Assembly (NCBI GenBank): GCA_035288465.1
Contig: DATEAH010000005.1
Location: 131,636 to 195,635, forward strand
Length of the DNA stretch: 64,000 nt
Direction: 5' to 3'
Source: Patescibacteria group bacterium
GTDB lineage: Bacteria > Patescibacteriota > UBA1384 > DATEAH01
Part shown: positions 1 through 64,000 of the stretch, one piece after another
Layout of the letters: every line of letters begins with the position of its first letter
Numbering within the stretch: the stretch's first letter is position 1
The notes under the pieces: generated by a model
Seen by the model: the letters and a program-made list of their open reading frames with translations, nothing else
What the model was told of the DNA's origin: nothing
Databases searched by the model: none
Program-made: the position numbers and the translations under genes

Positions 1-85
1 TTAACGAGGAGCCACTCCGGACCTGAAGCGGTCCACAAAGCAAAAACTGCTGCGTGGACCGCTTCTTATTTTTTTTAGAACCAAT

Positions 86-1105
86 TTATATAATAAACAT
101 CGCGTCGCCAAAAGAATAGAACCGATATTTTTTCTTAATCGCCAGCTGATAGGTTTTTTTGATCAATTCTTGACCGGCAAAAGCAGAAACTAACAACAAT
201 AAACTTGATTTTGGCAAATGAAAATTAGTAATCAGACTGTCAATAAATTTAAATTTATAACAGGGAAAGATAAATAATTGCGTTTGTCCAGAATAGGGCA
301 GGAGCTGATTTTTTTGATTTGCGGCAGTTTCTAAAACTCGAGCCGTGGTGGTGCCAACCACAATAATTCTTTGGCCATTTTTCTTGGCTTTATTTAAGCG
401 TCTGGCGACCTCTTTTGATAGATTTGCCCATTCTGAATGCAGATAATGATTTTTGATATTTTTTTTGCGAATTGGCGCAAAGGTTCCTAAACCTATATGC
501 AAAGTCACAAATTCAAAATCAATTTTTTGTTTTTTTAATTTATTTATTAATTTTTTAGAAAAATGGAAACCCGCTGTCGGCGCGGCGACTGAGCCTAAAT
601 TTTTCGCATATACAGTTTGATAATCGGGAAGGGGAGTCATTTTTTTAATGTACGGCGGAGTTGGAGTTTTGCCAATTTTAAATAATATTTCTTGAAATTT
701 TTTACCACCAAGATTAAATAAAATTTGCCATTTCCCCTCTTTTTCAGGTTTTACAATCTCGCCCACCAAACCTTTTGAAAATTCAATTTTCTGCCCCACC
801 CGCCGCCGATGTCCAGAAATTAACGCTTCCCAGCCTGCCTTGCCGCAATCTCTTAATAATAAAATTTCAATTTTACCACCGGTTTGGACTCGCTTGCCGA
901 TTAACCTGGCGGGAATAACTTTGGAATCATTAAAAACTAATACATCGCCTTTTTTTAAAAAAAGTGGTAAATTATAAAAATAATCCTCTGAAATTTTGCC
1001 GGTTTGGCGATTTAGAATCATCAAGCGACAATTTTCGCGAGGTTTTATTGGTTTTTGAGCAATTAAATTTTTCGGTAACTCAAAATCGAAATCTGCAGTT
1101 TTCAT
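86..1105 (-). CDS. queA: S-adenosylmethionine:tRNA ribosyltransferase-isomerase
   Basis: 339 aa; N-terminal FDFELPKNLIAQKPIKPRENCRLM and overall QueA-like layout; TAA stop. Confidence 0.85.
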   Translation of the reverse strand: MKTADFDFELPKNLIAQKPIKPRENCRLMILNRQTGKISEDYFYNLPLFLKKGDVLVFNDSKVIPARLIGKRVQTGGKIEILLLRDCGKAGWEALISGHRRRVGQKIEFSKGLVGEIVKPEKEGKWQILFNLGGKKFQEILFKIGKTPTPPYIKKMTPLPDYQTVYAKNLGSVAAPTAGFHFSKKLINKLKKQKIDFEFVTLHIGLGTFAPIRKKNIKNHYLHSEWANLSKEVARRLNKAKKNGQRIIVVGTTTARVLETAANQKNQLLPYSGQTQLFIFPCYKFKFIDSLITNFHLPKSSLLLLVSAFAGQELIKKTYQLAIKKKYRFYSFGDAMFII

Positions 1106-1111
1106 AATTAA

Positions 1112-2026
1112 TTATTTATCATCAGGATTTTGGTTTTGATCTGGCTTTTTAACTGTCAAGTCCACAATCGTACCTTCGTGGAGCTCACCTTCGATTGGTT
1201 TTTCGGGGGTTTCGGGGGTTTCGGGGATATTTAAAACAGGTTCATTTTTATTTTCTGGAATTTTCGGAATTTGAAAATCAGGCGGGGCTGTTTTTGGAAT
1301 ATTTTCGGAAATCGGTTTTGATTCAGGTTCGATTGGGGCAGATTTGGGGGATAAATTTTCTGATTTTTCAGCACCTAAATTGGCAATTCCGCCGGGACGG
1401 CGCAAATCTTTATGATTAAAAACGCCGACAGCCCTCTCACCCAAACCCTCTGCAGTATCAATTGTTTTAAGTGCCACATTTCCAGATGGAGAAGAAATTA
1501 ATCTTTTATATTCAGAGGTTAATTTTTGGGTAAATTCGCGCGGGTGGGGAATATTGGTGAAAATAAAATTACGGGCAGTACCGGCGGTTTGAATTTCGAC
1601 ACAACCGAAATCAAGCATGGTTCCAAAAAAACCGGTCACCTTGGCCGAAACATCTTCAACGTGCAAAATATCTAATTCGTCAATGGTGCGATTAAAGAGA
1701 CCATTTTGATTAATATCAACGATTCGTTTATTGGTTAAAATGACGATGTCAAAATACAAATTGACAAAACCGAGTAAAAAGGCGGCGGAGATAAACAATA
1801 AATACATTGACGAAAATACAACCACAAAATTAATTATTGAACCTACAAAAAATTGCGGATAAAAACGAATGGAAATCATCAACAAAGCAAAGGGCACGAT
1901 GAGCATCGCGAAAATGATGATAAAAATTATTAAAAACATAAACCAATGTTTTCTGGTGAAAATTAAAACTTCTTCGTCCACGTCAGCATTAGGAAAAATT
2001 TTACGTAACCGATCTTGATCTTCCAT
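1112..2026 (-). CDS. membrane protein with YdbS/YdbT-like bacterial PH (bPH_2) domain and Pro/Glu/Thr-rich C-terminal tail
   Basis: two N-terminal TM helices followed by ...VILTNKRIVDINQNGLFNRTIDELDI... pattern typical of bPH_2; C-terminal PETPETPEKP repeats. Confidence 0.5.
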   Translation of the reverse strand: MEDQDRLRKIFPNADVDEEVLIFTRKHWFMFLIIFIIIFAMLIVPFALLMISIRFYPQFFVGSIINFVVVFSSMYLLFISAAFLLGFVNLYFDIVILTNKRIVDINQNGLFNRTIDELDILHVEDVSAKVTGFFGTMLDFGCVEIQTAGTARNFIFTNIPHPREFTQKLTSEYKRLISSPSGNVALKTIDTAEGLGERAVGVFNHKDLRRPGGIANLGAEKSENLSPKSAPIEPESKPISENIPKTAPPDFQIPKIPENKNEPVLNIPETPETPEKPIEGELHEGTIVDLTVKKPDQNQNPDDK

Positions 2027-2275
2027 TTAGCCACCTCTAAAAATTTGGGGGATAAATTCTTCGATCGACGGAAAACTGACGCTCCCCCATTTTAAACTCA
2101 ACATAATCGCTAATGAGAAAAAGATAATAATTCCGGTAACAACAATATAAGTGATCATCACTATCTTGGTCATATCACCACGAAAACCATATTTCCATAA
2201 ATGATATAAACCTAAGCCGGAAATAATAATAAAACCTAATAAAAATGCCAAATAAGCTAATAATAAAATAATCAT
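2027..2275 (-). CDS. small integral membrane protein, unknown function
   Basis: 82 aa, two hydrophobic helices, abuts upstream gene. Confidence 0.35.
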   Translation of the reverse strand: MIILLLAYLAFLLGFIIISGLGLYHLWKYGFRGDMTKIVMITYIVVTGIIIFFSLAIMLSLKWGSVSFPSIEEFIPQIFRGG

Positions 2276-2360
2276 AAGTTTGCCTTTGACTGTATCATAT
2301 CACAAAAAAGCTCAAAAATTAATGGCTAAATTAAAAAAAGAGCAAGTTTCTAAATTTTCC

Positions 2361-3360
2361 CTAAGTAGGAAACCTGCTCTGAAGGCTTGACAATTTATCG
2401 CCAAAAGCTTTGATGATATTGTCGCAAGTTAAAGCTTGAATTTGCTCCGGACTTAAACCTAAATCCTCGGGCAAAAAGCGTTCGACAAAATCTCGATAAA
2501 GATAAAGGGAAGGGATGCCAGACGGCGGATCTTGAGAAAATAGTTTTTCGCCAATGGCGTGAGGAGCATGGTCAGTTTCAACCCAATCGATTAAACCTGC
2601 TTGAAGGCATCTCCTAAGTCCTTCTACAACCGGCCAAACTCGCAAGGGAGGATTTACTTTGTAAATCAAACCATTGGCCTCTTTTTTCATAAATTCATTA
2701 GCCCACATTAAATAATGAGGAGTGACACCACAGGTAATTTTGATTTTGCCCCGAGCGTTATTAATCACATCAACTGATTCAGGGCAAGAAACATGACAAA
2801 TATGCAGGGTACCAGCAAAACCCGTCTCAATCGCGAATTTAATTTGGTCTTGAATAGATTCAATTTCAGCTTCTTTAGGTCTCGACCAAGAATGTGAAAT
2901 GGGGTTGGCGCGATTCCAAAGTTCGGGTTTCATTAAGTCTTCTTTCTCGCAATGCGCGGCTAAGACTCCCTTATACCCCAATTTGGTCAAAGTCTGATAA
3001 ACCTGATACTGTTCAGTGTGAGTGGTAACTGCTAATGGACCAACTGATCTGCCGGCAAACATTTTTAAACCTACGATTCGATGGCTAAAATGTCTTTGTC
3101 CATAACATTCAATAGCTTCTTTTATTTGTTCAGGATCCGCGGTGACTCCCATGTATAAAAAGTATCTTTGATGTTGATCGTTTGGGACAAGTTCCAAAAT
3201 ATCAATAACGTCAGGTTCGGAAATAATTGGTCTCTTTTTATTCGGCATATCAAATACCACATCAACACCCTGTTGGGTGGCTAATTCCAGACCATGCGCA
3301 ATCGTTTCTTTATGGGCTTCTTCTCTATCCCTTAAATGCTCGTGTGGATCGATTCTCATC
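2361..3360 (-). CDS. dihydroorotase-like cyclic amidohydrolase
   Basis: DPHEHLRD metal-binding motif near N-term, DHAPH motif near C-term; start moved to ATG at 3360 (MRIDPHEHL) which has an AGGAGG SD ~10 nt upstream, rather than ORF-track start 3407. Confidence 0.6.
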
Positions 3361-3444
3361 TGGTTTGTGCCTCCTGTGTGTTGAGTTGTTAATGTCCAGC
3401 TGTGCAATTATTATACTTTAAAAAAATCTTTTACTCAAGCAAAA

Positions 3445-3969
3445 TTAAGATTTATTTTTTAAACTATAAAAACAGCCGCAGTATTTTTGGCAATATAAAC
3501 CCAAATCATGAGCTTTTTGGTGACCTTGGCGAAATTGGCTAACAAAATCTCGATCAATAAATTCTAAATGATATTTTTGAGCTAATTCCCCACCGATTTG
3601 GCGAACTTTGTCTAAATTCTGATAAGGACTAACCAATAAAGTGGTGGTGAAATATTTATAGTTTTTCGCGGCCGCAATCTGGGCAGTTTTCTCTAAACGT
3701 AATTTATAGCACGCAAAACATCTTTCGGGTTTTTCGAGATTTTCGTTCGCCACAAGATGCTCTTCGGCTTCATATTTTGCCACCATGATTGGCAAATTAA
3801 TAATTTTGGCCAATTGCCTAACGGCTTTGAGTCTTTTTTGAAATTCTTTTTTGGGCTGAATATTGGGATTATAATAGAAACCTGTAACTTCAAAATCTTC
3901 AGCCCTTAATTTTTCCACCACCGAAATTGCGCAAGGCCCGCAACAAATATGAAGCAAAATTTTTTTCAT
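3445..3969 (-). CDS. queH: epoxyqueuosine reductase QueH (DUF208)
   Basis: 174 aa; LLHICCGPC N-terminal cysteine motif and conserved C-terminal Cys pattern of QueH. Confidence 0.75.
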   Translation of the reverse strand: MKKILLHICCGPCAISVVEKLRAEDFEVTGFYYNPNIQPKKEFQKRLKAVRQLAKIINLPIMVAKYEAEEHLVANENLEKPERCFACYKLRLEKTAQIAAAKNYKYFTTTLLVSPYQNLDKVRQIGGELAQKYHLEFIDRDFVSQFRQGHQKAHDLGLYCQKYCGCFYSLKNKS

Positions 3970-3970
3970 T

Positions 3971-5044
3971 TTATTTGAACAATTTTTTCTGACGACGGCT
4001 AATTTTTTCTTTTTGAGCTTTTTTGCTAACTTCTTGAGGACATTTAAAACCTAAATATTCAAAGGCTTTGCTAGTCGCCATACGGCCCTTGGGAGTTCGC
4101 TTTAAAAAGCCTAAACGCATTAAATATGGTTCATAGACTTCTTCAATGTTGGCAATATCTTCAGAAGAGGCGGCAGCTAATGTTTCCAAACCTACCGGTC
4201 CGCCTGAAAATTTTTTAATTAATATTTCTAATAATTTTCGATCAGCTTTATCCAAACCAATACTATCAATTTGGAGCATTTTTAAGGCTTTAAGACAAAT
4301 TTCTGGAGTGATTTTGCCTTGGTGCCTAACCTGGGCATAATCTCGGACACGGCGTAAAATTCGGTTGGCGATTCTAGGGGTCCTGCGGGCACTTTTGGCA
4401 ATTAATATGATTGAAGTATTATCAATTGGAATCCTTAAAATTTTAGCGGCGCGCTTTAAGATCCTTTTGACATCTTTGATTTTATAATAATCTAGCTTAA
4501 AAATTGCGCCAAACCGGTCGCGCAAAGGCGAAGAAATCCCGCCGATTTTAGTGGTGGCGCCAATGACGGTAAACTTGGGCAGTTCTAACCGCAAGGTTTT
4601 AGCAGATGGTCCTTTTCCTATTATTATATCTAAGGCATAATCTTCCATCGCCGGGTAAAGCAATTCTTCAATCAAACGACCAAGTCGATGGATTTCATCA
4701 ATAAACAAAATGTCAAAATCTGACAAACTGGTTAATATCGAAGCTAAATCTCCGGGCCGATCCAGAGTGGGACCCGAAGTAATTTTAATATTGGCAGACA
4801 TTTCATGCGCCATAATTTGCGCCATACTGGTTTTGCCAATTCCGGCTGGACCATATAAAAGAATATGCTCTAAAGGCTCTTTTCTTTTTCTAGCCGCCTC
4901 GAGCATAATTTTTAAATTTTCTTTAATATTGTCCTGTCCGGCAAATTGCGCTAAAGTGCTAGGTCTCAAAGATGAATCGGCCGGGATTTCATCGGGTTTT
5001 AATTTACCACTTACTAAACGTTTTTTTTCTTTTTTGATTGCCAT
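3971..5044 (-). CDS. ruvB: Holliday junction branch migration ATPase RuvB
   Basis: LYGPAGIGKTS Walker A, RuvB-like N-terminus LRPSTLAQFAGQD, AAA+ and winged-helix C-term. Confidence 0.9.
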   Translation of the reverse strand: MAIKKEKKRLVSGKLKPDEIPADSSLRPSTLAQFAGQDNIKENLKIMLEAARKRKEPLEHILLYGPAGIGKTSMAQIMAHEMSANIKITSGPTLDRPGDLASILTSLSDFDILFIDEIHRLGRLIEELLYPAMEDYALDIIIGKGPSAKTLRLELPKFTVIGATTKIGGISSPLRDRFGAIFKLDYYKIKDVKRILKRAAKILRIPIDNTSIILIAKSARRTPRIANRILRRVRDYAQVRHQGKITPEICLKALKMLQIDSIGLDKADRKLLEILIKKFSGGPVGLETLAAASSEDIANIEEVYEPYLMRLGFLKRTPKGRMATSKAFEYLGFKCPQEVSKKAQKEKISRRQKKLFK

Positions 5045-5200
5045 TTTAGGCTCACTTTCTCCCCTCCTTAAGGTAATGATATACTTAACGTTTACGGCCT
5101 CAGACCCCCTTTCTTTTTCGTAAAGAAAGTGTCTGACGCAAAGAAAACTAATTTGAAATCCCTATTCTGACAGAACCATGGAAAAGTTATTTTATATAAT

Positions 5201-5770
5201 TTATTTTGCCATTTGCTTTAATGCCCAAGTAATTTTTTCTTCGGCGGTTTTTAAGTTTTTAGGAGTTTTGGCTAAGATTTTTTTGGCTTCTTCGGCTTTA
5301 TAACCCAATGACTTGAGACCTTCTAAAACTTCACTATAATCCCCACCAGCGTCTAAAATGCTCAAATCGTCAACTGAGATTTTACTTTTAAGTTCGAGGA
5401 TTAATCTGGTGGCAGTTTTTCGACCCACGCCAGAAATTGCCATAAACATTTCTAAATCATTGTTTAAAATTGCGTTTTTAATTTGTCCGCATTTGGCTCG
5501 GCTCAAGATTGCCATGGCCGCTTTTGGCCCAATTCCAGAAACTGTGAGCAATAATTCAAATAATTCCAATTCCTCAAAAGTTAAAAATCCAAATAGATCT
5601 TCGCAATTTTCCCGCAGATAATGATGCAAATATAATTTACTTCTTTTTCCAGTTTTTATGCCAGTCAAAGTTTGGGAATTTGCAAAAATTTTAAAGCCAG
5701 TATCGGCAGTTTCTAGAATCACAAAGTTTGGACCAACAAAATCTATTTTACCAGCCATGGTAATAATCAT
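5201..5770 (-). CDS. ruvA: Holliday junction DNA helicase subunit RuvA
   Basis: 189 aa; OB-fold N-term, HhH motifs (ISGIGPKAAMAIL / ISGVGRKTATRLI), C-terminal RuvB-binding domain. Confidence 0.85.
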   Translation of the reverse strand: MIITMAGKIDFVGPNFVILETADTGFKIFANSQTLTGIKTGKRSKLYLHHYLRENCEDLFGFLTFEELELFELLLTVSGIGPKAAMAILSRAKCGQIKNAILNNDLEMFMAISGVGRKTATRLILELKSKISVDDLSILDAGGDYSEVLEGLKSLGYKAEEAKKILAKTPKNLKTAEEKITWALKQMAK

Positions 5771-6943
5771 TTATATCCTTGATAATAATTGTTCAACTTC
5801 TAAATTTTCCGGTAATAATTTTATTTTAGTATTTTCGGCTAAGTTTAAGATTGAGTCTAAATCTTCTAAATTTGTTTTTCCACAATATAAATTTTTAAAA
5901 TTTTGAGGATGTTGATGCAGATTATTGGTAACTTTTTTTAGACCTTGCCAATATATATTATCATACCAAAAACGAAAATTATGTGTATTTTGACAATCTG
6001 TAATGCCGCGAAAAATTCGAGCAGTCCGGCGCCAAGCTAAATCTTTTTTTATGCCTTTAGATTTTAATTTTTCAAAAGTTTCGCGAAAGTTTAAATTTTT
6101 AGAAAGGTGAAAAGCTAAAATGCTCAAAGCCTCGGAGCCAGTTTTTGGGAATCTGCATTTGCCATTCAAAACCGCCAAACCTTCTTCGCAAGTTAAAAAA
6201 TTTTTACATCCCAAGGGCATACTTAAAATAGATAAGTTTGAATTCCAACCATTTTGTTGACGCAAAACATGGGTTTCAATTTCATGGGCAACTAATTGTT
6301 GAAGTCTAATTTTAGAAACTCGATGAGAATAAGGGATTATAATTCGAGGGCTATACTGACCCTCATTAATCACGCTTACGGTTATGGCAAGTGAAAATTT
6401 TTGATCAATAACCACGTTCCAGTGTCGAAGATGATAATGGCTAAGTGCTTTTTCAAAAACTTTTTTAATGGTAGTGGCGTCAAAATTACGAGATTTAATC
6501 TTTTTACGAGCTTTAAAAATCTTTTGGGCCTTTAAAATATCATCGGTGTTAGGTTTGCCGAATAAACTTTCAGATATTTTAGAAACTTGTTCGTCATTAA
6601 TGCCGATTGCCTGAACTAATTCAATTTGCATTTTTAATTCTAATAATCTGTCAGCATACAATTTTTTAATAATTCGATTTTTTTCATTTTTTAAATCACT
6701 GAGGAAAACATCAATTAATTTTAAATAAACTTTTAATTTTGGATCGGTTTCATATTTAAAATGCGGGTTTTCAATCTTTCCAGAAAGAAAATCTTTTTTT
6801 TCAGCATCTAAATTTTTAGGTTTTACGTTAGCTAATAATAAAAACTGCGAGGCGATATCTGCTAATCTTTTTCCCCACCTTGCATCTAATTTTTCACGAT
6901 TTAATTTTAGCATGGTTTTTTCAAAGCTCTTCAAAATATTCAA
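5771..6943 (-). CDS. DUF1704 / QEGLA-motif (tyrosine/phenylalanine carboxypeptidase-like) metallopeptidase-family protein
   Basis: HEIETH (HExxH) motif plus CEEGLAV matching the QEGLA signature; overlaps the downstream ATP-grasp gene by 23 nt. Confidence 0.55.
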   Translation of the reverse strand: MNILKSFEKTMLKLNREKLDARWGKRLADIASQFLLLANVKPKNLDAEKKDFLSGKIENPHFKYETDPKLKVYLKLIDVFLSDLKNEKNRIIKKLYADRLLELKMQIELVQAIGINDEQVSKISESLFGKPNTDDILKAQKIFKARKKIKSRNFDATTIKKVFEKALSHYHLRHWNVVIDQKFSLAITVSVINEGQYSPRIIIPYSHRVSKIRLQQLVAHEIETHVLRQQNGWNSNLSILSMPLGCKNFLTCEEGLAVLNGKCRFPKTGSEALSILAFHLSKNLNFRETFEKLKSKGIKKDLAWRRTARIFRGITDCQNTHNFRFWYDNIYWQGLKKVTNNLHQHPQNFKNLYCGKTNLEDLDSILNLAENTKIKLLPENLEVEQLLSRI

Positions 6944-7787
6944 TTATTTTTTTAGCAACATTAATACCAGTAATTTTTTCAAAAGACTTGAACATTGGCC
7001 CGCGATTAGCTTCTAATAAATAGTATTTCCCTTTATGCTCTAAAACATCAACGCCCGAAATATCATTTTTTTCCGCTTGGTTCGCAGCAATGGCTAATTT
7101 GGCTAATTTTGGATTCATCGGGTAACTTTTTGAATGCACACCAGAACTGGCATTTTGACCAGCCAAGGGAATTCCATGAGCCTTAGTTCTAACCATCGCA
7201 CCTAATACCTTATTGCCAACAACAAGAATTCGAATATAACTATTGGTGGGAATAAATTCCTGAATAAGATAATTATCGACTAAATGATTTTGGAAAAATT
7301 TTTCAGCTTCGCCGAAATTGTTAATCAGATAAATATCCTTACTCTGCTTGCCCAAATTATGTTTAATAATAATTGGATAGGGGAGATTGTTAAATTTTTC
7401 TGGAGAGATTTTTTTTGCCATAAAATACCAAGTCTCAGGCTGAGGGAGATGATTTTTAGCAAATTGAAAACTGGTAAAATGTTTTCCTAGGAAAAATGGC
7501 TGTTTGGCTAAGCGTTGATCAATAACTAATCTACCATTTTCCAACATATATTTAGCCAAAATTTGAGCTTCTTCGGGGTGCTTAGTGACGCCGCGTGGTA
7601 ATAGTAAATCATATTTTTGGGCTAAATCTTCACCGTCAATATTTATTACAAGTTTAGGTTCATATTTAATTGAAAATTGTTTGTAACCGACAAGATCGGC
7701 TGAGTGCCCTCTTTTTTCTGCTTCCTCTTTCAACCTGGTAGATTCTGGCGCGCCGCCCGCTCCTAAAATTGCAATTTTCACAATCAC
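6921..7787 (-). CDS. RimK-family ATP-grasp ligase (alpha-L-glutamate ligase-like)
   Basis: 288 aa; ATP-grasp fold motifs (IIKHNLGKQSKDIYLI..., EANRGPMF); 4-nt overlap with upstream gene. Confidence 0.7.
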   Translation of the reverse strand: MIVKIAILGAGGAPESTRLKEEAEKRGHSADLVGYKQFSIKYEPKLVINIDGEDLAQKYDLLLPRGVTKHPEEAQILAKYMLENGRLVIDQRLAKQPFFLGKHFTSFQFAKNHLPQPETWYFMAKKISPEKFNNLPYPIIIKHNLGKQSKDIYLINNFGEAEKFFQNHLVDNYLIQEFIPTNSYIRILVVGNKVLGAMVRTKAHGIPLAGQNASSGVHSKSYPMNPKLAKLAIAANQAEKNDISGVDVLEHKGKYYLLEANRGPMFKSFEKITGINVAKKIIEYFEEL

Positions 7788-9094
7788 TCCTTTTTATAAA
7801 CTTGTTTTAGGGTGGTTTTTTTAGCCGGGTCAATAATAAAATTTTTCAAGTCCCTTCTGCCAATAATCATGTCGCGCCTCAAATCACCACGATTAGCAAT
7901 TGTGGCCGCGGTTTTAATTTTTTTACCCGAAATAATAAAGATTAAATTAATTAAAGGTCTCACTTGGTGACCGTGTGAAGAATGAACTTTTTTTGAACCA
8001 ATTACCTTTTTATCTAAACTCAGTTCAGCGGCAATTTTTTGATCAATGCTGGTTCTAAAAGCACCGGTATCGGTTTTTGCCACCACATCTAAGTGTTGTT
8101 TTTTGGTAATTATTTTAACAGGTTCCAACATCCCCAAAACTCTTTTACCAGAAGCATCTTGAATTTCTCTAATTATTTCCCCACCAAATAGTTCTTTGGC
8201 AACGCGAATTGCTTTTTCCGTATCTTTTATTTTAAGATCTTCGACTCTTTCCAGCCTTCTTTTTAGGGGTGATAAATTTGCTAACTGGATCGCTAATCCT
8301 GGTCTGGCATTTAATTCCAATATTTGCGGGCCATCTTCGCGATCTAAAACAATATCCACTCCCAAATAACCCAAACCCACCGCTTGCTGTGCTTCGGAGG
8401 CTAAATATAAAATTTGTTCCCATTCTGGAATCTTTAAACCATTCAACTTTCTTTTAGTGCCTGGAAAATAACGAATTGTACGATTTTTCCACCAAGCACG
8501 CGTGGTAATGCCTGAAGCAATTTCTACGCCCACTGCTACCGCGCCCTGGTGAATATTTGCCCGCCCGCCAGAATCGCGAGTCGGCAATCTTAACATCGCC
8601 ATCACCGGAATTTTGTTATAAACGATGACTCTAATATCAGGCGTGCCGCGAAATGAAATTCGTTTGAAAAAACGGTGAGTTTTAACTTTTTGTTCGATAA
8701 AAGCCGTGTCTGGAGCATTATTCATGGAAAAATTTCCATCTAAAATATCCAAAATATGCATTTTAATATCAGAAATATTAATTTCCGAACTATCTTGTTT
8801 TGACCAACCATGCTTTTTTTTACCAAAAACCACTAATATTCCCTCGCCACCAAAACCTCGAGCCGGCTTGATCACAAAACTGTTTGGTAAGCTTTTCCAA
8901 TCAAAATTATCTAAATCTTTTTTAGATTCAAAAACTTGATAGATTTTTGGGGCTGACAAATGCGCTCGTTTAAGAATTTGTTTAGTAAGCAATTTATTAT
9001 CCACCAACCTTTTGAGGCGGCGGGGATTGGAGGGAGCAATAAAAAGAAGGTTTCTAGAATTCATCCCTAATAAATTTTTGAATTTTGCCATCAA
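7784..9094 (-). CDS. alpha-L-glutamate ligase-like ATP-grasp protein fused to C-terminal retropepsin-like (putative ATP-dependent Zn protease PF05618-like) domain
   Basis: N-terminal MNSRNLLFIAPSNPRR and ATP-grasp motifs; C-terminal ~120 aa with AKTDTGAFRTS (D-T-G-A aspartyl-protease-like) motif. Confidence 0.65.
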   Translation of the reverse strand: MMAKFKNLLGMNSRNLLFIAPSNPRRLKRLVDNKLLTKQILKRAHLSAPKIYQVFESKKDLDNFDWKSLPNSFVIKPARGFGGEGILVVFGKKKHGWSKQDSSEINISDIKMHILDILDGNFSMNNAPDTAFIEQKVKTHRFFKRISFRGTPDIRVIVYNKIPVMAMLRLPTRDSGGRANIHQGAVAVGVEIASGITTRAWWKNRTIRYFPGTKRKLNGLKIPEWEQILYLASEAQQAVGLGYLGVDIVLDREDGPQILELNARPGLAIQLANLSPLKRRLERVEDLKIKDTEKAIRVAKELFGGEIIREIQDASGKRVLGMLEPVKIITKKQHLDVVAKTDTGAFRTSIDQKIAAELSLDKKVIGSKKVHSSHGHQVRPLINLIFIISGKKIKTAATIANRGDLRRDMIIGRRDLKNFIIDPAKKTTLKQVYKKE

Positions 9095-9119
9095 AACCCC
9101 CTTTACAATCTGGGATTTA

Positions 9120-9809
9120 TTATTTAGATTTAATTACTTGTTGAAAACGAAAATATTCGGTCAACCTCAAACCTGTCCAACGACCAATTAAAAAATTAAA
9201 AATTATTAAGACTAAAATTATGGCCGGGTAACTAATAATAAAATTTTGAACCATCTTGGAGACCATTAAAAAATAGCAAAAAATAGAAATTATCAAAGTC
9301 TCAATCGTCAACCAACCAGCTTCACTCCAGCCACGTTCAATCTGTAAATTTATAAATCTTTCCACCAAAACAATCATCATCAACATTGGAAAAATCGCAA
9401 TCCCAGTGAGGTTGCCAATACCTAAATTGGCGCTAAAAACAATTAACAAAAGAGTGATAAAACTTACTAAAGTCAAAATTAATGCGGCTCTGGGTAAATA
9501 TAAAAGTCTTAATTTAACTAATAAAAAGCGAAAAACCGTACCTAGAACTAAGATGATCGCAAAAAAAAGCAAACCAAATTTAATGCCAGTGGCTAAAAAT
9601 GAGATTGACAAAATCGAGGGTAAATAAATTCCCAAGCTTTTTAGGCCCACCACCTGGCGAATAAAAGCAATAATAGTGGCAATGATTGGAAACATCAAGA
9701 CCAAAATAATCATTTCGCGGGGAATTCCATTCGTGATGGCTTGGTTTATCCAATCGCTCATAAAATTAAGAGACGATAAGTTCATAAGCCTCCTTATTAA
9801 ACTAATCAA
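9120..9809 (-). CDS. 7-TM integral membrane protein (7TM domain of the ATP-grasp/7TM/retropepsin system, no transglutaminase domain)
   Basis: 229 aa, ~7 hydrophobic helices; immediately upstream of the ATP-grasp fusion gene. Confidence 0.5.
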   Translation of the reverse strand: MISLIRRLMNLSSLNFMSDWINQAITNGIPREMIILVLMFPIIATIIAFIRQVVGLKSLGIYLPSILSISFLATGIKFGLLFFAIILVLGTVFRFLLVKLRLLYLPRAALILTLVSFITLLLIVFSANLGIGNLTGIAIFPMLMMIVLVERFINLQIERGWSEAGWLTIETLIISIFCYFLMVSKMVQNFIISYPAIILVLIIFNFLIGRWTGLRLTEYFRFQQVIKSK

Positions 9810-9888
9810 AAAGGAATAATTACTTTTTTAGCTAATTATTTACTGACTTTATTCTATTGTATATGAGGACGAAAAGCAACCTAGAGAT

Positions 9889-11022
9889 TTATTTGTGGTA
9901 ATATTTTTCCGCTAAATCAGCTAACTTTGATAAAAGTTGAGCATTGCCTTCAATTTTTTCCACTGAAACATCAGCAACATGGGCGGCTTTTTCTTGGCCT
10001 TTTTCACCGACTATTTCGGATTTGAGAACTAATACTCCGGCAGCTTTTCGTCCAGCTAAAGCAGCAGTTAAGTGCGCTGCCCGCAAGGCTTTGGCATCTT
10101 GGTTACTGTCTCCCATAAAGACTGCCCCATCAAAGCCGCCTGGAGTGCCTTTGAAATATGCTTTACGCTTCGGATCGTCTTCCTGGCGATATAACTGAAT
10201 CAAACTTTTTTCCTTGCCCTGTTCCCCATATGGTGAAATTGATACTCCGCATTGCGGATTTTTAAGATCTGGATTTTTTCCAATCGTTAATTTATACAAA
10301 GGTTTTAATTCATCTGGAATATCGTGTTCATATTTTTGTTGAATAATCCCAATATATTCGTCCCATTTGGCTGGATCAACTTGATTTAAATTGTAGGTTT
10401 GCGTTAATCCCTCAGAAAAATCAGTATTAACCGCTTTTTTCTCAAGAATGACTTTTCCGGATTTAGTTTGAATTTCCGAGGTTAATTCAGGCTGATCTGT
10501 ATCAATTATAGCCTCAGTTTAGGTTAAAAATTCATTTCGAATTCCGCCAAGTAAATTTGTAATTTGTTGTGAATGCGGCTGGAATTGTTCATCAATTATG
10601 CTTTCGCCTTGAGATGGATTATTGGGGTCTGTTTTGTAAACTTCCCAACCGGCAGTCCCAACGATTATTGAACCTGGAACTTCAATTTTAGCTGCACCAT
10701 CAGCCCCGCTCCGACCAGTCATAACCACAATTGGAATTCCTGAATTTTGTAAGCGTACTAATGAGTCTTTGGCTAAAGGATCAACTTTACAGTCGCGCGG
10801 ATCTTGAGCAAATGGTAGCACGGTACCATCTAAGTCTGTCGCAAAGACTAAACTTTGAGCAGTTTTTAATATATGCTCAAATTTATCTAGACTTTCTTCA
10901 ACGGTGAGAGGTCTTTCTAATTCTGGGGTCCGAAATCTTTCTGATTGAGCGACTTTGCTAGTATTTTGTGGGGCTTTAAAATTTTCCGCTCCTTCGGGAG
11001 TATTTGATAACGTTTCGCTCAT
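9889..11022 (-). pseudogene. otsB: trehalose-6-phosphate phosphatase (HAD-IIB) interrupted by an in-frame TAA at 10519-10521
   Basis: N-terminal piece has HAD motif I ATDLDGTVLP and motif II VVMTGRS; downstream piece in the same frame has the K motif and FMGDSNQDAKA (motif IV); a single TAA separates them, and the frame is open on both sides (checked codon by codon). Confidence 0.6.
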
Positions 11023-12083
11023 TTTAGCTTTCTATCCAAAACCTGCTTATATACTTTTTCATAATCATTAGTCATTTTTTGAATAGTAAAATTATCTTCA
11101 ACATGCTTTCGGCAAGCTCTTCGATCTATTTGACCAATTTTTTTGACTGCTTCTGCCATCGCATCAATATTTCCAGGCTCAACTAAAAACCCGGTTTTAC
11201 CATCAACAACGGTTTCAGATAATGCCCCGCGATTAAAAGTAACGACCGGCGCCCCACAAGCCATGGCTTCAACCGGCACTAAACCAAAGGGTTCGTCCCA
11301 AAAAATCGGATTTAAAAGACAAATTGCGTATTTTAATAATTTATTTTTTTCCTCAAAATCTGCTTCACCGACATAGCGGATCTGCGTGCCATCAATTAAG
11401 GGTTCTATTTCTTTTTTATAGTATTCAACATCGGCTTTTGATTCTTGATCTAATTTGGCTGCCATAATTAATTTCATTTTTAACTTTTTAGCCACCAAAA
11501 TCGCTTCCTTTGTACCTTTTTCGTAAGTTATTCGTCCCATCCAAAATAAATAGTCTTTGGGCTGATTTTTAAAGGCAAATTGATCAACTTCAACACCATT
11601 ATAAACCGTCGCAATATAATTTAAATCTTTTAAGGCACGTTGAGCATTAGAAATACTCACATATAAACTATCCCTAAATGTCTTGAGCAGTCTGGTTCTT
11701 TCAGGTGGATTTTCGGCGCGATCAATATTACCATGAAGGGTGTGAATAATTGGAACGTTGCTAATTTTGCTGAAAACTGAACTATAATTAACAGCGTGGC
11801 TATGAATAATATCAGCCTTATTTTTAATCGCATATTCAACAGCTTTAGCCACATTTGTTAAACTATCAGCATAGCTTGTCCAGGCAACCCCATCACGATA
11901 TAAGGCGCGCGGATAAACTGAAACTAATTTTGCTTTTGTAATTGAATCTCCAGTTGCAAATAAGGTGACATCGTGACCGCGTTTAACCAATTCTTCGGTT
12001 AAATTTGAAACAACTCTTTCCGCACCACCATATAAAGGTGGGGGAGTTCTTTCGCGCAAACTGGAAATAACGACAATTTTCAT
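11019..12083 (-). CDS. GT4-family glycosyltransferase (paralog A)
   Basis: 354 aa; N-term KIVVISSLRERTPPPLYGGAERVV and EPFGLVPVEAMACGAPVV (E-x7-E) GT4 motifs. Confidence 0.7.
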   Translation of the reverse strand: MKIVVISSLRERTPPPLYGGAERVVSNLTEELVKRGHDVTLFATGDSITKAKLVSVYPRALYRDGVAWTSYADSLTNVAKAVEYAIKNKADIIHSHAVNYSSVFSKISNVPIIHTLHGNIDRAENPPERTRLLKTFRDSLYVSISNAQRALKDLNYIATVYNGVEVDQFAFKNQPKDYLFWMGRITYEKGTKEAILVAKKLKMKLIMAAKLDQESKADVEYYKKEIEPLIDGTQIRYVGEADFEEKNKLLKYAICLLNPIFWDEPFGLVPVEAMACGAPVVTFNRGALSETVVDGKTGFLVEPGNIDAMAEAVKKIGQIDRRACRKHVEDNFTIQKMTNDYEKVYKQVLDRKLK

Positions 12084-12094
12084 TTTCCCTCGTT

Positions 12095-13552
12095 TTATAT
12101 TTTTAACAATTCTTCAAGAAATGTCCCAGCCCATTGAAAAACATTATTTTCCGCCGCAGATCGCTTTAAAATTTGCATACGTTCAATTTTTTGTTTACGG
12201 GGCATTTCTAGGGCTAATTTAATTTTATCGGCGGTTTGTTCAATATTATAAGGGTTAATCATCACCGCCTCAGTGAGACCTTTTGAAGCACCGGCAAATT
12301 TTGAGAGCATCAAAACCCCTTCAGGTCGGCAGCTCGCGACATATTCAAAACTAGCTAAATTCATGCCATCATCTAAAGAATTCACCAGACAAAGGTCGCC
12401 GCTTTTGTAAAAAGAAACAATATCTCGAAAATTAAGTTTTTCCTCAATAAAGTAAATCGGCACCCATGTTCCCTTTTTATATTTCCGATTAATCTTATCA
12501 ATCCGATTATAGACATCTTTTCGAAGCTGACGATATTGCGGGATTTTTTCTCTCGAAGTTGCCCCTAAACCAACATAAACAAATTTTTTCTGATACTTGG
12601 GATATTTTTCCAGGAAACGATCAATGGAATCGAGCCTTTCTAAAATTCCCTTGGTATAATCAATTCTATCCACGCTCACCGCTAAATGTTTGTAAGGACT
12701 CTTGACCACATTTTTAATAAAAGGGCTTATCCTTTCTCTAATTTTTTTAGCGGTTCCGGCAAATAAATTATAATCTGTCCCAATTGGAAAAGAACGGATA
12801 TACGTCCGGCGACCATGATATCTAACGTATGAATCTTCACGGTTAACGCGAGCTTCAAATGATCTTTCAATGCTATTGAGAAAATTATTAATATGATAAT
12901 TTCGGTGAAAACCTAATAAATCATTTCCCAATAAACCTTGAAGAATTTCTCGACCCCAAGGACAGGTTCGAAAAATTTCATAGGTTGGCCAAGGAATGTG
13001 CCAGAATTGGGCAACTTTAATCTTTGGATTTTTTTCTTTTAATAATTTTGGCAACAAAGCAAATTGATAGTCTTGAACCCAAATTAAGGCTTTTTTTGAA
13101 CCAACTTCTTTGAGGATAATTTCGGCAAACTTTTCGTTAACTTTTTTATAAGCTTGCCAATATTTTTCATCAAAAGTCGGCCGTACATAAACAATATGAC
13201 ACAATGGCCAAAGGGTTTGGTTGGAAAAACCAAAATAAAAATCATTAATTTCCTGATTGGTTAACCAAATTCTTTTGAGCTGATACTTGGGATTTTTTGG
13301 CGGCAAACCAACTTTGTCATCAACATCTACCACTTTTTTATCCGTTTCACCATTGCCAATTGCGGCCCATGTCCCACCGGTTGCCTGCATCACCAAATCT
13401 AATGACGCTCCTACGCCACCTGGGGTTCGGCGGGCAAGTATTTTACCATTGCTGACATAATGCTGATACGGTTCTCGAAAGGAAACAACGATTAAATTGT
13501 AATCTTTAAACTGGTCCTTGACTAATCTTTTTAGAGAATTCAGAGTCCACAT
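12095..13552 (-). CDS. otsA: trehalose-6-phosphate synthase (GT20)
   Basis: 485 aa; OtsA-like N-term (LIVVSFREPY..., GGVGASLD) and GT20 C-terminal domain. Confidence 0.8.
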   Translation of the reverse strand: MWTLNSLKRLVKDQFKDYNLIVVSFREPYQHYVSNGKILARRTPGGVGASLDLVMQATGGTWAAIGNGETDKKVVDVDDKVGLPPKNPKYQLKRIWLTNQEINDFYFGFSNQTLWPLCHIVYVRPTFDEKYWQAYKKVNEKFAEIILKEVGSKKALIWVQDYQFALLPKLLKEKNPKIKVAQFWHIPWPTYEIFRTCPWGREILQGLLGNDLLGFHRNYHINNFLNSIERSFEARVNREDSYVRYHGRRTYIRSFPIGTDYNLFAGTAKKIRERISPFIKNVVKSPYKHLAVSVDRIDYTKGILERLDSIDRFLEKYPKYQKKFVYVGLGATSREKIPQYRQLRKDVYNRIDKINRKYKKGTWVPIYFIEEKLNFRDIVSFYKSGDLCLVNSLDDGMNLASFEYVASCRPEGVLMLSKFAGASKGLTEAVMINPYNIEQTADKIKLALEMPRKQKIERMQILKRSAAENNVFQWAGTFLEELLKI

Positions 13553-13553
13553 T

Positions 13554-14648
13554 TCAACTCCTTTTTTCCCTCGGAAAATTATTAATTATTTCAAGATATA
13601 CTTTTTCATAATCTGCAACCATCTTAGAAACTGAAAAATTTTCCATGACATGCTGACGGCAAACTTTTCGATCAATCTGGTCAATTTTTTTTAAAGTTTC
13701 AATTGCACCATCAACATCTTTTACTAAAAAACCGGTCTCGCCATCTTTGATTAATTCTGGCATTGAACCACGCTTGGTGGCAATTACAGGCGTACCAGTC
13801 GCCATGGATTCAACCGGCACTAAACCAAAAGGTTCGTCCCACTGAATTAAATTTAATAAAGCTTTGGCATTTCGCAATAATTTATTCTTCTGTTCGTGAT
13901 TTGCTTCGCCAAAATAAATGATTTGCTTATTATCAAAATGCGGCTCAACTTCTTGATGATAATATTCCATATATTCTGGGTTCATTTCGTCAATTTTGCC
14001 AGCCAAGATTAATTTTTGGCCAGTTTTTTTGGCCACTTGAATCGCTTCCCTGGGACCCTTGGATTCTGAAAATCTGCCCATCCAAAATAAATAATCTTCG
14101 GGCTGATCATTAAAATCAAATTTATCAACTTCGATGCCATTATAAACTGTGGCCACATAATTTAGATTAGGAATTTTTCGCTGAGCATTGCTAATGGTGA
14201 CCAAAGGATGCTCTCGATATTTTTCTAAAAAGATTTTTCGATTTGCTTTATCCGGTGTAGTTGGCATTTCAAAATGCATTGTTGAGACAATTGGAGTTTT
14301 TAAATACCGGGCAAAGGGCAAAACAAAATAGTCAACCCGGGTATTAAATTGGACATGAATAATATCAAATTCTTTTTCCATATCTAAAGCCTGGGTTAAA
14401 TTTAATAAAGGATATAAAAATTCATTCCAGCCAATACCCATTTCTCGTAAAGTTTTAGGGACGACCGAAACTAAACGTGCGGAGGTTTTAGAATTGCCAG
14501 AAGCAAAAACTGTCACTTTATGCCCATTTTTAACCAACCCTTCCGCGAGGTTGTAAACGACCAATTCTGTCCCACCATATTTTTCTGGCGGTACTTTTTC
14601 CCAAATAGTTGAAACAATAGCAATTTTCATTGCGAGGTTTCCTTCCAA
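13554..14648 (-). CDS. GT4-family glycosyltransferase (paralog B)
   Basis: 364 aa; paralogous to 11019..12083 (KIAIVSTIWEKVPPEKYGGTELVV; EPFGLVPVESMATGTPVI). Confidence 0.7.
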   Translation of the reverse strand: MEGNLAMKIAIVSTIWEKVPPEKYGGTELVVYNLAEGLVKNGHKVTVFASGNSKTSARLVSVVPKTLREMGIGWNEFLYPLLNLTQALDMEKEFDIIHVQFNTRVDYFVLPFARYLKTPIVSTMHFEMPTTPDKANRKIFLEKYREHPLVTISNAQRKIPNLNYVATVYNGIEVDKFDFNDQPEDYLFWMGRFSESKGPREAIQVAKKTGQKLILAGKIDEMNPEYMEYYHQEVEPHFDNKQIIYFGEANHEQKNKLLRNAKALLNLIQWDEPFGLVPVESMATGTPVIATKRGSMPELIKDGETGFLVKDVDGAIETLKKIDQIDRKVCRQHVMENFSVSKMVADYEKVYLEIINNFPREKRS

Positions 14649-14684
14649 ATTTATTAACTATTTTGTTTATGAAATCGAATTTGC

Positions 14685-15650
14685 TTATTTTTTCTTTAAG
14701 AAAAGGGCGCCGCGTTCTGGCGAAACAATATCAATTGGGATGCCGGCGCCTAATTCAAAACCGCCCCAGAAAGACATTCTCGGTGTAATCTCAATATGAA
14801 AATGATAAAAATTATTACCTTCTAAAATATCAGGTGGAGTACTGTGAATATATAGATTATATCCCGGATCACCTAATTTTATATCAATTTTGGCTAAGAC
14901 TTCGTGTAAAATTTTGGCCATGTTTTTTCTTTTAGCATCCCTAATATCTTCAAAATGCGGGATGTGATCTTTTGGAACAATCCAAGTTTCAAACGGAAAT
15001 CTGGGGGCAAAAAAGGCAAAAGCGACAAAATCATCATTTTCTAAAATAATGCGGGCTTTTTGCTTTTTTTCTTCTTGAATAATATCGCAATAAACGCATC
15101 GATGGTGTCGCTGGTGATAATTTTTAGCACCATCCATTTCTTTGGTCAAATTAATAGGAATTACCGAGGAAGCGAAAAGTTGTGAGTGAGGATGAGCGAC
15201 AGTCGCCCCAGATTCTGGACCATGATTATGAATAACCATCACATATTCAATATCTGGATCTTTATAATAATATTTCATACGCTTTTGATAAGCCATTAAA
15301 ACTTCGTCGACTGATCGTGGACTTAATTCGGAAAAGTCACGAAAATGATCTCGAAAAATTAAAACTTCATGAGCGCCAACACTATTGGTCGAAAAATAAA
15401 GGTTTGAAGCTTGAAAAATAATTTTCTTTTCCATAGTAAAAACCGGGTATTTATTGGGAATCACGAGTACATTTTTAGTTGATACTTCGGCAATAACAGT
15501 TTTTCTGGCGGCACTGTCTGGACAAAAAGGACAATCCTGAGTTGGAACCTTTGGGGGTTTAGCGCGAACATAATCTCTTGGTCTTTTCGCACGTTCTGGG
15601 GCAATAATTGAATAATCCCCAGTAATAATATTTTGTCTTAAAACTGGCAT
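14685..15650 (-). CDS. galactose-1-phosphate uridylyltransferase-family (HIT superfamily) nucleotidyltransferase
   Basis: CPFCP zinc motif near N-term and HPHSQ (His-Pro-His) active-site motif. Confidence 0.65.
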   Translation of the reverse strand: MPVLRQNIITGDYSIIAPERAKRPRDYVRAKPPKVPTQDCPFCPDSAARKTVIAEVSTKNVLVIPNKYPVFTMEKKIIFQASNLYFSTNSVGAHEVLIFRDHFRDFSELSPRSVDEVLMAYQKRMKYYYKDPDIEYVMVIHNHGPESGATVAHPHSQLFASSVIPINLTKEMDGAKNYHQRHHRCVYCDIIQEEKKQKARIILENDDFVAFAFFAPRFPFETWIVPKDHIPHFEDIRDAKRKNMAKILHEVLAKIDIKLGDPGYNLYIHSTPPDILEGNNFYHFHIEITPRMSFWGGFELGAGIPIDIVSPERGALFLKKK

Positions 15651-15723
15651 CCGTCTCCTTGCTAGGCATTTGGTTTATTTTAATATTTTTTGATATTTTT
15701 TTCAAGCCCTAACATGATAATTT

Positions 15724-16215
15724 TTAGTATTTGCAATTATTATGCCCGCAAATAGCGACTGCTAAGGCGTCAGCCGCGTCATCTGGTTTGGGTAAAAAAT
15801 CTAATTTCAAAATTGCTTTAACCATATTTTGAACTTGGACTTTATCAGCCCGACCATGACCGCAAACCGATAATTTGACTTCAAGCGGAGTAAATTCTAA
15901 AATTTCTTTTTTGGCCTTTGCCGCCGCTAATAAAACGACTCCACGCGCTTGGCCGACTGCCATCGCGGTTTTGGCATTATTGAGAAAAAAAAGCTTTTCC
16001 ACGGCAACTAAATCAGGAGAAGTCTCTTGAATGATTTGGCTAATATCCTGATAAATTTCAATTAATTTTTCCGGCAAGGGAATTTTCGGCTTGGTGGCAA
16101 TCACCCCATAATCTAATAATTTATAACAATGTTTTTCCAGTCTAACTAAACCAAAACCAGTAGTGGTGGTGCCAGGATCAATCCCTAAAATTATCATCTG
16201 ACTCCATTTTATCAA
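15724..16215 (-). CDS. ruvC: crossover junction endodeoxyribonuclease RuvC
   Basis: MIILGIDPGTTTTGFGLV N-terminal RNase H-like motif; true start may be the internal Met at ~16197. Confidence 0.85.
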   Translation of the reverse strand: MIKWSQMIILGIDPGTTTTGFGLVRLEKHCYKLLDYGVIATKPKIPLPEKLIEIYQDISQIIQETSPDLVAVEKLFFLNNAKTAMAVGQARGVVLLAAAKAKKEILEFTPLEVKLSVCGHGRADKVQVQNMVKAILKLDFLPKPDDAADALAVAICGHNNCKY

Positions 16216-16245
16216 AAAATTAAAATCAAATCTCTTTTTTTAATA

Positions 16246-16992
16246 TTAAGCCTCGGTCTCTTTGATTAAATCATCAGGAATATCAAAATTTGCCGCCACA
16301 GAAACAACTTCATCAATATTATCTAACTCGTCCATTAGTTTTAAAATTTTTTTCGCCGCACTCGCATCTTCTACCTTGACAATATTTTTGGGAATCATGC
16401 TGATTTCTGAATTAATTATTGCGAGATTTTGTTTTTGGAGTTCATTTTTAACTTTTTCTAATTCCTCGGGTTTAGTATAAATTAGGATTTCACTTCCTTC
16501 ATCTGTGACATCATCAGCGCCGGCGTCAATGGCGATCAATTCTATTTCTTCTTTGTCTTCCCGATGGGACCCCTTTGGGACAATCCTTATAATTCCTTTT
16601 TGTTCAAACATCCAACTGACTGAACCTGAACCCGCTAATTTGCCACCGGATTTATCGAGGATGTTTCTAATTTGTGAAGAGGTGCGATTTTTATTATCAG
16701 TGGTAATAGAAATTAAAATTGCCACTTTTTCTGGACCAAAGGCTTCATAAGTGGCATCTTCAAATTTGACATCACCCAGTTCACCGGTGCCGCGTTTAAT
16801 CGCTCGATCAATATTTACTGAGGGCAAATTGGCTTGTTTGGCTTTTTCAATGGCTAAACGGAGCTTGATTTCGGATTTTTCGCGCGCAGCGATAGCAATA
16901 AGATGGGCTAATTTGGTAAAAATTTTACCTTTTTTCTTGTCAGCAATTTCTTTTCTAAATTTTATATTTGACCATTTTGAATGACCCGACAT
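16246..16992 (-). CDS. yebC: YebC/PmpR-family probable transcriptional regulator
   Basis: MSGHSKWSNIKFRK... hallmark N-terminus; start placed at that Met rather than ORF-track 17043. Confidence 0.85.
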   Translation of the reverse strand: MSGHSKWSNIKFRKEIADKKKGKIFTKLAHLIAIAAREKSEIKLRLAIEKAKQANLPSVNIDRAIKRGTGELGDVKFEDATYEAFGPEKVAILISITTDNKNRTSSQIRNILDKSGGKLAGSGSVSWMFEQKGIIRIVPKGSHREDKEEIELIAIDAGADDVTDEGSEILIYTKPEELEKVKNELQKQNLAIINSEISMIPKNIVKVEDASAAKKILKLMDELDNIDEVVSVAANFDIPDDLIKETEA

Positions 16993-17144
16993 CTTCGCTC
17001 CCTTCAGTCGCTCAAAATTAAAGATTAAAAATAAAAGATTCAAGATGAATATAAAAAACGATATGCAATTTTTGAAATTTACTCTTAATTTTTGCCCTTT
17101 GCTCTTTTATTTTACTCTCTTTTGATGAAAAGTCCAGTTTTTAC

Positions 17145-17173
17145 TTGACTTTTTGATTTTGATGTGTTATAAT
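17145..17173 (+). promoter_or_regulatory. perfect sigma70-consensus promoter TTGACT-N17-TATAAT
   Basis: TTGACT 17145-17150, 17-nt spacer, TATAAT 17168-17173; followed by a ~100-nt leader with a UUCG-tetraloop hairpin (AACCC-TTCG-GGGTT, 17226-17239) and a CCGCC...GGCGG hairpin. Confidence 0.55.
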
Positions 17174-17278
17174 ATAGGCATTCGAGGCTAACTTTAGCTT
17201 CGTTCGTGATATTGTTCGTTAACAAAACCCTTCGGGGTTAAACTTTCCGCCTCTGCGGCGGAGAAGGAGGTGTTAACC

Positions 17279-18241
17279 GTGAGGTTGGCACTTGCAATCG
17301 TCGTGTTGCTCGTTGTTGCTGCGTCAGTCACATTGGCGCAGTCGGCCCCAACCTGCGTGGTCGTCGTTGACCCGCAGGCCGAGTACGGCTACGGCGGTTA
17401 TGGGGGGTACGACGGGAGCTACTATTACAGCTCCCAACTCTCCCAGATCGCCAAGCAGGAACTGGAGGCTGCGCTCAGCGAGCGCGGCTGGCTGGTTCTG
17501 CTCAATGCCTCGGACGTCGGTCCGACCCAGGAGGAGTTGCTTCTTGAGAACTCCGAATGGGGCATCAACGGCAGAAATCGCCAACCTATCGGTGATTTCA
17601 CCGGAGCAACAGAGACATTTCTTGTCTCCGCCTTCACATTTGGCGGCCGCGATTTTGAACTCGCGGCTTGGCTGGATGATGCCTATCCTTCGGTCCGACT
17701 CTCGGACCTACGGGTGAAGGCGATTATCCGGCGTTCGTCAACGCGGACCCGGGAGGTTCCCGCGGTCTATGAGGGCTACGGCTCGAAGCGGATTGTCAAA
17801 GACGTCCGCTTGGGTATCCAGTCCTCGCGGAATTTCTGGGGTGGTCTTGTTCAATTGGCAAGCCAGGCTCTCGAAGCTGGTTTAACTGATTGGCAAGACG
17901 CCGGACGAGCCGCCGCACGAGGCGCCATCGAAAATGCCCTTCGGGGTATTGAAGCGCCACGCCAACTGGCTCCCACAACCAGTTCGTCAGCTTTCACAAG
18001 CGCTGACGCGCAAACGTCAACCCCCCGGTACATTTTCCTAATGCTTTATGGTCAGGAAGTTTCCGAGGGCGACCGCTTCGGCATTTGGCGAGACAATCGT
18101 CAGATCGCCGAGGTTGAGGTCGAGTTTGTCCGCTCAGACAACCGAGCATCCTGTCGAGTACTTCGCAGCTCGGTTCCTGATCTTGGCCGCCCCGGCGACT
18201 CCGCCCGCAGTCTCACCCCGACCATCCCCATAGAGCAGTAG
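17279..18241 (+). CDS. secreted protein of unknown function, GC-rich (~60% GC) in an AT-rich backbone
   Basis: GAAGGAGG SD, GTG start at 17279 (ORF-track start 17270 sits directly on the SD); signal peptide RLALAIVVLLVVAASVTLAQS; Gly/Tyr low-complexity YGYGGYGGYDGSYYY; no recognised domain. Confidence 0.55.
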   Translation: MRLALAIVVLLVVAASVTLAQSAPTCVVVVDPQAEYGYGGYGGYDGSYYYSSQLSQIAKQELEAALSERGWLVLLNASDVGPTQEELLLENSEWGINGRNRQPIGDFTGATETFLVSAFTFGGRDFELAAWLDDAYPSVRLSDLRVKAIIRRSSTRTREVPAVYEGYGSKRIVKDVRLGIQSSRNFWGGLVQLASQALEAGLTDWQDAGRAAARGAIENALRGIEAPRQLAPTTSSSAFTSADAQTSTPRYIFLMLYGQEVSEGDRFGIWRDNRQIAEVEVEFVRSDNRASCRVLRSSVPDLGRPGDSARSLTPTIPIEQ

Positions 18242-18274
18242 CTCCACCAATCTCTCCCTAAGGGAGGTGAAACA

Positions 18275-18472
18275 ATGCACTTCGAAACTAGAGTAGTCGT
18301 TGTAGAAACTGAAGGTAGGGGCGTCAGGGCAGCAACCGAACAACTCGCCGTGGATATTGCACTGCTTGGATCCGAAGGCTGGGAGGTCAAAGGACTCAGC
18401 AGCATGCTCCCCGACGAGTACCACGGGTACCATATCTGCGTCCTCCAACGCCCCACCTCTACCAAGTCCTAA
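18275..18472 (+). CDS. small DUF4177-like protein
   Basis: 65 aa; strong SD GGGAGGTG then ATG; pattern ETRVVVVETEG.G...LGSEGWEV...LQRP resembles the DUF4177 family; GC-rich. Confidence 0.45.
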   Translation: MHFETRVVVVETEGRGVRAATEQLAVDIALLGSEGWEVKGLSSMLPDEYHGYHICVLQRPTSTKS

Positions 18473-18568
18473 CGTCTCGTCGCAAGTGAGTACATCGTGT
18501 GCATCCTCGCCCGACCCATCGAGGCCGGCTAACATTAGCGGTCTCGCTACCTGGAGTTGGATCTGATG

Positions 18569-18622
18569 ATCATAACCTCAAGGTTATGATTTAGCGGCAA
18601 ACCGCTATCTGCCTCCCGGCAG
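18569..18622 (+). terminator. cluster of three hairpins downstream of the GC-rich two-gene cassette
   Basis: ATCATAACC-TCAA-GGTTATGAT (9-bp stem), AGCGG-CAAA-CCGCT, CTGCC-TCCC-GGCAG; no strong T-run, so terminator function is inferred. Confidence 0.35.
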
Positions 18623-18836
18623 AAAATCAGACCCAGCTCCTTTTCGTTTTCAAAAAATAAATTGAGAATATAGAGCGAGGCGTCTCCTAAGAAAAGTGTC
18701 TCGAGCCAAACCCGAGGGAATTTTTTAAATAAGTTGAAAGTTTATGGTTTGGCGAAAGTCAAGTGATGATCGAGAAAATTTTATCAAACAAGAAAAAATT
18801 ATCGGAGCGTCTTTTCGTGGAGTATGTTGAGCGAAA

Positions 18837-19715
18837 TTATTTGGCGGTTTTAACTTGATAAGTTTGACCGTTAGTATTTATCTCTATGATTCCGTTTTGA
18901 TCTGTTCTCAATATTTTAATATTTGGAATTTGTTTTAATAAATCTAAAGTTTTTTTGGTGGGATGGCCATATCGATTATTTGCACCCACAGAAATTATTG
19001 CCACTTCAGGATTTACTTGACTTAAAAATTCGGTCATAAGAGCGTTTGACGAACCATGATGCGAGACTTTCAAGACTGTACTTTTAACCATTTGATTATG
19101 ACTTAAAAATTCGGTTTGTGCATCTTGTTCTAAATCGCCCATAAAAATCGCGGAAAATTTTGAATCTTCTAATCTTATCACCACCGAACTATTGTTTGGG
19201 TTATTCATAGTTTTGCCTTGTAAATTTTTAATTGGATATAAAATTTTTAGTTTAATTTGGTTTTGTTGAAAAACTATTTGCCCTATTTGAGCTTTTTTTG
19301 TTTGTATTTGTTTATTTTTTATAAGACTTAAAATTTCAGTGTATTCTGGACTGGAATAGGCGACACCGGTTAACCAGATATTTCCTATTTGATATTTATT
19401 AATAACGTCAATCAAGCCAGCTATATGATCTGCGTGCGGATGAGTAATAATTATTGACTCAATTTTTCGGTCATTAAATGGCATATTCTCGCCCAGACAC
19501 GATAAGACAGAATTATCCGGACCACCATCAATTAAAATTTGTTCATTTAATCCAGGTTCAACAATAATTGCATCCCCTTGTCCAACATCACAAAAAACTA
19601 TTTCTAAATTATTTTCCGATTGTTGGTTTTGAAAAACCGACAACCAAATTAAAATTGCAATTCCCACTAAAAACCCAAAAAATGGCGCCATAATTTTATT
19701 AGATATTTTTGGCAT
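18837..19715 (-). CDS. comEC: ComEC/Rec2 C-terminal metallo-beta-lactamase domain protein
   Basis: ITHPHADHIAGL MBL motif, VFCDVGQGDAIIVE; separate ORF from the membrane part. Confidence 0.75.
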   Translation of the reverse strand: MPKISNKIMAPFFGFLVGIAILIWLSVFQNQQSENNLEIVFCDVGQGDAIIVEPGLNEQILIDGGPDNSVLSCLGENMPFNDRKIESIIITHPHADHIAGLIDVINKYQIGNIWLTGVAYSSPEYTEILSLIKNKQIQTKKAQIGQIVFQQNQIKLKILYPIKNLQGKTMNNPNNSSVVIRLEDSKFSAIFMGDLEQDAQTEFLSHNQMVKSTVLKVSHHGSSNALMTEFLSQVNPEVAIISVGANNRYGHPTKKTLDLLKQIPNIKILRTDQNGIIEINTNGQTYQVKTAK

Positions 19716-21330
19716 TTAATTTCTTTTGTAATTTAATAATTTTTTTATCTTTTTGATAATACCAAATTAGAAAAACAGCCATTAATAAATACCAAGAAAA
19801 TAAAATTGGACTCGAAATTGTAATTTGTTCTAAAGAAGCGAAAGGAATTTTAGCAAAATTTGTGACGACTAAAATTATATATTTCAATACCAGCCAAGAA
19901 AACCAACCGACAACTTGACTAAAACTGATAAAGATAAAAGATGACATAACTGCCAAAAAACCCAAAAGCATCGCTAAGGGAATGATTGGTAAAATCAAAA
20001 CATTCACAATCGGCGCGACCACTGAAATCCTATGAAAATTAAATAAAATCAAAGGGGTAGTTAAAATTTGTGCAGATAATGTGGCTAACAGAGGTTCGGT
20101 AATAATTTTAGGAATTTTAGGATACAAACGCCAACGAGAAAAATAATTTTCTAAGATCGGGACAAACCAAATTAAACCTGCCACGGCCATAAATGAAAGT
20201 TGAAAACCTAAATCTGCCCGAATAATACGCGGATTTATTAAAACCATCAGCAGCGCGGTAATTATTAAGGCTAAACTAATATCAGATTTTCGTCCCAATC
20301 TTTCTGCCCAAATTATAAACATTGCCATCACCGCTGCCCTGACTACAGGTGGCTCAGCGCCAACCATAACCGTGAAAAGAAAAACACCAAGAACCGCGGT
20401 GATAATTGACAATTTTTTCGACCACCTTTTGGTTAAGGACATAAAAACTTTAATAATAATGGTAATATTAAAACCAGAAATTACCACAATATGGGTAGTA
20501 CCGGTTAAATTAAAAGCAGACATTAAATTTTCAGGAATTGAATTTTTCGCGCCGATGAGCAAGCCGGCTAAAAATGAGCTTTCCGGTTCCGGTAAAATTA
20601 AATTAATTTTTTGAGAAAAATTCTGTTTAGCTTTTGACAAAGCACTCAGTAAGGCTTGCCAGCTGGAGGCAACAAAATTTTGCTTAAGATCGACGGGTTT
20701 TTCAATTTCGGTAATCTTAGGATAAGACATTAGTGAATAAATTTCTGACTTGGCTAAGTATTGACCATAATCAAATTCCGAAGATGATTTTGGCTTTAAA
20801 ATTTCCCCGGAAATTTCTAACCACTGGCCCTGTTGATATTCTGGAAATCGCCTGAGCTTGATTAAAATTTTACCTTGAGCATTTTGAAAATCTTTTTGAT
20901 TTTCTGGATGAATTCGATATGTCAAAATAACAAATTGCTGCTGGTCTGATTTTATATCTGGGGTTTTGACAATTTGACCCTGAATCTGAACAGTTTGATT
21001 TTGCCAGCTCGAAAGCTGATCTGGATGGCGCATTTCATAAAAATGTGAATAAAAGATGCCAAACAAGAAAAATAAACCGGCAATGACCATAAGGCGAATT
21101 TGAAGATCTTTCCAAAATGAAATTAGCAAAATCAATAAAAAAATTAGAGCCAAGACCATAATCAAATTATTATAACCCAAAAAAGAGGCCGCAAAGATAC
21201 CAAATAGTAATGCCGCCGAAGAAATTAACAAATATCTTGATTTGCCAATTTTTTTCATTATTATTATCTTAACATATTTGACGAAACTTCGAATATTTAC
21301 TAAAATGAAAGAGAGATTAAAGGAGGGCAA
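19699..21330 (-). CDS. comEC: ComEC/Rec2 N-terminal membrane (DUF4131 + competence) domain protein
   Basis: 543 aa polytopic membrane protein with ComEC competence-domain architecture; overlaps the MBL ORF by 17 nt in a different frame. Confidence 0.7.
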   Translation of the reverse strand: MPSFNLSFILVNIRSFVKYVKIIIMKKIGKSRYLLISSAALLFGIFAASFLGYNNLIMVLALIFLLILLISFWKDLQIRLMVIAGLFFLFGIFYSHFYEMRHPDQLSSWQNQTVQIQGQIVKTPDIKSDQQQFVILTYRIHPENQKDFQNAQGKILIKLRRFPEYQQGQWLEISGEILKPKSSSEFDYGQYLAKSEIYSLMSYPKITEIEKPVDLKQNFVASSWQALLSALSKAKQNFSQKINLILPEPESSFLAGLLIGAKNSIPENLMSAFNLTGTTHIVVISGFNITIIIKVFMSLTKRWSKKLSIITAVLGVFLFTVMVGAEPPVVRAAVMAMFIIWAERLGRKSDISLALIITALLMVLINPRIIRADLGFQLSFMAVAGLIWFVPILENYFSRWRLYPKIPKIITEPLLATLSAQILTTPLILFNFHRISVVAPIVNVLILPIIPLAMLLGFLAVMSSFIFISFSQVVGWFSWLVLKYIILVVTNFAKIPFASLEQITISSPILFSWYLLMAVFLIWYYQKDKKIIKLQKKLNAKNI

Positions 21331-22023
21331 TTGGGACGAACGGTTAAAATAATAATCACGATTTTATTAATAGGGATTGTCGGTTTTGGCGGATATTATT
21401 TTTATATGCAAAGGCAGCAAAATACAACTCAGACTAACACGACCACTGATAACACCACCCCCCCTACAAACGATGGGAGCTCAACAACCAGTACTGAAAT
21501 TAAAACGATAATCACTGTCAATCCGCAAGATTATGACAACGCTCTTCAAAAAAATTTTGATACCGCTTCCCAAAAAGCTAGCCAATGGCAAAGTGATGCT
21601 AAATTTGTATATTTACAAATAGATTTGCCAAATAATTTAAATCCAGATAAAGCTAATGAAACTTATGTTTTTATCTCTGCAAAATCACCCTCAAATTATT
21701 GGACGATTGCTCAAAATTTAGCTGGAGAATATATTCGAGCAATTATTCCCAAAACTGATTTTTTAAAAAACGGAAGTCCTAAAGAAATTTTTACAAAATA
21801 TTGGAAAACTGATTGGATAACGGCTTTTCAAAAAGCCGATTTAGAATCTGGAAAAGCCTTTCGAGAAAAATATCCCAATGATCTGGAAATTTCTGCCAAT
21901 CTTACACATGGCGGCCCCAATGATTATTTGACTTGGATTATCAAGTACAATGCACCCAAAGCTGGCGAAAAACTTGAGGTTCAGGTTGATGCGGCGACTG
22001 GTGAAATTAATCAATCTTCATAA
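21331..22023 (+). CDS. secreted/membrane-anchored protein, unknown function
   Basis: N-terminal hydrophobic anchor then Thr/Asn-rich linker; start codon uncertain (AAGGAGGG SD is only 3 nt from the annotated TTG). Confidence 0.4.
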   Translation: MGRTVKIIITILLIGIVGFGGYYFYMQRQQNTTQTNTTTDNTTPPTNDGSSTTSTEIKTIITVNPQDYDNALQKNFDTASQKASQWQSDAKFVYLQIDLPNNLNPDKANETYVFISAKSPSNYWTIAQNLAGEYIRAIIPKTDFLKNGSPKEIFTKYWKTDWITAFQKADLESGKAFREKYPNDLEISANLTHGGPNDYLTWIIKYNAPKAGEKLEVQVDAATGEINQSS

Positions 22024-22089
22024 TATTTTTTACAAATTGACAATTATTCTAAATAGATTAAGATAAAAAGAGAAAGAAAGGAGCGGGAT

Positions 22090-22614
22090 TTGAACTCTCC
22101 CAGCTGGGATTTATTTATTATTATCTTTTTAGCAATTGCCACCGGCTATGGTTTTATTTTGCAAAAAGAAAAAGCCGCCGCGACTTTAATCAGCACTTAT
22201 ATCGCCTTAGCTGTCACCTCGGTTTGGGGCGAAGCGGTTTATAATATTTTATCCGGCAACACCATTTTATTTAATCAGGTTTGGTTTCAATCACATTTAA
22301 GCATCTTTACGGTTAAAGCGATTATGTTTGGTGCTTTTATTGTTTTGCTCTCCTTAAAAGGGGAGTATCTTAGTTCCAGAACCGGCACCGTCGGCTCAAC
22401 GATTCTTCTATTCCTATATAGTTTCTTAAATGCTGGCTTGATTGTGGCGACAATAATTTCATTTATGGATGAAGCGGCGAGAACTAACCTACTTTTGCAA
22501 TCCCAAGCCGCAGAAATGATTTTTAAATATCAAAATTATTGGATCGCGTTGCCGGCAATTATTTTAATTGTGGCTGGTTTTCGCAAAAAATCTAATTCCC
22601 AATCCGAACAATAA
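22090..22614 (+). CDS. integral membrane protein, unknown function
   Basis: 174 aa, 4-5 hydrophobic helices; TTG start after AAGGAGCGGGA. Confidence 0.45.
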   Translation: MNSPSWDLFIIIFLAIATGYGFILQKEKAAATLISTYIALAVTSVWGEAVYNILSGNTILFNQVWFQSHLSIFTVKAIMFGAFIVLLSLKGEYLSSRTGTVGSTILLFLYSFLNAGLIVATIISFMDEAARTNLLLQSQAAEMIFKYQNYWIALPAIILIVAGFRKKSNSQSEQ

Positions 22615-22678
22615 ATTGACTTTAGTCTCCAAATTTGGTATTATAATTTTGAATTTGGAGATTTTTTATTATTAACGA

Positions 22679-22750
22679 GGGCCCGTAGCTCAGTGGTAGA
22701 GCGACAGCCTTTTAAGCTGTGCGTCGCGGGTTCGATCCCCGCCGGGCCCT
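22679..22750 (+). tRNA. tRNA-Lys (anticodon TTT)
   Basis: acceptor GGGCCCG/CGGGCCC, D-arm GCTCAGTGGTAGAGC, anticodon loop CTTTTAA, T-arm GCGGGTTCGATCCCCGC. Confidence 0.9.
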
Positions 22751-22945
22751 TTTTCAAGAATAACCTCTTTTGAGGTTTTTCTGAAAAATGCTAGGTGTGG
22801 CGAGAACTCGCTGGCGATAAGCAATATATTAAACAAAATATCATTCAAAACAGAAATTTATGATCTATTTTTTTGATATTCGTGGATATTAAAATATGGC
22901 CACCCGAAGGTAGCCATATTTATTAAGAAGATTTTATCAAATCAT

Positions 22946-23272
22946 TTATTGTGTTTTGGGGGCAGCCGGAGCAGAACCGACTTTGCCATATTTCTTGACC
23001 ACCATAAAGTAGTAAAGTAAGTCGGCTAACCAAAGGAAACCCAATAATAATCCCAAAATCATCACAATTAACCAAGTGGTTTTTTCAGGAAAATCTCTTT
23101 TACTCAAATCAATTACCAGGATAATCCACCAGATAAAAAATAACAGACCTATTAAACCGGCGATGATCCAAAAAATTAACATTCCACCCAAAATAGTAGC
23201 ACCGGCAGCGGCCGCGGCAGCATCAGTAGCTTCAGTAGAAGTGTCTGTCAACTGCGCTAATAATGAAAACAT
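22946..23272 (-). CDS. small membrane protein (possibly PLD-nuclease N-terminal-like 2-TM domain)
   Basis: 108 aa; Ala-rich N-term, two TM helices with W/Y-rich pattern. Confidence 0.4.
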   Translation of the reverse strand: MFSLLAQLTDTSTEATDAAAAAAGATILGGMLIFWIIAGLIGLLFFIWWIILVIDLSKRDFPEKTTWLIVMILGLLLGFLWLADLLYYFMVVKKYGKVGSAPAAPKTQ

Positions 23273-23409
23273 TGCCCTCCTTAATTTAACACCTAAAATT
23301 CAAAGCTCTGAATTGGTGTTGATTATTAATTAACTATATTTTTACTTTATCAAACTCTTTTGAGTTGTCAACCCGCCTCGCCTCATCGGCGAGCCGAGGC
23401 CTGGTCCGT

Positions 23410-25197
23410 CTATTTTAGAAATTTCCAAAAAACATCTTTGTCTAATTTTATATTTGCCGCCATTTTCATTCTTTTCTTGCCAGCTTTTTGTTTTTCTAAA
23501 AGTTTTCTTTTGCGGGTATAATCCCCGCCATACAATTTGGCAATCACATCTTTGCGGAGTGGGGGAATGTTTTCCCTGGCAATAACCTTAGCACCGGTGA
23601 CTGCTTGAATTGAAACTTCAAATAACTGTCTGGGAATAATTTTTTTAAGCTTGGCAACTTGAGCTCGGCTTAATCGGAATAAATCGTCTTGATAGACAAT
23701 TTGGGAAAAAGCAGGGAATTTTTGTCCGGAGATTAAAAAATCTAATTTAACCAAATTGGCTGGTTGATATCGCAAAAAACGCCAATTATATGAACCTAAA
23801 CCCGAAGTTAAGGTTTTTAATTGATCGTAAAAACCCCAAATCAAGTTTGATAAGGGAATCTCATAGGTTAATAAACTTCGGTCCTCGGCTAAATTTTGAG
23901 AGGTTAAAAATTTAGCTCGTTGTAATTTTAACAATTCAGCCACCGGTCCCAAATATTGGTTTGGGACCAAGAGGGTAATCTCCATAATTGGTTCTGAGAT
24001 TTCTAAAATTTGCGAACGGTCTGGAAATTGATCTGGATTGTTAACTTTAAGGATTTCTTTTTGGGTTGTCAAAACGTTGTACGACACGGAAGGCGTGGTA
24101 AAGACAATCCCTAAGTGATATTCTCTTTCTATTCTTAACTTCACTATTTCTAAATGCAGCATGCCTAAAAAACCACCACGAAATCCAGAGCCAAACAGGG
24201 AAGAGTGCTCAGGCTGAAATTGCAAAGAACTGTCATTTAATTTTAATTGCGAGAGGGCATTTTTTAATTTTTCTGACTCCCCTTTTTCAGAAAATAATGA
24301 AACAAAAATATTTGGTCGGGGCTCTAAATAGCCTGGTAATTTTTTAAAATTTTTCGGGATAGGGGAGAGGGCAATCGTATCGCCCACTTGACAATTTTCA
24401 GTTTTTTTAATATTAGTGGCAAGATAACCGATTTCGCCGGCTGATAATTTTCCTTTTTCTAAATAATCCGGGGCAAAGACCCCCACTGAGCCGACTTTAG
24501 TTTCAGTGTCCGTAGCTAAAAATTTAATATTTTGATTGGTGGAAATTTCACCTGCAAAAACCCTCACATAAGCAATTGCGCCTTGATATGGATTATAAAT
24601 TGAATCAAAAATTAAGGCCTTGAAATCTGAACTGCAATCAATTTTTGGAGCGGGAATATTGGTAATTATTTTATTTAATAACTCCCCTACTCCTAGGCCG
24701 GTTTTGGCGGAAATTTTTAAAATTTCTTTAGTTTCGACATTTAATAATTTAGCTAATTCAGCTTGTCTCTTGTCAGTTTCGGCTTGAGGTAAATCTATTT
24801 TGTTAATAACTGGGATAATTTCAAGCTTTAGTTTCTGGGCTTGTTCGAGAACGGCTAAAGTTTGGGCTTGGATGCCTTTGACGGCGTCGACTAACAAAAC
24901 TGCACCTTCAACGGCAGCCAAGCTGCGAGAAACTTCATAAGAAAAATCAACATGTCCCGGGGTATCAATTAAATTTAAAGTATACGGCTCGGAATTATAA
25001 AGATATTGCATTCGGACCGGCGCTAATTTAATCGTAATCTGTTTTTCTTTCTCAAGTTCTAAACTATCTAAATATTGAGGATGCATCCGATTTTCGGGAA
25101 TGGTTTTAGTAATTTCTAAAAAACGATCCGCGAGCGTGGATTTGCCATGATCGATATGCGCAATAATCACAAAATTTCGAATCTTATTTTGATCCAT
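23410..25197 (-). CDS. lepA: elongation factor 4 (LepA)
   Basis: 595 aa; AHIDHGKSTLADR G1 motif, DTPGHVDF, LepA C-terminal domain. Confidence 0.9.
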   Translation of the reverse strand: MDQNKIRNFVIIAHIDHGKSTLADRFLEITKTIPENRMHPQYLDSLELEKEKQITIKLAPVRMQYLYNSEPYTLNLIDTPGHVDFSYEVSRSLAAVEGAVLLVDAVKGIQAQTLAVLEQAQKLKLEIIPVINKIDLPQAETDKRQAELAKLLNVETKEILKISAKTGLGVGELLNKIITNIPAPKIDCSSDFKALIFDSIYNPYQGAIAYVRVFAGEISTNQNIKFLATDTETKVGSVGVFAPDYLEKGKLSAGEIGYLATNIKKTENCQVGDTIALSPIPKNFKKLPGYLEPRPNIFVSLFSEKGESEKLKNALSQLKLNDSSLQFQPEHSSLFGSGFRGGFLGMLHLEIVKLRIEREYHLGIVFTTPSVSYNVLTTQKEILKVNNPDQFPDRSQILEISEPIMEITLLVPNQYLGPVAELLKLQRAKFLTSQNLAEDRSLLTYEIPLSNLIWGFYDQLKTLTSGLGSYNWRFLRYQPANLVKLDFLISGQKFPAFSQIVYQDDLFRLSRAQVAKLKKIIPRQLFEVSIQAVTGAKVIARENIPPLRKDVIAKLYGGDYTRKRKLLEKQKAGKKRMKMAANIKLDKDVFWKFLK

Positions 25198-25223
25198 ATT
25201 CCAATCAATTTTCTAATTAATAA

Positions 25224-25385
25224 TTATGGGGTCATTTCGGCATTATCTTCTTTGGGAGTAAAACAATTGGCAATACAATCTTCAGAACTGCGATCATTTT
25301 CGATTAATTTGTCTTCCGAAGCCATACAATAACCCATCAAATCGTCTTTGAATTTAAAATTTTGGCAATCTTGGCATGTAGGCAT
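25224..25385 (-). CDS. possible small Cys-rich protein (53 aa) not in the ORF track
   Basis: ATG preceded by AAAGGAG at 6-nt spacing; MPTCQDCQNF...C...C...C, 5 Cys including CxxC; plausible small zinc-ribbon-like protein but unverified. Confidence 0.3.
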   Translation of the reverse strand: MPTCQDCQNFKFKDDLMGYCMASEDKLIENDRSSEDCIANCFTPKEDNAEMTP

Positions 25386-25411
25386 AAACGCTCCTTTATA
25401 TTATATGCGTA

Positions 25412-27085
25412 TTATTCTTGTTGGGATTGTTTAGCACCAACAGTCTGGTCAACGGCAATATCATCGGGCGGGGTAACTCTTTTTTTAAAAACCTCTAAAA
25501 ATGCGGAAAATTCCTCACATTTTAACAAATAGGTAATTAATAAATAAAACCCAAAACTAATTACAATCGTAGCTGTGGTTTTTAATAATACTCCCTGGAA
25601 AGTCTGCATGTTAACTTGCCAACCAATGTAATATTTTATCAGCTGAGCCACAAAGCCTAAAACTACGCTCGCAAAAAGATATTTAAAAACCGTTTTCGCA
25701 AAATCAAAACCATCCGCGTATTTTAATTTTATCCTCAATAAAATCGCCAAAACTACCACGTTAAAAATTGAACCTAAACTTACGGCTAAAGCTAAACCAA
25801 CCGCTTTTAAGGGAAAGTCTAAGCTCAGATTTGCAAATGATAAATGCCCAAGATTAATTCGGCTTAAAACAAAGCTTAAAATAATGGTGACGATTGCAGA
25901 AATTATCCCCGCAATTGCCGGGGTCCGAGTGTCTTCATAAGCATAAAAGGCTCGAGCCAATAACTGCACTAAGCTAGCCGCCCAAATCCCAATCGCGAAG
26001 GCGCCCAAAGAGTTTGCAGTTGCCACTGTGGCCGACCAGCTAAAATGACCAGTTCCTAAGGTTAGTCTGACGATTTCTGATCTTAACAAAAAGAGCAATA
26101 CCGAACAAGGAATAATAAAATATAAAATTTGCTTTGCGGCTAAATTTAAAGATTCCAAAAATTTCTTCTTATCGCCATCGGCGGCAAAATCGGCTAAAAA
26201 GGGAAAGACGGCGATTGCAAAAGAAGCGCCAAAAACCACCGAGAAAAAGGTTTGAATATCATTGGCAAAATTGAAATAGGTGACATTCCCCTTCCAGGTT
26301 GAGGCTAAAAACGTCACCACAATTAAAATTAACTGGTTGGCACCCAAACCGATCATACGAGGCACCATTAATTTGCCAATTCGCCGAACTGATTTATGGC
26401 GAAAATCCGCCACCGGTTGCCAATGAAAACCTAATTTTACTACCGTGGGAATTTGAATTACCATATGCAAAAATGCACCACCTACGACTCCAAACACTAC
26501 CCCCATGACGCCATAGTGATCCGCTAACAATAAAGTAGCTATAATAATTGATAAATTATAAATTAATGGTGATAAACTGTAAACAATGAATCTTTTAAAG
26601 GAATTTAGGATGCCACCCATAATATAACTGATACCGAAAAATAAAGGTGTCAGCAATAACCAACGTGAAAGCTGGGTAGTTTGTAATTGCTGAGATTCGT
26701 TAAAACCTGGAACCAATAAAGGAGTAATATGAGGCATAAAAATTGCTAAAATAATTGGCACAATTGTTAAAACAATGATAGCGATATTTATCACCGAACT
26801 GGCAACATGCCACGCGGTTTGATAATCTTTACGACGCAAATAATTTACAAAGACCGGAATAAAGGCTGAAGAAATCGCCCCTAAAATTAGCAAATTAAAA
26901 ATTAAATCTGGGATTCGAAAGGCTGCTAAATAAGTATCCAAATTGGCTGGAGTAATTTTTTGGGCTAAAAAACGATTTCTAAAAAGTCCTAAAATATTAG
27001 AGCTCACCAGCGTTGCCATTAATATTAAGCTCGCGCCCTTAATCGAATTTTTTCTCATAAAAAGAGTACGAAAAAATCTAATCAC
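25412..27085 (-). CDS. murJ: lipid II flippase MurJ/MviN
   Basis: 557 aa, ~14 TM helices, MurJ-like N-terminal region. Confidence 0.8.
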   Translation of the reverse strand: MIRFFRTLFMRKNSIKGASLILMATLVSSNILGLFRNRFLAQKITPANLDTYLAAFRIPDLIFNLLILGAISSAFIPVFVNYLRRKDYQTAWHVASSVINIAIIVLTIVPIILAIFMPHITPLLVPGFNESQQLQTTQLSRWLLLTPLFFGISYIMGGILNSFKRFIVYSLSPLIYNLSIIIATLLLADHYGVMGVVFGVVGGAFLHMVIQIPTVVKLGFHWQPVADFRHKSVRRIGKLMVPRMIGLGANQLILIVVTFLASTWKGNVTYFNFANDIQTFFSVVFGASFAIAVFPFLADFAADGDKKKFLESLNLAAKQILYFIIPCSVLLFLLRSEIVRLTLGTGHFSWSATVATANSLGAFAIGIWAASLVQLLARAFYAYEDTRTPAIAGIISAIVTIILSFVLSRINLGHLSFANLSLDFPLKAVGLALAVSLGSIFNVVVLAILLRIKLKYADGFDFAKTVFKYLFASVVLGFVAQLIKYYIGWQVNMQTFQGVLLKTTATIVISFGFYLLITYLLKCEEFSAFLEVFKKRVTPPDDIAVDQTVGAKQSQQE

Positions 27086-27128
27086 AACTTTATAATTCCT
27101 TATTATTGCTTATTTTGGCAAATTAGTT

Positions 27129-28949
27129 TTATTTTTTTGCTAATGATTTTGGAAAAAATTTATTAAATTCGTCAGCATACATAGTTTCTTTCTCGAGTAA
27201 TGTTTTAGCGATTTTTTCCCAAACCGATCGGTACTTCAACAAAACTGCATTGGATTTTTTCTCTGCAATCCGGATAATTTTTGCTACTTCATCGTCTATT
27301 TCCGCGGCAACTTTTTCAGAATATGTTTTTTGTTCGGCTAATTCCTTGCCCAAAAAAGTCATTTCTTCTCTTTCGCCAAAAGTCTCGGGACCTAGTTTTT
27401 CACTCATCCCAAAATCAGTCACCATTTTTCGAGCGAGCTTGGTTACCCGACGTAAATCATTTTCAGCACCAGTTGTGATTTCGTGAAATTTAATCTTTTC
27501 TGCAATCCGACCTGCCAAAAATGAAGCAATATCGTCTTCAAACTTACTCTTAGAGTACAAATGTGAATCTTCAGAGGGTAAATTCCAAGTATAGCCCAAG
27601 GCCATACCACGGGAAATAATAGATATTTTATGAACCGGGTCACAATCTGGCAAAACATGAGCAACAACCGCATGACCTGCTTCGTGAAAAGCAGTGATTT
27701 CTTTTTCTTTTTTAGACAAAACTCTGGATTTTCTTTCCGGTCCAAGCATCACTTTTTCAATCGCATCTTCTAAATCATGCATTTCTAATTTTTTCTGATT
27801 GCGGCGAGCCGCTAATATTGCGGCTTCATTGGCTAAATTCTTCAAATCCGCACCAGAAAATCCAATTGAGCTTCGAGCAATTTTTTCTAAATGAATGTTG
27901 CCAGCTAAAGGCTTATTCTTAACATAAATGTTTAAAATGTCCAAACGTTCCTTAAAGTCAGGCAAATCTAATACTATTCGGCGATCAAATCTACCTGGTC
28001 GCAATAAAGCGGGATCTAAAACATCGGGTCGGTTGGTAGCAGCCATAATAATGACATTAGTATCGGTTTCAAAACCATCCATTTCGACTAAAATTTGGTT
28101 TAAGGTCTGTTCCCTTTCATCATGACTGCCGCCTAAACCTGCGCCCCTAAGACGACCGATCGCATCTAATTCATCAATAAAAATAATCGCTGGTGCATTA
28201 CGCTTAGCTTTGTCGAACATATCACGTACCCGAGCCGCACCCACACCAACAAACATTTCCACAAATTCAGAGGCAGATATTGAAAAAAATGGCACTTGAG
28301 CTTCACCAGCCACAGCTCGGGCCAATAAAGTCTTACCAGTGCCAGGAGGCCCAACCAACAAAACGCCTTTGGGAATTTCGGCGCCCAGTTTTTTAAATTT
28401 TTGTGGACTTTTTAAAAATTCAACGATTTCCCAAAGCTCTTGTTTCGGCTCCAATAAACCCGCGATATCGGAAAATTTAACTCGGGATTGGCCAATTCCT
28501 AAAAGTCTGGCTCGAGATTGACCAAAAGACATCGCCCGATTATTTCCGGCTTGTGCTGATCTGAGCATAAAATAAATAAAACCGGCGATTAATAATACCG
28601 GTAAAACTCCAGATAAAACCGCGATCCAAATACTATTTGAGGAGGTGCTTTTGATATCAAGCTGGACGGCATCAAGATTAATATTGGCATCTTTGAGAAT
28701 TTGGACAAAAGAAGATTGTTGTTCAATCGCCGATTTCTGCAAATTGCCATTTTTTAAAACAATTTGTAAATTTTGACCATTAACCGTGATTTTGTTAACT
28801 TCTTTCTTTTTTACTTCATCAATGACTTGATTTAAAGGCACGGTTTGCTGATTTGTATTTTTCACAAAAAATAAATTATAAATTACATATAACGAGAGCA
28901 ATAAAACGACAAAATATAAAATAGTTCTACCCGAACAATATTTTTGCAT
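27129..28949 (-). CDS. ftsH: ATP-dependent zinc metalloprotease FtsH
   Basis: N-terminal TM + periplasmic domain, [18 protein letters not shown] Walker A, HEAGHAVV zinc motif. Confidence 0.9.
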
Positions 28950-28996
28950 TATAAATCTCCTCTAAGTTTAATTATTGGCTTTCGGCTCGAAATTTG

Positions 28997-29068
28997 TGGC
29001 TGGGGTGGGGCTCGAACCCACAACCTACAGCTTATGAGTCTGTTGCTCTACCATTGAGCTACCCAGCC
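28997..29068 (-). tRNA. tRNA-Met/Ile2 (anticodon CAT), elongator-type
   Basis: GGCTGGG...CCCAGCC acceptor, D-arm GCTCAATGGTAGAGC, loop CTCATAA, T-arm GTGGGTTCGAGCCCCAC. Confidence 0.8.
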
Positions 29069-29194
29069 ATGTCGCGACAACCTCCACATTGTTCGCTCTG
29101 ATGTGCAAATAATACATCATAGCTCATTAGCTATAGTGTCGTTCCTTTCCAAAAATCAAAGATTTTTGGTTTTTTCAGATTTCGAATTTGTATA

Positions 29195-29265
29195 TAGCGG
29201 GGCCTGGATTTGCACCAGGGTCTACTGCTTATGAGACAGTCGAGGTACTACTCCTCCACCCCGCA
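29195..29265 (-). tRNA. tRNA-Met (anticodon CAT), initiator-like
   Basis: 5' ...GCGGGGTGGAG resembles bacterial tRNA-fMet; position 1-72 mismatch; T-loop TGCAAATCC; anticodon loop CTCATAA. Confidence 0.7.
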
Positions 29266-29283
29266 GCGCTAATAATTTATAAA

Positions 29284-29679
29284 TTATTTAAAAACAAACT
29301 GCCACCAACGAATCAGGTTTGAGCGATTATTTTGTGTTTGGTTATTAGCAATTTCAGTCTTTTCTTCAGTCACAGGTTGGTTGTTGCTTGCCGAAACAAT
29401 AAAAACTTTTTCGCCCGGTTTTTGATAGCCAAGCTTTAAACGAGCTTGTTGTTCTTTGTAGGTACTACTTTGATAATATTCAATTTGCTTTTGTAATTCC
29501 TGATTATGATCTCGGAGCTGCTGCATTTCATTATCTAAATTAGTAACTTCAAGATTAATATTATAGTTTTGCCAAACTGCTTTTCCCAGCAAAAAAAGAA
29601 TATAAGCAATAATCAAAAAAAATGGTACCAAACGTAGTTTTGGGATGAATTTTTTAAAAGCTTTTCTATTGTTTGACAA
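29284..29679 (-). CDS. FtsB/DivIC-like septum formation initiator (TM + coiled coil)
   Basis: 131 aa; N-terminal TM helix, coiled-coil LEVTNLDNEMQQLRDHNQELQKQIEYYQ. Confidence 0.45.
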   Translation of the reverse strand: MSNNRKAFKKFIPKLRLVPFFLIIAYILFLLGKAVWQNYNINLEVTNLDNEMQQLRDHNQELQKQIEYYQSSTYKEQQARLKLGYQKPGEKVFIVSASNNQPVTEEKTEIANNQTQNNRSNLIRWWQFVFK

Positions 29680-29787
29680 ATTCCCCTCGCTCTCTTAAAA
29701 ATACCATGATTTCAATTTAAAATCAAGCCCAAAATTGGTTTGGAAATTATAATTTACCAAAATATTTAATTTGCAATGAAGAAATAA

Positions 29788-31620
29788 TTATTTTTTTCGA
29801 GATGAGGCTTTTTTATTTTCTTGCCAGCCAACATACCAATAGTATACCCAAAAAGCGATTACTAAAGCAGCTAAAATTATGCCAATAATAAGTGGCCAAT
29901 TTGTGGGTGCCTCTTCGGTTGTTTTTTCGCCCTCAACTGTGCCTTCGTCTTCTAAGGGTGTCGGGGTTGGTTCAGCAACAGCGGGAGCAGGTTTAGTTTC
30001 AACCACTGCTGAAGCAATTTGGGGTTGTTGAGTTTCAGTTCCAACCCGGGTGACGCTGGCCGGCATATCTGGCGCAATTATAATTAATTTTGGAGTAGCA
30101 GAGATGGTAACTTCATTAGATTTATTACCGGCTAAATCAAAGGCAATAATTTTATAAATATAGGTCTTACCGCCAATGACGCTGGTATCTTTATAGAAAT
30201 TATCGGTTGTGTCTGCAATCCATTTAAAGGGACTACCGCTACGATAAATCATATAATATGCCGCATCTAAGTCATCAGCCCAATAAAGAGATATGTATCC
30301 TTCACCAGAAATAGCCAATAAATTTTGTGGTGCTTGCGGCGGAACATTATCCTCAATAGTTAAATCGGCGGTGCTTTGTGAGAGATTATTAGCTGAATCT
30401 AAAATATTAATTGTCAAACTATAAATCTGGTTCGTGTTATTTATTAGGTTTGGGTAAAAAACAAGAGAATAAATATTATCTCCAGCAGTTTGATCACCAT
30501 TGGTGCCATCGTCATAGAGCGACGAAATACCCAAACCGCTATCCACAGCCGTTAAATCAATATTGACACTCCCAATACTAATATTGTCAGTAATTTCAGC
30601 AGTAATTAAAACCGGCTGAGAACCATTACCTTTAACTGTATTGGGGGTAAGAATTATATTGGAAATTTCGGGTAAAACCGTATCAATATCAAGATTATTA
30701 CCAGAAGATTGGCCCACATCAGAAATATTTCCGGCAGGGTCGATTAAAGTAGCATCTAAAATTTCAACATTATCTGCTGAAAAATCACTTGCCAAGACCG
30801 TGTAGGTGGCAGAATAAGTGCCATCGCCATTATCTGTCCATGACAAAGTTTGGCCGTTAAAAGAACCATTAGCGGTTAGACCTGCTTCCAGATTTTCAGC
30901 CGTAATGGTAATTTGAATCTGACCACCAATTCCCAATAAGGCTGAACTGGGATTAAAGGTGATTTGGCTAATTTGAGGCGTGGTAATATCTAAAAAAACG
31001 GTCGCTGAATAATGCGGTGAATAACTATATCCTGAGCTAATAAATGTCCTAAATTGAACGTACACAATTCTTGGCCCGTCTGTGCCAGCAGCTAATGTCC
31101 AATTTCTAGTTGTCGAATACGCCTCAAAAACTGAAAAATGGATATCATCATTTGAAAATCTCATTTCATCGGGCGTCACGTCGTTTCGGCTGCCAGAAAT
31201 AGTTAAAACCACTTCCCTATTAATATCAGTGGCATAAGTGGCTCCGCCGTCAATCAAAATCGAACCCACCCAAGAAACTACCTGGGGTTGAATTTGCGAA
31301 GAGCTGGCTTTGACTGGCAGGGTTGATGAGATAGTTCGGGTCGGTTGGGTTGAGGCAGTAATTGATTTGATGGGTACGTCTTTAACTTTGGGTAAGGTCG
31401 GCTGGTTGTCGACATCTTTAACTTGCGGTAAAGTTTCAAAATCATCATTTGTTTGAGATTCATTTGTTAAATTCGCTTCAGAATTTTCCGATTGGGCAAG
31501 ATTTTTTACAGCCCCAATATTTTGTACCGCCGCTCTCGCAACCCCCACAAAAGTAAATTGGCTCATTAAGCTCAAAGCTAATAAATAAGATAATAATTTT
31601 TTCACCACTTCCTCCTTCAT
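29788..31620 (-). CDS. large cell-surface protein with Ig-like/fibronectin-like repeats and C-terminal TM anchor
   Basis: signal peptide MKEEVVKKLLSYLLALSLMS, beta-rich repeats, C-terminal WPLIIGIILAALVIAFWVYYWY; start trimmed relative to ORF-track 31710 because upstream is a structured leader. Confidence 0.5.
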   Translation of the reverse strand: MKEEVVKKLLSYLLALSLMSQFTFVGVARAAVQNIGAVKNLAQSENSEANLTNESQTNDDFETLPQVKDVDNQPTLPKVKDVPIKSITASTQPTRTISSTLPVKASSSQIQPQVVSWVGSILIDGGATYATDINREVVLTISGSRNDVTPDEMRFSNDDIHFSVFEAYSTTRNWTLAAGTDGPRIVYVQFRTFISSGYSYSPHYSATVFLDITTPQISQITFNPSSALLGIGGQIQITITAENLEAGLTANGSFNGQTLSWTDNGDGTYSATYTVLASDFSADNVEILDATLIDPAGNISDVGQSSGNNLDIDTVLPEISNIILTPNTVKGNGSQPVLITAEITDNISIGSVNIDLTAVDSGLGISSLYDDGTNGDQTAGDNIYSLVFYPNLINNTNQIYSLTINILDSANNLSQSTADLTIEDNVPPQAPQNLLAISGEGYISLYWADDLDAAYYMIYRSGSPFKWIADTTDNFYKDTSVIGGKTYIYKIIAFDLAGNKSNEVTISATPKLIIIAPDMPASVTRVGTETQQPQIASAVVETKPAPAVAEPTPTPLEDEGTVEGEKTTEEAPTNWPLIIGIILAALVIAFWVYYWYVGWQENKKASSRKK

Positions 31621-31984
31621 CTCGAGCTTAGTCGAGAGATTATTTTTAATTTTTAACCCGCCTTCGTCCCCCACTAACAGCCGGGGGCTTAGGCGAGGTT
31701 TTCGCTCCAACTTGGCAGAGCTTCAAAAACCACAAATCAATAAAAGCAACCTTGGCTGCTCAAACTGATTTGTGGTTGGTCTCACTATTTTGCACCCATA
31801 ATTCCAAGTGGCCGAATAAAGAATCATAGGTTAAAGTTAAACCACGAAATTTTTCAATCTCACCCTAAGACTGGTGTCCTAAGACGCAAAAAAAAGAGGT
31901 TTCCCCTCCCTTTATTATAAAACCTTTTTTACAATTTAATTGTATTATTTATATTCCTACTGTCAAGCCTGACTTATCCACAGA

Positions 31985-32707
31985 TTATTTAAAAACTAAT
32001 AAAAGGTTTTTAGTAAAAATTTTTCTAAAATTAGTGGCAGTGTCTAACCATGAATTTGCATATTTTTCCATAAATTTTCCCCAGATTTTAAATTCATTAA
32101 AATTATCACCTTGAGGATTGGTGGGGATAGAAGTATTTTGATTTAATACTGAACTTGAATGAGTTGGAACAGATTTGGTAATATCGCGATTGGCGGCTTG
32201 AGGAGCTGGACCAATTTGAGTCCCAAACATTTGCACCACCACCGTGGTATTAGAACCTGAAAATTCACCACTCATAACTGCAATTCCAATTTCATTAAAA
32301 TCAGGATCTAAAATATTGGCACGGTGAGAAGGGCTGTTCATCCAAGCCGCAAAAACGGTATTGGAATCTTCAAAATCAATCGCTAAGTTTTCGCCGGCAG
32401 TGCGGTAATTATAACCCACAAGCTTAAACCAATACCAAGAAGTTAAACCTTCGGGAGAGGCATGGGCAAAATAATCTTTGGCAAGCATGTCATTGGCTTT
32501 GGCGGCAGCGGCTTGGTTTAATTTTGAATTTATTGATAAGGGAGCAACCCTATTATCTAAGCGAGCCGAGTTAGTTAAACTAAAAATACTATTGGTGCTA
32601 ATTTGCGCCAAAACAGTTTGAGGAACTAAACCGACAATAATAAAAGAAATCGAGAGAGCAACGACTTTGAATTGGTTTAAAATTTTATTTTTGTTTTGAG
32701 AATTCAT
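31985..32707 (-). CDS. CAP/SCP (PR-1-like) domain secreted protein
   Basis: GENLA...AWMNSPSHRANIL CAP signature; signal peptide after internal Met (start placed at 32707). Confidence 0.6.
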   Translation of the reverse strand: MNSQNKNKILNQFKVVALSISFIIVGLVPQTVLAQISTNSIFSLTNSARLDNRVAPLSINSKLNQAAAAKANDMLAKDYFAHASPEGLTSWYWFKLVGYNYRTAGENLAIDFEDSNTVFAAWMNSPSHRANILDPDFNEIGIAVMSGEFSGSNTTVVVQMFGTQIGPAPQAANRDITKSVPTHSSSVLNQNTSIPTNPQGDNFNEFKIWGKFMEKYANSWLDTATNFRKIFTKNLLLVFK

Positions 32708-32954
32708 AAAAACCCTGTCCGGATCGGCCCTCAACCTTCCATTGGGGTTTTTAAACATTATATTATTATATCAAAAAAATTATCATTTGTCAACCCAAGA
32801 TGAATTATCGCAATTTTTAAATTTTTAATGATCACTAAAAACGAAGCTAAAATTAGGCTATCCCCAAGTTATCCACTTGCCAAAACCTTATTTTGCAAAT
32901 AAAATGCAATTGGGAATAGTTTGCAGAATATTAATTAACCTGTGGATAACTATA

Positions 32955-33367
32955 TGGATAACTTTCAAAATAAATACAAATGGCAAAAGCTGACTAACCA
33001 ACGCACGCAGATTTTGGAATTTTTACAAACGAATTTAAACCACCCCACGGCCGAAGAAATCCATCAAGCTATCAGGCCATATTTAGCCAGGCTAAGTTTA
33101 TCAACTATATATAGGAACCTGAGAAGCTTAGAATCAGAAGGAGTGGTTAGCTCAATTAAGACTCCGGATAGAAAAATTCATTTTGAACATGCTGGTGCTG
33201 ATCACGCCCATTTTTATTGCCTTTTTTGCCGAAAATTGATCCAACTGCCTCTAGCCGAAATTATTGACATTAAAAAACGCCTGGCGATTAAAAATTACCA
33301 GGTTCAAAAAGTTGATATTATTTTTGAAGGCATCTGCCCAGATTGTGTTTTAAAAAAACTTGAGTAA
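32955..33367 (+). CDS. fur: Fur-family metal-responsive transcriptional regulator
   Basis: winged-helix N-term, HAGADHAHFYCLFC and CPDC metal-site motifs. Confidence 0.75.
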
Positions 33368-33790
33368 ATTATTTTTTATTTTATAAGAATTGCAATGCCC
33401 CAATAAGCCCAGATAAGAAGACAAATTTTTATGATTAATCTTTTTAAACATCCTTTTTTGGGTTTTAGCTCTTAAGAGCCGATAATGTGGCAAAACCACA
33501 TAGCCCAAGAAATCTATACCTTGTCTTAATTTACGAATGATGATTTTGTTTGGATATAAATTCAAGCTGAGTTTTTTGTTTAAAAAATTTATAATAGGAT
33601 TTAATAACTTTATTAAGTTATCTCTGTCAGCGTCTAAAAACACAAAGTCATCGCAATAGCGAAGATAATACTTAATTTTCAAATAGTGCTTTATGAATTT
33701 ATCCAGCTCGCCAAGATAAATATTGGCGAAAAGTTGGGAGGTTAAATTGCCGATTGGAATTCCCCTTTTCCACCTTCCGCCAGCTGGCGG
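33350..33790 (-). pseudogene. N-terminally truncated reverse transcriptase, DGR-type (motif 4 IGNLTSQ)
   Basis: open frame gives ...RGIPIGNLTSQLFANIYL (motif 4 with [I]GxxxSQ, the DGR hallmark), YCDDFVFL (motif 5), GIDFLGY (motif 7); frame closed by a stop ~33790, so motifs 1-3 are missing. Confidence 0.55.
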
Positions 33791-33953
33791 AGTGGATTTT
33801 GTCCCACGAAAGTGGGATTATAGGTGCATCCCGCACTTAGCGAGAATTGTCCATATTTTAGCATAGCTCAGTTAAAAAGTTAAGACCAAAAACGAAAATT
33901 AGTTATTTTAAACTATTATAAACTTTTATGTTAAAATGAAATCAAGAGGGAAA

Positions 33954-35633
33954 ATGCTGAATAAAATTGCGAAAAATTTATTAAACTTTGTTTTTTTAGC
34001 GATTTTATTAATTTTACCTATCAAATCACATGCCCAAACAGAAGCGATTAGAAATCTTAACGCCGAAATTACAGTTGAAAAAACAGGTTTAGTCGATATT
34101 GTGGAAACAATTGACTATTATTTTCCTACTGCCAAACATGGCATTTATCGCTATATTCCAAATCGATTCAAAGAGAGCTCTGGCCGCAAATTCAAAACTG
34201 AGCTCAAAATTCTAAAAATTAAGAATGAAAAAGGGAAGTCTATCCCCTACACCACTAGTCAAAATGGCGATAATTTAGAAATTAAAATCGGTGATGCCAA
34301 CAAAACGGTTAATGGTGATTATCAATATCAAATTCATTATCAAATTTCTGGTGTAATCAATAGTTTTTCAGATCATGATGAGCTGTACTGGAATGTCACC
34401 GGCACTGGCTGGGAAGTACCAATTGAAAAAGCCCAAGCGCGAGTGGTTTTACCAGATGTGATAAATCCCGCCAGTCTTCAAGATCGCTGTTTCACTGGTT
34501 CACAAGGTGCCACAAATGAAAATTGTTCAAAAAGTATCAATCAAAATCTGGTCGATTTTTCAGCCAGCGGAAATTTAACCGTGGTGGTAGGCTGGGAAAA
34601 AGGGGTAGTCACAATCCCCGCTCGAGAATATGTTTTTTCCGGTTTTAATTCTTGGTGGTTAATGATAATTCCATTTGTGGTTTTTTTGCTCTTTTCCTAT
34701 ATATTATTAAAATTTGGCCGAGATCCCAAAAAAATCACCACCATTGCCCCGGAATTTTCGCCACCGCAAAATTTGACAATTCCGGAAATGGGCACGATTT
34801 TGGATGACCGCGTCGAACCTGCTGATTTGACTTCGCAAATAATTTTTTGGGCCACCAAAGGATATATTAAAATCAAAGAGGAAGAAAAAACCTTTTTGCG
34901 GGGCCAAAATTATACTTTAATCAAACTCAAGGATCTGCCCCAACATGCCAAATCTTTTGAAAAAATGTTTTTTGAAGCCTTATTTGAAAACCAACAAAAA
35001 GTGAAGCTTTCCGAACTTAAAGTAAAAACCACTTTTTATAAAAAGTGGCGAGAAATTTCACAAAAAATTTATACAGATTTAATGATCGAAAAGTATTTTC
35101 CCCAAAATCCAGATAAAATTCGAAAAAAATATCTTTGGATTGGCCTTGGCATTATCATTGCCGCCGCGATCGCGGGCCCGTTACTTTTATCATATACTTT
35201 GGGCATTGCCCTATTTCTAACTGCCGCAACCGTGATGATTTTTGGCTATTTTATGCCCAGAAAAACCTTAAAAGGTGTAGCGGCTTTGCAAAAAATATTG
35301 GGTTTTAAAGAATATATTACTAAGGTAGAAAAATATCGCACGCATTGGGCAGAAGATGAAAATATTTTCTTGGATTTTCTGCCATACGCAATTTTGTTTG
35401 GCGTGGGTGATAAATGGGCAAAAACTTTTAAAGATATTTACAAAGAACAACCCGACTGGTATGAGGGTAATTGGACGACTTTTAACACCATGGTTTTTAT
35501 AAGTAATTTAAATGGTTTTAATAGCACTTGGTCTGGGGCAGTTTCCGGAGCAGCTTCAGGTTCGTCTGGTTTTTCGGGTGGTGGTGGTTTTTCTGGCGGT
35601 GGTTTTGGCGGTGGCGGTGGCGGCAGCTGGTAA
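33954..35633 (+). CDS. DUF2207-family membrane protein with Gly-rich C-terminal tail
   Basis: N-terminal signal/anchor, extracellular domain, central TM helices, C-terminal SGFSGGGGFSGGGFGGGGGGSW; start at second ATG (AAGAGGG SD). Confidence 0.6.
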   Translation: MLNKIAKNLLNFVFLAILLILPIKSHAQTEAIRNLNAEITVEKTGLVDIVETIDYYFPTAKHGIYRYIPNRFKESSGRKFKTELKILKIKNEKGKSIPYTTSQNGDNLEIKIGDANKTVNGDYQYQIHYQISGVINSFSDHDELYWNVTGTGWEVPIEKAQARVVLPDVINPASLQDRCFTGSQGATNENCSKSINQNLVDFSASGNLTVVVGWEKGVVTIPAREYVFSGFNSWWLMIIPFVVFLLFSYILLKFGRDPKKITTIAPEFSPPQNLTIPEMGTILDDRVEPADLTSQIIFWATKGYIKIKEEEKTFLRGQNYTLIKLKDLPQHAKSFEKMFFEALFENQQKVKLSELKVKTTFYKKWREISQKIYTDLMIEKYFPQNPDKIRKKYLWIGLGIIIAAAIAGPLLLSYTLGIALFLTAATVMIFGYFMPRKTLKGVAALQKILGFKEYITKVEKYRTHWAEDENIFLDFLPYAILFGVGDKWAKTFKDIYKEQPDWYEGNWTTFNTMVFISNLNGFNSTWSGAVSGAASGSSGFSGGGGFSGGGFGGGGGGSW

Positions 35634-35650
35634 AATTGTAAACAAAAAAT

Positions 35651-35721
35651 GGGCCTGGCAGGGATCGAACCTGCGACATGACGCTTATAAGACGTCCGCT
35701 CTGCCACTGAGCTACAGGCCC
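35651..35721 (-). tRNA. tRNA-Ile (anticodon TAT)
   Basis: GGGCCTG/CAGGCCC acceptor, D-arm GCTCAGTGGCAGAGC, anticodon loop CTTATAA (UAU), T-arm GCAGGTTCGATCCCTGC, discriminator A. Confidence 0.7.
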
Positions 35722-35770
35722 CCATTTATACCTAATTATACTTAAAATTGCTCTAAAAGGCAATTTTTTA

Positions 35771-35799
35771 TTGTCTTTATCAAATAATCATGCTATGAT
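35771..35799 (+). promoter_or_regulatory. sigma70-like promoter TTGTCT-N17-TATGAT (TGn extended -10)
   Basis: upstream of the three-gene GC-rich operon starting 35854. Confidence 0.4.
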
Positions 35800-35853
35800 T
35801 TATTTAATCCCGCGACACCTGCCGTAACGCCAGAAACCCGGAGGTAAACCGCG

Positions 35854-36348
35854 ATGTCAAACCCAAGAACTCCCTTAACCCAAATTGGCGAATTGCTTGG
35901 AATTGGTGACTTGGCCGAATACATCTTGCACGATCTGAATCCTGAATACCCTGCCTTGTCCCTTAGAATATCTGACTTAAACCGCGAAGTGGTGTATCAG
36001 TCTTTGCTCGAGATGGTTCTTCAAGCTTTAGAGGGCGACCGGATCATCAACCAGCCCACTTCTCCACTTAGATTGGCAATCGGTCCAGCAGTAGAAGCCT
36101 GCCGAGCCTACAATATTCTTTATGGCACGCTTGGTCGCCGCGGCACGCTTGGTTTACCGGAAAAACATTTTAGCGAAATGATTTGGCCCTATCAACTGGC
36201 CCTGACCAATTTCTTGGAACGTCCAGCAGATAAAACAGATGAAAACGAAGTTAAGATTTTAACTGAGTTCTTGGAAGGACTTCTTGGGTTCTTGGTCTGG
36301 GCAACTGCGATGATTCAGGAAGGATCTGACCCCTTTGACAGAAAATAG
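35854..36348 (+). CDS. hypothetical protein (164 aa), no recognisable domain
   Basis: GGAGGT SD + ATG; ~47% GC versus ~34% backbone. Confidence 0.5.
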   Translation: MSNPRTPLTQIGELLGIGDLAEYILHDLNPEYPALSLRISDLNREVVYQSLLEMVLQALEGDRIINQPTSPLRLAIGPAVEACRAYNILYGTLGRRGTLGLPEKHFSEMIWPYQLALTNFLERPADKTDENEVKILTEFLEGLLGFLVWATAMIQEGSDPFDRK

Positions 36349-36409
36349 TTTCATACGTTATCCATTTCGCCTGATGCGCACCGCGAGCAACCAGCAGAGG
36401 TGAGCTGAG

Positions 36410-36880
36410 ATGGCAGATAATGACGCAGTATCGCAAGTTGCTAATGCTTTTAATCTTGCTGCAGTAGTCGAGGCGATTCTTTATGAAGATTGGGAGACAC
36501 TTTTCAGCGGTCAAGGACATGCTAAAGGTGGGGCGGCAGAATATGAAGCTAATCGATTGGAAAGATTATCACACGTTACTGCGTTTCTTGAATCGGCAAT
36601 AATCGGTTATGAAATAATTATTGACCCAGGCCAAGCTACTAGATACGAAGGTGATTCAGCAAATACCTTTTGTAATAACTTCAGATTAGTTCAGTCTGCT
36701 TTTGAGAAAAATGAAATTAAAGATATTGAGCAGGCTTATCGGCATCTTCTGAATTTAGTTGAAATATTAAAAACCGTCCCCGAAATCATAACTAAATTAT
36801 TCGAGCTTCGTAATTCCTTAGGAGCGCTTGAAAGTCAATTACGAGACCAAGCCAAACAAACTCTTGGAGTGGAGGGGTGA
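36410..36880 (+). CDS. hypothetical protein (156 aa), no recognisable domain
   Basis: SD/start cassette AGGTGAGCTGAGATGG. Confidence 0.5.
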   Translation: MADNDAVSQVANAFNLAAVVEAILYEDWETLFSGQGHAKGGAAEYEANRLERLSHVTAFLESAIIGYEIIIDPGQATRYEGDSANTFCNNFRLVQSAFEKNEIKDIEQAYRHLLNLVEILKTVPEIITKLFELRNSLGALESQLRDQAKQTLGVEG

Positions 36881-36886
36881 GCTGAA

Positions 36887-37411
36887 ATGGATCAGCGAGA
36901 GCTTGAGAAGAAGCATAAACCCGAAAGGTATCCAGAACTTTATGGCGAGGAGTTGATTCGGAAAACACACGAAGCGGCAATGGCAATATTTCGAACTACG
37001 GCATTTATTAAAGATCAAACTATTAGAGATTATCCCGAAAGTGTTGTCCCACAATTTGAAATTCTCTGCCAATTTCTAATTGCCTCAGGGTGCGCCTTTA
37101 AACATTTTATGACTGATCCGAACGAACGAAGTTCTATCCCGCCAACCTTTAATCATTTTGAGATGATACAGTTTTTCGTCAGATTCGCCCACACCTTTGA
37201 CAATAAATTCAGTCCCGAAATCAAAGATTATAAAGATGGTTTCGAACCTCTGACCCAACTTCTGCAGAGATTCGAACTGGCCCTTTTCAATTATATGCAT
37301 AACCCAACCCTGACTGTCACCGATGATTTTCGACAATTGGTCATTTGTATTTCTCGGACCTACGAAGCTTATTATAATGAAGGTTTTAGGCGCCATCGCC
37401 TAGCTGCATAA
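36887..37411 (+). CDS. hypothetical protein (174 aa), no recognisable domain
   Basis: SD/start cassette GGGGTGAGCTGAAATGG that contains the TGA stop of the upstream gene. Confidence 0.5.
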   Translation: MDQRELEKKHKPERYPELYGEELIRKTHEAAMAIFRTTAFIKDQTIRDYPESVVPQFEILCQFLIASGCAFKHFMTDPNERSSIPPTFNHFEMIQFFVRFAHTFDNKFSPEIKDYKDGFEPLTQLLQRFELALFNYMHNPTLTVTDDFRQLVICISRTYEAYYNEGFRRHRLAA

Positions 37412-37426
37412 TTAGAATTATCACCT

Positions 37427-37479
37427 GCCCCGTGAGGCTAAAAACACTTTTTTGCCCTGCGGGGATTTTTTTATAGGCT
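37427..37479 (+). terminator. terminator-like hairpin + T-run after the three-gene operon
   Basis: CCCCG...CGGGG stem followed by ATTTTTTTAT. Confidence 0.4.
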
Positions 37480-37533
37480 CGGTGCCCATAATCCCGCCTT
37501 CCAAGCGTTATGACAGGTAACTTTGCGGGGTGA
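37475..37533 (+). repeat. island-associated repeat copy 1 (TGCCCATAATCCCGC ... GCGGGGTGAT hairpin element)
   Basis: ~75% identical over ~90 bp to the copy at 40515-40612; shares the ATAATCCCGC...GCGGGAT hairpin with 45499-45546. Confidence 0.5.
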
Positions 37534-37673
37534 TTCAACTCGATGGCGATAATCCCGATTTTACCTCCTTGACCCCGCACAATATTTAATATTCGCGAAG
37601 ATCTACGTTCTCGACTCAAGCGTCATATATGCGGGGTCTACGCCCCGCTCCGTGCGTAGCTCTGGTGTGGGGC

Positions 37674-37702
37674 TTGACAAACCCATTTTATTTTGCTATA
37701 AT
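37674..37702 (+). promoter_or_regulatory. perfect sigma70-consensus promoter TTGACA-N17-TATAAT
   Basis: TTGACA 37674-37679, 17-nt spacer, TATAAT 37697-37702; preceded by GCGGGG-TCTAC-GCCCCGC hairpin; drives the L,D-transpeptidase gene. Confidence 0.5.
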
Positions 37703-37796
37703 GGTATAATTTGAAAAATGTCTCGTCAACCATTGATTGAGACACGGTCCTCAATAAGGAGGGGGCTGTCAAAAACAAAAATAGAAAAGGAAAAAA

Positions 37797-39269
37797 ATGA
37801 ACGTGAAAGTTGGCAGTTTGACTTTTGGCAATAATTCCAAAGTCATCACTCAAAAACAAAATGTAAAAAATCAAAAAGCGGTTACTTTTTGGAATCACAA
37901 AGCGGTTAAACCTACTTTAGGCATTATGACCTTTTTAGCTGTCACTCTTTTAGGCTATGGCTCATTCGCCTATGCTTTTCAACACAAGATTTATCCGGGT
38001 GTTAATGTGGCCGGAATTAATTTGGGCGGAAAAACTAAAGACGAAGCGCTTCAGCTTTTAGGCCAAAAATACAAAGAATGGTCAAGCCAAAAAATGACGG
38101 TGGCAGTTGGTGATACCAAAGTGACGGAAAAATTAACCAACATCGGCGTTAGTTATAGCCCTGGCGACTTAGCTGATAAAGCGTTTGCGGTTGGTCATAG
38201 TCAAAATTGGTTTGAAAACGCCAAATCAACGGTGAATTTAGCTTTCAACGAAGTTAGTTTTAATCCTACCTATAATATTAGTAAAAAGAAATGGAACAAT
38301 TATTTAAATCAATTAAGTTCTAAAATTGAAAAAAAGGCCGAAGATCCCCACTTAGAATTAGCCAATGGTAAAACCAAGATCGTTTTAGGCCAAACTGGCA
38401 TTACTTTAGAAACTGATAAATTAAAAGACCAAATTTTTACCAAAGCTCAAGCTGGCACTTTAGATGAGATTCAAGCTCCAGTGACCAAAAGCCAAATTGC
38501 AGTTCCTGATGATCAAGCGGCTCAAATTACCCAAACTGCGGATAATTATTTAGCCCATACAATTTCTTTAACCTATGAAAATCAAAATTATGTGGCTTCA
38601 AAAAGTGAAATTTTCACTTGGTTAATTTTAACTAAAAATGGTGAAGATTTCAGTTTAAGCCTTTCTAGCCAAACCATTGCCGGTTTTGTGAGTTCTGCTG
38701 CCCGTCATATTGATAAAGCGGCAATTGCTAAAGAAGTCACTCCTGCTGGACAAGTTTTATCTGAAGGTGCGGCTGGTCAAGCAGTTAATCAATCTGCGGC
38801 AGTGTCGGCGGTTAAAGCGGCTTTAGCCGGTAAGGGTTCAGACCAAATCGCTTTAGCGGTATCACCAGTTCAACCATCGGTTCGCACTATTTACCCTGCT
38901 GGGACTCCTGGTTTATTCCCTGGCAAATACATTGAAATTGTGCTTTCTAAACAAACCTTATATGCTTTTGATGGACAAACTTTAGTCAGATCGTTCTTAA
39001 TTTCTTCTGGAGTTGCAAGTCACCCTTCTCCTGTTGGTATGTTCGCCATCTATTCAAAATCACGTTCTGTTTTAATGTCTGGCCCTGACTATTATTTACC
39101 TAATGTTCAATGGGTTAACAGATTTTACGGCCCTTATTCAATTCACGGCACTTACTGGCATAGCAACTTCGGTCACCCCATGAGCCATGGATGTATCAAC
39201 GCGACTAACGGCGATGCTGCCTTCATCTACACTTGGGCGCCAATGGGTACTCCGGTCGTAATTCACTAA
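37797..39269 (+). CDS. L,D-transpeptidase (YkuD domain) with N-terminal TM anchor and extended periplasmic region
   Basis: C-terminal YkuD catalytic motif HPMSHGCINATNGDAAFIY; N-terminal TM helix. Confidence 0.8.
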   Translation: MNVKVGSLTFGNNSKVITQKQNVKNQKAVTFWNHKAVKPTLGIMTFLAVTLLGYGSFAYAFQHKIYPGVNVAGINLGGKTKDEALQLLGQKYKEWSSQKMTVAVGDTKVTEKLTNIGVSYSPGDLADKAFAVGHSQNWFENAKSTVNLAFNEVSFNPTYNISKKKWNNYLNQLSSKIEKKAEDPHLELANGKTKIVLGQTGITLETDKLKDQIFTKAQAGTLDEIQAPVTKSQIAVPDDQAAQITQTADNYLAHTISLTYENQNYVASKSEIFTWLILTKNGEDFSLSLSSQTIAGFVSSAARHIDKAAIAKEVTPAGQVLSEGAAGQAVNQSAAVSAVKAALAGKGSDQIALAVSPVQPSVRTIYPAGTPGLFPGKYIEIVLSKQTLYAFDGQTLVRSFLISSGVASHPSPVGMFAIYSKSRSVLMSGPDYYLPNVQWVNRFYGPYSIHGTYWHSNFGHPMSHGCINATNGDAAFIYTWAPMGTPVVIH

Positions 39270-39297
39270 CAAAAATTAGAAATATCAAATAAAAAAA

Positions 39298-39328
39298 GGG
39301 CTCCGAAAATTCGGGGCTCTTTTTTTTG
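39298..39328 (+). terminator. rho-independent terminator
   Basis: A-run, CTCCGA-AAAT-TCGGGG hairpin, then TTTTTTTT. Confidence 0.7.
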
Positions 39329-39393
39329 TGCTTAAATTGAGGTATAATTAGGATAATTTCCAGGACTTTAACAACTTATTAAAAACAAGGGGG

Positions 39394-39573
39394 ATGAAGT
39401 CGATAGCTAAAGGAATGCGGCGCTCTAAAAAATTTGCGAGATTAAGGGCAGAATGCCAGGTTGCTACGGTAATTCAAAATTTCGGTAATGGAGAAATGAT
39501 TGAGCTAATCCAAAAACTTAACGATGAATCCAGGAGAAAGTATAATGGATATAAACGTCGAAGGAGGAGATAA
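39394..39573 (+). CDS. small basic protein (59 aa, C-terminal RRRRR), not in ORF track
   Basis: AAGGGGG SD + ATG; stop 6 nt before the next ATG; next gene's SD GAAGGAGGAG lies inside its 3' end. Confidence 0.35.
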   Translation: MKSIAKGMRRSKKFARLRAECQVATVIQNFGNGEMIELIQKLNDESRRKYNGYKRRRRR

Positions 39574-39579
39574 ATCTAG

Positions 39580-39852
39580 ATGCCTAGAGCGCAGAAATGG
39601 GACAAAGATAGAGCGGAATTTTGCGCTGCGCGAGATTTGCATCATGCTCTTAAACCTTATTATTCCGATAAAGTCTTGGCAGGAGTTTTGCCTGGCCGCA
39701 AAGAAGAACTTTCAGCCAGAAAAGGAAGAAAAAGAAAACGTCGAGAAGCAGAAGCTACTGGAAGTGTAAGAATTGTCGGAGAAAATTCCACTCCGAAACA
39801 AAAACCCGAAAAAACAATAATACCAAGACGAAAGAAAGGTGATCCGAAATGA
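39580..39852 (+). CDS. small Lys/Arg-rich protein (90 aa), unknown function
   Basis: GAAGGAGGAG SD + ATG; stop overlaps the next start (ATGA). Confidence 0.45.
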   Translation: MPRAQKWDKDRAEFCAARDLHHALKPYYSDKVLAGVLPGRKEELSARKGRKRKRREAEATGSVRIVGENSTPKQKPEKTIIPRRKKGDPK

Positions 39853-40346
39853 TCTGGCTACTCTTCGTGGAAACGCCGATTGCTTGGATATTGAGCGGTT
39901 ATATGCTATATTGGGTTTTTTCTTCTTCGCTGCCGACATCTGAAAGAAAAAGATTATTCCTGACCCAATTTTTACCTCTGTTTTTTGTACATTTTGTCGC
40001 TAAATATATTGGCCAAACCCGTTTTTATACTCCGCTATATATCGAAAAAGGTCCTCTATTTAGCGATGTTATGATCTGTATGCTTTTAGGCTGGTGGATA
40101 TATGTAATCGCATTCTACTGGTTTGAACTAAAGAAAAAGTCGACATCAACCCAAAGGGATTTCCTTCAAGTGCATGCGCTCCTCGGTTTCTTGCTGGCTT
40201 TTGTTGGTTATTTTGGCTTTTTGTTCTACTACCACGATTTATATATTGCAATTCCTGTTTTTTGGGTTTATCTGGTCTTTTCTCTTATGCTTTGGATTGC
40301 AGGAGAACATCTAGATCTAAAACTTAAACCCAAGGAGACAAAATAA
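39849..40346 (+). CDS. integral membrane protein (165 aa), unknown function
   Basis: 4-5 TM helices; translationally coupled to the upstream ORF. Confidence 0.5.
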   Translation: MIWLLFVETPIAWILSGYMLYWVFSSSLPTSERKRLFLTQFLPLFFVHFVAKYIGQTRFYTPLYIEKGPLFSDVMICMLLGWWIYVIAFYWFELKKKSTSTQRDFLQVHALLGFLLAFVGYFGFLFYYHDLYIAIPVFWVYLVFSLMLWIAGEHLDLKLKPKETK

Positions 40347-40349
40347 GCC

Positions 40350-40508
40350 GATGAAAACAGCGTCAAAAAGATCGTTAATACGGACGCCGCTGAGGGCTAG
40401 ATTTTATTGCTTGAGAGAAATGGCTCTTCGGACTCGTCTTTGGCCAACGGAATTAGTTAGATTCCCGGAAAAATCCCAAATTAAAACCAAATTAAATCCA
40501 AGAACCTG
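40350..40508 (+). CDS. possible small Arg-rich protein (52 aa)
   Basis: AAGGAGA SD + ATG 3 nt after the upstream stop; speculative. Confidence 0.25.
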
Positions 40509-40514
40509 ATTGGT

Positions 40515-40612
40515 GTATCATTTTTTGCCCACACCTGTTAGGTTCTTTTTTTATGGGTTCGATGCCCATAATCCCGCATTCCTCGCGTCACGATAGGAAA
40601 ATCTGCGGGATA
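40515..40612 (+). repeat. island-associated repeat copy 2 (T-run + GGGTTCGATGCCCATAATCCCGC ... GCGGGAT)
   Basis: aligns with 37440-37535. Confidence 0.5.
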
Positions 40613-40622
40613 ACTTGCGAGA

Positions 40623-41615
40623 TCAATTTTTTTCGCAGACGCGCATTTTGGCGGAGCGGCTTTTGGGATTTTGCTCAATTTCTGCAGGTGCAGGTACCAG
40701 AGGTTTTGAGGTCAAGATTTTAATTTTGGGTTTTTTGCCGCAAACGCAAACCGGCGCTTTTGGCGGACATTCGCAAGGATTAGCGAGCTGACGGAAAGTT
40801 TTTTTCACTAAGCGATCTTCGAGGGAATGAAAAGAGATAATTATTAATCTCGCGCCGGGCATTAAAACATCAGCAAATTCAAAAATGGCTTTTTCTAAAT
40901 TTTCAAGCTCTGAATTTACTGCCATTCGCAAAGCGCGAAAGATATTTGTCGCAAAATGTTTTTCGCGGCTATATCGCCACTTTGGCGGGGTAGCGGTTTT
41001 GATAATTTCCACTAATTGATTGGTAAAAGTTATTTTTTGGGTTTTTCTGGTAATAATAATTTGCTTTGCAATCCGACCAGCAAATGGGGACTCCCCTAAC
41101 TTTGAAAAAATATCCCGCAATTTGGATTCTGGCCATTCGTTGACTATAAGTTCTGCAGTTAGGGTTAGGGTTTGACTTTGGTCTAATCTCATATCAAGTT
41201 TGGCGAGCACATTAAAACTAAAACCGCGGCTGGCAGTTTCTAATTGATGAGTTGAAACGCCTAAATCCAACAAAGCGCCGGAAATTTGTTTTATTTTTAA
41301 TTTTGATAAAATTTGTTTGATATTAGAAAAATTATCCTGTACAAAAATTATTCGCTTTCCAAATTTAGCTAATTTTTTTTGAGAAGCCTTAATCGCTTCT
41401 ATATCCAAATCAATCCCAATAACATTACAGTTTTGAGATTTTCCGCCCGAGGCGGATCCACCTTTGACGGAGAGTTTGGAGATTTGAGTTTTTTCGAGTA
41501 GAGCTCGCGTATGGCCACCGCCGCCCAAAGTCCCATCAACAAAAAAACCACCCTTTTGAGGCTGGAAAAAATTCAAAACTTCATTTGGCATCACCGAAAG
41601 ATGATATTGTTTCAT
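40623..41615 (-). CDS. rsmH: 16S rRNA (cytosine1402-N4)-methyltransferase RsmH (MraW)
   Basis: VDGTLGGGGHTRALLEK SAM-binding motif and RsmH layout, with a Gly/Ser-rich insertion. Confidence 0.8.
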   Translation of the reverse strand: MKQYHLSVMPNEVLNFFQPQKGGFFVDGTLGGGGHTRALLEKTQISKLSVKGGSASGGKSQNCNVIGIDLDIEAIKASQKKLAKFGKRIIFVQDNFSNIKQILSKLKIKQISGALLDLGVSTHQLETASRGFSFNVLAKLDMRLDQSQTLTLTAELIVNEWPESKLRDIFSKLGESPFAGRIAKQIIITRKTQKITFTNQLVEIIKTATPPKWRYSREKHFATNIFRALRMAVNSELENLEKAIFEFADVLMPGARLIIISFHSLEDRLVKKTFRQLANPCECPPKAPVCVCGKKPKIKILTSKPLVPAPAEIEQNPKSRSAKMRVCEKN

Positions 41616-41761
41616 GTTATTATCTAAGGAAAAGGTAAATTAAAAAACCAATCCCGATCGCGATCGCGAGATATAACAAACCGTTATTTTTAGAATTGCG
41701 ATCATCTTGTTCTCTTAATTTGTCCTTGGTATAATCTCGATCCAAAATTCCCATTTTTACC

Positions 41762-42400
41762 TCAATTATTTGGCTGATATTTTAAAGCTTCATCGAAAAC
41801 TTTTTTATTAATTTCATGAAATTTTTCATTCAAACTCTCAGCTACCGCCTGCCAGGCAATTTCTGGCTTAATCGGTAAAATCCCCAAACCAACCGCCATT
41901 CCAAAAAAATAAATATTAGTAGACATTTTATCACCAGTTATTTCCAAAACCTTGTCTTCGACGGCGACTTTAATGACTTTTTTGGCTGATTGATTTATTT
42001 GCGTTTCAAGTTCTTCTAAGTTTACCTGATCGTCATATGGCCAGAATATTCCGGATTCAGCCAGGATAGTAGTTTTTTGCGGTTTTGCCCAATTCTTGGC
42101 ACGGACAGCTTCAATGAAATCCATACCAATAATTAAATCTGCATCGTTATCGGCAACTTGTGGGGAAAAAACTACTTCACCAAATCTAATTTGACATTGC
42201 AAGCTACCACCGCGCTGAGCTAAACCATGTAATTCACTTTCTAAAACCTGAAAACTTTGTTTTTGCGCCGCTGCCGTGACTAATTTTGCCAAAGTGATTA
42301 CACCTTGACCGCCATAACCGGTTAAAATTAAATTAAAAGTTTTATTATCCGAGGCTTGTTTTGTCCCAAAAATTGATTTTATTTTATTTAGCATTTTCAC
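41762..42400 (-). CDS. iorB: indolepyruvate/2-oxoacid:ferredoxin oxidoreductase beta (gamma-type) subunit
   Basis: LILTGYGGQGVITLAKLV motif of OFOR gamma-domain proteins; overlaps iorA. Confidence 0.65.
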   Translation of the reverse strand: MKMLNKIKSIFGTKQASDNKTFNLILTGYGGQGVITLAKLVTAAAQKQSFQVLESELHGLAQRGGSLQCQIRFGEVVFSPQVADNDADLIIGMDFIEAVRAKNWAKPQKTTILAESGIFWPYDDQVNLEELETQINQSAKKVIKVAVEDKVLEITGDKMSTNIYFFGMAVGLGILPIKPEIAWQAVAESLNEKFHEINKKVFDEALKYQPNN

Positions 42401-44234
42401 CTTCTTTCATGATTTCGACTGAATTTGGGGCGAGCTGCTTGCAAACTGAACAGCCAGTACAAGTGGCCGGATCAATGGCAAGGCCGTTGTCTGTTTCAAT
42501 AAAGGCTGGGCAATGATAAGCGCGTAAAATTTTATTATCTGTCTCGTTTTGTTTTACAATTTGGAATATTGGCAATTTTTGACCTGAATCTTTGGCTTTT
42601 TTGACGGTCATAAGCCGGCACTCGCCTTTGGCGACAAAGACGCTCACGCCTTTTTGGGCATAAGCTGATTTAATGGCCTCAACCGCGTTATTAAAATCAT
42701 AAATGGAAATTGTCTGAACTGCATCAACGCCGCAAGCTTTGACAATCGGTTCAATATCAATTTTTTTCACTACATCGCCTTCGCCGGTGAGGCCAGTGCT
42801 AGGATTGGGCTGATGGCCAGTCATAGCGGTGTAGTTATTATCCATAATGATTAATAAAATATCGCTTTGGTTGTAGACTAAATTAACTAAGGCTGGCAAA
42901 CCGGCGTGGAAAAAGGTTGAATCACCAATAAAGGCGACTGGTTTTTGACTAGTTGTTTTGGAGATGCCATGAGCGATCCCCACGCCAGCACCCATCGCCA
43001 CAACCCAATCCAACATTTGAATTGGTTTGTAAGCGCCGATCATATAACAACCAATATCCCCGCCATATATTTTATCTTCGCCTAAGGCTTTTTTGACCGC
43101 GTTAAAGGTAGCACGGTGCGGACAACCATGGCATAAAAATGGCAAACGGGTCGCCACTTCATTTTTTGCCGGGTTTTCGGCCGGGCTAATCGCCTGAGAA
43201 GCAATGGCTTTGGGCAAATTATCGGCAATGATTTTGGCATTTAGCTCGCCGATTTTGGGAAAATATTTTTCACCGACAATTTGGAGTTTTATGTTTTGAT
43301 CTTGAGCAATTCTTTTTAATTCATTTTCTAAAACCGGCTCTAATTCCTCAATAACGATCACTTTGGTTAATTTTGACATAAACGCGGCGGCTTTTTGGTC
43401 GGGAAATGGTGCGGATAGACCAATTTTAAAAACCGGTAGATTCCTGGCTGATTCTAACATCACTTCTTGTAAATATTGCCAGCTCACCCCTGAAACTGCC
43501 ACTCCAATTTTGCCTTTTTGATTATTCACAAAATTCAAAGGATCAGTTTCTGAAACCTCATTTTTGATTTTGATCATTTTATCTAAGATTTTCGCATGCA
43601 AAGCCACGGTTTGGCTAGCACCCATTTTAAAGCCTTCGGGATTTTTTTCAAACTTGCCTTGAGTCTGATATGAATCTGGAAGTTGGTCAAAATTAACCAA
43701 GCCGCGCACATAGGAAACTCGGGTGGTCATTCTTAAAATCACCGGGATTTTATATTTTGCCGAAACTTCAAAAGCTTTTTTAGTCATGATTCGCGCTTCT
43801 TCGGGGTTTGAAGGCTCTAAAACTGGCAAATGTCCAATTTTAGCTAACAATCTGGAGTCTTGTTCGGTTTGCACCGAACTATAAGATCCCGGATCATCTG
43901 CCACCACCACCACCAATGGGCATCCTAAATATCCCAAAGGCAATAATGAATCCAAGGCAACATTTAAGCCATAATGTTTCATTACCACCATTGATTTGAC
44001 GCCAGCAAATGCCGCACCGGCGGCCGCTTCTAAGGCGATTTTTTCATTGGTGCTATATTCAAAATAAATGCCGACTTTTTTAGCAATTTGGCCGGCGGTA
44101 TCGGAAATTTCTGAAGCTGGTGTTCCAGGATAGCCGGAAATAAAACCCACGCCAGCCTCTAAAGCGCCTCGCACCACCGCTTCATTGCCAAAAATTATTT
44201 CACCTTTTGAATCGCCGATCAAACCATCAGACAT
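42384..44234 (-). CDS. iorA: indolepyruvate ferredoxin oxidoreductase alpha subunit (TPP-binding, 4Fe-4S)
   Basis: 616 aa; TPP-binding region GDSTFFHAG, ferredoxin cysteines CHGCPHRA and CTGCSVC. Confidence 0.75.
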   Translation of the reverse strand: MSDGLIGDSKGEIIFGNEAVVRGALEAGVGFISGYPGTPASEISDTAGQIAKKVGIYFEYSTNEKIALEAAAGAAFAGVKSMVVMKHYGLNVALDSLLPLGYLGCPLVVVVADDPGSYSSVQTEQDSRLLAKIGHLPVLEPSNPEEARIMTKKAFEVSAKYKIPVILRMTTRVSYVRGLVNFDQLPDSYQTQGKFEKNPEGFKMGASQTVALHAKILDKMIKIKNEVSETDPLNFVNNQKGKIGVAVSGVSWQYLQEVMLESARNLPVFKIGLSAPFPDQKAAAFMSKLTKVIVIEELEPVLENELKRIAQDQNIKLQIVGEKYFPKIGELNAKIIADNLPKAIASQAISPAENPAKNEVATRLPFLCHGCPHRATFNAVKKALGEDKIYGGDIGCYMIGAYKPIQMLDWVVAMGAGVGIAHGISKTTSQKPVAFIGDSTFFHAGLPALVNLVYNQSDILLIIMDNNYTAMTGHQPNPSTGLTGEGDVVKKIDIEPIVKACGVDAVQTISIYDFNNAVEAIKSAYAQKGVSVFVAKGECRLMTVKKAKDSGQKLPIFQIVKQNETDNKILRAYHCPAFIETDNGLAIDPATCTGCSVCKQLAPNSVEIMKEGENAK

Positions 44235-44320
44235 GTGCCTCTCCTTTAAGAACTATTTCGATTATTTTCTATTTCCATTATAACATATTTATTTCGCCAA
44301 AATCCTGGTATAGTATTAAT

Positions 44321-44803
44321 ATGAATTATTTGAAAAAATTAGCAAAAATCATCGGTTTGTTTTTAGCATTGGCAATGGCTGTGGCGGTCATCATTTTTGG
44401 CTATTATTTTATTCAAGCCTTGCGCCAACAAAATTTAAAGGCTGAGGTGATGATAAAAAATCAACAATATCAAGTTGAAATGGTCAAAACTCCCATAAAA
44501 ATGGCTGAGGGATTATCGGGCAGAAATGAATTAGCGACAAATTCAGGGATGCTTTTTGTTTATGACGACAAACAAAAGCGTGATTTTTGGATGAATAAGA
44601 TGAATTTTGATTTGGATATAATTTTTATTGACGATAGTCGCGTGGTAGATTTTGTTACCCTGAAAAAACCGGAAAGTTCAAACAAAATTCCAAAATATAC
44701 CAATCTGAAACCGGCAAATTTTGTTTTAGAAATACCTGCTGGTGAAGCGAAAAAATTAGGGCTAAAAATTGGCGACATGGTTGAAATTAATCAATCTCAA
44801 TAA
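44321..44803 (+). CDS. DUF192-family protein
   Basis: signal/TM then PIKMAEGLSGRNELATNSGMLFVYD pattern typical of DUF192; start placed at MNYLKK. Confidence 0.6.
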   Translation: MNYLKKLAKIIGLFLALAMAVAVIIFGYYFIQALRQQNLKAEVMIKNQQYQVEMVKTPIKMAEGLSGRNELATNSGMLFVYDDKQKRDFWMNKMNFDLDIIFIDDSRVVDFVTLKKPESSNKIPKYTNLKPANFVLEIPAGEAKKLGLKIGDMVEINQSQ

Positions 44804-45008
44804 TTTTGTGGCGCGATTTTTCGCCTTTTTGAATAGTGATTTGGCTTTTTTTAATTTTAAAATAATCAGCTAAAATTTCAACGAGAGCCTTGTTGGCTTT
44901 ATTTTTTTGGGCAGGTTTGGTTAAATAAACTTTTAAGCCGTCTTCGGTTTCTTTGACGGTATTTAGTTTGGCTTTGGGAATAACTTTCACTTTAATAATT
45001 TTAGTCAT
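44787..45008 (-). CDS. DUF167 (YggU/UPF0235) protein
   Basis: 73 aa; KVKVIPKAK...ANKALVEILA pattern. Confidence 0.55.
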   Translation of the reverse strand: MTKIIKVKVIPKAKLNTVKETEDGLKVYLTKPAQKNKANKALVEILADYFKIKKSQITIQKGEKSRHKIIEID

Positions 45009-45429
45009 TTTCTAAAAATAGCCCCTCTAAACCGGTTTTAGGTTCTAATTTGCGAATCATTTTAAGGTTTGATTTTAATAGTACAATTTCTCCGGTAGTT
45101 TCAATGGTGCCGGAAATTAAATGTCCACCAAGGGTTTTTTTATTTTCATCGCCCAAAACTGCGTGTAAATGGAATTTATAATCTGATTTTTGTTCTGAAA
45201 TCATACCAGATAGTTGTAAAAGCTCATGGGCTTTTTTAAAATTTTGGGGTAAATATTCAGCTTTGGTTTTAAAAAAACCGAGCTCAAAATTTTTTAATTG
45301 TCCTAAAGCGGAAATAATAATGGCGGTTTGGATATGGTGATTTTGGCAAATTTGCTCTAAACTTTTGAACAAGTCTTTGTCTGGAAATAATCTGGTAATA
45401 ATGAGATTGTTATTTTCTTGAGATTGCAT
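45001..45429 (-). CDS. PPC/DUF296 domain protein
   Basis: YKFHLHAVLGDENKKTLGGHLISG conserved-His motif of DUF296. Confidence 0.5.
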   Translation of the reverse strand: MQSQENNNLIITRLFPDKDLFKSLEQICQNHHIQTAIIISALGQLKNFELGFFKTKAEYLPQNFKKAHELLQLSGMISEQKSDYKFHLHAVLGDENKKTLGGHLISGTIETTGEIVLLKSNLKMIRKLEPKTGLEGLFLEND

Positions 45430-45498
45430 TTTCGCCTCCTTGGATATTATATTGGAATTTTAAATCTGATTCAAATTATTCGATGTCGTCATTAAGGG

Positions 45499-45546
45499 AT
45501 ATAATCCCGCAAAGTTTTCTATTCTGACGCAGGGAAAGCGGGATTG
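45499..45546 (+). repeat. island-associated repeat copy 3 (ATAATCCCGC-loop-GCGGGAT hairpin)
   Basis: same stem sequences as copies 1 and 2; followed by CCCC-TTCG-GGGG tetraloop hairpin at ~45612-45624. Confidence 0.45.
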
Positions 45547-45705
45547 TGAGTATCAAACCCATAAGAACCTCTCGCTTCGCTCGAGAACCTTGTTGCGTGC
45601 TTGCGCTACCCCTTCGGGGCGGCGGCTTCGCCTGGCAAGCGATGCAATAAAAAAATCCCGTCAAGGTAAAAAGTAAAAACCCTAACGGGTGACAAATTGG
45701 TTTAA

Positions 45706-46629
45706 TTATTTAGCTAAAGTGCGTGAGGGACATTTCGGTTTTTTGGGTTTCGGCTGATATGTAGTTGGATCATCATATGGAGTACGCTTTCTATTATGGA
45801 TCAGCCATTCTCGCAATTCTCGTTGATATTGTATTTCAGCATATTCATAATTTAACAGTTCCTGGGCGCAATTTTTAATTTGTTCGCAATTTTCAATTTC
45901 CAAACCATTCTCGAGCCGCAAGACTCCAGCCAAATCATATCGTGACCGGTCTGTCCAATCAGCTTGTATCTCTTGGAAGGCTTGTTCTGGATTCGCAATC
46001 AACTCTTGCAATTCGGAAAATCTTTTGACTTCATATTCTTTCTCTATCTCACTAGCTTTAAATGTGCCGATTGTGTAACTTGTGACGCCAGCATCAAGAA
46101 GTTCTTGCCTTCTGATAATCCATTTCAGTAAAATTGTACCAGCAGTTCGATAGTAATAAACCATTTCCCGATGATTTGGAGATGATTGGTGAAGATGTTT
46201 TCTCAAATCCGAATCTTCAAAATAACCGAAAACCTGACCTTTTTGGGGCATAATCTCTGATAATTCTCGATGCTTGGTCAGCAATTCATCTTCCGGGACA
46301 TCAGGTGAGGCTAGCACTAAATCTACGATTTCCTGCAAAAGGCTTCTCGCCTGATCCGCAATGACTCGGTCAGTGGTGAGCTGCTTGACGGCCATTTGCG
46401 ACACCTCCGGTGGTTGGGTTTTCAGTCGATCTGTATCAAAACCCGAAAGAAGATGCACGGCTCGTTCTGCTTCTCGTTGTTCTGCCTCGTTAACGCAATA
46501 TGTTCCACCAGAATTATTGGGATGTTTTATCTGCGCTCGAATTCGTTCAAATTTTGCATGAATCGGCGTCCAAACCCGGTTTGGCCGTCGTTTTCGCAAA
46601 CCTCTCACCTCCGTAGGCATTAATAACAT
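45706..46629 (-). CDS. hypothetical protein (307 aa), GC-richer than backbone, no recognisable domain
   Basis: long ORF; a GGAGGTGA SD sits before an internal TTG, so the start is uncertain; divergent from the structured GC-rich RNA region. Confidence 0.45.
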   Translation of the reverse strand: MLLMPTEVRGLRKRRPNRVWTPIHAKFERIRAQIKHPNNSGGTYCVNEAEQREAERAVHLLSGFDTDRLKTQPPEVSQMAVKQLTTDRVIADQARSLLQEIVDLVLASPDVPEDELLTKHRELSEIMPQKGQVFGYFEDSDLRKHLHQSSPNHREMVYYYRTAGTILLKWIIRRQELLDAGVTSYTIGTFKASEIEKEYEVKRFSELQELIANPEQAFQEIQADWTDRSRYDLAGVLRLENGLEIENCEQIKNCAQELLNYEYAEIQYQRELREWLIHNRKRTPYDDPTTYQPKPKKPKCPSRTLAK

Positions 46630-46673
46630 TATAATTTAAAATTTTCAAAATGCAAATAAAAATTAGAAAAAAT

Positions 46674-46701
46674 TTGACTTTTGGAAATATCATTATAAAA
46701 T
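46674..46701 (+). promoter_or_regulatory. sigma70-like promoter TTGACT-N16-TAAAAT
   Basis: points into the GC-rich non-coding region. Confidence 0.4.
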
Positions 46702-46704
46702 TAT

Positions 46705-47527
46705 ATTTAAGGAGAAAATTACCAGCAACACAGTGCTGGTTGATATACGCACAAACAGATGGTCAAGCCTTGTTGTCAAGAAGTGAGAGGGCTTGGCAGT
46801 TCTGTTTGATCCTGTCACAGAAGGAGGTGATAGATAGACCACACCAAGAGGATGCCGTTAGACAGGACTCGGTCAGGGATCTCAGGGAACTCGGATCAAG
46901 AATCGGATGACGGGATCTACTGGGTCAGAAAGTGCTTCGGATCACGTGGACAGGTGGATCGGTCACAGATCGTGGTCGTGTTGTACCCGGGGGAGGATGC
47001 TCTAAGGTCGACAACGCGGTCAATGAGGATGTCGTAGTCCAAGTGGAAATGCCCATGCGGGCTTGTGGTCCAAGTAGTCTCGCATCCTCCCCCAGTCGCT
47101 CTTCCAGCTTCACCCTGATACACCCGACGACCAAACGTCGTTCCTGCCGGCTAAACCCGTAAATTCGTGCGGGTTTATGCCCCGGCCATCCTTCTCCAGT
47201 TGTGGAGAAAAACACCATGAAGAAGCTCGCCCTCTGCTGACGATCTACACCGTGGTCAACCCCAAACCTTCTCACCCCCGCATCGTTGCGGGACGCCGAC
47301 CCTACTAAGGGAAGGATCACCAGTCTAACTGGAATCGTCGCACCTTCCCTTAGGCCCTCATCGCCTACACGTCTTGGCGCCAGCCAAGAGCACGACCAGA
47401 GGTCGGAGAGGTTCGTCCTCACCCCTCGCCCCGGCTATTGGAGTACTACAAAGAGCATCCTTAGCTGGAGCACCCCCGAGAGTACGAGAGCTTAGCGCGC
47501 TTTCATGCCCCCGGGGTTTCTTTTTTA
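46705..47527 (+). ncRNA. candidate large (~820 nt) highly structured GC-rich ncRNA, class unknown
   Basis: no dominant reading frame (short overlapping ORFs on both strands); many nested inverted repeats, e.g. GGGGGAGGATGC...GCATCCTCCCCC, AAGGGAAGG...CCTTCCCTT enclosing CCAGT-CTAA-CTGG, ACCAGCA...TGCTGGT; bounded by a promoter and a T-run. Confidence 0.4.
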
Positions 47528-47546
47528 TTTAGAACAAAAAAATAAA

Positions 47547-48353
47547 TTATGAGACCATAATATCCCTTTTAGAAAACCAAGCAGCACCAATAACAATTAC
47601 AACCGCGGAAATGCCGATAAAAACTAAATACCCCCAGTGATCAATTTGATTATGGATTAGAGCTTTGGAAGGATTAAAATAATAAAAGAATGAGACATAT
47701 TTTAGATCAGCAAGTTGCTCTTTAATTGAAGAAACAATATTTAAAACGTACATGACCACCAACAAGGCCCCGGAAATAAAATAGACTTTGCCTTTATCAG
47801 AAAAAATTGCCGACAAGAACATCCCAATGCTATAAATGACCAAACCAAATAAAAATGCCAAAAGCGCCATGGTGGCAAAATTTTCAAAAGTATAAGAAAT
47901 TTTAAAAATCTCAATAATGGGAATGGCGATAAAGACCGAGAAAATGACAAAAACCACTAAGCTGGCTAGACCGGCCAAATATCGGCTAATAAATAATTTT
48001 AACCTTGAAATTGGCTGAGCTAACAAAATTTCAATCGTGCCTTTTTCAATTTCGCCAGCAAAAGCCGTGCCGGCAAAACCAACTGACATCAAAACTACTA
48101 ATAATGGCCACATAAACGAAAATTGTTCGGTCGATAAAAAACCTTCAATAGTAGTGAAGTTGGCAATATCGAAATTAAAAGCCTTTAAAAAAGACTCGGG
48201 ATAACTTTTAAACAATTGCTCCATGGCCGCTGATTGGTCTTTAAATGATGGGAACAAAGAAATATACATTAATAACAAGCCAATATTGACTAAAATATAC
48301 ACTAAAAAGACTGATTGTCGATCTTTTAAAATCCGCCAAAACACTGCTTTCAT
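47547..48353 (-). CDS. ABC-2 type transporter permease
   Basis: 268 aa, 6 TM helices, adjacent to the ABC ATPase. Confidence 0.6.
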   Translation of the reverse strand: MKAVFWRILKDRQSVFLVYILVNIGLLLMYISLFPSFKDQSAAMEQLFKSYPESFLKAFNFDIANFTTIEGFLSTEQFSFMWPLLVVLMSVGFAGTAFAGEIEKGTIEILLAQPISRLKLFISRYLAGLASLVVFVIFSVFIAIPIIEIFKISYTFENFATMALLAFLFGLVIYSIGMFLSAIFSDKGKVYFISGALLVVMYVLNIVSSIKEQLADLKYVSFFYYFNPSKALIHNQIDHWGYLVFIGISAVVIVIGAAWFSKRDIMVS

Positions 48354-49234
48354 TATTTTTCTCCGCCACGATAAAATTCTAAAAAGACTTCTTCTAAAGT
48401 CGCATGGGTGATTTCTAAATCTTTAATTTGGTTTTTAGCTAATTTCTGCAACACTATATTAATATCGCCTTTAGAATTTAAAACTAAGCCATCTGGCAAA
48501 ACTCGCTCAATAGCAACCTCTTTGGAAATAAAATCATTTTTATTGAATGTATTTTCAAAAATAACCGTAATAATGTGCGTTTTTTTGGCATGAAGTTTTT
48601 CAATATCTTCAAGCGCGATTAATTTGCCAGCTTTAATAATGCCAACTCGACGGCAAAGCCTTTCGACCTCAGCTAAATTATGAGATGACATAAAAATAGT
48701 GGTGCCTGATTTCTCTAAATCTTCTAAAATTTCATAAATGGTATTTTGTAATAACGGATCAAGCCCGACTGTGGGTTCATCCATAATGAGAATTTGCGGA
48801 TTAGACATTAAAGCTAAAATTAAACCTAATTTTTGTTTATTGCCGGTTGATAAATGCTTAAATTTTAATTTGGGGTTAAAGTCTAATTTTTTACACAACT
48901 CGCGGACATTTTGAGACTTACCACGGATCGATTCCACAAAATCAATATGCTCCTGACCAGTCCAGCCATCATAAAGTTGAACGTTGCCGGGTAAATAACC
49001 GACTTTGTCCATTATTTTCACGCTTTGTTTTTGAGCGTCTTGGCTTAAAATTTTAATTTCGCCTGAGGTGGGTTTGATAAAATTCATTAGGCAACGGATA
49101 GTGGTGGTTTTACCAGCACCATTGGGTCCTAAAAAGCCAAAAATTTCGCCTTTTTCGACTTCAAAAGAAATGCCATCAACGGCTTTAGTTTTGCCAAAAT
49201 GTTTTTTGAGATTTGAAACTTCAATCGCTTTCAT
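48353..49234 (-). CDS. ABC transporter ATP-binding protein
   Basis: GPNGAGKTTT Walker A, LSTGNKQKLGL signature, ILIMDEPTVGLD Walker B. Confidence 0.85.
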   Translation of the reverse strand: MKAIEVSNLKKHFGKTKAVDGISFEVEKGEIFGFLGPNGAGKTTTIRCLMNFIKPTSGEIKILSQDAQKQSVKIMDKVGYLPGNVQLYDGWTGQEHIDFVESIRGKSQNVRELCKKLDFNPKLKFKHLSTGNKQKLGLILALMSNPQILIMDEPTVGLDPLLQNTIYEILEDLEKSGTTIFMSSHNLAEVERLCRRVGIIKAGKLIALEDIEKLHAKKTHIITVIFENTFNKNDFISKEVAIERVLPDGLVLNSKGDINIVLQKLAKNQIKDLEITHATLEEVFLEFYRGGEK

Positions 49235-49246
49235 TATTTTACAATA

Positions 49247-49825
49247 TTATCTAGTTAGCCTAACTGGAATTTGAATTAAACCGATTTCACTGCTGTCAGC
49301 TTCAGAAACATCAAACAACTCCAGAATTGCATCCATTGGTGAACGACTTAAAGTTAAAGTGATCGTTTTGCGGTAAGGGGCGTTTTCAAAACTATCGCCG
49401 GTGACAGAAACAGCACCTTGCTTCAAAATTGGGCCGCGGCAATCTCTGAGTCGGTAATTAAATTCGCCTTCAAAAACCGTCGCCGTACCAGAAAAAGTCA
49501 AACTTAACCCAGAATTAATTGAATAATCCGCAGGGGATGTAACTTTAATGGTTGTACCCTTGGTCGGATTTTGAAGACAATGAACACTTTTTACGGTCTG
49601 ACTAGTGCCTTGTGAAGTTGCTGAAGAGTTAGTTGATGTGCTTGTGTCAGAAGTGCTTGAGGTTGATTCTTCAGCATTTTTTTTCAAGGTATCAATTTCT
49701 CGGCGCAAATTTTCAATTTCCGTGCTGGCTTTTTTGCTTTGAGCGCGATAATAATAAACCCCATAGCTTGTGGCAACCAACAATAATACTAAAAGGATCG
49801 AACCAACGATTTTTAATATTTTCAT
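49247..49825 (-). CDS. membrane-anchored Ser/Thr-rich secreted protein, unknown function
   Basis: N-terminal TM, coiled-coil, STSDTSTSTNSSATSQGTSQ linker, beta-rich C-term. Confidence 0.45.
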   Translation of the reverse strand: MKILKIVGSILLVLLLVATSYGVYYYRAQSKKASTEIENLRREIDTLKKNAEESTSSTSDTSTSTNSSATSQGTSQTVKSVHCLQNPTKGTTIKVTSPADYSINSGLSLTFSGTATVFEGEFNYRLRDCRGPILKQGAVSVTGDSFENAPYRKTITLTLSRSPMDAILELFDVSEADSSEIGLIQIPVRLTR

Positions 49826-49887
49826 ATTTCCCTCATTAATATTATATCAATTTTTATAAAATCTAAAAGCGGGAAGAATCTTAAATT

Positions 49888-49912
49888 GGCGGAAAAAAAG
49901 AGCCGAGGCTCG
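49888..49912 (-). terminator. rho-independent terminator after the 7-gene island operon
   Basis: minus strand CGAGCC-TC-GGCTC then TTTTTTT. Confidence 0.45.
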
Positions 49913-49951
49913 AAAACTGGTGTTGTTGTCGAACAACGGCTGTTAATTTTT

Positions 49952-50134
49952 TTAAAATTGTAATTTTTTAATTGCTAAGGCAAGTCCCGAAATAATAATG
50001 GCAATTGCCAGAAGATACAACCCTAAACAAATCCAAATGTGTAGATTTTGCCCCAGAGAAATAGCGGCTCCAATCATTGAGAAACATCCACAAACAAACA
50101 TAAAAATGCCTAAGCCAAACCAGGTTATCTTCAT
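49952..50134 (-). CDS. island operon gene 7: small 2-TM membrane protein (60 aa)
   Basis: ATG overlaps upstream TGA (ATGA); preceded by GGAGGGATAAGAG. Confidence 0.5.
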   Translation of the reverse strand: MKITWFGLGIFMFVCGCFSMIGAAISLGQNLHIWICLGLYLLAIAIIISGLALAIKKLQF

Positions 50135-50412
50135 CTCTTATCCCTCCAGATTGATACTTTTTTAACTGTTTTGGCTTTTAGGATTTTATTTTCTGTGTCA
50201 AATTCTAAAATTTCAAATGTCTGTGCATCTACTTCAAACACAGTTACTTTCTGACCCGTGAATTGATTGGTTGCAAATGCTGTAGCGAGAATCATTTGTA
50301 AATTTAGTCCTTGTACTTTTTCAATACGACATTTCTTAGCATCATCTATATAAACGTCCACATAATCCCCAGCATACACCGTGAGAAGAGATATTTTTTC
50401 TGCCGTTGCCAT
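50131..50412 (-). CDS. island operon gene 6: hypothetical protein (93 aa)
   Basis: preceded by CCAGGAGGCGATGAGAG-ATG cassette. Confidence 0.55.
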   Translation of the reverse strand: MATAEKISLLTVYAGDYVDVYIDDAKKCRIEKVQGLNLQMILATAFATNQFTGQKVTVFEVDAQTFEILEFDTENKILKAKTVKKVSIWRDKR

Positions 50413-50450
50413 CTCTCATCGCCTCCTGGAGTTTGTGGTTCGGCTTGATT

Positions 50451-50891
50451 CTAATCTTGCAACCGTGTTACGACTTGATTGCAAAGAACTTCAAACCGTT
50501 TGATTGCATCATGCGATAACCTTAAACTTGAAAGAGAAATTTTCCCATTATTATCGATGGCTTGGATAATCTCTTGGCAAGTAGGCACAACCACTTCTTG
50601 CAATTTATCAATTGCCTCGAGGTCATAATTGCCTTCCAAAGGAATTGAGAGATTGGCAGCTTGTTTGGAACAAATATCTCTGACTTCTGCCGAAAGCTCC
50701 TCAAATTTTGCTGGAAATGTGGTTAAAGGACGGCGATCATCTTCGTTGAGTTGCTCAAGAAAGTATTTAAGCTCTTCGGGCCCATGCATATGCATCTTCC
50801 AGACGCATTCAAGAATTTCCATAACTTCATTGGCTCTCACGAGATAAGCAGCAAGCATAATCCGAGTGACGACCGCTGGCATCTGTTCCAT
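50451..50891 (-). CDS. island operon gene 5: hypothetical protein (146 aa)
   Basis: preceded by TGGAGACGATGAGAG-ATG; the upstream gene's TGA lies inside the cassette. Confidence 0.55.
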   Translation of the reverse strand: MEQMPAVVTRIMLAAYLVRANEVMEILECVWKMHMHGPEELKYFLEQLNEDDRRPLTTFPAKFEELSAEVRDICSKQAANLSIPLEGNYDLEAIDKLQEVVVPTCQEIIQAIDNNGKISLSSLRLSHDAIKRFEVLCNQVVTRLQD

Positions 50892-50894
50892 CTC

Positions 50895-51356
50895 TCATCG
50901 TCTCCATAAGTCTTCGATTTGATCTTGAACTTCTTGAGCCAAAGCCTTACCTTTATCGGTTAAAACCACCAAATCTTGATCATTTATTTCAACAATTCCA
51001 GCAACTACAGCTTCGTCAAGAATCGTGAGAGGATGATTGGCATCAAGTAAAATCGCAATTCCATAATCTGCTGATTTTACGATGACTGCTTGAAGTAATT
51101 CCAAATGTTTCTCACGAATAAGACAACTCATAACTTCATTAGAAACACCTAGATGATACGAGATTACATTTTCAATACCTTTCATAAACCCTGTAATGGT
51201 TTCTGGGCAGAGAATTTGCAAACGTGCTCTTTGGTAATCTTCTTCAGGCATACGACGGGTCCACATATCAATATAACAACACCCGCTTGCCTCTATTTTG
51301 TGTAAATCGTCAACTAGATCACCCAAAGTTTTTCTGGCTTGATTGTTTTCGCTCAT
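50895..51356 (-). CDS. island operon gene 4: hypothetical protein (153 aa)
   Basis: preceded by CCAGGAGGCGATGAGAG-ATG. Confidence 0.55.
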   Translation of the reverse strand: MSENNQARKTLGDLVDDLHKIEASGCCYIDMWTRRMPEEDYQRARLQILCPETITGFMKGIENVISYHLGVSNEVMSCLIREKHLELLQAVIVKSADYGIAILLDANHPLTILDEAVVAGIVEINDQDLVVLTDKGKALAQEVQDQIEDLWRR

Positions 51357-51405
51357 CTCTCATCGCCTCCTGGGTAGGGGTTGTAAAAACCTGGACGGGC
51401 GAATA

Positions 51406-52167
51406 TTACTGTTGATTTTGAAGATTCATAATCTCACGTGCGAGCATGTTTAAGTAAGTGCAAGCATAAGTTCTCATTAAAAATGCTTGAGGAACGCGAT
51501 ACCCGCCATGAATCTCTGCCCGCAAAACATCAAAAATACCATGCCAAGAATCATCTGATCCGGAAAAATCGCCCTTGGCGAAAGGCTCAACTGTTTGGCG
51601 TTTACAATTGATCTCACTGCGTTCCAATTCTACATCTCTTTCGAGAACAAAATTAGAGGTATCAGTGTAGGGCGGGAATTTAATTAAGAGCAGGGCGCCT
51701 GAACCTGGACCAAGACTGATATAATCAGAATCAACCCAATTACATTTTCGATCATGACCATTATCAGCGTCCAAAAATTCACCAAGCCATTTCATTCTTT
51801 CTTTAATGGGAATATATTTTAATATTCGGGAAATTGGCGAATAAATTTCCTCGCCGACTCTTTCTCTGAGTTTTGTCGGTTCAGTGGGAGAATTTATCCA
51901 TCTGCCTATGTCTTCAATAAACCCATCAAGACATTCTCCAAAAGCATTTCTTTCGATTTGGCAATTCTGCTCATGAGATATTTTTCCGGAAGAAATCGCT
52001 TCGATAATCGGTGGCCAAATCAGGATCGGCGCAATTTCAATTTGATAGCCAACCTTTTCCTCGCAAGGCGGTTTTGCCCTTCCATAATGGCATCGGCATT
52101 GATGACGAAAAGGAGTCATTGCCATGGGGAAGTTAAAACGATGCAGATAGGGCATAGGGTCTGCCAT
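51406..52167 (-). CDS. island operon gene 3: hypothetical Cys-rich protein (254 aa)
   Basis: start moved to ATG at 52167 (MADPMPYLHRF) preceded by CGGAGGCAATCGAG; the ORF-track GTG start 52209 has no SD. Confidence 0.5.
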   Translation of the reverse strand: MADPMPYLHRFNFPMAMTPFRHQCRCHYGRAKPPCEEKVGYQIEIAPILIWPPIIEAISSGKISHEQNCQIERNAFGECLDGFIEDIGRWINSPTEPTKLRERVGEEIYSPISRILKYIPIKERMKWLGEFLDADNGHDRKCNWVDSDYISLGPGSGALLLIKFPPYTDTSNFVLERDVELERSEINCKRQTVEPFAKGDFSGSDDSWHGIFDVLRAEIHGGYRVPQAFLMRTYACTYLNMLAREIMNLQNQQ

Positions 52168-52201
52168 CTCGATTGCCTCCGTGGTGAGTTTTGAATCAGA
52201 A

Positions 52202-52420
52202 TCAAGCACTTATTTCAAATACATTATCACCAACAGGCGTCACATGAAATGTCATACTATAATCAAAGAGTAGAGACACTGTCAACACGTTAATTTGTTT
52301 GTATGTTCCTTTAATTTTAACCTTACCGTTATTCTTTAATATAAAAGAATGCAAATCATCAACGGTAAGCGAACCAGCATCAAGAACCTCCTGCTCTTGA
52401 CGAGATTCTGCCTCTGCCAT
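52202..52420 (-). CDS. island operon gene 2: hypothetical protein (72 aa)
   Basis: preceded by CAAGGAGGCGATCGAG-ATG. Confidence 0.5.
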   Translation of the reverse strand: MAEAESRQEQEVLDAGSLTVDDLHSFILKNNGKVKIKGTYKQINVLTVSLLFDYSMTFHVTPVGDNVFEISA

Positions 52421-52443
52421 CTCGATCGCCTCCTTGTGGTGTC

Positions 52444-52551
52444 GGATTACTATGTTTGCGCAAAACGTAAAAATTCAACAAGCAGCCATCCTACAAAAGT
52501 AGTATCAAAAAGGATAACAGAAAGACACACCATCGCTTCTTTGACACTCAT
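52444..52551 (-). CDS. island operon gene 1: small hydrophobic peptide (35 aa), not in ORF track
   Basis: CCAGGAGGCGATCGAG-ATGAGT; MSVKEAMVCLSVILFDTTFVGWLLVEFLRFAQT. Confidence 0.4.
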
Positions 52552-52619
52552 CTCGATCGCCTCCTGGGGAGTTTGGGATTCCAAATTGTTAAAGTACTGG
52601 CTCTTCGTAATTAGGTAAA

Positions 52620-52628
52620 TTATAGCAT
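52620..52628 (-). promoter_or_regulatory. extended -10 element TGCTATAAT upstream of the island operon
   Basis: minus-strand TGnTATAAT ~45 nt upstream of the first cassette. Confidence 0.35.
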
Positions 52629-52739
52629 AATTTGGGAAAAATAAAAATAGGAACTGTCAAAGTTCCCCAAATTTTCAATTTTAGATTTGTTGTTTGTAAT
52701 CTATTGTTGATTATCCACTGTTAATTGCTTACTGTTAAT

Positions 52740-53282
52740 CTATTCTATGCAGCAGTCGATCACTTTTTTAACCAAATCTCCCATTTTGCCGAGAACGCCT
52801 TTTTTGCTTTTGTCGTGAACATTTAAAGCTTGACCGCCAATTTTGCTAATTCCGGCCACGTCAATGGCACCCATATTAAGGCCCCAAAATAAAGAATAAA
52901 GTTGATATGATTTTGAAAAATAATCTTCAGCTTCTTTGTCTTTACCCATGGTTTGCGCTTTGGTGCCAACTTCCATCAAACGCATGGCGGCGGCTAACAA
53001 ATGCTTTGACAGACACCAAATTTCGCCTTCCGGATTTTTGACTAATTTTTTAAGCAATTCTTTGCGCATTTCGCGGACTAAATTTAACATTTTTAAATAC
53101 TTGGCTTTGCCGGTTTTTTCCGCGGTAAAGAAAAAATGTTCTTCAATTGAGACTAAATTCATGACGGCAATTGATAAATCTTGGTCGGATGACAGATCTA
53201 ATTTCTGCTCCTTTTTCATCTTGCTTACTTTAGCTAATAATTGATCAAGTTTATCTTTTTGAGAAGAATTTTTTTTCGGCAT
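52740..53282 (-). CDS. hypothetical protein (180 aa)
   Basis: long ORF, Lys-rich, no recognised motif. Confidence 0.45.
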   Translation of the reverse strand: MPKKNSSQKDKLDQLLAKVSKMKKEQKLDLSSDQDLSIAVMNLVSIEEHFFFTAEKTGKAKYLKMLNLVREMRKELLKKLVKNPEGEIWCLSKHLLAAAMRLMEVGTKAQTMGKDKEAEDYFSKSYQLYSLFWGLNMGAIDVAGISKIGGQALNVHDKSKKGVLGKMGDLVKKVIDCCIE

Positions 53283-53450
53283 AAGACCTCACTTTACTAA
53301 ATTTCTAATTATTCTAATTGACCTAATTAACCTAACCAATCCCCAATTATTAAATGTCCAATGTCTAAATTTTGGTCATTTTTTTATTTTATTATTGGGA
53401 TTTGATTAGAATAATTAGACTAATTGGGTTAATTCGACATTTTCCCTATT

Positions 53451-53981
53451 TTATTTTCTAGTGACAAAATAAAAAACTACGGTTAATAGAGCTAAGGGCA
53501 AAATTGGCATCACAATTTTTTGGAAGGCAAAATAAGCCCTGCCGCCATGACGTTTTTTCAAAAACGCATAAGTTAAATCACCAGCCAAAAAGAAAATGCT
53601 GCCGACGGCAAGTCCGAAAATAAGCTTATCAATTCCCCAAATTTTGTTTAAGGGATGTCCCAAGATTTCGGTATAATATAACGGAATTAAAATCGAGGTA
53701 TAATAAACCAAAGCGACCACCAATAAATCGCCGGGGAAAGTGTAATGCCTTTTTTTCATCCAAGAATATGTCCACAGGGTCGTGGAAACAATTAAACCGC
53801 CAATCCAAAGACCGGAAATAGTATCATCAACGCCCAACCAACGCGAAAGTCCTAAGCTGGCGCCAACCGCGATTGTGCAAACCGGACAAACCGCCCCAAC
53901 CTTGGCAATTGGCAAAAAAATTCCCACTAGGGGCGCTAAAATATATGAGAAAAATTTAATTAATTTAAATGATTTTTTCAT
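53451..53981 (-). CDS. integral membrane protein, unknown function
   Basis: 176 aa, ~5 TM helices, CPVC motif. Confidence 0.45.
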   Translation of the reverse strand: MKKSFKLIKFFSYILAPLVGIFLPIAKVGAVCPVCTIAVGASLGLSRWLGVDDTISGLWIGGLIVSTTLWTYSWMKKRHYTFPGDLLVVALVYYTSILIPLYYTEILGHPLNKIWGIDKLIFGLAVGSIFFLAGDLTYAFLKKRHGGRAYFAFQKIVMPILPLALLTVVFYFVTRK

Positions 53982-54016
53982 AGCTTAAGATTTAGTATAC
54001 TATATTTGGAAATAAA

Positions 54017-54844
54017 TTAAAAGCCTAAGTTTTCTTTGAATTTGTCTAGGGTATCAGTACCTCGAACTCGAACTCGAGTTAATTCATAATTTTTTGACTG
54101 GTAATTATATCGGCCGACCTTGGTCGTGACCGCACCTAAATAGCCGGCATCTTCGACTAATTTAATAATTTCATCGTTATATTGGCCAGATGGGTAGCAG
54201 AAGAAGCTGGCAGTTATGCCCAAACGAGATTCGAGTTGGGATTTGCTTTGGAAAATTTCTTTGGAGGCTTTATCGAGGCTGGCATTGGTTAAGTTTGGAT
54301 GAGACAAAGTATGAGAACCGATAGACCAACCGGCATTTTTTAATGCCACCAAATCGTCCCAAGTCAAATATCTAGTTTTGCCAACATCATTGACAATGAC
54401 AAAAACCGTGGCTGAATATTGGAATTTTTGCAGAATTGGCAAAGCATTTTCAATGATATCTTTATAGCCATCATCAAAAGTGATGATAAATTTTCGAGCC
54501 TCTCTTTTAGTAAATAATTCATCTAAATTAATGGTGCTAAAACCTAAGCTTTTCAAATAGCCGATTTGTTCTTCAAATTTGACCGGTGACAAACTCAAGC
54601 TTTGTTCGAGTTGGCTATCGGGACTTGGGTTGATTCGAATATGGTGATACATCAAAATTGGCGATAAACTCCAAACACCATTTGTGCTCACTTCTGGCAA
54701 ATTCGCCTCCGGGCCAGCGGGAATCGCGTAAAAAGGATAAGAATTATTGGTAATAGGATTTTGATTTTCATAAAAAAAGAAGGCTAACGCGGAAATTAAA
54801 AGCAAACCAAAAATTGTAATCACGATGATTGCCGCGACTCTCAA
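54017..54844 (-). CDS. polysaccharide deacetylase (NodB/CE4 domain)
   Basis: ITFDDGYKD motif and His-containing CE4 motifs; N-terminal TM. Confidence 0.75.
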   Translation of the reverse strand: MRVAAIIVITIFGLLLISALAFFFYENQNPITNNSYPFYAIPAGPEANLPEVSTNGVWSLSPILMYHHIRINPSPDSQLEQSLSLSPVKFEEQIGYLKSLGFSTINLDELFTKREARKFIITFDDGYKDIIENALPILQKFQYSATVFVIVNDVGKTRYLTWDDLVALKNAGWSIGSHTLSHPNLTNASLDKASKEIFQSKSQLESRLGITASFFCYPSGQYNDEIIKLVEDAGYLGAVTTKVGRYNYQSKNYELTRVRVRGTDTLDKFKENLGF

Positions 54845-54882
54845 TTTTTCTCCAATTTTTTGAAGATTTGAAATATTATAAA

Positions 54883-55452
54883 TTATTTACTGTTATTTAT
54901 AACGCCGTTGGCCGCTTCCACGATGACTCTAGCTAATCTTTTTGCCTGAGAAATATCGGTTTGGTTCCAAGCCCAATTTACTGTCGAGGTAAACTGAGAA
55001 TTGCCGGTGGCTTGCGCCAAGGCATACCCACGGTCATATTCGGCTTGAGAAATATTTTGCAAACCATCATGCAAATCAATAATTTCGCCCAGATATTTTA
55101 GAAAATTTGCATAAGCGGTGGCGGTGGTGTTTTGTGATACGTAGGTTTTGTTAGCATCTGCTAAAGTCTTTTTCTCTGCATCAAGTTTAGTTTTGGCAGT
55201 TTGGCAGGTTTTTAGTTGATCTTTAAGCTGATTAGTAAGATCTGTTGAAGATGAGGTCGCTGAAGAAAGTTGATTTTCTAAATTTTCTTTTTCTTGGGCT
55301 AAGGTTTTATACAATTGACGTTGGTGATAATACAAATAACCTAAAGCACCCGCTCCTAAGAAAAAGACAATTGTCAGCACTAACATTAAAATAAAAATTC
55401 GCTTGGACTTGACGGGGTCGTTTACAAACTCCATTTCCCTCCTTTTTCCCAC
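54883..55452 (-). CDS. membrane-anchored coiled-coil protein, unknown function
   Basis: TM helix then Q/T/K-rich coiled-coil. Confidence 0.4.
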   Translation of the reverse strand: MGKRREMEFVNDPVKSKRIFILMLVLTIVFFLGAGALGYLYYHQRQLYKTLAQEKENLENQLSSATSSSTDLTNQLKDQLKTCQTAKTKLDAEKKTLADANKTYVSQNTTATAYANFLKYLGEIIDLHDGLQNISQAEYDRGYALAQATGNSQFTSTVNWAWNQTDISQAKRLARVIVEAANGVINNSK

Positions 55453-55757
55453 ATATTAGGGAAAATAACAAAATAATATTATCTAATTTAATAATGCAAT
55501 AATTTATAAAATTGTCAAATAACCAAAAAGGCCATAAAAAAATCCGCCTCGGGCAATATTTGCCTCCTAGAGGCGGACTTGGCTCTTCCTCATAAATGAG
55601 GAATGAGATCGAGTCTGCATTTCTAATCTTATTATACTCTATTGTTTTTTATTGTCAAGCCGGTTGTTGGTTCTAAAAAAATAAATTGACTATAATATTA
55701 TTTTCGCAACCTTTGCTGAGAAAACGCTTAAAATTCAGTAATTTATATTCTTGGGAT

Positions 55758-58211
55758 TTACCCTAACCTCAATTGCCTGGGCTTTTTAGCTTTGATAATT
55801 TTAATTATTTCAACCCAAAAGATTGCTAAGAAACAAACTCCAATTACGAGCAACCAATAAGCGGCCGGCAATGGCGTTGTTCCCAAAACTTTATTAATAT
55901 ATGGGGCATAAACTGCCATAAAAACCAACACAAAACCCAAGGCAATGGTAATTATTAAAATGTAATTTTCAAAAAAATGAGCAGTTTTCAAGATGGTTTG
56001 CTTTAGATTTTTAAAAGCAAAGATATAGATTAAACTTGAAGACGCAACTGCGGCGAAAACCACGGTTCTGGCCAATTCTAAGCTGGCGTTAATATGTAAA
56101 AGGTACCAAAAGATAAAAAGCCCTGATAAGCCGACTGTAAAACTAACTGTCAAAATCAAAAAGATCGTGGAACGGTCAAAAATCTCTGTTTTTTGAGTTT
56201 GAAGCGGGGTTTGCGCCATTAAACCATCTTCTCTGGCTTCAAAACCTAAAACAATACCAGGCGGACCGTCACAAATCAAATTGGACCACAAAATTAAAAC
56301 AATAGTAAGAGGCGCGGGAAAATTCAATAACATAGCGCCAAAAATTAGTAAGATTTCGGCGAAAGAATTAGACAAAACATAACTAATGACTTTTCTGATA
56401 TTGGAAAGAATTAAACGACCTTCTTCGCAGGCAGCGACAATGGTTTTAAAATTGCTATCAAGCAAAATTAGATCCGAAACTTCTTTGGCCACATCCGAGG
56501 CATTTTCTACAACCACGGCAATATCAGCTTTTTTTAAAGCTAAAGCGTCGTTAACCCCATCTCCAGTCATTGCCACCACTTCGCCATTTTCTTGCAAGGC
56601 TTCAATAATTTTTAATTTTTGGTGCGGGGTAATTCGAGAAAAGATAATAATTTTATCTACCCTTTCCCTTAACTCATGGGTGGTGATTTTTTCTAATTCC
56701 TCAGCTTCCATGATATTTTCCGGTCCAATTTTAAAACCTAAATTCTGGGCCACTTTTTCGGCGGTGACGCGGTAATCACCGGTCACAATTTTAATTTTTA
56801 TGCCAGCCTGCCGACATTCATCAATGGCATGTTTTACCTCGGGTCTGAGGGGATCGGCAATTCCGACCAAGCCCAACCAAGTAAAATTTTCTTTTAATTT
56901 TAAATCACCCCGAGACTTATAAGCCGAACCTAAGACTTTTAAGCCAAGTTTGGCCCATTGTTCAACCTTGGCTATAATGATTTCTTTCTCTTCGTGATTG
57001 TGTTTGCAAAAATTCAAGACAATTTCTGGTGCTCCTAAAATATAGGCGGCCGTATCACGATTAATCTTTCTAATCACCAAAGAATGTTTTTTGTCGCTAT
57101 CAAAGGGTTCTTCATAAATTTTATAGCTTGAGTCTAAAATTTTTTGCGGATCAAATGAATCTTGCGTTTTAGCCCAATCCCAAAGACTTAATTCTAAGCT
57201 GTCTTTTTGTTGGTTGGATAAAATTAAGGAAAGTAAAAACTGCTTTGGTTTTTGGGTAAAAACTTCAGTAACTTGCATTTTGCCTTGAGTTAAGGTGCCG
57301 GTTTTATCGGTGCAGATGACTGAAGTTGAGCCTAAGGTTTCAACAGAAAGTAATTTTCTAACTAAACCTTTTCTTTTGAGAATTCTTTTCATGCCCAAGG
57401 ACAAAATTACCGTTACCGCCACCGGTAAGCCCTCAGGAATAGCTGCGACTGCCAAAACCGTGGCAACTCGCAAGATGTGCCAAATATTATCATTTTGAAA
57501 CAGGCCAAAAATAAAAATAGTAATGCAGATGAAGGCAACAATATAGGCTAATTTTTGCGAGAATTTTTCCAATTTTATTTGCAAAGGAGTTTTTTCAGTT
57601 TTTATTTCGGAGAGGCTTTTACTAATCTTGCCCATTTCTGTATTCGCGCCGATTTCGGTGACTTTAAGAATTGCTTGACCTGCCACCACCGTGGTACCCA
57701 TGAAAACTTGGTTTTTCCGGCCCATATCCTTTTCAACCGCTTCTTCTTCTCCGGTCAAGATTGCTTCTGAAACCAATAAATTATTAGCCTCCACTAATTT
57801 GCCATCGGCAGGAATCATATCGCCGGCAGTTAAGACCACTAAATCACCTGGCACTAAATTTATAATCTCAATTTCCTGACGTTTTGCCTCGCGAATCACG
57901 AAAGCTTTAGGTTTTAAAATATTTTTTAAAGCGGCCATGGTTTTTTGCGCTTTGTATTCTTGATAAAAACCCATCAAGGCATTAAAAGTGATGACAATTA
58001 AAATCAGGCTTAAATCAGTGTATTCTCGAAAAATTAGAGAAATCACGGCGGCAAAAAGTAAAACATAAATTAAAGGGCTTTCAAACTGGGCAAGAAATAA
58101 CAAAACGGCCCCAGGCCCCTCCTTTTGGGCTAAAATGTTGAGTCCGTGTTTTTTTCTCAATTCCAAAACTTGGTTTTGAGTCAAACCTGAAAATCTAGTC
58201 ATTCTACACAT
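55758..58211 (-). CDS. P2-type cation-transporting ATPase (Ca2+-ATPase-like)
   Basis: ICTDKTGTLT phosphorylation site, PEGLP, MTGDGVNDALALKKADI; 817 aa. Confidence 0.85.
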   Translation of the reverse strand: MCRMTRFSGLTQNQVLELRKKHGLNILAQKEGPGAVLLFLAQFESPLIYVLLFAAVISLIFREYTDLSLILIVITFNALMGFYQEYKAQKTMAALKNILKPKAFVIREAKRQEIEIINLVPGDLVVLTAGDMIPADGKLVEANNLLVSEAILTGEEEAVEKDMGRKNQVFMGTTVVAGQAILKVTEIGANTEMGKISKSLSEIKTEKTPLQIKLEKFSQKLAYIVAFICITIFIFGLFQNDNIWHILRVATVLAVAAIPEGLPVAVTVILSLGMKRILKRKGLVRKLLSVETLGSTSVICTDKTGTLTQGKMQVTEVFTQKPKQFLLSLILSNQQKDSLELSLWDWAKTQDSFDPQKILDSSYKIYEEPFDSDKKHSLVIRKINRDTAAYILGAPEIVLNFCKHNHEEKEIIIAKVEQWAKLGLKVLGSAYKSRGDLKLKENFTWLGLVGIADPLRPEVKHAIDECRQAGIKIKIVTGDYRVTAEKVAQNLGFKIGPENIMEAEELEKITTHELRERVDKIIIFSRITPHQKLKIIEALQENGEVVAMTGDGVNDALALKKADIAVVVENASDVAKEVSDLILLDSNFKTIVAACEEGRLILSNIRKVISYVLSNSFAEILLIFGAMLLNFPAPLTIVLILWSNLICDGPPGIVLGFEAREDGLMAQTPLQTQKTEIFDRSTIFLILTVSFTVGLSGLFIFWYLLHINASLELARTVVFAAVASSSLIYIFAFKNLKQTILKTAHFFENYILIITIALGFVLVFMAVYAPYINKVLGTTPLPAAYWLLVIGVCFLAIFWVEIIKIIKAKKPRQLRLG

Positions 58212-58247
58212 TATTATAAACGAATTTTTGGATAAAAACCAATAAAT

Positions 58248-58964
58248 TTAAAGAGCAAAATGGATTACTAAATACAAAACTGCCATTCCTAAAATTGTCA
58301 TAAAGGTTGTCCAAATTGTGGGATGACGATGGTGGCTTTCTGGAATTAGATCAGAAGCACCAACATAAAAGAACAATCCCGTGAAAATAGCCAAAATTAA
58401 ACCTAAAATTGATTCGGAAATAGTTATAAATAAAGTCATAAATATGCCCACAGCTGGTGCTAAAGCATTTAAAACCAACCAAGAGATTGCTTCTTTCCGA
58501 TGGCCTTTATTTTTCAGAATCATACTTACTGAATTAATTCCATCAGAAAAGGAATGAGATAAAACTGCGGCTGCGACAACCCAACCTACGGCCGGTGAGA
58601 CTTTAAAGGCCATGCCAATACCAAAACCATCTAAAAAGCTATGAAACGATAAAGTCGCCGCCCCAAGCTTGCCGCGATGACTTGGTTTTTCGCAATCATC
58701 TTTTTGGTGCACATGCAAAGAAAAGGCACGGTCTAAAATCATATATAATGAAAAGCCTATCGCCATAAAAAGTGCCACAAAATTAAAGCTATAATCTTTG
58801 GTAGCCAATTCGATCGACTCGGGTAATAAATCGAAAAAAGCCACGCCAATCACTGCGCCAGCGGAAAAACCTAAAATTAGATGAAGCTTGTCTCGAAAAC
58901 GAATTGCGAACAAGCCGCCTAGCAAGATGCTTAAAATTATAATTACGATGACTAATAAAATCAT
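58248..58964 (-). CDS. ZIP-family metal transporter (ZupT-like)
   Basis: 238 aa, 8 TM helices, HSFSDGI motif. Confidence 0.7.
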   Translation of the reverse strand: MILLVIVIIILSILLGGLFAIRFRDKLHLILGFSAGAVIGVAFFDLLPESIELATKDYSFNFVALFMAIGFSLYMILDRAFSLHVHQKDDCEKPSHRGKLGAATLSFHSFLDGFGIGMAFKVSPAVGWVVAAAVLSHSFSDGINSVSMILKNKGHRKEAISWLVLNALAPAVGIFMTLFITISESILGLILAIFTGLFFYVGASDLIPESHHRHPTIWTTFMTILGMAVLYLVIHFAL

Positions 58965-59071
58965 TTTCGACCCCTTTTTACCAACCTCTTATATCTTATT
59001 TTAACACAAAAAAGGGCATTAAAGGGATTTAATCATATCAAATCACTCCAATGTCCTTAATTTCAATTAAA

Positions 59072-59596
59072 TTATTTTTCAGAAATTTTTTCAATTTCAC
59101 TAATTTTCCAACGGTTGCTTGCAAGGCTTAATCTAAACTTCCAAATTACTTCTTTGGGAGCAGTATAAAACTCGCCCTTAACCTTAACAAGGGCTTCGTT
59201 TTCAATAGCCACTTCGGAAATAATTGAGTAACTTTTTGGCCCATTGGCAACTTGATAGCTTTTCGGCAAGGTTGGATTTTGGAAGGTGGGATTAACAATT
59301 AAATTTACTTTTTCAGGGACAACATAGCCCTTGGCCTTAACATAATCAACATTAGAATTTGGCAGACTGGCTAAAGTTAATTTCAAGAATGTTTCGACGG
59401 TTTGTGCGGGGGTTAGGGTTGGTTTTAAAGGATTATTTTCAGATTCTTGGGAAGTTGAAATGCGACTGAAGCAAACTTTTTGCCAACAATAAAATCCCAA
59501 AGTTGTTAATATCGCTAAAACAGAAAAAATAATAACAATAATCAAGAAAAACTTAAAGCGACGATTTTTTTTAGATTGTGCCATCATCTCTCCCAA
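59072..59596 (-). CDS. membrane-anchored hypothetical protein
   Basis: N-terminal TM, no motif. Confidence 0.4.
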   Translation of the reverse strand: MGEMMAQSKKNRRFKFFLIIVIIFSVLAILTTLGFYCWQKVCFSRISTSQESENNPLKPTLTPAQTVETFLKLTLASLPNSNVDYVKAKGYVVPEKVNLIVNPTFQNPTLPKSYQVANGPKSYSIISEVAIENEALVKVKGEFYTAPKEVIWKFRLSLASNRWKISEIEKISEK

Positions 59597-59603
59597 ATTT
59601 TGG

Positions 59604-61559
59604 TTATTGAGTTAATTGAAAGGTATTTGCAGAATCAATTGACCAATCCCAGTCTTGACGATATCCTTGGCCATCTTCTCGCCAAATCCACCATTCGATT
59701 CCATCTACATCAATAAAAGCGCCGGGCGGTGCCCAAGACAAACCATTATGCCAAGTATCTCTGACGGCATAAAATTGATTATTACTTTGGTCCACATAAT
59801 AGCCAAAGGCAACCACCGAATGACCAACCACGCCATCAGGTGAATCTGCAAAGACACTGAACATTACCGGTCTGTCAGCATCAATTTCGCTTTTAAAATT
59901 ATCATAAGTATAATTATCGTAAAAAATATCCTTAAGTGTGGCAGTGTTCTGATAAGCTTCTTTTAATGGGCTTGGCAAGGCTGGATCATCCCAAGCGGCA
60001 TAATCATGCAAACCTGGCGCGGCCATTGAGGTGTATGTCAAATAACCAACTGTCTGCATAAAATCTGCTAATGATTGCGGATTATGACCCACATAAGTAT
60101 TTCCAGCATCGACAAAAGCCTGACTCGCCACCATCGCTTGAGTCCTTGCATTCCAAACATTGGCATCGCCAATAAATAGATTTTGATATTGCGAAAATTG
60201 GTCCCAATATGCAATCATATTTCCACCAGAAGTTGGGGTGCAACCATGATACCAAGGATAATCAGTCATACCAGATAGAACTTTTTTGTTTTGTCCTGAA
60301 CACCCTTCATCAACTAAACCCGAACAATTATCGTCAATACCATTTGAACAAGTCTCAGTGACTCCAGGATGTATCGAAGCGTTATTGTCATTGCAGTCAT
60401 TGCCCCCTTCACCAGCTGAGCCATAATTATCACTGTCAGCATCAATAATGGTATTTAAAACATACCATCTTTGAGAAGTAGTGCTTATTACTCTAACTAA
60501 TGAAATTTCGTCATGATTATCACCTTTAAAATCGCCGAGATACCAAACATCTCTCGAATTACCAAAATCCGCAGCCCAAATTTTTAAGTTTTCGAAAACA
60601 ACACCGTTTGAATAAAAAATATACCATCTTTTAACAATACTGCTCACGTTTCGAACCATGACCAAATCTGAACGATTGTCTTTATTGAAATCTCCCACAA
60701 ACCATGAGTCACCTAAATTGCCAAAATCCGGTGCCCAGATAGTGGGAGCTAAAAAACTGGTTCCAGACGATAGCGAAATATACCATCTTTGAACTCCAGC
60801 ACTGACATTTCGCACCAGGGCTAAATCTGAGCGGCTGTCAGCGTTGAAATCTCCCGCAAACCATTTATCGCCTAAATTGCCAAAGTCGGGAGCCCAAATA
60901 GCGGCGGTGCCAAAATCTGAACCTGATGATAAAATTGTATACCATTTTTGGGTGCCGGCGCTGATATTTTTTACCAAAGCTAAATCTGAGCGGCTATCAG
61001 CGTTGAAATCGCCGACAAACCATTTGTCACCTAAATTGCCAAAATCCGCTTCCCAAATTGCGGCCGCGCCAAATTCAGTACCGGTTGAGGGTAAAACATA
61101 CCAGCGTTGTGCGGCTGAGGAAACATTTCGCACTAAAGCTAAATCATCCTTGCCGTCCCCGGTAAAATCTCCCACAAACCAGGAATCACCTAAGTTGCCA
61201 AAATCCGCTTCCCAAATTGCGGCCGCGCCAAAACTTGTCCCAGTTGATAATTTAACATACCAACGTTGGGTAGAAATGGAAACATTTTTAACAAAAGCCA
61301 AATCATCTTTGCCGTCTCCGGAAAAATCACCCACAAACCAGAAATCTTGGGAGGTATTTGCCGAGTTTGACCAGACTGGAGCTGCTCCAGAAAGAGCAGA
61401 TGCCAAAGTGCCAGCTTCTAATTTTTGGACAATCCGAGGCAGGACAAATTTTAAACATTTATCCAAATATAAATATTCAATCGCAAAAACGACCACTAAA
61501 AGCAAAAAAATGATGGTTAATTTTGAGAAACGATTTGTCTTATTATCCTTGGATTTCAT
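59604..61559 (-). CDS. FG-GAP/VCBS-repeat protein with Cys-rich metal-binding-like linker and C-terminal papain-like (C39-like) cysteine peptidase domain
   Basis: six repeats of FGNLGD(S/K)WF(V/A)GDF(T/N)(G/A)D(G/S)(K/R)(D/S)DLALV(R/K)NVS; DNCS...CS Cys cluster; YHGCTPTSGGNMIAY (Cys) and VVGHSVVAFGYY (His). Confidence 0.55.
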   Translation of the reverse strand: MKSKDNKTNRFSKLTIIFLLLVVVFAIEYLYLDKCLKFVLPRIVQKLEAGTLASALSGAAPVWSNSANTSQDFWFVGDFSGDGKDDLAFVKNVSISTQRWYVKLSTGTSFGAAAIWEADFGNLGDSWFVGDFTGDGKDDLALVRNVSSAAQRWYVLPSTGTEFGAAAIWEADFGNLGDKWFVGDFNADSRSDLALVKNISAGTQKWYTILSSGSDFGTAAIWAPDFGNLGDKWFAGDFNADSRSDLALVRNVSAGVQRWYISLSSGTSFLAPTIWAPDFGNLGDSWFVGDFNKDNRSDLVMVRNVSSIVKRWYIFYSNGVVFENLKIWAADFGNSRDVWYLGDFKGDNHDEISLVRVISTTSQRWYVLNTIIDADSDNYGSAGEGGNDCNDNNASIHPGVTETCSNGIDDNCSGLVDEGCSGQNKKVLSGMTDYPWYHGCTPTSGGNMIAYWDQFSQYQNLFIGDANVWNARTQAMVASQAFVDAGNTYVGHNPQSLADFMQTVGYLTYTSMAAPGLHDYAAWDDPALPSPLKEAYQNTATLKDIFYDNYTYDNFKSEIDADRPVMFSVFADSPDGVVGHSVVAFGYYVDQSNNQFYAVRDTWHNGLSWAPPGAFIDVDGIEWWIWREDGQGYRQDWDWSIDSANTFQLTQ

Positions 61560-61719
61560 TGATTCGGTAATTAAATAGAACCAGATTTCAATATATATCT
61601 TAATTTAATTGTATGTTATTCAAATCACCTGTCAAGTTGAGATAAATTTGTGATTTTTAACATATCAATCAAATAATTTTTGGGTTAAAATGGAGTTAAT
61701 AATAATATTTGGAGGTAAA

Positions 61720-61875
61720 ATGGCGGAAAATGAAATCGGAATGGGCTCAGATAAAAAAGGCTCATACTACCATAAAAGGCCAGTCTGGCAATGGATTTTA
61801 ATTTATTTGATAGCGGCTGGCGTGATTTACTATTTGGTTTATTTGCTCTTTTTTAATAATAAAATTAGCTACTAA
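61720..61875 (+). CDS. small membrane protein (51 aa)
   Basis: GGAGGTAAA-ATG; one TM helix. Confidence 0.3.
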   Translation: MAENEIGMGSDKKGSYYHKRPVWQWILIYLIAAGVIYYLVYLLFFNNKISY

Positions 61876-61933
61876 AAATAAAAAAAGCCGCGAATTGGGC
61901 AAAAGTTGGTGTGCCTAATTGCGGCTGGTTGGA

Positions 61934-62398
61934 TTAAGGTTGTTGGTGTTCTAATGTTTTGATACGGAGTTTCTTGGTTTCTTGATCGAATATTCTTGCG
62001 ATCTTCATTAAAGTTGTCTGAGTGTCAGGAGAATATTTAGATGTCTGACTCAAATATCTGCCACGACGGACTGATTCCTGAAGCATTACTGCTTCCTGAT
62101 CGTTATAACCAAAGAACTCACCATGGACGACAACAGCATTTCCACTTGCCTGAAGATTACCGAATGCTTCATGGATATAATAACAATGCGGACCCCGAGG
62201 AGTTGGGTTAAAATGCAAACATTTACTGTCAAGAAACCGGTAACAATCTTCTTTGGTTTGGAAAAGTGCGTTCATCATCGCTTGTGTCGGAACCACCCAA
62301 AAGCGTCCGTCAGGTGGAATTATAGAAAACGCCATCACTGATTGAATAATCTCATACAAACTCAAGCGATTGTCTATGGCAGTTGCCTGATCAGTCAT
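61934..62398 (-). CDS. hypothetical protein (154 aa), mid-GC
   Basis: GGGAGGAATCAGCCG-ATG initiation context similar in style to the island cassettes. Confidence 0.45.
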   Translation of the reverse strand: MTDQATAIDNRLSLYEIIQSVMAFSIIPPDGRFWVVPTQAMMNALFQTKEDCYRFLDSKCLHFNPTPRGPHCYYIHEAFGNLQASGNAVVVHGEFFGYNDQEAVMLQESVRRGRYLSQTSKYSPDTQTTLMKIARIFDQETKKLRIKTLEHQQP

Positions 62399-62504
62399 CG
62401 GCTGATTCCTCCCGGGGGGTCTGATAATGAATCAGTTAATTTATTATCTCAAATAAATTTGAAAAAATCAAGATTATATAGTAAAATAATGATATAAAAT
62501 TTGA

Positions 62505-62781
62505 TCCGGTGTAGCTCAGTGGTAGAGCAGCTCGCTGTATATCGTTGCAGCCCCCAAAGGTAACTTTGAGGTGAAAATCGGGTTAATTGTCGGGAAGCCC
62601 CGCTTAAGTGAGGTAATCCGCAGCCAAGCCCGCCGAAGAGGCGTGGAAGGTTCAGAGACTATACGCCCGATTCCGCACCCGTCAATTTGACGGACGGAAA
62701 TGAGATAGTCCACTCCTAAAGGTAACTTTAGGGTAAAGTGTAACGAGAAGGTCGCTGGTTCGAATCCAGCCACCGGAGCCA
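62505..62781 (+). tRNA. tRNA-Asn (anticodon GTT) interrupted by a ~202-nt intron in the anticodon loop; CCA encoded
   Basis: 5' exon TCCGGTGTAGCTCAGTGGTAGAGCAGCTCGCTGT, 3' exon TAACGAGAAGGTCGCTGGTTCGAATCCAGCCACCGGAGCCA; spliced loop CTGTTAA; closely resembles E. coli tRNA-Asn. Confidence 0.7.
62539..62740 (+). ncRNA. group-I-like intron within tRNA-Asn (between anticodon-loop positions 35/36)
   Basis: 5' exon ends in U pairing with G of an intron GCAG guide-like sequence (U.G); intron ends in G; contains AGAGACTATAC P7-like element; no ORF. Confidence 0.55.
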
Positions 62782-63061
62782 AATCAAAACATCTCAATTT
62801 TATGAGAAATTTTGATTTGTTTTGGCAAGGGCGAGAACCCATGGCGTAAAACATCGTCAAATAAAAAAGTGACATTTTAGCAAAAAGTTTAAAGAATTAA
62901 AACATTTTTGTATCGAGACGGGCTTTAGCCCTTTGAATCGCCTCATCGGCGATCCAGCGAAGAGGTGAATCCCTGCCCCGGAGCCACGAAAAATGACTCA
63001 GCCATAAAATGACTCAGCCACGCTTCGCTGTCTCGTAGCGATAGAAAGGACGCAAATAATC

Positions 63062-63916
63062 ATGCCCAACCCAGAAGAAGAACAGCCATATCTTACTCCA
63101 AAAGAAGTCGCCCGCTTTGATCCCTATGGAGTTAGAAAACAAGCTTTAGCCAAAGAAGCTGAGTCTTTAGAATCCCAAACCCCAGAACCAACTCCAGAAG
63201 AAGCAGTTGAAAGACCAGATATTATTGAAGCTTCTGAGATTATGAAAGATGACTTTTTTGGTCCAGAAGAAATAGGGAAAGCCTTTCAAGTAGAACTAGA
63301 TCCAAATGAAATCCCGGCTCAGCCCTTCTCAAGAGAAGAACTCAAACACTTTCAACAAGAAGGATATTTTCTCTCCCTTAGAATTGATCATGATAAAGAT
63401 GGTAAGCCTTTAACTATTCAACAGCTTAAATCTCTCTATGAACTAGACCCCAAAGATCAAGCTGTCAGAATCTTCTATCAACAAGATTGGTATGAAAAAC
63501 CAGAAAACTCTGATCCTTTCTACACCACCCAAATCCCTAAAGTCCAATGGGCTTTAACTAAAAAAGAAATCCTGCCTGATTCAACCTCTAAAACTCATCA
63601 AGATCAAGAAACCCTCTTGAACCAATATACTCAACAACAATCTCCTCACTTAGAATCAGATCATACTATCCAAAGAAGAGAAGCCGTAGACATCGCCTAT
63701 GATCTAGCATTAGCCTATTTATCCAAAGGTCAAAAACAACTCCCTACAAGATATGATTGGTCTAAAACCCAACTTACTCAAGGGGCGGTTTCCGGCTTCT
63801 TTGCTCCTCTTGGCCACTTTGATGCGAGGGGTTTCGTTGTTCATGCGGTTCGAACTGGGGATTCTGATGGCGATTTGGGGGTTTGCCCCTCGGTAGTTTC
63901 TGAAATTGAGACTTGA
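63062..63916 (+). CDS. hypothetical acidic protein (284 aa)
   Basis: long ORF, Glu/Pro-rich N-term, no recognised domain; mid-GC. Confidence 0.45.
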   Translation: MPNPEEEQPYLTPKEVARFDPYGVRKQALAKEAESLESQTPEPTPEEAVERPDIIEASEIMKDDFFGPEEIGKAFQVELDPNEIPAQPFSREELKHFQQEGYFLSLRIDHDKDGKPLTIQQLKSLYELDPKDQAVRIFYQQDWYEKPENSDPFYTTQIPKVQWALTKKEILPDSTSKTHQDQETLLNQYTQQQSPHLESDHTIQRREAVDIAYDLALAYLSKGQKQLPTRYDWSKTQLTQGAVSGFFAPLGHFDARGFVVHAVRTGDSDGDLGVCPSVVSEIET

Positions 63917-64000
63917 TCTTTGAATTTTTGATATCTTTTGTCTCTTTTGATGTTTTGGTTTTCGTTTTTTTGAAATTTAAATGAGACACTCATCAATCCC

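Follow-up and report, generated by a model that had tools for sequence, protein, structure and literature searches.

A probable accessory operon of three orphan genes in a Patescibacteria bacterium from groundwater

Three consecutive small genes in the genome of a Patescibacteria (CPR) bacterium very probably constitute a real accessory operon of orphan genes, judging from their sequences. The explanation that we favour as a whole, a lineage-restricted (orphan) accessory operon of this bacterium, seems to us reasonably likely. The operon lies in a 64,000-nucleotide stretch of DNA (the window) from a clonal groundwater population with a tiny genome. It is an ordinary accessory operon with some curious junction and repeat features, and nothing points to a new mechanism. 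The genes and their left-hand neighbour are as follows.

35854-36348, plus strand: gene 1, 164 aa, pI 4.7 (acidic), predicted all-α, no transmembrane segment
36410-36880, plus strand: gene 2, 156 aa, pI 4.6 (acidic)
36887-37411, plus strand: gene 3, 174 aa, pI 6.2, predicted all-α with five long helices
35650-35721, minus strand: tRNA-Ile (anticodon UAU; ARAGORN; Rfam tRNA, 70.9 bits), left neighbour, divergent from the trio

The original prediction of three ORFs of 164, 156 and 174 aa was borne out, with all of them on the plus strand. Across 4,000 shuffles of this 1.56-kb strand, the third-longest ORF always stayed below 156 codons. The annotated frame of gene 1 is the best of six by codon likelihood, and a best-of-six annotated frame by this measure was counted as support for the trio ORFs. 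Genes 2 and 3 have the GC1 > GC3 ≥ GC2 periodicity of host genes. All three genes carry a strong, correctly spaced Shine-Dalgarno sequence (SD), which for gene 1 is GGAGG at 35840-35844; the strengths, −10.1 to −10.9 kcal/mol, fall in the highest quarter for genes of the window, of which about one in three has a strong SD. More than 20 contigs from many samples contain the ORFs unbroken and without differences, and the gene neighbourhood is the same in all contigs compared. By these sequence criteria the trio ORFs are real protein-coding genes, far beyond chance. An alternative code with TGA read as sense was rejected: TGA terminates 11 of the 60 long ORFs, and the ORFs are unfragmented. The products, deposited as 'hypothetical protein' (HLC38803-HLC38805), are small, soluble proteins of acidic to near-neutral pI without predicted transmembrane segments. 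Their surroundings are of a housekeeping kind (Fur, DUF2207, tRNA-Ile, YkuD, RsmH), with the divergent tRNA-Ile gene to the left of the trio and an L,D-transpeptidase (YkuD) gene to its right.

The original prediction that the proteins contain no recognisable domain also held, since Pfam, PHROGs, PADLOC, NCBIfam and PDB sequences gave no meaningful match; profile scans of all three proteins against the first four of these returned nothing below E = 0.03. The only PDB sequence match, of gene 2 to the designed helical protein TMH4C4, was judged compositional. A word-indexed search of 5.8 billion clusters found self matches only for all three proteins, and an exhaustive phmmer (HMMER) search with gene 3 against 1.84 billion representatives found the protein itself alone. 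Genes 1 and 2 were searched by the word-indexed method only, by which distant relatives could have been missed. Scans of phages (tblastn), plasmids (blastn) and IMG/VR gave no matches, and homology to housekeeping proteins was found for none of the trio. At the level of sequence comparison the three proteins are thus without detectable relatives in about 15 billion known sequences, and this orphan status is strict for gene 3. Nor was paralogy detectable: neither the pairings of the three proteins with one another nor those with the trio of the operon at 50 kb (see below) scored above shuffles. A look-up of the empty site through the flanking DUF2207 protein yielded relatives that are only 35-36% identical and have no synteny in common; the comparison genomes are all too distant to reveal an empty site.

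The starts of genes 2 and 3 lie within two related cassettes.

36396-36413, plus strand: junction cassette 1, AGAGGTGAGCTGAGATGG (sequence, exact pattern search, frame translations)
36873-36890, plus strand: junction cassette 2, GAGGGGTGAGCTGAAATGG (sequence, exact pattern search, frame translations, start-context comparison)

Cassette 1 includes an extended SD and the ATG of gene 2 at 36410, as well as two TGA triplets, the first in frame with gene 2 (36401-36403) and the second in frame with gene 1 (36406-36408). In cassette 2 the TGA of gene 2 (36878-36880) lies inside the start cassette of gene 3, as originally read; the two genes are in the same frame, separated by TGA-GCT-GAA, and the ATG of gene 3 at 36887 follows 6 nt past the stop. 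The near-identity of the two cassettes was confirmed, because GGTGAGCTGA[G/A]ATGG occurs at exactly two sites in the 64-kb window, which are these two starts. The junctions of genes 2 and 3 thus have an exact 15-nt stop/SD/start match that is unique to them in the window, and their start contexts agree at 14 of 19 positions, which ranks third among 1,830 gene-start pairs (mean 5.8, sd 2.3). The possibility that this similarity is simply the genome-wide SD norm did not hold up: only the GGAGGTGA core is an ordinary extended SD, and the full 15-nt cassette is atypical. Stop and start are close together at the gene 2/gene 3 junction, but genes 1 and 2 are separated by 61 nt and are therefore not coupled in the present sequence.

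Candidate signals for transcription flank the block.

35771-35799, plus strand: promoter-like site TTGTCT-N17-TATGAT with TG (extended −10), from a consensus scan with 9/12 matches, 55 nt upstream of the gene 1 ATG
37428-37472, plus strand: intrinsic-terminator-like hairpin (by RNA folding) followed by U7 at 37466-37472

The promoter proposed in the original prediction is present as a sequence, but such sites are no more frequent than chance (11 sites compared with 12.5 expected in shuffles), and position is therefore the one argument for the site at 35771-35799. On the opposite strand a TTGCCT-17-TATAAT site (35763-35735) precedes the tRNA-Ile gene. The terminator consists of a hairpin at 37428-37464 (−17.8 kcal/mol, z = −2.7) and a U7 after it; with a loop of more than 8 nt, the hairpin escaped the pattern scanner. 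The T-run of the terminator doubles as the first conserved segment of the downstream repeat described below. On this layout a single mRNA would start from the −35/−10 site at 35771-35799 and end at 37428-37472, and genes 2 and 3 would be translationally coupled through their stop/SD/start junction, which would give near-equimolar products. The three helical proteins would act jointly, probably as a hetero-oligomeric helical-bundle complex; that they form one complex is a tentative proposal that we hold at somewhat less than even odds.

AlphaFold models of genes 1 and 3 are all-α and of low confidence (pLDDT 55 and 53 respectively), and the description 'helical bundle' therefore comes from secondary structure only. 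Foldseek comparison of the gene 3 model with the PDB repeatedly returned, as top matches, HEPN toxins of MNT-HEPN pairs and DUF86 proteins: 7bxo_F (probability 0.72, TM 0.42/0.52), 6m6w, 5yep_C, 8xeh_B, 7ae6_A and 1ylm. These matches have E = 0.78-4 and TM 0.33-0.52 for a query model of pLDDT 53; the resemblance is not significant and may be generic helical-bundle noise. A regular-expression search for the Rx4-6H motif found it in gene 3 only at residues 4-10, without a copy in the C-terminal half, and not in gene 1; the RLERLSH of gene 2 (49-55) is at chance level. No HEPN or DUF86 profile in Pfam (E ≤ 1), NCBIfam or PADLOC matched a trio protein. As for an MNT partner, genes 1 and 2 have no NTP-transferase match in Pfam, and gene 1 is predicted to be all-α.

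The trio is atypical for its host in both codon and tetranucleotide usage. Codon likelihood of its genes is 0.06-0.17 bits per codon compared with 0.34 ± 0.08 for host genes, the z-scores of synonymous-choice likelihood are −4.6, −2.2 and −1.9 for genes 1, 2 and 3, and the tetranucleotide Jensen-Shannon (JS) value is 0.037 compared with 0.017 ± 0.004 for host segments. The block has a GC content of 42.8%, against 38.0% for the window. The GC of about 47% originally assigned to all three genes applies to gene 1 (46.5%) and not to gene 2 (39.5%) or gene 3 (41.0%), both of which are within the range of the window's genes (0.386 ± 0.056); recent foreign origin is therefore not evident for genes 2 and 3. 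GC3 is 46.7% in gene 1 and a host-like 26.8% in gene 2.

The original prediction also held that the trio had a style in common with islands at 17 kb and 50-52 kb, the second of which is an operon of small genes.

50131-52570, minus strand: second small-gene operon, six or seven ORFs, each with nearly the same ribosome-binding cassette, GGAGGC[G/A]AT[C/G][G/A]AGATG

For the 50-52 kb operon the likeness stands, both in its GAGATGGCAG-type start and in a composition that deviates in the same direction. The 10-mer GAGATGGCAG is shared by gene 2 and only two starts of that operon (three matches compared with 0.06 expected), and the tetranucleotide JS value between the two operons is 0.0295, each being about 5 sd from the host. 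The 17-kb island does not fit, with its GTG start and 59% GC, and at tetranucleotide JS values of 0.149 to the host and 0.097 to the trio it is compositionally unrelated. Because this unrelated island shows the shift in codon usage too, that shift is non-specific. The suggestion of a common mobile vehicle gained no positive support: neither operon nor its neighbours contain an integrase, a transposase or a phage-like protein, and there are no tRNA-derived att repeats. The proteins of the 50-52 kb operon have no Pfam, PHROG or phage matches.

The element immediately downstream of the trio recurs at 40.5 kb, as was first noted, and there are further copies at 45.5 kb and just beyond the window.

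37467-37549, plus strand: repeat copy A (nhmmer E = 1.6e-24), with T-run, hairpin 1 (7 bp) and hairpin 2 (7 + 4 bp)
40547-40627, plus strand: repeat copy B, after the terminator of a gene for a 165-aa membrane protein and abutting the 3' end of rsmH
45486-45567, minus strand: repeat copy C, intergenic, between a 307-aa gene and a PCC-domain gene
35796-35841, minus strand: repeat copy D, degenerate, partial and inverted, in the gene 1 5'UTR and ending at its SD

The four full copies (A to C and one at about 65.9 kb, outside the window; E = 1e-12 to 1e-24) are about 85 nt long, strictly intergenic and near terminators, in a survey that covered about 77 kb of the genome. In the consensus fold 93% of cells are paired, compared with 37-50% in slid controls. 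Four pairs are changed on both sides, as also happens in 7 of 500 shuffles, and copies A and C fold no better than shuffles. Copy D covers half the element and scores 7.1 bits (E = 0.17 over the window) with an nhmmer profile of three copies; it is the best of 698 non-self tiles (the next has 4.2 bits), and its score was reached by none of 300 shuffles. The trio is thus bracketed by inverted copies, the decayed D at its 5' edge and A at its 3' edge, an arrangement which, as read from the sequence, is the only vehicle-like hint for the trio. Searches of 35600-37800 against Rfam, at the gathering threshold and at E ≤ 10, found the tRNA only and nothing for the repeat or the block. The repeat core gave one chance match in other organisms, in an unrelated GC-rich gene. 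Two candidate identities for the repeat were rejected: a tRNA 3'-end (att) remnant (the loop on its T-arm-like stem is 5 nt long, and no repeat derives from the tRNA) and a DGR TR/VR pair (the mismatches are not adenine-specific).

Variation within the population is slight. Ten contigs from the population match the window at 100% identity, save for one mismatch in one of them (L004). In the sister strain L014, represented by a 4.1-kb contig, all three differences fall in genes 2 and 3 (a nonsense allele, K39*, in gene 2 and two missense alleles in gene 3) and the flanking 3 kb are unchanged. This cluster could signal decaying rather than functional genes. A further variant, with apparent readthrough from gene 2 into gene 3 (P0007), was set aside as unreliable; it has no traceable contig of origin, and its differences are concentrated at the sequence end.

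The inverted repeat copies lend themselves to another reading, which we consider improbable, in which the two-hairpin repeat would have delivered or rearranged the trio as cargo, in the manner of a moron or a MITE-flanked module; the repeat would supply the terminator, and the 50-52 kb operon would be cargo of the same donor, possibly a CPR phage or plasmid. Consistent with this, copy D, the best non-self match in the window, is inverted and sits exactly at the 5' boundary of the operon, and the four full copies fall within about 30 kb (37.5, 40.5, 45.5 and ∼ 65.9 kb), with none in the 35 kb that lead up to the trio or the next 10 kb beyond them. Every full copy opens with a large-loop hairpin and T-run, which makes the terminator of the trio a part of the repeat unit, and the atypical tetranucleotide usage and the GAGATGGCAG start motif are common to both operons. 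However, no transposase, integrase, RAYT or phage-like gene was found in or near either operon, copy D alone is sub-threshold and half the element, no target-site duplication was recognised on reading the four copies, other organisms did not yield the repeat core, and the codon usage that the trio has in common with the 50-kb operon is not specific to the two. Ordinary genes (YkuD, rsmH, PCC) adjoin the other copies, and the repeat therefore behaves as a general intergenic element. We give scant credence, as a single judgement on the whole, to a joint reading in which an undescribed CPR element, mobile or viral, would carry both the trio and the 50-52 kb operon as cargo. Its operons would be built from interchangeable small genes by means of standardized stop/SD/start cassettes serving both translational coupling and, as short homology, shuffling; the terminator-bearing repeat would mark module boundaries; and the trio would encode a new conflict system of three proteins, one component being HEPN-like but highly divergent.

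The HEPN matches are also the starting point for the idea of a three-component toxin-antitoxin or abortive-infection module, with gene 3 as a divergent HEPN-like toxin and genes 1 and 2 as neutralizing or regulatory partners. Toxin-antitoxin loci typically have small genes, tight coupling, their own promoter and terminator, and strain variation; the trio has small genes, tight coupling, a predicted promoter and terminator of its own, and between-strain variation that includes the L014 nonsense allele. Every fold match is at E ≥ 0.78 from a model of low pLDDT, however, Pfam shows no HEPN or DUF86 and PADLOC no match, the C-terminal half of gene 3 is without Rx4-6H, and an MNT partner is missing; we rate this module as quite unlikely. 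A similarly low likelihood attaches to descent of all three genes by tandem duplication from one ancient helical-protein gene, the junction cassette being a relic kept by selection on translation initiation. The similar lengths, the all-α predictions for the two modelled proteins (genes 1 and 3), the 15-nt identity of the gene 2 and gene 3 junctions and one weak collinear local alignment of genes 2 and 3 (A-TF-N-F...EIKD, pairwise E = 0.11) would suit such an origin. The gene 1 frame moreover stays open for 19 codons past its TAG, up to the second TGA of cassette 1, which would match the gene 2/gene 3 stop-start geometry. Against these points, no protein pair rises above shuffled controls (z = −0.5 to 1.8), an open stretch of 19 codons has a chance probability of about 0.3, and it would be unusual for non-coding junctions to outlast all protein similarity unless strongly selected. 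The strict orphan status, low codon adaptation, low AlphaFold confidence and the clustering of the three changes in L014 (one nonsense, two missense) could instead be taken to mean that the ORFs are non-functional, whether as de novo or decaying frames or as gene-calling artefacts on foreign DNA. This we think very unlikely in view of three consecutive ORFs of at least 156 codons on one strand (0/4,000 shuffles), a strong and properly spaced SD on each, the host-like GC periodicity of genes 2 and 3 and the presence of all three ORFs, intact and identical, in more than 20 contigs.

We therefore return to a lineage-restricted accessory operon. The original prediction survives here in its core, a real three-gene unit with its own predicted expression signals and related start cassettes, and not in its uniform GC, its link to the 17-kb island or its mobile vehicle. 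As an accessory operon the trio would stand outside the core machinery, as a module that is dispensable, evolves fast or was acquired horizontally. The likeliest class of function would be a role in conflict (toxin-antitoxin, phage defence or counter-defence), and this is itself a doubtful one. The real genes, their orphan status and the anatomy of junctions and repeat are the solid part of this account. If functional, the genes would represent three new families without relatives, and families of this kind account for much of the CPR coding capacity that is still unexplored. The fact that each of two operons reuses a junction cassette of its own almost verbatim, together with a genome-specific repeat that bears a terminator, could give a handle on how accessory genes are acquired, expressed and lost in such tiny genomes.

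Among structural neighbours of the gene 3 model, HEPN toxins of the MNT-HEPN type (HepT/MntA, DUF86) come first, without reaching significance, and the likeness extends to a small all-α protein in a compact operon; gene 3 differs from them in lacking a properly placed Rx4-6H, a Pfam match and an MNT partner, and in its length (174 aa compared with ∼ 130 aa for the HEPN toxin chains matched). The trio resembles phage morons in its promoter-like site and terminator (both sequence predictions), its deviant composition and its apparent dispensability (L014). Unlike morons, it lies outside any prophage, with DUF2207, tRNA-Ile, YkuD and rsmH adjoining, and searches of PHROG and of phages by tblastn gave no match for such a reading. 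A tRNA-linked integrative island is a poor comparison: there is no integrase among the called genes, the tRNA-Ile matches only other tRNAs in the window, and the trio is on the 5' side of the tRNA. The flanking element resembles REP/BIME, BOX, Correia and MITE-type repeats in being multi-copy, about 85 nt long, intergenic and near terminators, with conserved stem-loops and some compensatory changes. It differs from REP- and MITE-type elements in that terminal inverted repeats, target duplications and a RAYT or transposase were unseen on reading the four copies, and from known dispersed repeats in having no Rfam family match and being known only from this genome.

Translationally coupled operon junctions of the kind in which the downstream SD falls within the end of the upstream gene, with only a few nucleotides between stop and start, have the geometry found here, with the stop of gene 2 inside the SD-spacer of gene 3 and the ATG close behind, and the junction of the 153-aa and 146-aa genes in the 50-kb operon is built in the same way. 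What sets the trio apart from coupled junctions generally is that it repeats the whole 15-19 nt junction almost verbatim within one operon, which exceeds what SD complementarity requires. A further parallel is with the taxonomically restricted (ORFan) genes of CPR/Patescibacteria. A large fraction of CPR genes encode small hypothetical proteins without a detectable family, and the trio likewise consists of small family-less proteins among housekeeping genes in a small AT-rich genome. Compared with other CPR ORFans, the orphan status of gene 3 is unusually well documented (1.84 billion representatives). Unlike typical CPR ORFans, the trio has an atypical composition, is flanked by hairpin repeats and forms a tight operon of three orphans with a duplicated 15-nt junction.

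The three genes at ~35.8–37.4 kb of the window (the trio) are best explained as a real, lineage-restricted accessory operon. The ORFs exist exactly as originally predicted, and their products are already known from public databases as the hypothetical proteins VJJ80_01620, VJJ80_01625 and VJJ80_01630 (Patescibacteria group bacterium MAG). The genes and their signals are:

35650–35721, − strand: tRNA-Ile(UAU), divergent from the trio
35771–35799, + strand: promoter-like TTGTCT-N17-TATGAT with upstream TG, 55 nt 5′ of the gene 1 ATG
35854–36348, + strand: gene 1, 164 aa ORF
36410–36880, + strand: gene 2, 156 aa ORF
36887–37411, + strand: gene 3, 174 aa ORF
37428–37464, + strand: terminator-like hairpin (−17.8 kcal/mol, z = −2.7) 3′ of gene 3, with U7 directly after it

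Shuffling this 1.56-kb strand 4,000 times never gave a third-longest ORF of 156 codons (maximum 95), so the arrangement is not due to chance. A codon model built from the other genes of the window scored the annotated frame highest of six for every gene, a test that favours this frame partly because it is stop-free. Stop usage in the window (TAA 44, TGA 11, TAG 5) indicates the standard bacterial code. The pI values of the predicted proteins range from acidic to near-neutral (4.7, 4.6 and 6.2 for genes 1, 2 and 3) and none of the three has a TM segment.

All three genes have strong SDs (−10.1 to −10.9 kcal/mol with the canonical anti-SD), which places them in the strongest 25% of the 60 window genes; over a third of these 60 are essentially without SD. 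The operon was predicted to be bracketed by its own promoter and terminator. The terminator half is borne out by the hairpin, which the pattern scanner overlooked only because its loop exceeds 8 nt. The predicted promoter hexamers are present, but such sites are no more frequent around the trio than in shuffles (11 observed versus 12.5), so position alone supports this one. A divergent TTGCCT-N17-TATAAT site, ahead of the tRNA-Ile, faces it. A tRNA-Ile with a UAU anticodon is an uncommon bacterial way to read AUA. Elsewhere, the window holds two tRNA-Met/CAU genes (28996–29265) and a group I intron (62451–62784, + strand; Rfam RF00028, 81 bits) inside a tRNA gene whose acceptor/D-arm 5′ half (~62504–62540) and T-arm/acceptor 3′ half (~62745–62784) gave no ARAGORN call.

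Genes 2 and 3 do begin with near-identical cassettes. Their start contexts agree at 14/19 positions (start codon excluded), third among all 1,830 pairs of gene starts (mean 5.8, sd 2.3) and surpassed only by pairs within the operon at 50 kb. The 64 kb contain just two instances of GGTGAGCTGA[G/A]ATGG, at these two starts. In the cassette, an extended SD core GAGGTGA (complementary to the 16S rRNA 3′ end) is accompanied by two TGA triplets separated by GC, of which the first shares the frame of the downstream ATG and the second does not; a single purine and ATGG complete it. From this anatomy and the ranking we conclude that the SD part is ordinary consensus, whereas the cassette as a whole departs from what is usual in the genome. 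As predicted, the gene 2 stop lies within the gene 3 cassette, where it is the first TGA; the two genes share one frame, with TGA-GCT-GAA between them. At the gene 1/gene 2 junction the present gene 1 stop is a TAG 61 nt upstream, past which the frame is open up to the cassette's second TGA. This is compatible with an older, tighter junction, although 19 open codons in a row would arise by chance with a probability of ~0.3. In P0007, a variant gene 2 protein derived from SRR3972149, Gly stands in place of the TGA stop and the same reading frame runs on into gene 3 (...LGEERGAEMDQQELEKKQK); the protein carries several further substitutions close to its end, is possibly error-laden, and its contig of origin is not on record.

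The trio had been likened in style to two other loci:

17270–18473 (within 17140–18540), + strand: 17-kb island, in which a gene of 59% GC encodes a secreted 323-aa protein and is followed by a 65-aa ORF
50131–52570, − strand: 50-kb operon, six or seven small ORFs (~33, 72, 255, 153, 146, 93 and 60 aa)

The likeness holds for the 50-kb operon. The window has three instances of GAGATGGCAG, one at gene 2 and the others at two starts within this operon, where 0.06 would be expected. The ORFs of the operon are each headed by almost one cassette, GGAGGC[G/A]AT[C/G][G/A]AGATG, and its start-context pairs are the most similar in the whole window (17/19 and 15/19). The full RBS cassette before each ORF spans ~20 nt, (C)CAGGAGGCGAT[C/G][G/A]AGATG. 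By tetranucleotide JS the two loci lie 0.0295 apart, as close as two host segments (0.034 ± 0.007), and equally far from the host (0.037 each; host 0.017 ± 0.004, max 0.028). The trio's synonymous-usage fit to the 50-kb operon is unspecific, because the unrelated 17-kb island fits too. No relationship was detected between the proteins of the trio and those of the 50-kb operon; the latter, of which the first and last are hydrophobic, gave no Pfam, PHROG or phage match. The 17-kb island is strongly foreign and different in kind from the trio (59% GC in a 38% GC genome, JS to host 0.149, GTG start), with its own perfect TTGACT-17-TATAAT-type promoter and a GGAGG SD. The N-terminus of its 323-aa protein resembles a signal peptide, and the protein also contains a Gly/Tyr-rich stretch; the island matched neither Pfam nor PHROG families. 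A further 165-codon ORF at 46925–47422 (− strand; 57% GC, −0.17 bits/codon) gave no Pfam match and nothing at the Rfam gathering threshold; it may represent foreign DNA or, if not a gene at all, a GC-rich stretch that is non-coding or structured.

The predicted ~47% GC applies to gene 1 (46.5%; GC3 46.7%), but not to gene 2 (39.5%; GC3 26.8%) or gene 3 (41.0%), which fall inside the window gene range (38.6 ± 5.6%); the whole block has 42.8% against 38% for the window. Despite the near-host GC of genes 2 and 3, the codon and tetranucleotide signatures of the trio are atypical: codon likelihoods are 0.098, 0.166 and 0.057 bits/codon for genes 1, 2 and 3 (host 0.337 ± 0.076), with synonymous-choice z of −4.6, −2.2 and −1.9 relative to host genes.

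The 90-bp repeat reported downstream of the trio and at 40.5 kb is present at both sites and also beyond them, as a dispersed element (nhmmer, E = 1e-12 to 1e-24 for full copies):

35796–35841, inverted: degenerate half-copy, between the −10 box and the gene 1 SD
37467–37549, + strand: copy A
40547–40627, + strand: copy B
45486–45567, − strand: copy C
5613–5681 of contig L018, ~1.9 kb past the window's right end: fourth full copy, between convergent small genes

The window's first 35 kb and the next 10 kb on that side contain no full copy. All four have a T-run followed by two adjacent hairpins, with 93% of cells paired versus 37–50% in slid controls and four pairs changed on both sides (matched by 7/500 shuffles). 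In hairpin 1 of the L018 copy the changes are compensatory, ATCGCC/GGCGAT replacing ATGGGT/GCCCAT. A non-conserved hairpin stands ahead of every copy (large loop in 3/4, short in copy C), which in effect makes the trio terminator a component of the repeat unit. Copies A and C fold no better than shuffles and Rfam has no matching family, so we regard the element as a REP/MITE-like DNA repeat and not a structured RNA. No other organism was found to carry the conserved core; a single metagenome match, within a GC-rich cytochrome-type gene, was dismissed as chance. Copies A and B form a direct-repeat pair with a spacing of 3,080 bp, and the genes they enclose encode a YkuD L,D-transpeptidase, a very basic 90-aa protein and a multi-TM protein of 165 aa. 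At 37540–37561, after copy A, the core recurs as a partial tandem echo (TCGATGGCGATAATCCCGATTT).

The trio was found on more than 20 contigs (ENA, JGI, Logan, NCBI), invariably in the order FtsH, DivIC, CAP, Fur, RT fragment, DUF2207, tRNA-Ile, trio, YkuD L,D-transpeptidase, 90-aa protein, 165-aa membrane protein, RsmH and 2-oxoacid:ferredoxin oxidoreductase. Apart from one mismatch in L004, ten contigs match the window at every position. Genomes reached through the DUF2207 neighbour are only 35–36% identical and have no synteny in common. The RT fragment (33350–33790, − strand; ...GIPIGNLTSQLFANIYL...YCDDFVF...GIDFLGY...; weak Pfam RVT_1 match), 2 kb upstream of the trio, looks like a decayed diversity-generating retroelement, judged decayed because its N-terminal two thirds are absent; the IGxxxSQ motif is the hallmark of such RTs.

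As predicted, the trio proteins have no recognizable domain: Pfam, PHROGs, PADLOC and NCBIfam gave no match below E = 0.03. Searches for homologues gave no ordinary housekeeping protein. Each protein retrieved only its own cluster in a word-indexed search of 5.8 billion clusters, and exhaustive phmmer with gene 3 against 1.84 billion representatives of ~15 billion proteins found only itself. Searches of 50,697 phage records (tblastn), plasmids (blastn) and IMG/VR (pattern scans) were empty. The sole PDB sequence match, of gene 2 to a designed helical protein, was taken as compositional.

We propose that the trio would be transcribed as a single mRNA from its own promoter and end at the hairpin belonging to the dispersed repeat, with at least genes 2 and 3 coupled translationally through the stop/SD/start junction. 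Atypical codon and oligonucleotide usage, lack of relatives and a sister-strain nonsense allele favour a dispensable module, either evolving fast or acquired by horizontal transfer. That allele is in L014 (ERZ4903070 contig k141_1141291, 4,091 bp, from another sample; window 35901–39991), which has three differences only, all in genes 2–3 (p ~0.014 for random placement) and all N-to-T: g2 K39 to stop, g3 G118C and g3 L125F. YkuD, p90 and the covered part of gene 1 have none. Unless they are low-coverage assembly errors, these changes suggest relaxed constraint or dispensability. Decaying or non-functional ORFs would also accommodate a stop codon in gene 2, a reading less supported than an accessory operon given ORFs of non-random length and strong SDs. 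Diverged tandem duplication would account for the paired cassettes and is likewise less supported; no relationship is detectable among the three proteins.

A repeat-bracketed mobile cassette draws on the half-copy, which is below threshold (7.1 bits, E = 0.17) but ranks first among 698 non-self tiles (next 4.2 bits) and is equalled in 0/300 shuffles. Bracketing by inverted copies hints at past rearrangement; it falls short of proving a vehicle, because other copies flank ordinary genes. Nor did the common mobile vehicle originally suggested for the trio and the other islands find support, with no integrase, transposase or phage gene near the trio and no partial tRNA-Ile duplicate as an att candidate. 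This reading too is less supported than the accessory operon.

The products are probably three soluble helical proteins acting together. Single-sequence AlphaFold2 models of genes 1 and 3 are all-alpha and of low confidence (pLDDT 55 and 53), with long helices at 44–60, 71–94, 103–122 and 130–155 in gene 1 and helices at 21–39, 50–75, 90–108, 122–138 and 146–173 in gene 3. The gene 1 model matched nothing in the PDB (Foldseek) and the gene 3 model nothing in BFVD. In the PDB, the top matches of the gene 3 model (query pLDDT 53) were repeatedly MNT-HEPN toxins and DUF86 proteins (E = 0.78–4, TM 0.33–0.52). A HEPN-type TA module is nevertheless among the less supported readings: unlike HEPN toxins, the C-terminal half of gene 3 lacks the defining Rx4-6H motif, the trio has no HEPN Pfam match and, unlike MNT-HEPN pairs, it includes no MNT partner. 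As function class, inter-genomic conflict, whether TA-like or defence-related, is rated likeliest, though with low confidence. CPR genomes are rich in orphan hypothetical genes, so an operon of this type would not surprise a specialist; what is noteworthy is the near-verbatim junction cassettes inside two separate operons and the genome-specific repeat, with its terminator, that brackets the trio.

Follow-up and report, generated by a model that had tools for sequence, protein, structure and literature searches.

A GC-rich, hairpin-rich intergenic unit beside an orphan protein gene in a groundwater Patescibacteria clone is a candidate for a new non-coding RNA

RNA families of the GOLLD, ROOL and OLE type owe their definition to blocks of conserved sequence and to helices that covary among many genomes or phages; perfect stems of 11–12 bp are unusual in old, ornate RNAs. 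To our knowledge, almost nothing is known about regulatory or structural RNAs of the Candidate Phyla Radiation. GC-rich intergenic regions (IGRs) of AT-rich genomes are enriched for structured RNAs, a fact on which the GC-IGR pipeline is built (PMC11109978). Among the 4714 GC-rich IGRs of that survey, 55 were high-ranking, 607 low-ranking and 427 unnamed (PMC11109978, Table 1). A yield of 55/4714 means that a small minority became credible new RNAs, which counts against reading the unit described here as a non-coding RNA.

We analysed a 64-kb window, the whole stretch of DNA under study, which comes from one groundwater Patescibacteria (Berkelbacteria-like) clone, and in which the unit is a chromosomal, lineage-specific element. 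The sequence-only reading had called 46705–47527 GC-rich, and its GC content is indeed 55–57%, compared to a mean of 38.0% over the window. The interval flagged as GC-rich was 46721–47575 (53.6%), and 200-nt windows across 46800–47499 had 53.5–59% GC. GC skew is positive in the 5' half of the unit (+0.2 to +0.27, G-rich) and negative in the 3' half (−0.14 to −0.28, C-rich). The unit is intergenic and non-coding, and its GC content far exceeds that of the genome, which is one of the general criteria for new structured non-coding RNA classes. It is real and hairpin-rich, and we regard it as an as yet unproven candidate for a new non-coding RNA. Its features and those of the adjacent orphan gene are listed in the table.

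Table. Predicted features of the GC-rich unit and the orphan gene (window coordinates)
Feature	Position	Strand	Remarks
Small two-hairpin element, copy A	45496..45577	+ as listed	Three copies in this genome; covariance model 86–94 bits
Intrinsic terminator of orphan gene	45657..45689	−	11-bp stem, then AUUUUUUUAUU; −17.1 kcal/mol, z −5.0; terminator-type alignment
Orphan protein gene	45706..46629	−	307-aa ORF from ATG 46629
Promoter-like TTTGCA-17 nt-TATAAT of orphan gene	46628..46656	−	Back-to-back with plus-strand promoter
Promoter-like TTGACT-16 nt-TAAAAT	46674..46701	+	10/12 consensus matches; points into unit
GC-rich non-coding unit, candidate ~815-nt RNA	46708..47530	+	Strand from promoter and terminator alone
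Hairpin ACCAGCA/TGCTGGT (RNA ACCAGCA/UGCUGGU)	46721-46740	+	Pair probabilities of 5' hairpins 0.94–0.97
5' hairpin CAAACAGA...UCUGUUUG	46752-46808	+	Inner 10-bp helix 46762-46797; pair probabilities 0.94–0.97
Shine-Dalgarno-like GAAGGAGGTGAT	46818..46829	+	Then just a 27-codon open frame, no canonical start at Shine-Dalgarno distance
Short-motif cluster	46866..46975		Six GATC (46878-46971), five GGATC, TCGGAT(C/G)A x3, CGGTCA-type
Perfect 12-bp helix GGGGGAGGATGC/GCATCCTCCCCC (GGGGGAGGAUGC/GCAUCCUCCCCC on RNA)	46989-47000 and 47082-47093	+	100% complementary; 81 nt between arms
Local hairpin string, C-rich 3' half	47152-47177, 47192-47209, 47277-47292, 47305-47353, 47372-47389, 47431-47468	+	Pair probabilities 0.88–0.99
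Hairpin CCCGCA-TCGT-TGCGGG	47277-47292	+	Inverted repeat
11-nt perfect stem CTAAGGGAAGG/CCTTCCCTTAG around inner CCAGT-CTA-ACTGG	47305-47315 and 47343-47353	+	Inverted-repeat search
Intrinsic-terminator-like hairpin 47474-47516, then UUUCUUUUUUAUUU (UUUCUUUUUU to 47526)	47474..47530	+	−20.4 kcal/mol; T-run 47517-47530

Rfam cmscan of the whole window at the gathering score returned four tRNAs and one group I intron, none of them in the unit, and a scan of 45300–47700 with permissive filters at E ≤ 10 gave only five chance-level matches to unrelated small RNAs. Because no Rfam match was obtained even at E ≤ 10, with the GOLLD, ROOL, OLE, HEARO and raiA models included, the unit is not GOLLD, ROOL, OLE, HEARO, raiA, RNase P, tmRNA or an intron, and it belongs to no described RNA family. 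Rfam and ARAGORN detected no RNase P RNA, tmRNA, 6S, SRP, group I or II intron or rRNA fragment in the unit, in agreement with the earlier statement that tmRNA, RNase P, 6S and group II signatures are missing. A divergent RNase P of Patescibacteria, one that contains insertions, was recovered in L004 (145.6 bits) and served as positive control.

With GOLLD (RF01998), ROOL (RF03087), OLE (RF01071), HEARO and raiA the unit shares a length of ~800 nt (the GOLLD range), a non-coding and helix-rich sequence and GC above that of the host, but it matches none of these models at E ≤ 10 and has no detectable relative. It further differs from GOLLD, ROOL and OLE in its perfect 11–12-bp Watson-Crick helices, its strand-symmetric signal and a neighbourhood without tRNA or phage genes. 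The likeness to OLE-, GOLLD- or ROOL-type ornateness that had been proposed was not supported: it comes down to size, with neither a covariance-model match nor a homologue. Operationally, the place of the unit is among the unassigned GC-IGR candidates. Like those termed 'unnamed' or 'low-ranking' (PMC11109978), it is a long GC-rich IGR that contains neither an ORF nor a known RNA and whose homologues are too few, or lacking altogether, for covariation to be judged. It is longer than most GC-IGR candidates, however, a promoter and a terminator clearly mark its boundaries, and its excess of perfect hairpins is statistically strong.

All ORFs in the unit are short and overlapping, the longest (165 aa) lying on the minus strand at 46925–47422, and its longest stop-free run spans 169 codons compared to 117 ± 28 in dinucleotide shuffles (P = 0.05). 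A period-3 signal is absent from the unit, with GC by fixed phase at 0.56/0.56/0.53. Using a codon model trained on GC-rich genes of the same lineage (null −0.047 ± 0.07 per codon; true genes 0.11–0.20), all windows and six frames of the unit scored from −0.085 to +0.03 per codon, which is the null level, and a Pfam search of the six frames gave no match. These three results bear out the view of the sequence-only reading that the region is non-coding and without a dominant ORF. Comparison of the unit to the island genes of the lineage by tblastx and tblastn reached E ≥ 0.097 only. Of the two marks of a decayed coding cassette, neither a remainder of codon periodicity nor a similarity to proteins was found in any frame by these searches, although a remote protein similarity may have escaped them.

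As judged from consensus matches, the unit would be an independent transcription unit with a promoter and an intrinsic terminator at its boundaries on the same strand. The start at a TTGACT-N16-TAAAAT promoter and the end at a T-run, both proposed before, were recovered, the T-run being preceded by a stable hairpin. The implied plus-strand transcription start lies at ~46708, and the promoter-like site falls exactly at the AT-to-GC transition; near-consensus promoters are also found at the upstream edge of two other GC-rich islands in this genome. Promoter-like sites are only about twice as frequent as expected from shuffles. Between the end of the plus-strand terminator and the stop codon of the convergent ABC permease gene lie 17 nt, and the terminator hairpin, when read on the minus strand, is followed by GUGCUCC without a U-run. 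On the minus strand, the hairpin 46740–46721 followed by AAUUUUCUC is terminator-like (−10.5 kcal/mol, z −3.8).

Two perfect inverted repeats of at least 11 nt within 120 nt were observed compared to 0.018 expected, and none of 2000 shuffles reached two (P < 0.0005). All inverted repeats listed in the sequence-only reading are present, the arms of the 12-nt pair lying slightly closer together than its estimate of ~85 nt. The 12-bp helix closes a branched 81-nt insert, and this domain (46989..47093, plus strand) is predicted with p = 0.98 at −47.2 kcal/mol (z −2.9), while the segment 47300–47358 folds at −21.2 kcal/mol (z −2.8). The whole unit has a minimum free energy (MFE) of −307 kcal/mol on the plus strand (z −2.6 to −4.4) and of −315.5 on the minus strand (z −2.3 to −2.7), approximately equal to the plus-strand z of about −2.6. 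Individual plus-strand domains thus fold at z −2.8 to −2.9, and the z of the unit as a whole is modest and equal on both strands. Locally, z-scores at 47000–47400 ranged from −2.2 to −3.65 on the plus strand versus −1.0 to −1.5 on the minus strand. High-probability helices are equal in number on both strands and almost all Watson-Crick (G-U in 13/145 plus-strand and 12/155 minus-strand pairs). Given this symmetry, the structure picks no RNA strand, and the signal is that of palindromic DNA as much as of RNA. Ensemble diversity (z −2.0 on the minus versus −0.8 on the plus strand) was likewise not discriminating. Because a GC-rich coding island of the same genome, folded as a control, scored even better (z −4 to −5.8), the folding z-score does not discriminate in this genome. 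Tandem repeats in the unit were limited to a 9-nt × 2.2 array, and a single large, diverged inverted duplication was rejected, as alignment of the unit with its reverse complement was not above shuffles.

Several short motifs recur in the unit. Its GATC cluster is the densest of the 64 kb, with six sites in 94 nt compared to 0.43 expected, a number that none of 5000 shuffles reached (P < 2e-4). GAGGATG occurs three times in the unit (46848, 46993 and 47025) and just eight times in the whole 64 kb, and CATCCTY three times (47083, 47187 and 47456) among just six. A long non-coding sequence with a short motif present many times (24 GGA; three GAGGAUG, which we take to resemble the ARGGAUG core of CsrA ligands) is reminiscent of a CsrB/RsmZ-type sponge RNA. 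This assignment was rejected, since the hairpin loops of the MFE structure contain 0/24 GGA motifs and no Rfam match to CsrB, RsmX, RsmY or RsmZ was obtained.

More than 24 clone contigs from independent assemblies (JGI, ENA, Logan and NCBI) contain the unit, which is 100% identical among them apart from one mismatch and one gap. Aquifer samples with this clone are JGI 3300025319, 3300025289, 3300025313 and 3300025326, ENA ERZ272548xx, and SRR3989304 / SRR3972149. The unit is therefore no artefact, and because practically all of these contigs are identical, they offer no covariation. Several assemblies break in or at the edge of the unit (at about 47543, 47443, 47238 and 47060); we read these breaks as coverage or GC effects, and no variant without the region was found. 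Searching 37 related loci fetched via permease similarity (33, then L057–L060) with nhmmer revealed no homologues. The unit is absent from the 12 closest relatives examined, with permeases 60–77% identical, and both the unit and the orphan gene are absent from all relatives examined. Phage and plasmid records (blastn) and IMG/VR (k-mer scan) contained no match to the unit. Six degenerate 24-nt probes built from the spurious 165-aa ORF retrieved this clone alone from JGI metagenome contigs, with no donor-like sequence, and nothing from IMG/VR, although distant relatives may escape the exact and degenerate patterns by which these public collections were probed. Homologues with conserved sequence and compensatory base-pair changes were not found in the collections searched.

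The divergent gene next to the unit had been described as encoding a 307-aa protein without a recognisable domain. Searches of Pfam, NCBIfam, PHROGs and PADLOC gave nothing above threshold, in line with this description; the start was corrected and is likely the TTG at 46599, which follows GGAGGTGA and yields the 297-aa protein of the NCBI record. GC1/2/3 of 0.56/0.37/0.35 constitute a coding signature, with GC3 equal to the 0.35 of the native permease, and the codon usage of the orphan gene is native. The protein is predicted to be all-helical. Its N-terminus (pI 12) and its C-terminal tail (pI 10.2) are basic and rich in arginine and lysine, and its core is acidic (pI 4.8). Both a 5.8-billion word search and a full HMMER scan of 1.84 billion representatives returned self-matches only. 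The best PDB match, a RIG-I helical insertion (E = 0.08), was not significant, and tblastn against phages and plasmids, as well as IMG/VR, yielded nothing. An AF2 single-sequence model (pLDDT 45) was too poor for a fold search.

The unit is one of three GC-rich islands within about 75 kb of this genome, and the remaining two, whose GC3 is 0.64–0.68, are coding cassettes that have a near-consensus promoter, a strong Shine-Dalgarno sequence and a terminator. In a relative whose permease is 75% identical, exactly this position behind the permease is occupied by a GC-rich coding island of 3 kb. Several islands of this genome and of the 75% relative look horizontally acquired, which argues against the RNA reading in that a high GC content can arise without selection for structure. 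Three coding islands of the lineage (window 17158–18661; L055 10978–12714; L038 1950–5100), one of which likewise follows the ABC permease at this site, share with the unit a sharp GC jump, a near-consensus upstream promoter, an SD-like AAGGAGGTG and a downstream terminator. Unlike the unit, they contain long ORFs, with GC3 of 0.53–0.71 and GC2 of 0.42–0.49, and no similarity between the unit and other GC-rich islands was detected at the DNA or protein level.

The main rival explanation, which we consider somewhat unlikely, is that the unit is what survives, without function, of horizontally acquired GC-rich DNA, i.e. a foreign cassette whose frame was destroyed and whose promoter and terminator are leftovers or chance matches. 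The nearby coding cassettes, the coding island at this site in the 75% relative and the lack of the unit in the 12 closest relatives all fit such an origin, as do the only about twofold excess of promoter-like sites and the SD-like GAAGGAGGTGAT, which lies ~110 nt from the putative transcription start as in coding islands and has no ORF after it. Yet no frame or window retains a coding signal, no trace of a protein domain was found, the JGI probes revealed no donor-like sequence, and the excess of perfect hairpins together with the motif repeats would be unexpected in a decayed gene. Moreover, by the time all coding signal was lost, GC should have drifted toward 38%, yet the unit has 57%. That the unit still encodes protein, be it in small ORFs or in a gene that requires frameshifts or a non-standard code, is barely credible: gene callers predict the 165-aa ORF on the minus and an 86-aa ORF on the plus strand, the stop-free run is borderline long and the SD-like sequence is strong, but periodicity, codon model and Pfam search are negative in all frames, and the clusters of both called ORFs hold this clone alone. 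The stops in the most open plus-strand frame mix TAG, TGA and TAA, so that no single reassignment opens it.

Transcription from the opposite strand was weighed as well. In this case, the ABC-transporter operon would carry the unit as a long structured 3' UTR, or would be read through into it, with the transcript ending at the 46740–46721 hairpin and its U-run just before the orphan promoter. The flanking genes are all on the minus strand, the permease lacks, on its own strand, a hairpin with a U-run behind it, the AAUUUUCUC hairpin is terminator-like, and the minus strand folds as well as the plus strand with lower ensemble diversity. GC-rich units in another Berkelbacteria genome (L005), moreover, run in the permease direction. 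Nevertheless, the better promoter/terminator pair faces plus, the local z-scores at 47000–47400 are weaker on minus, and an 820-nt 3' UTR would be unusual for a reduced genome, making a functional minus-strand RNA improbable. We consider it very unlikely that the unit acts at the DNA level, as an array of protein sites or palindromes such as a replication, partition or methylation-controlled remnant of an integrated element, with the orphan as DNA-binding partner. While the dense GATC cluster, the repeated TCGGAT(C/G)A and CGGTCA..GATC motifs, the strand-symmetric perfect Watson-Crick palindromes and the basic termini of the orphan protein are compatible with this idea, the repeats are short, degenerate and without regular spacing, flanking direct repeats or a target-site duplication are missing, the orphan is unlike Rep, Par and integrase families, and the unit has no internal AT-rich unwinding element. 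A mobile element (IS, MITE or island with att sites) was rejected, given no flanking direct repeats, ends that are not significantly self-complementary and no transposase or integrase domain in the orphan. The same applies to an oriC, as no convincing DnaA box was seen by eye (best 6/9) and the cumulative GC skew falls over 47000–52000 without a turning point.

We tentatively favour the view that the unit yields its own ~815-nt non-coding transcript, specific to this lineage and paired with the orphan protein, a view we rate as slightly less likely than not to be right. In its support, promoter and terminator coincide exactly with the GC boundaries and both face plus, hairpins exceed chance with local z-scores favouring plus at 47000–47400, the orphan gene has a native-like GC3 of 0.35 while the adjacent unit stays at 57% GC, and the divergent promoters stand back-to-back. 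L005 also has promoter- and terminator-delimited GC-rich non-coding units at the same genomic position. Against it counts that without a homologue there is neither conservation nor covariation. Under the non-coding RNA reading, transcription would most likely proceed on the plus strand from an own sigma-70-type promoter to an own intrinsic terminator, and the ~815-nt RNA would fold as a chain of stable hairpins with a few long-range helices. RNA and orphan protein may form an RNA-protein pair, with the repeated motifs (GAGGAUG and CAUCCUY three times each, GGAUC five times, CGGUCA-type) as possible helix-forming or protein-binding sites, and the high GC could be held by selection for RNA folding against the AT bias of the genome.

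If the unit is a functional RNA, the Candidate Phyla Radiation would gain a large non-coding RNA that has an orphan protein as its dedicated partner, and 2 kb kept for such a module in a reduced genome would imply a real function. The more far-reaching interpretation, that transcript and divergent basic-termini protein are a previously unseen RNA-protein module and a large structured RNA class of a single lineage so far, is unlikely. The main present value of the locus is cautionary: in this genome, high GC, numerous hairpins and negative z-scores do not tell structured RNA and foreign DNA apart, and acquired-looking GC-rich coding islands fold even better. The locus is at the same time a clean, well-bounded target for metatranscriptome read mapping.

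The L005 units would, by analogy, hint at a fast-evolving family of such RNAs; homology with the unit was rejected, as no sequence similarity was found. On the far side of the orphan gene, copy A of the small two-hairpin element is followed by a GC-rich hairpin segment that extends to about 45645.

The window derives from a Patescibacteria MAG whose nearest permease relatives are Berkelbacteria-like, and has a mean GC content of 38.0%. The 820 nt that separate an orphan gene from the stop codon of an ABC-2 permease gene have 53.5-59% GC (the GC-rich unit), with sharp edges, a G-rich 5' half and a C-rich 3' half. The promoter TTGACT-N16-TAAAAT and the terminal T-run that a sequence-only reading had placed at its ends were both recovered, the latter on the + strand behind a stable hairpin; read on the - strand, this hairpin has no U residues after its stem. 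More than 24 contigs of independent assemblies, all essentially 100% identical and from one groundwater clone, carry the unit, which shows that it is real but leaves no variation to analyze; no variant without the island was found among the clone contigs read. Several independent assemblies of the clone start or stop at about 47543, 47443, 47238, 47060, and 45589, points within the unit, at its edges, or in the GC-rich tail; lower coverage owing to GC content or heterogeneity among minor strains could account for this.

Features of the locus and of related loci (window coordinates unless a locus is named)
Feature	Position	Strand	Remarks
ABC-2 permease gene	47547-48353	-	Pfam PF12679
GC-rich unit	46708-47530	+	candidate ~815-nt RNA
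Hairpin, then UUUCUUUUUUAUUU	47474-47516	+	-20.4 kcal/mol; right edge of unit
Promoter-like TTGACT-16-TAAAAT	46674-46701		faces unit
Promoter-like TTTGCA-17-TATAAT	in spacer		faces orphan gene
AT-rich spacer, 75 nt	left of unit		two back-to-back promoter-like sites
Orphan gene	45706-46629	-	ORF with coding signature
GATC cluster	46878-46971		six sites in 94 nt
GC-rich coding island	17158-18661		56% GC; promoter TTGACT-17-TATAAT; SD AAGGAGGTG; 323-aa ORF, 65-aa ORF, terminator-like end
GC-rich island left of window	L055 10978-12714		promoter TTGACA-17-TATAAT; 447-aa predicted lipoprotein, 64-aa ORF, strong terminator
GC-rich coding island at permease site	L038 1950-5100		3 kb
GC-rich DNA at permease site	L005 3078-4009		~850 nt; two promoter/terminator-delimited units
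Two-hairpin element, copy A	45496-45577	+	between terminator of orphan gene and promoter of PCC gene
Two-hairpin element, copy B	40538-40619	-	immediately 3' of RsmH-like gene stop codon
Two-hairpin element, copy C	37458-37540	-	in ~250-nt GC-rich gene-free stretch 37440-37700 with own promoter-like site
tRNA-Asn(GUU) gene	about 62506-62790	+	interrupted in anticodon loop
Group I intron	62451-62732 (as reported)		Rfam RF00028, 81 bits

All inverted repeats named in that reading were found in place with small corrections: the 12-nt arms pair at a spacing of 81 nt, and the second stem listed also pairs, over 11 nt. Perfect inverted repeats of at least 11 nt within 120 nt occur twice against 0.018 expected (0 of 2000 dinucleotide shuffles reached two), and thus are not chance. 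GAGGATG is present three times in the G-rich half (3 of the 8 copies in 64 kb) and its complement CATCCTY three times in the C-rich half (3 of 6). Neither flanking direct repeats nor terminal inverted repeats surround the unit, and since none of its 24 GGA motifs lies in a hairpin loop, the RNA would be unlike a CsrB-type sponge.

As the sequence-only reading held, no ORF dominates the unit. A - strand frame of 165 aa is the longest and of borderline length compared to shuffles (P=0.05), no period-3 signal was detected, and no Pfam domain was found in six frames. At ~110 nt from the presumed start there is an 11-nt anti-16S-like GAAGGAGGTGAT, after which the frame stays open for just 27 codons. 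In 60-codon windows, a codon model fitted to GC-rich genes of the lineage scored the unit at -0.085 to +0.03 (null, -0.047±0.07; real genes left out of training, 0.11-0.20). Based on these results, we regard the unit as non-coding.

Covariance searches with Rfam 15 gave no match in the unit, either at the gathering score or, with permissive filters, at E<=10. As far as such models can tell, this rules out GOLLD, ROOL, OLE, HEARO, and raiA as well as RNase P, tmRNA, 6S, introns of groups I and II, and rRNA fragments; signatures of tmRNA, RNase P, 6S, and group II introns had also been judged missing by eye. A related locus yielded a divergent, insertion-bearing Patescibacteria RNase P as a positive control. 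Evidence for a structured RNA is mixed. Compared with shuffles, single domains fold more stably (z -2.8 to -2.9), and whole-region z values were -2.6, -2.7, and -4.4 on the + strand (60, 16, and 20 shuffles, respectively) versus -2.3 to -2.7 on the - strand. Because high-probability pairs are about equally many on both strands (145 on +, 155 on -) and nearly all Watson-Crick, the folding signal is palindromic and favors neither strand; a modest + strand preference is confined to the 3' half. In the control, the GC-rich coding island of the window, the + strand reaches z -4 to -5.8 in 200-nt windows, unusually stable folding for coding DNA, so that a negative z does not discriminate structured RNA from other GC-rich DNA in this genome.

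Covariation is the defining criterion of new structured RNA classes. Sequence like the unit was absent from 29 related loci collected from GTDB species representatives via the neighboring permease and from eight further loci in Logan, ENA, and JGI whose permeases are 67-77% identical, and blastn against phage and plasmid collections gave no match. When the spurious 165-aa ORF was recast as a six-probe degenerate DNA query, JGI metagenome contigs returned the clone alone and IMG/VR nothing. Without homologues, the unit is placed operationally with the low-ranking or unnamed groups of a GC-IGR survey of 50 genomes, in which 55 of 4714 GC-rich IGRs were high-ranking new RNA candidates, 607 low-ranking, and 427 unnamed (PMC11109978, Table 1).

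GC-rich islands accumulate in this lineage. Two others occur on this contig within ~75 kb, each with a near-consensus promoter, a terminator, a gene for a predicted secreted protein or lipoprotein, and a 64-65-aa ORF; with GC3 of 0.64-0.68, they look recently acquired. The 323-aa ORF of the first, an island with a strong SD, has GC1/2/3 of 0.64/0.49/0.64 and encodes a GYGGYGGY stretch besides a signal peptide, and neither it nor the 65-aa ORF has a Pfam domain, while the predicted lipoprotein of the second carries a …FSGC lipobox (GC3 0.68); the cassette layouts are alike, whereas the proteins are unrelated. In addition, the permease-downstream site is a hot spot for GC-rich insertions. Exactly at the corresponding site, 3' of a 75% identical permease, locus L038 contains PspA_IM30 and two ORFs, of 268 and 481 aa, the latter with a Gly/Tyr-rich tail. 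In the more distant Berkelbacteria locus L005, the shorter unit (A, ~240 nt) has a stop-free frame across its length and z -5.2 on the permease strand, the longer one (B) lacks a long ORF, and neither resembles the GC-rich unit in sequence. Three further loci (L001-L003) carry tRNA genes at this position.

The best-supported reading, which we favor tentatively, is a lineage-specific + strand ncRNA of ~815 nt that would be transcribed on its own, independently of its neighbors, and would probably work with the divergently transcribed orphan protein, a functional link that we infer. Ranked next, and doubtful, is an inert leftover of acquired GC-rich DNA: given the insertion hot spot, high GC alone need not imply selection for RNA structure. 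Simple decay of a foreign gene, however, is at odds with a GC content still at 57% with no coding trace, and with more perfect stems and repeated motifs than would arise at random.

A - strand 3' UTR or read-through transcript, with which the strand-neutral folding is compatible, is improbable. We consider a DNA-level array of binding sites even less probable. The GATC cluster is the densest of the 64-kb window (0.43 expected; 0 of 5000 shuffles reached six, P<2e-4) and is embedded in short degenerate repeats (TCGGAT(C/G)A, CGGTCA..GATC); the sequence-only reading had not listed it, and it could serve RNA pairing, protein binding, or methylation or restriction. Cryptic coding, for which the 165-aa ORF would be a candidate, comes last and is very improbable, every 60-codon window being at null level. 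Of the initial ncRNA proposal, a non-coding, hairpin-rich, well-bounded unit of no known family is retained. Present evidence does not make it a new class of ornate RNA, but it is a sensible candidate for the mapping of metatranscriptome reads.

The orphan protein (NCBI HLC38816.1, "Patescibacteria group bacterium") had been described as 307 aa long and without recognizable domain. The ORF stands, with a likely length of 297 aa from TTG 46599 behind GGAGGTGA, and family, PDB, phage, and plasmid searches indeed gave no match; nor was a homologue found among 5.8 billion clusters by a word-indexed search or among 1.84 billion representatives by a full HMMER scan. Its gene has a clear coding signature (GC1/2/3 0.56/0.37/0.35), with third positions as AT-rich as those of the native permease (0.35). 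An AlphaFold single-sequence model is all-helical at low confidence (pLDDT 45). Its acidic core (pI 4.8) is predicted to be flanked by strongly basic termini (pI 12 and 10.2), a charge pattern that would be compatible with nucleic-acid binding.

Elsewhere in the window, three copies of an ~80-nt two-hairpin element lie in an 8-kb span at 80% mutual identity, sharing the conserved blocks ATCCCGCA..GACGC..GCGGGAT, then ATGGGCAyCGArCCyAT, and an A-run. A covariance model built from the copies scored 86-94 bits on each and matched none of 33 related loci; Rfam likewise gave no match. Finally, the tRNA-Asn(GUU) gene split by a group I intron was missed by ARAGORN. Patescibacteria tRNA-Asn and tRNA-Asp genes are reported to be overlooked owing to group I introns (PMC13011429), a pattern that this gene fits.

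Follow-up and report, generated by a model that had tools for sequence, protein, structure and literature searches.

A near-identical start region at seven consecutive genes of a Patescibacteria chromosome

Introduction

The locus described here raises the question of why seven consecutive genes, whose products have no recognisable family, should begin with almost the same nucleotides. It belongs to an uncultivated Patescibacteria MAG and was analysed within a stretch of 64 kb, hereafter called the window. A sequence-only reading of this stretch had drawn attention to the repeat and had left a choice between an unusual cassette array and an imported or engineered block.

Organization of the operon

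Seven tiled consecutive ORFs, g1 to g7, were found on the minus strand, encoding proteins of 33, 72, 253, 153, 146, 93 and 60 aa from ATG codons at 52551, 52420, 52167, 51356, 50891, 50412 and 50134, respectively. The sizes proposed earlier stand for five of them (72, 153, 146, 93 and 60 aa); those of g1 and g3 were revised from 35 to 33 aa and from 254 to 253 aa.

The upstream boundary of the unit is a terminator-like hairpin (52649..52667, minus strand; GGGAACTTTGACAGTTCCT followed by ATTTTTATTT) of a conserved gene located at 52740-53282. An extended -10 promoter element, TGcTATAAT (52619..52627, minus strand), was read directly from the sequence and is absent from the consensus-scan list because it has no good -35. 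At the other end, an intrinsic terminator (49893..49941, minus strand) consists of a long hairpin followed by U7 (-18.2 kcal/mol, z = -5.2). The promoter and the hairpin/T7 terminator claimed for the block were both found, and g1 to g7, tiled and all running in one direction, lie between that one promoter and that one terminator. Promoter-like matches in the region numbered 9 against 8.5 expected by chance; a strong one inside g2 (52285-52256, 11/12) makes a second transcription start possible.

All genes are given on the minus strand. The first, g1 (52450..52551), which is missing from the NCBI annotation, encodes a hydrophobic protein with one predicted membrane helix, and g7 (49952..50134) encodes a protein with two; these two products are small and predicted to be membrane proteins, and the other five look soluble. 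The products of g2 (52202..52420), g5 (50451..50891) and g6 (50131..50412) have no family, and g3 (51406..52167) and g4 (50895..51356) encode orphans, the former with a Cys/His-rich N-terminus. The intercistronic gaps are mostly long (29, 34, 49 and 38 nt). The TGA stop of g4 lies inside the start region of g5, and the stop of g6 overlaps the g7 start (ATGA).

The shared start regions

All seven genes start with the pattern GGAG(G/A)(C)(G/A)AT(-/G/A)(C/A)GAG-ATG. Alignment of the seven copies gave 12 invariant columns (GGAG, AT and GAGATG), so that the near-identical cassette reported earlier is indeed seen at every ATG. Two subtypes were distinguished: type A, GGAGGC(G/A)ATCGAGATG, at g1 to g3, and type B, GGAG(G/A)CGATGAGAGATG, at g4 to g6, with a variant, GGAGGGATAAGAGATG, at g7. 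Their order along the operon is AAA, BBB and then the variant; by itself, the AAA/BBB grouping would arise by chance with a probability of ~0.1. The start codon follows the GGAGG core at 8 nt in type A and at 9 nt in type B.

Start region 1 (52549..52580, minus strand, as are all those below) is of type A, with a G-free tract, AATCCCAAACTCCCCA, followed by GGAGGCGATCGAG-ATG. Start region 2 (52418..52449), also of type A, reads TAATCCGACACCACAA, then GGAGGCGATCGAG-ATG, and occupies the entire 29 nt gap after g1. Start region 3 (52165..52196) is a type A variant with ATTCAAAACTCACCAC, then GGAGGCAATCGAG-ATG. The type B start regions 4 (51354..51386; TTACAACCCCTACCCA) and 6 (50410..50442; CGAACCACAAACTCCA) both continue with GGAGGCGATGAGAG-ATG and are identical to each other at 20/20 nt. 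Start region 5 (50889..50905; GGAGACGATGAGAG-ATG), a type B variant, overlaps the end of g4, and start region 7 (50132..50147; GGAGGGATAAGAG-ATG), the most divergent copy, lies within the coding sequence of g6. In all five intergenic copies, the 16 nt upstream of the Shine-Dalgarno (SD) sequence form a C/A-rich tract with 0-1 G. The cassette had been described as the same whether or not it overlaps an upstream gene; it does occur in both settings, but the overlapping copies, at g5 and g7, are the most divergent.

The strict pattern had 7 matches in the window, where 0.0014 were expected, and none in 200 Markov simulations, a post hoc comparison in that the pattern was taken from the same data. 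For the type B 17-mer with <=3 mismatches, 3 matches were found against 0.06 expected. Pairwise alignment of the 20 nt upstream of the starts gave a mean score of 9.1 in the block versus 2.85 (sd 1.8) over 1326 pairs drawn from the other genes, whereas identity at +4..+18 was 0.276 in the block versus 0.304 in other genes. As the resemblance does not extend beyond the start codon, the repeated element is one of nucleotide and not of coding sequence, as had been proposed.

Whether the motif is simply the normal SD context of the organism had been raised as a question; no further copy of the cassette pattern was found in the 64 kb window and ~13 kb of extra flank. The spacer is operon-specific as well, the other C/A-rich GGAGG start regions (3374-, 46408-, 35840+, 45439- and L274 4325+) carrying different spacers. 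At island 2, two adjacent cistrons have GGTGAGCTGA(G/A)ATGG in common, which is an operon-specific variant of its own. No conserved RNA fold was detected at the cassettes (mean z = -0.34, no common hairpin), nor any Rfam match.

Pattern scans returned 18 single matches in IMG/VR, judged to be chance, at least 120 single matches in GTDB genomes (the host MAG lying outside the portion listed) and at least 120 in JGI metagenomes, where the low-GC matches among those listed correspond to a PEP-carboxylase coding motif, GFWPGGDRDGNPF. A second multi-copy cassette locus was absent from the matches listed for the viral, genome and metagenome collections.

The encoded proteins

Searches of all seven proteins against Pfam, PHROG, PADLOC and NCBIfam gave nothing above threshold, in line with the earlier statement that none has a recognisable domain; the PADLOC anti-phage defence models yielded sub-threshold matches only (E >= 0.0047). 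A PDB sequence search with g3, g4, g5 and g6 gave no match. For g3, compared with 5.8 billion and 1.84 billion proteins, and for g4, compared with 5.8 billion, the significant matches were the proteins themselves alone. Weak matches of g3 to P0002 and P0003 were rejected as repetitive proteins with spurious multi-family matches. For g1, g2, g5, g6 and g7, the homologue search covered 90% clusters as well as the family libraries.

No phage similarity was found, either as a significant PHROG match or in 50,697 phage records, and no relative of g3, g4, g5 or g6 was found in IMG/VR; the context or homology expected of a phage early or host-takeover module was not detected. AF2 models computed without alignments reached pLDDT 33 for g3 and 42.7 for g4, too poor for fold comparison. 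In BLAST comparisons among the seven proteins, no pair was significant. The description of the proteins as non-paralogous is borne out to this extent, and detectable paralogy does not account for the repeat.

Composition and distribution

A GC content of 43-46% against a backbone of ~34% had been reported for the block; measured values were 39.96% versus 37.95% for the rest of the window, with coding GC of 39.0% versus 37.3% and GC3 of 0.317 versus 0.318. As GC and GC3 are near those of the backbone, the block is compositionally native. Eleven independent environmental contigs (JGI, ENA and Logan assemblies) carry it at one and the same place in the chromosome, 100% identical or one SNP apart; they represent one clonal population with two SNPs in total. 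These are Patescibacteria contigs of 14-206 kb with the same neighbours. The suggestion of an imported or engineered block was abandoned on these grounds (host-like GC3, the same site in 11 contigs and no phage or viral similarity).

All recovered copies of the operon are clonal, and no diverged relative was among them. Synteny via the conserved upstream gene located the equivalent position in relatives, where the block is absent. Because of this absence, and with the nearest relative just 73% identical, no orthologous operon was available for comparison.

Pairing with 16S rRNA

The cassette is essentially a classical extended SD, GGAGGUGAUC, with one substitution, a point overlooked in the sequence-only reading. 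Its extended SD, (A)GGAGGCGAU(C), differs from the classical form AGGAGGUGAUC by one change, of U to C. Lineage-specific extended SD motifs reaching ...GGUGAU have been documented (PMC10783764; PMC13009471).

With the canonical 16S tail GAUCACCUCCUUUCU, which may not be that of the host, the predicted duplexes of the block ranged from -8.6 to -18.1 kcal/mol (mean ~-13.6), compared with a mean of -7.1 kcal/mol (sd 4.7) at 52 other genes. The predicted pairing with this tail runs through GAU(C), and complementarity to it, again with the reservation that the host's tail may differ, was found 5-10 nt before each start codon. Neither the C that follows GGAGG nor the GAG that precedes AUG is required for rRNA pairing, and both are absent from other strongly SD-led genes of the genome. 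The conserved C faces A1534 of the canonical tail as a mismatch, and rRNA pairing therefore leaves the conservation of that C unexplained.

The mismatch would disappear if the host 16S tail read GAUCGCCUCC, with G for A at E. coli position 1534. Against such a tail, GGAGGCGAUC would be an SD of 10-12 nt without mismatch, the shared C would need no copying, and the seven start regions could be pure convergent selection on rRNA pairing. The helices then predicted for g1, g2, g4 and g6 are uninterrupted, at -19 to -23.5 kcal/mol, and part of the Parcubacteria have a variable or undetected anti-SD region (PMC9297842). The SD statistics of the other genes divide on position 1534, some being led by GGAGGC and others by ..GGTGA... 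GGAGGC stands upstream of 3374-, 9785-, 45439- and two genes in L274, and also at two genes of the relative L150. However, ..GGTGA.. at 36410+, 36887+, 39849+ (AAGGTGATCC), 42394- and 46408- fits the canonical A1534, as does GGAGGTGATAGC in L150; UCACCUCC is kept in 15/15 listed anti-SD groups (PMC10783764). Convergence also leaves unexplained the invariant GAG before ATG and the loss of terminal C pairing in type B. This explanation survives best among the alternatives, but we consider it unlikely.

Comparable extended SD starts, of the AAAGGAGGUGAUC type, are known from Bacillota, Thermotogae, some archaea and their phages. There, too, the core and GAU(C) pair 5' of CCUCC, the AUG lies 8-9 nt from the core, and the predicted duplexes are strong (PMC10783764; PMC13009471). 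Extended SDs elsewhere have only the rRNA-complementary part in common, with free spacers, whereas here one imperfect version, with C for U and GAG-AUG, recurs near letter-for-letter at seven genes.

Discussion

The shared start sequence is real and unusual. Copying of a strong start signal is its most likely source, ahead of any new mechanism or of engineering. The reading favoured here, to which a probability of about 0.55 is assigned, is that of an operon of seven cistrons, native to a Patescibacteria chromosome and restricted to the species; one transcript would carry a standardised start region that was copied within the operon.

A single transcript would run from the extended -10 promoter through a leader of ~60 nt to the intrinsic terminator. 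Most intercistronic gaps being long, ribosomes would have to be recruited afresh at each cistron, which would therefore need its own strong start region. The nearly G-free, C/A-rich tract of ~16 nt may serve as an unstructured landing site, and translation would be expected to start strongly and independently on each of the seven cistrons, at roughly equal levels, as would suit the subunits of one assembly, should the proteins form a complex. The junction sequence would have been copied within the operon while it was being built and then kept by purifying selection. Because the operon-specific positions include non-pairing ones and the subtypes are grouped by position, the near-identity is best explained by copying. 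A mechanism that copies just 20-35 nt and leaves out the flanking coding sequence would be hypothetical here, which weighs against this reading.

Improbable, and ranked after convergence, is a shared translational operator in which SD, spacer and AUG would bind one RNA-binding protein or small RNA, perhaps encoded in the operon, switching the seven cistrons jointly. The targets of T4 RegA and the GGA sites of CsrA/RsmA likewise present one sequence, common to several cistrons, that overlaps their SD and AUG. An operator would account for the conservation of C and GAG-AUG beyond rRNA complementarity, specific to this operon among the strong start regions of the genome, and for the operon-specific variant of island 2. 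In contrast to those systems, no regulator, hairpin-presented GGA motif or antisense RNA was found: an RNA-binding domain was detected in 0/7 proteins, no antisense copy occurs in the window even with <=3 mismatches, the element has no conserved structure, and spacers of 8 and 9 nt are both tolerated.

Lower again in probability is an array built by recombination, with the ~30 nt element as the insertion junction for successive unrelated genes and the start region doubling as a recombination site. Functionally, it would come closest to integrons and the rAID-1 arrays of Bacteroidales, in which unrelated genes are likewise separated by a repeated intergenic element, rAID-1 being the precedent for a repetitive intergenic sequence (bioRxiv 10.1101/471110). 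One repeated element does stand between unrelated genes here; upstream ORFs enter the element and receive their stop codon from it (g4 and g6); the leader of g3 resembles that of 3374- and the leader of g2 that of L274 4325, both at orphan genes; and the equivalent position in relatives lacks the block. Integrons and rAID-1, however, come with a tyrosine recombinase, with structured repeats of the attC kind and with skewed GC, and their content varies; none of these features was found here. Recombinase or integrase genes are absent within ~10 kb on either side (Pfam lists of called genes, covering IntI/XerD), the junctions have neither inverted repeats nor hairpins, there is no GC skew, and gene content is constant across the 11 contigs, all from one clonal population. 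The lack of a second multi-copy locus among the listed scan matches also weighs against it. Understood as an integron, the cassette array proposed earlier does not hold up, for want of a recombinase, of attC-like structure and of GC skew.

A broader version, given the same low probability, would make the ~30 nt element (nearly G-free C/A-rich tract, GGAGGCGAT, spacer and ATG) a portable junction that joins unrelated orphan genes into operons in this Patescibacteria lineage. It would be a cassette system with the translation start as its junction and without an integron-type integrase or attC, a doubtful proposition; the related leaders (3374-, 46408-, island 2 and L274 4325+) might then be further products in the same genome, which we regard as equally doubtful.

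Ancient tandem duplication of a gene with its start region, the coding parts having diverged past recognition and the starts having been held by selection, is quite improbable. The position-grouped subtypes (AAA/BBB) would fit it, as would GAGATGGCAnnGGCAGAA, common to g2 and g6 and reaching codons 2-5, and a VDDLH stretch near the N-termini of g2 and g4, which is not significant. Protein lengths from 33 to 253 aa, the absence of any significant BLAST pair and the lack of excess average identity past the ATG speak against it, and the models of g3 and g4 are too poor for comparing folds.

A synthetic construct or assembly artefact, although a single reused ribosome-binding site looks like synthetic operon design, can be dismissed almost entirely given 100% identity in many independent JGI, ENA and Logan assemblies (contigs of 14-206 kb with the same neighbours), host GC3, and imperfect copies, two of them embedded in coding sequence; GC, GC3 and recurrence in environmental assemblies rule out foreign or engineered origin.

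In the favoured reading, the operon resembles in its design the synthetic operons with a standardised ribosome-binding site, where one start region is also reused per cistron to equalise expression; here, however, the genomes are natural and environmental, the copies imperfect and the codon composition host-like. The host-takeover module of Bacillus phage SPO1 is a tight cluster of small genes, mostly of unknown function, with ribosome-binding sites of the highly expressed type (PMC6873191). The operon described here resembles it as a small-gene cluster with strong ribosome-binding sites. Whereas the SPO1 module is phage-borne, this operon is chromosomal, with one promoter and without PHROG or phage similarity; the SPO1 module, as reportedly described by Stewart et al. 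in 1998, has many early promoters.

The block currently opens no new mechanism; with no detectable relatives of the proteins searched (remote search: g3 and g4) and an uncultivated host, it is of limited value. If the favoured reading is true, the operon would be a clean natural case of a standardised ribosome-binding site, a design usually linked to synthetic biology, used operon-wide in a phylum with atypical and poorly studied ribosomes and start signals. The copies form a natural variant set (8 versus 9 nt spacing, C versus U opposite 1534, intact versus embedded) that is usable for studies of translation initiation in Patescibacteria. The operon would also represent a species-restricted module of seven proteins, whose probably equal output would hint at a complex.

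Organization and occurrence of the seven-gene operon

The block at 49888-52630 consists of seven tiled ORFs on the minus strand, named g1 to g7 in transcription order, which encode proteins of 33, 72, 253, 153, 146, 93 and 60 aa. Gaps between the cistrons are 29, 34, 49, 3, 38 and −4 nt, and a repeated start region makes up nearly all of the longer ones. An extended −10 element, TGcTATAAT (52627-52619, −), was read directly in the sequence 3′ of the terminator-like hairpin belonging to the upstream gene (52667-52649, −), and the leader between it and g1 spans about 60 nt, so that a single transcript would run from about 52612 to 49893. The operon is closed after g7 by a long terminator hairpin with a U7 tract (49941-49893, −; −18.2 kcal/mol, z = −5.2), which no shuffle matched in folding.

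In the annotation of a 'Patescibacteria group bacterium' MAG, g2-g7 appear as hypothetical proteins VJJ80_01705-01730; NCBI proteins HLC38820-HLC38826 of this MAG cover VJJ80_01705-01735. Eleven JGI, ENA and Logan contigs, as long as 206 kb, contain the block, which is 100% identical in them or differs by one SNP and always has the same neighbours; these contigs form a clonal population with variation too scant for analysis. Source sites include JGI 3300025289, 3300025313, 3300025319 and 3300025325-3300025327 and ENA ERZ272547xx-ERZ272548xx. Because of this near-identical recurrence with constant neighbours in environmental contigs, the block is natural and chromosomal, and its GC3 is that of the host, so that the import or engineering raised as one option in the sequence-only reading is rejected. 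In contig L024 (JGI 3300025313), a lone SNP at the equivalent of about 50453 abolishes the g5 stop, resulting in a g5 of 181 aa and a g6 of 82 aa; the change may be genuine or may have arisen during assembly.

Directly upstream, the region 52740-53981 (−) encodes two proteins conserved as a pair across Patescibacteria, one of them a membrane protein (176 aa) and the other 180 aa long. The 180 aa protein is the product of the gene adjoining the block (52740-53282) and has a very large family in Patescibacteria: over 7,880 homologues share 60-73% identity with it (best non-self match 73%), and it has neither a Pfam family nor a known function. In three relatives, other genes come after this pair, so the block is lineage-specific.

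Composition and neighbouring features

The block had also been described as GC-rich relative to its surroundings. This did not hold: its GC content is 39.96% versus 37.95% in the remaining window, its coding GC 39.0% versus 37.3% and its GC3 0.317 versus 0.318. The sole real GC island of the window lies at 17-18 kb (∼52% versus 38% GC). Inside it, the ORF at 17270-18241 (+), 323 aa long and with an N-terminus like a signal peptide, looks compositionally foreign, rather than the seven-gene block; no Rfam match was obtained in this region.

A group I intron (Rfam RF00028, 81-82 bits) splits the anticodon loop of a tRNA gene at 62506-62776 (+) that ARAGORN missed. The acceptor of this tRNA is TCCGGTG...CACCGGA and its D and T arms are normal; it is possibly Thr-UGU.

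Protein analysis

Searches of Pfam, PHROG, PADLOC and NCBIfam gave no significant match for the block proteins, nor did a PDB search of g3-g6. Against 5.8 billion proteins, g3 and g4 yielded self-hits only, and g3 gave only spurious matches against 1.84 billion representatives. Phage or viral relatives were not found. AlphaFold models built from single sequences could not be used (pLDDT 33 for g3 and 43 for g4). The g1 and g7 products are small and hydrophobic; the remaining five (g2-g6) have acidic N-termini, unlike signal peptides. Together the seven might form an equimolar complex.

Sequence and statistics of the start regions

Upstream of every ATG of g1-g7, the sequence GGAG(G/A)(C)(G/A)AT(-/G/A)(C/A)GAG is present, with 12 invariant columns in the seven-way alignment. 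In g1-g3 (type A) this cassette reads GGAGGC(G/A)ATCGAG-ATG, with a spacer of 8 nt past GGAGG; in g4-g6 (type B) it reads GGAG(G/A)CGATGAGAG-ATG, with a spacer of 9 nt; and in g7 it reads GGAGGGATAAGAG-ATG, so that the order along the operon is AAA, BBB, then a variant. Over 20 nt, the start regions ahead of g4 and g6 do not differ. Those of g5 and g7, which sit within g4 and g6 at their 3′ ends, are the most divergent. In the five intergenic copies, the 16-nt tract 5′ of the Shine-Dalgarno (SD) sequence holds 0-1 G and is 81-88% C+A.

Reuse of one cassette at seven genes, as noticed from the sequence alone, was confirmed: the strict pattern occurred seven times in the block and nowhere else in the window (0.0014 expected; 0 matches in 200 Markov simulations), in a test that is post hoc, the pattern itself having been taken from the data. 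The type B 17-mer gave 3 matches at ≤3 mismatches versus 0.06 expected. The mean alignment score of upstream regions was 9.1 inside the block versus 2.85 (sd 1.8) for other genes of the window (1326 pairs). The cassette repeat is thus real, statistically robust and somewhat unusual.

Scanning IMG/VR with the cassette pattern gave single chance matches only. The same was true of GTDB genomes and JGI metagenomes, among the matches listed and for genomes other than that of the host; low-GC metagenome matches corresponded to a PEP-carboxylase coding motif.

Start regions elsewhere in the genome

The spacer CGAT(C/GA)GAG was found in 0/52 other genes, and GAG ahead of the ATG in 3/52. A C/A-rich tract with GGAGG also occurs at 3374(−), 46408(−), 35840(+), 45439(−) and, just past the window end, 4325(+) of contig L274, with spacers that differ from the cassette. 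The genes at 3374(−), 35840(+) and 46408(−) have no Pfam match, and their tracts hold 0-3 G before GGAGG; the leader at 45439(−), preceding a PF03479 (PCC) gene, is G-free and more A/T-rich. The leader at 3374 resembles that of g3, and the L274 leader, similar to this class, that of g2. Judged by the site at 46408, ORF 45706-46629 truly begins at the internal ATG at 46395.

Island 2 (35854-37411, +), directly adjoined by a tRNA-Ile gene (anticodon TAT; 35650-35721, −), is an orphan operon of three genes that has a promoter and a terminator to itself. Its second and third cistrons both carry GGTGAGCTGA(G/A)ATGG; like the seven-gene block, island 2 reuses a start region within the operon, with its own variant. 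Past its terminator lies a GC-rich, non-coding stretch (37460-37700), in which several hairpins could form and for which Rfam gave nothing at E ≤ 1.

Predicted pairing with 16S rRNA

The element GGAGGCGAUC is the classical extended SD sequence GGAGGUGAUC with one U-to-C change. Predicted duplexes with the canonical 16S tail GAUCACCUCCUUUCU, which may not be the host's own, extend through GAU(C) with one C-A mismatch; their energies range from −8.6 to −18.1 kcal/mol, versus a mean of −7.1 kcal/mol for 52 other genes, the strongest of which reaches −17.0 kcal/mol. Lineage-specific use of anti-SD bases 5′ of CCUCC, with SD forms AAGGAGGUGA and AGGAGGUGAU, has been documented (PMC10783764; PMC13009471). 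The cassettes showed no conserved RNA fold, Rfam match or inverted repeats, and the window contains no antisense partner of them. Given the SD-like pairing and these negative results, a strong start region is the simplest mechanism. The G-poor, unstructured tract would serve as a landing site ahead of an extended SD at optimal spacing, and each cistron would load ribosomes independently via its own start region.

In function, the block is comparable to operons that use extended SD start regions. Clusters of small genes with strong RBSs in phage SPO1 (PMC6873191) are similar to it, as are, by their design, synthetic operons built on a single standard RBS.

Origin of the cassette identity

Selection towards one organism-wide optimum fails to explain the identity, since other strong start regions have different spacers. 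The origin we favour is that, within each operon, a junction sequence was copied and then kept by selection, because spacers are operon-specific, the subtypes follow position, the g4 and g6 start regions match fully across 20 nt and island 2 offers a parallel.

A variant anti-SD (G1534) behind the identity is one alternative: anti-SD variability has been reported in Parcubacteria (PMC9297842). Alternatively, the cassette could be an operon-specific translational operator. An ancient tandem duplication is a further alternative; no paralogy was detectable among the seven proteins or with other orphan proteins of the window, and likeness of the start regions ends at the ATG. A junction-cassette array built by recombination is improbable, and an integron or rAID-1-type array (10.1101/471110) was rejected, the block having no recombinase within ∼10 kb and no attC-like structure, GC skew or content variation.

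Most likely, then, the block is a native orphan operon whose strong translation start region is a standardised one that was copied from gene to gene, and no new mechanism is needed so far. Were the host 16S 3′ end GATCGCCTCC, the cassette would be a perfect SD and pure selection would be favoured; were it GATCACCTCC, rRNA pairing would fail to explain the conserved C, and copying or an operator would be favoured.
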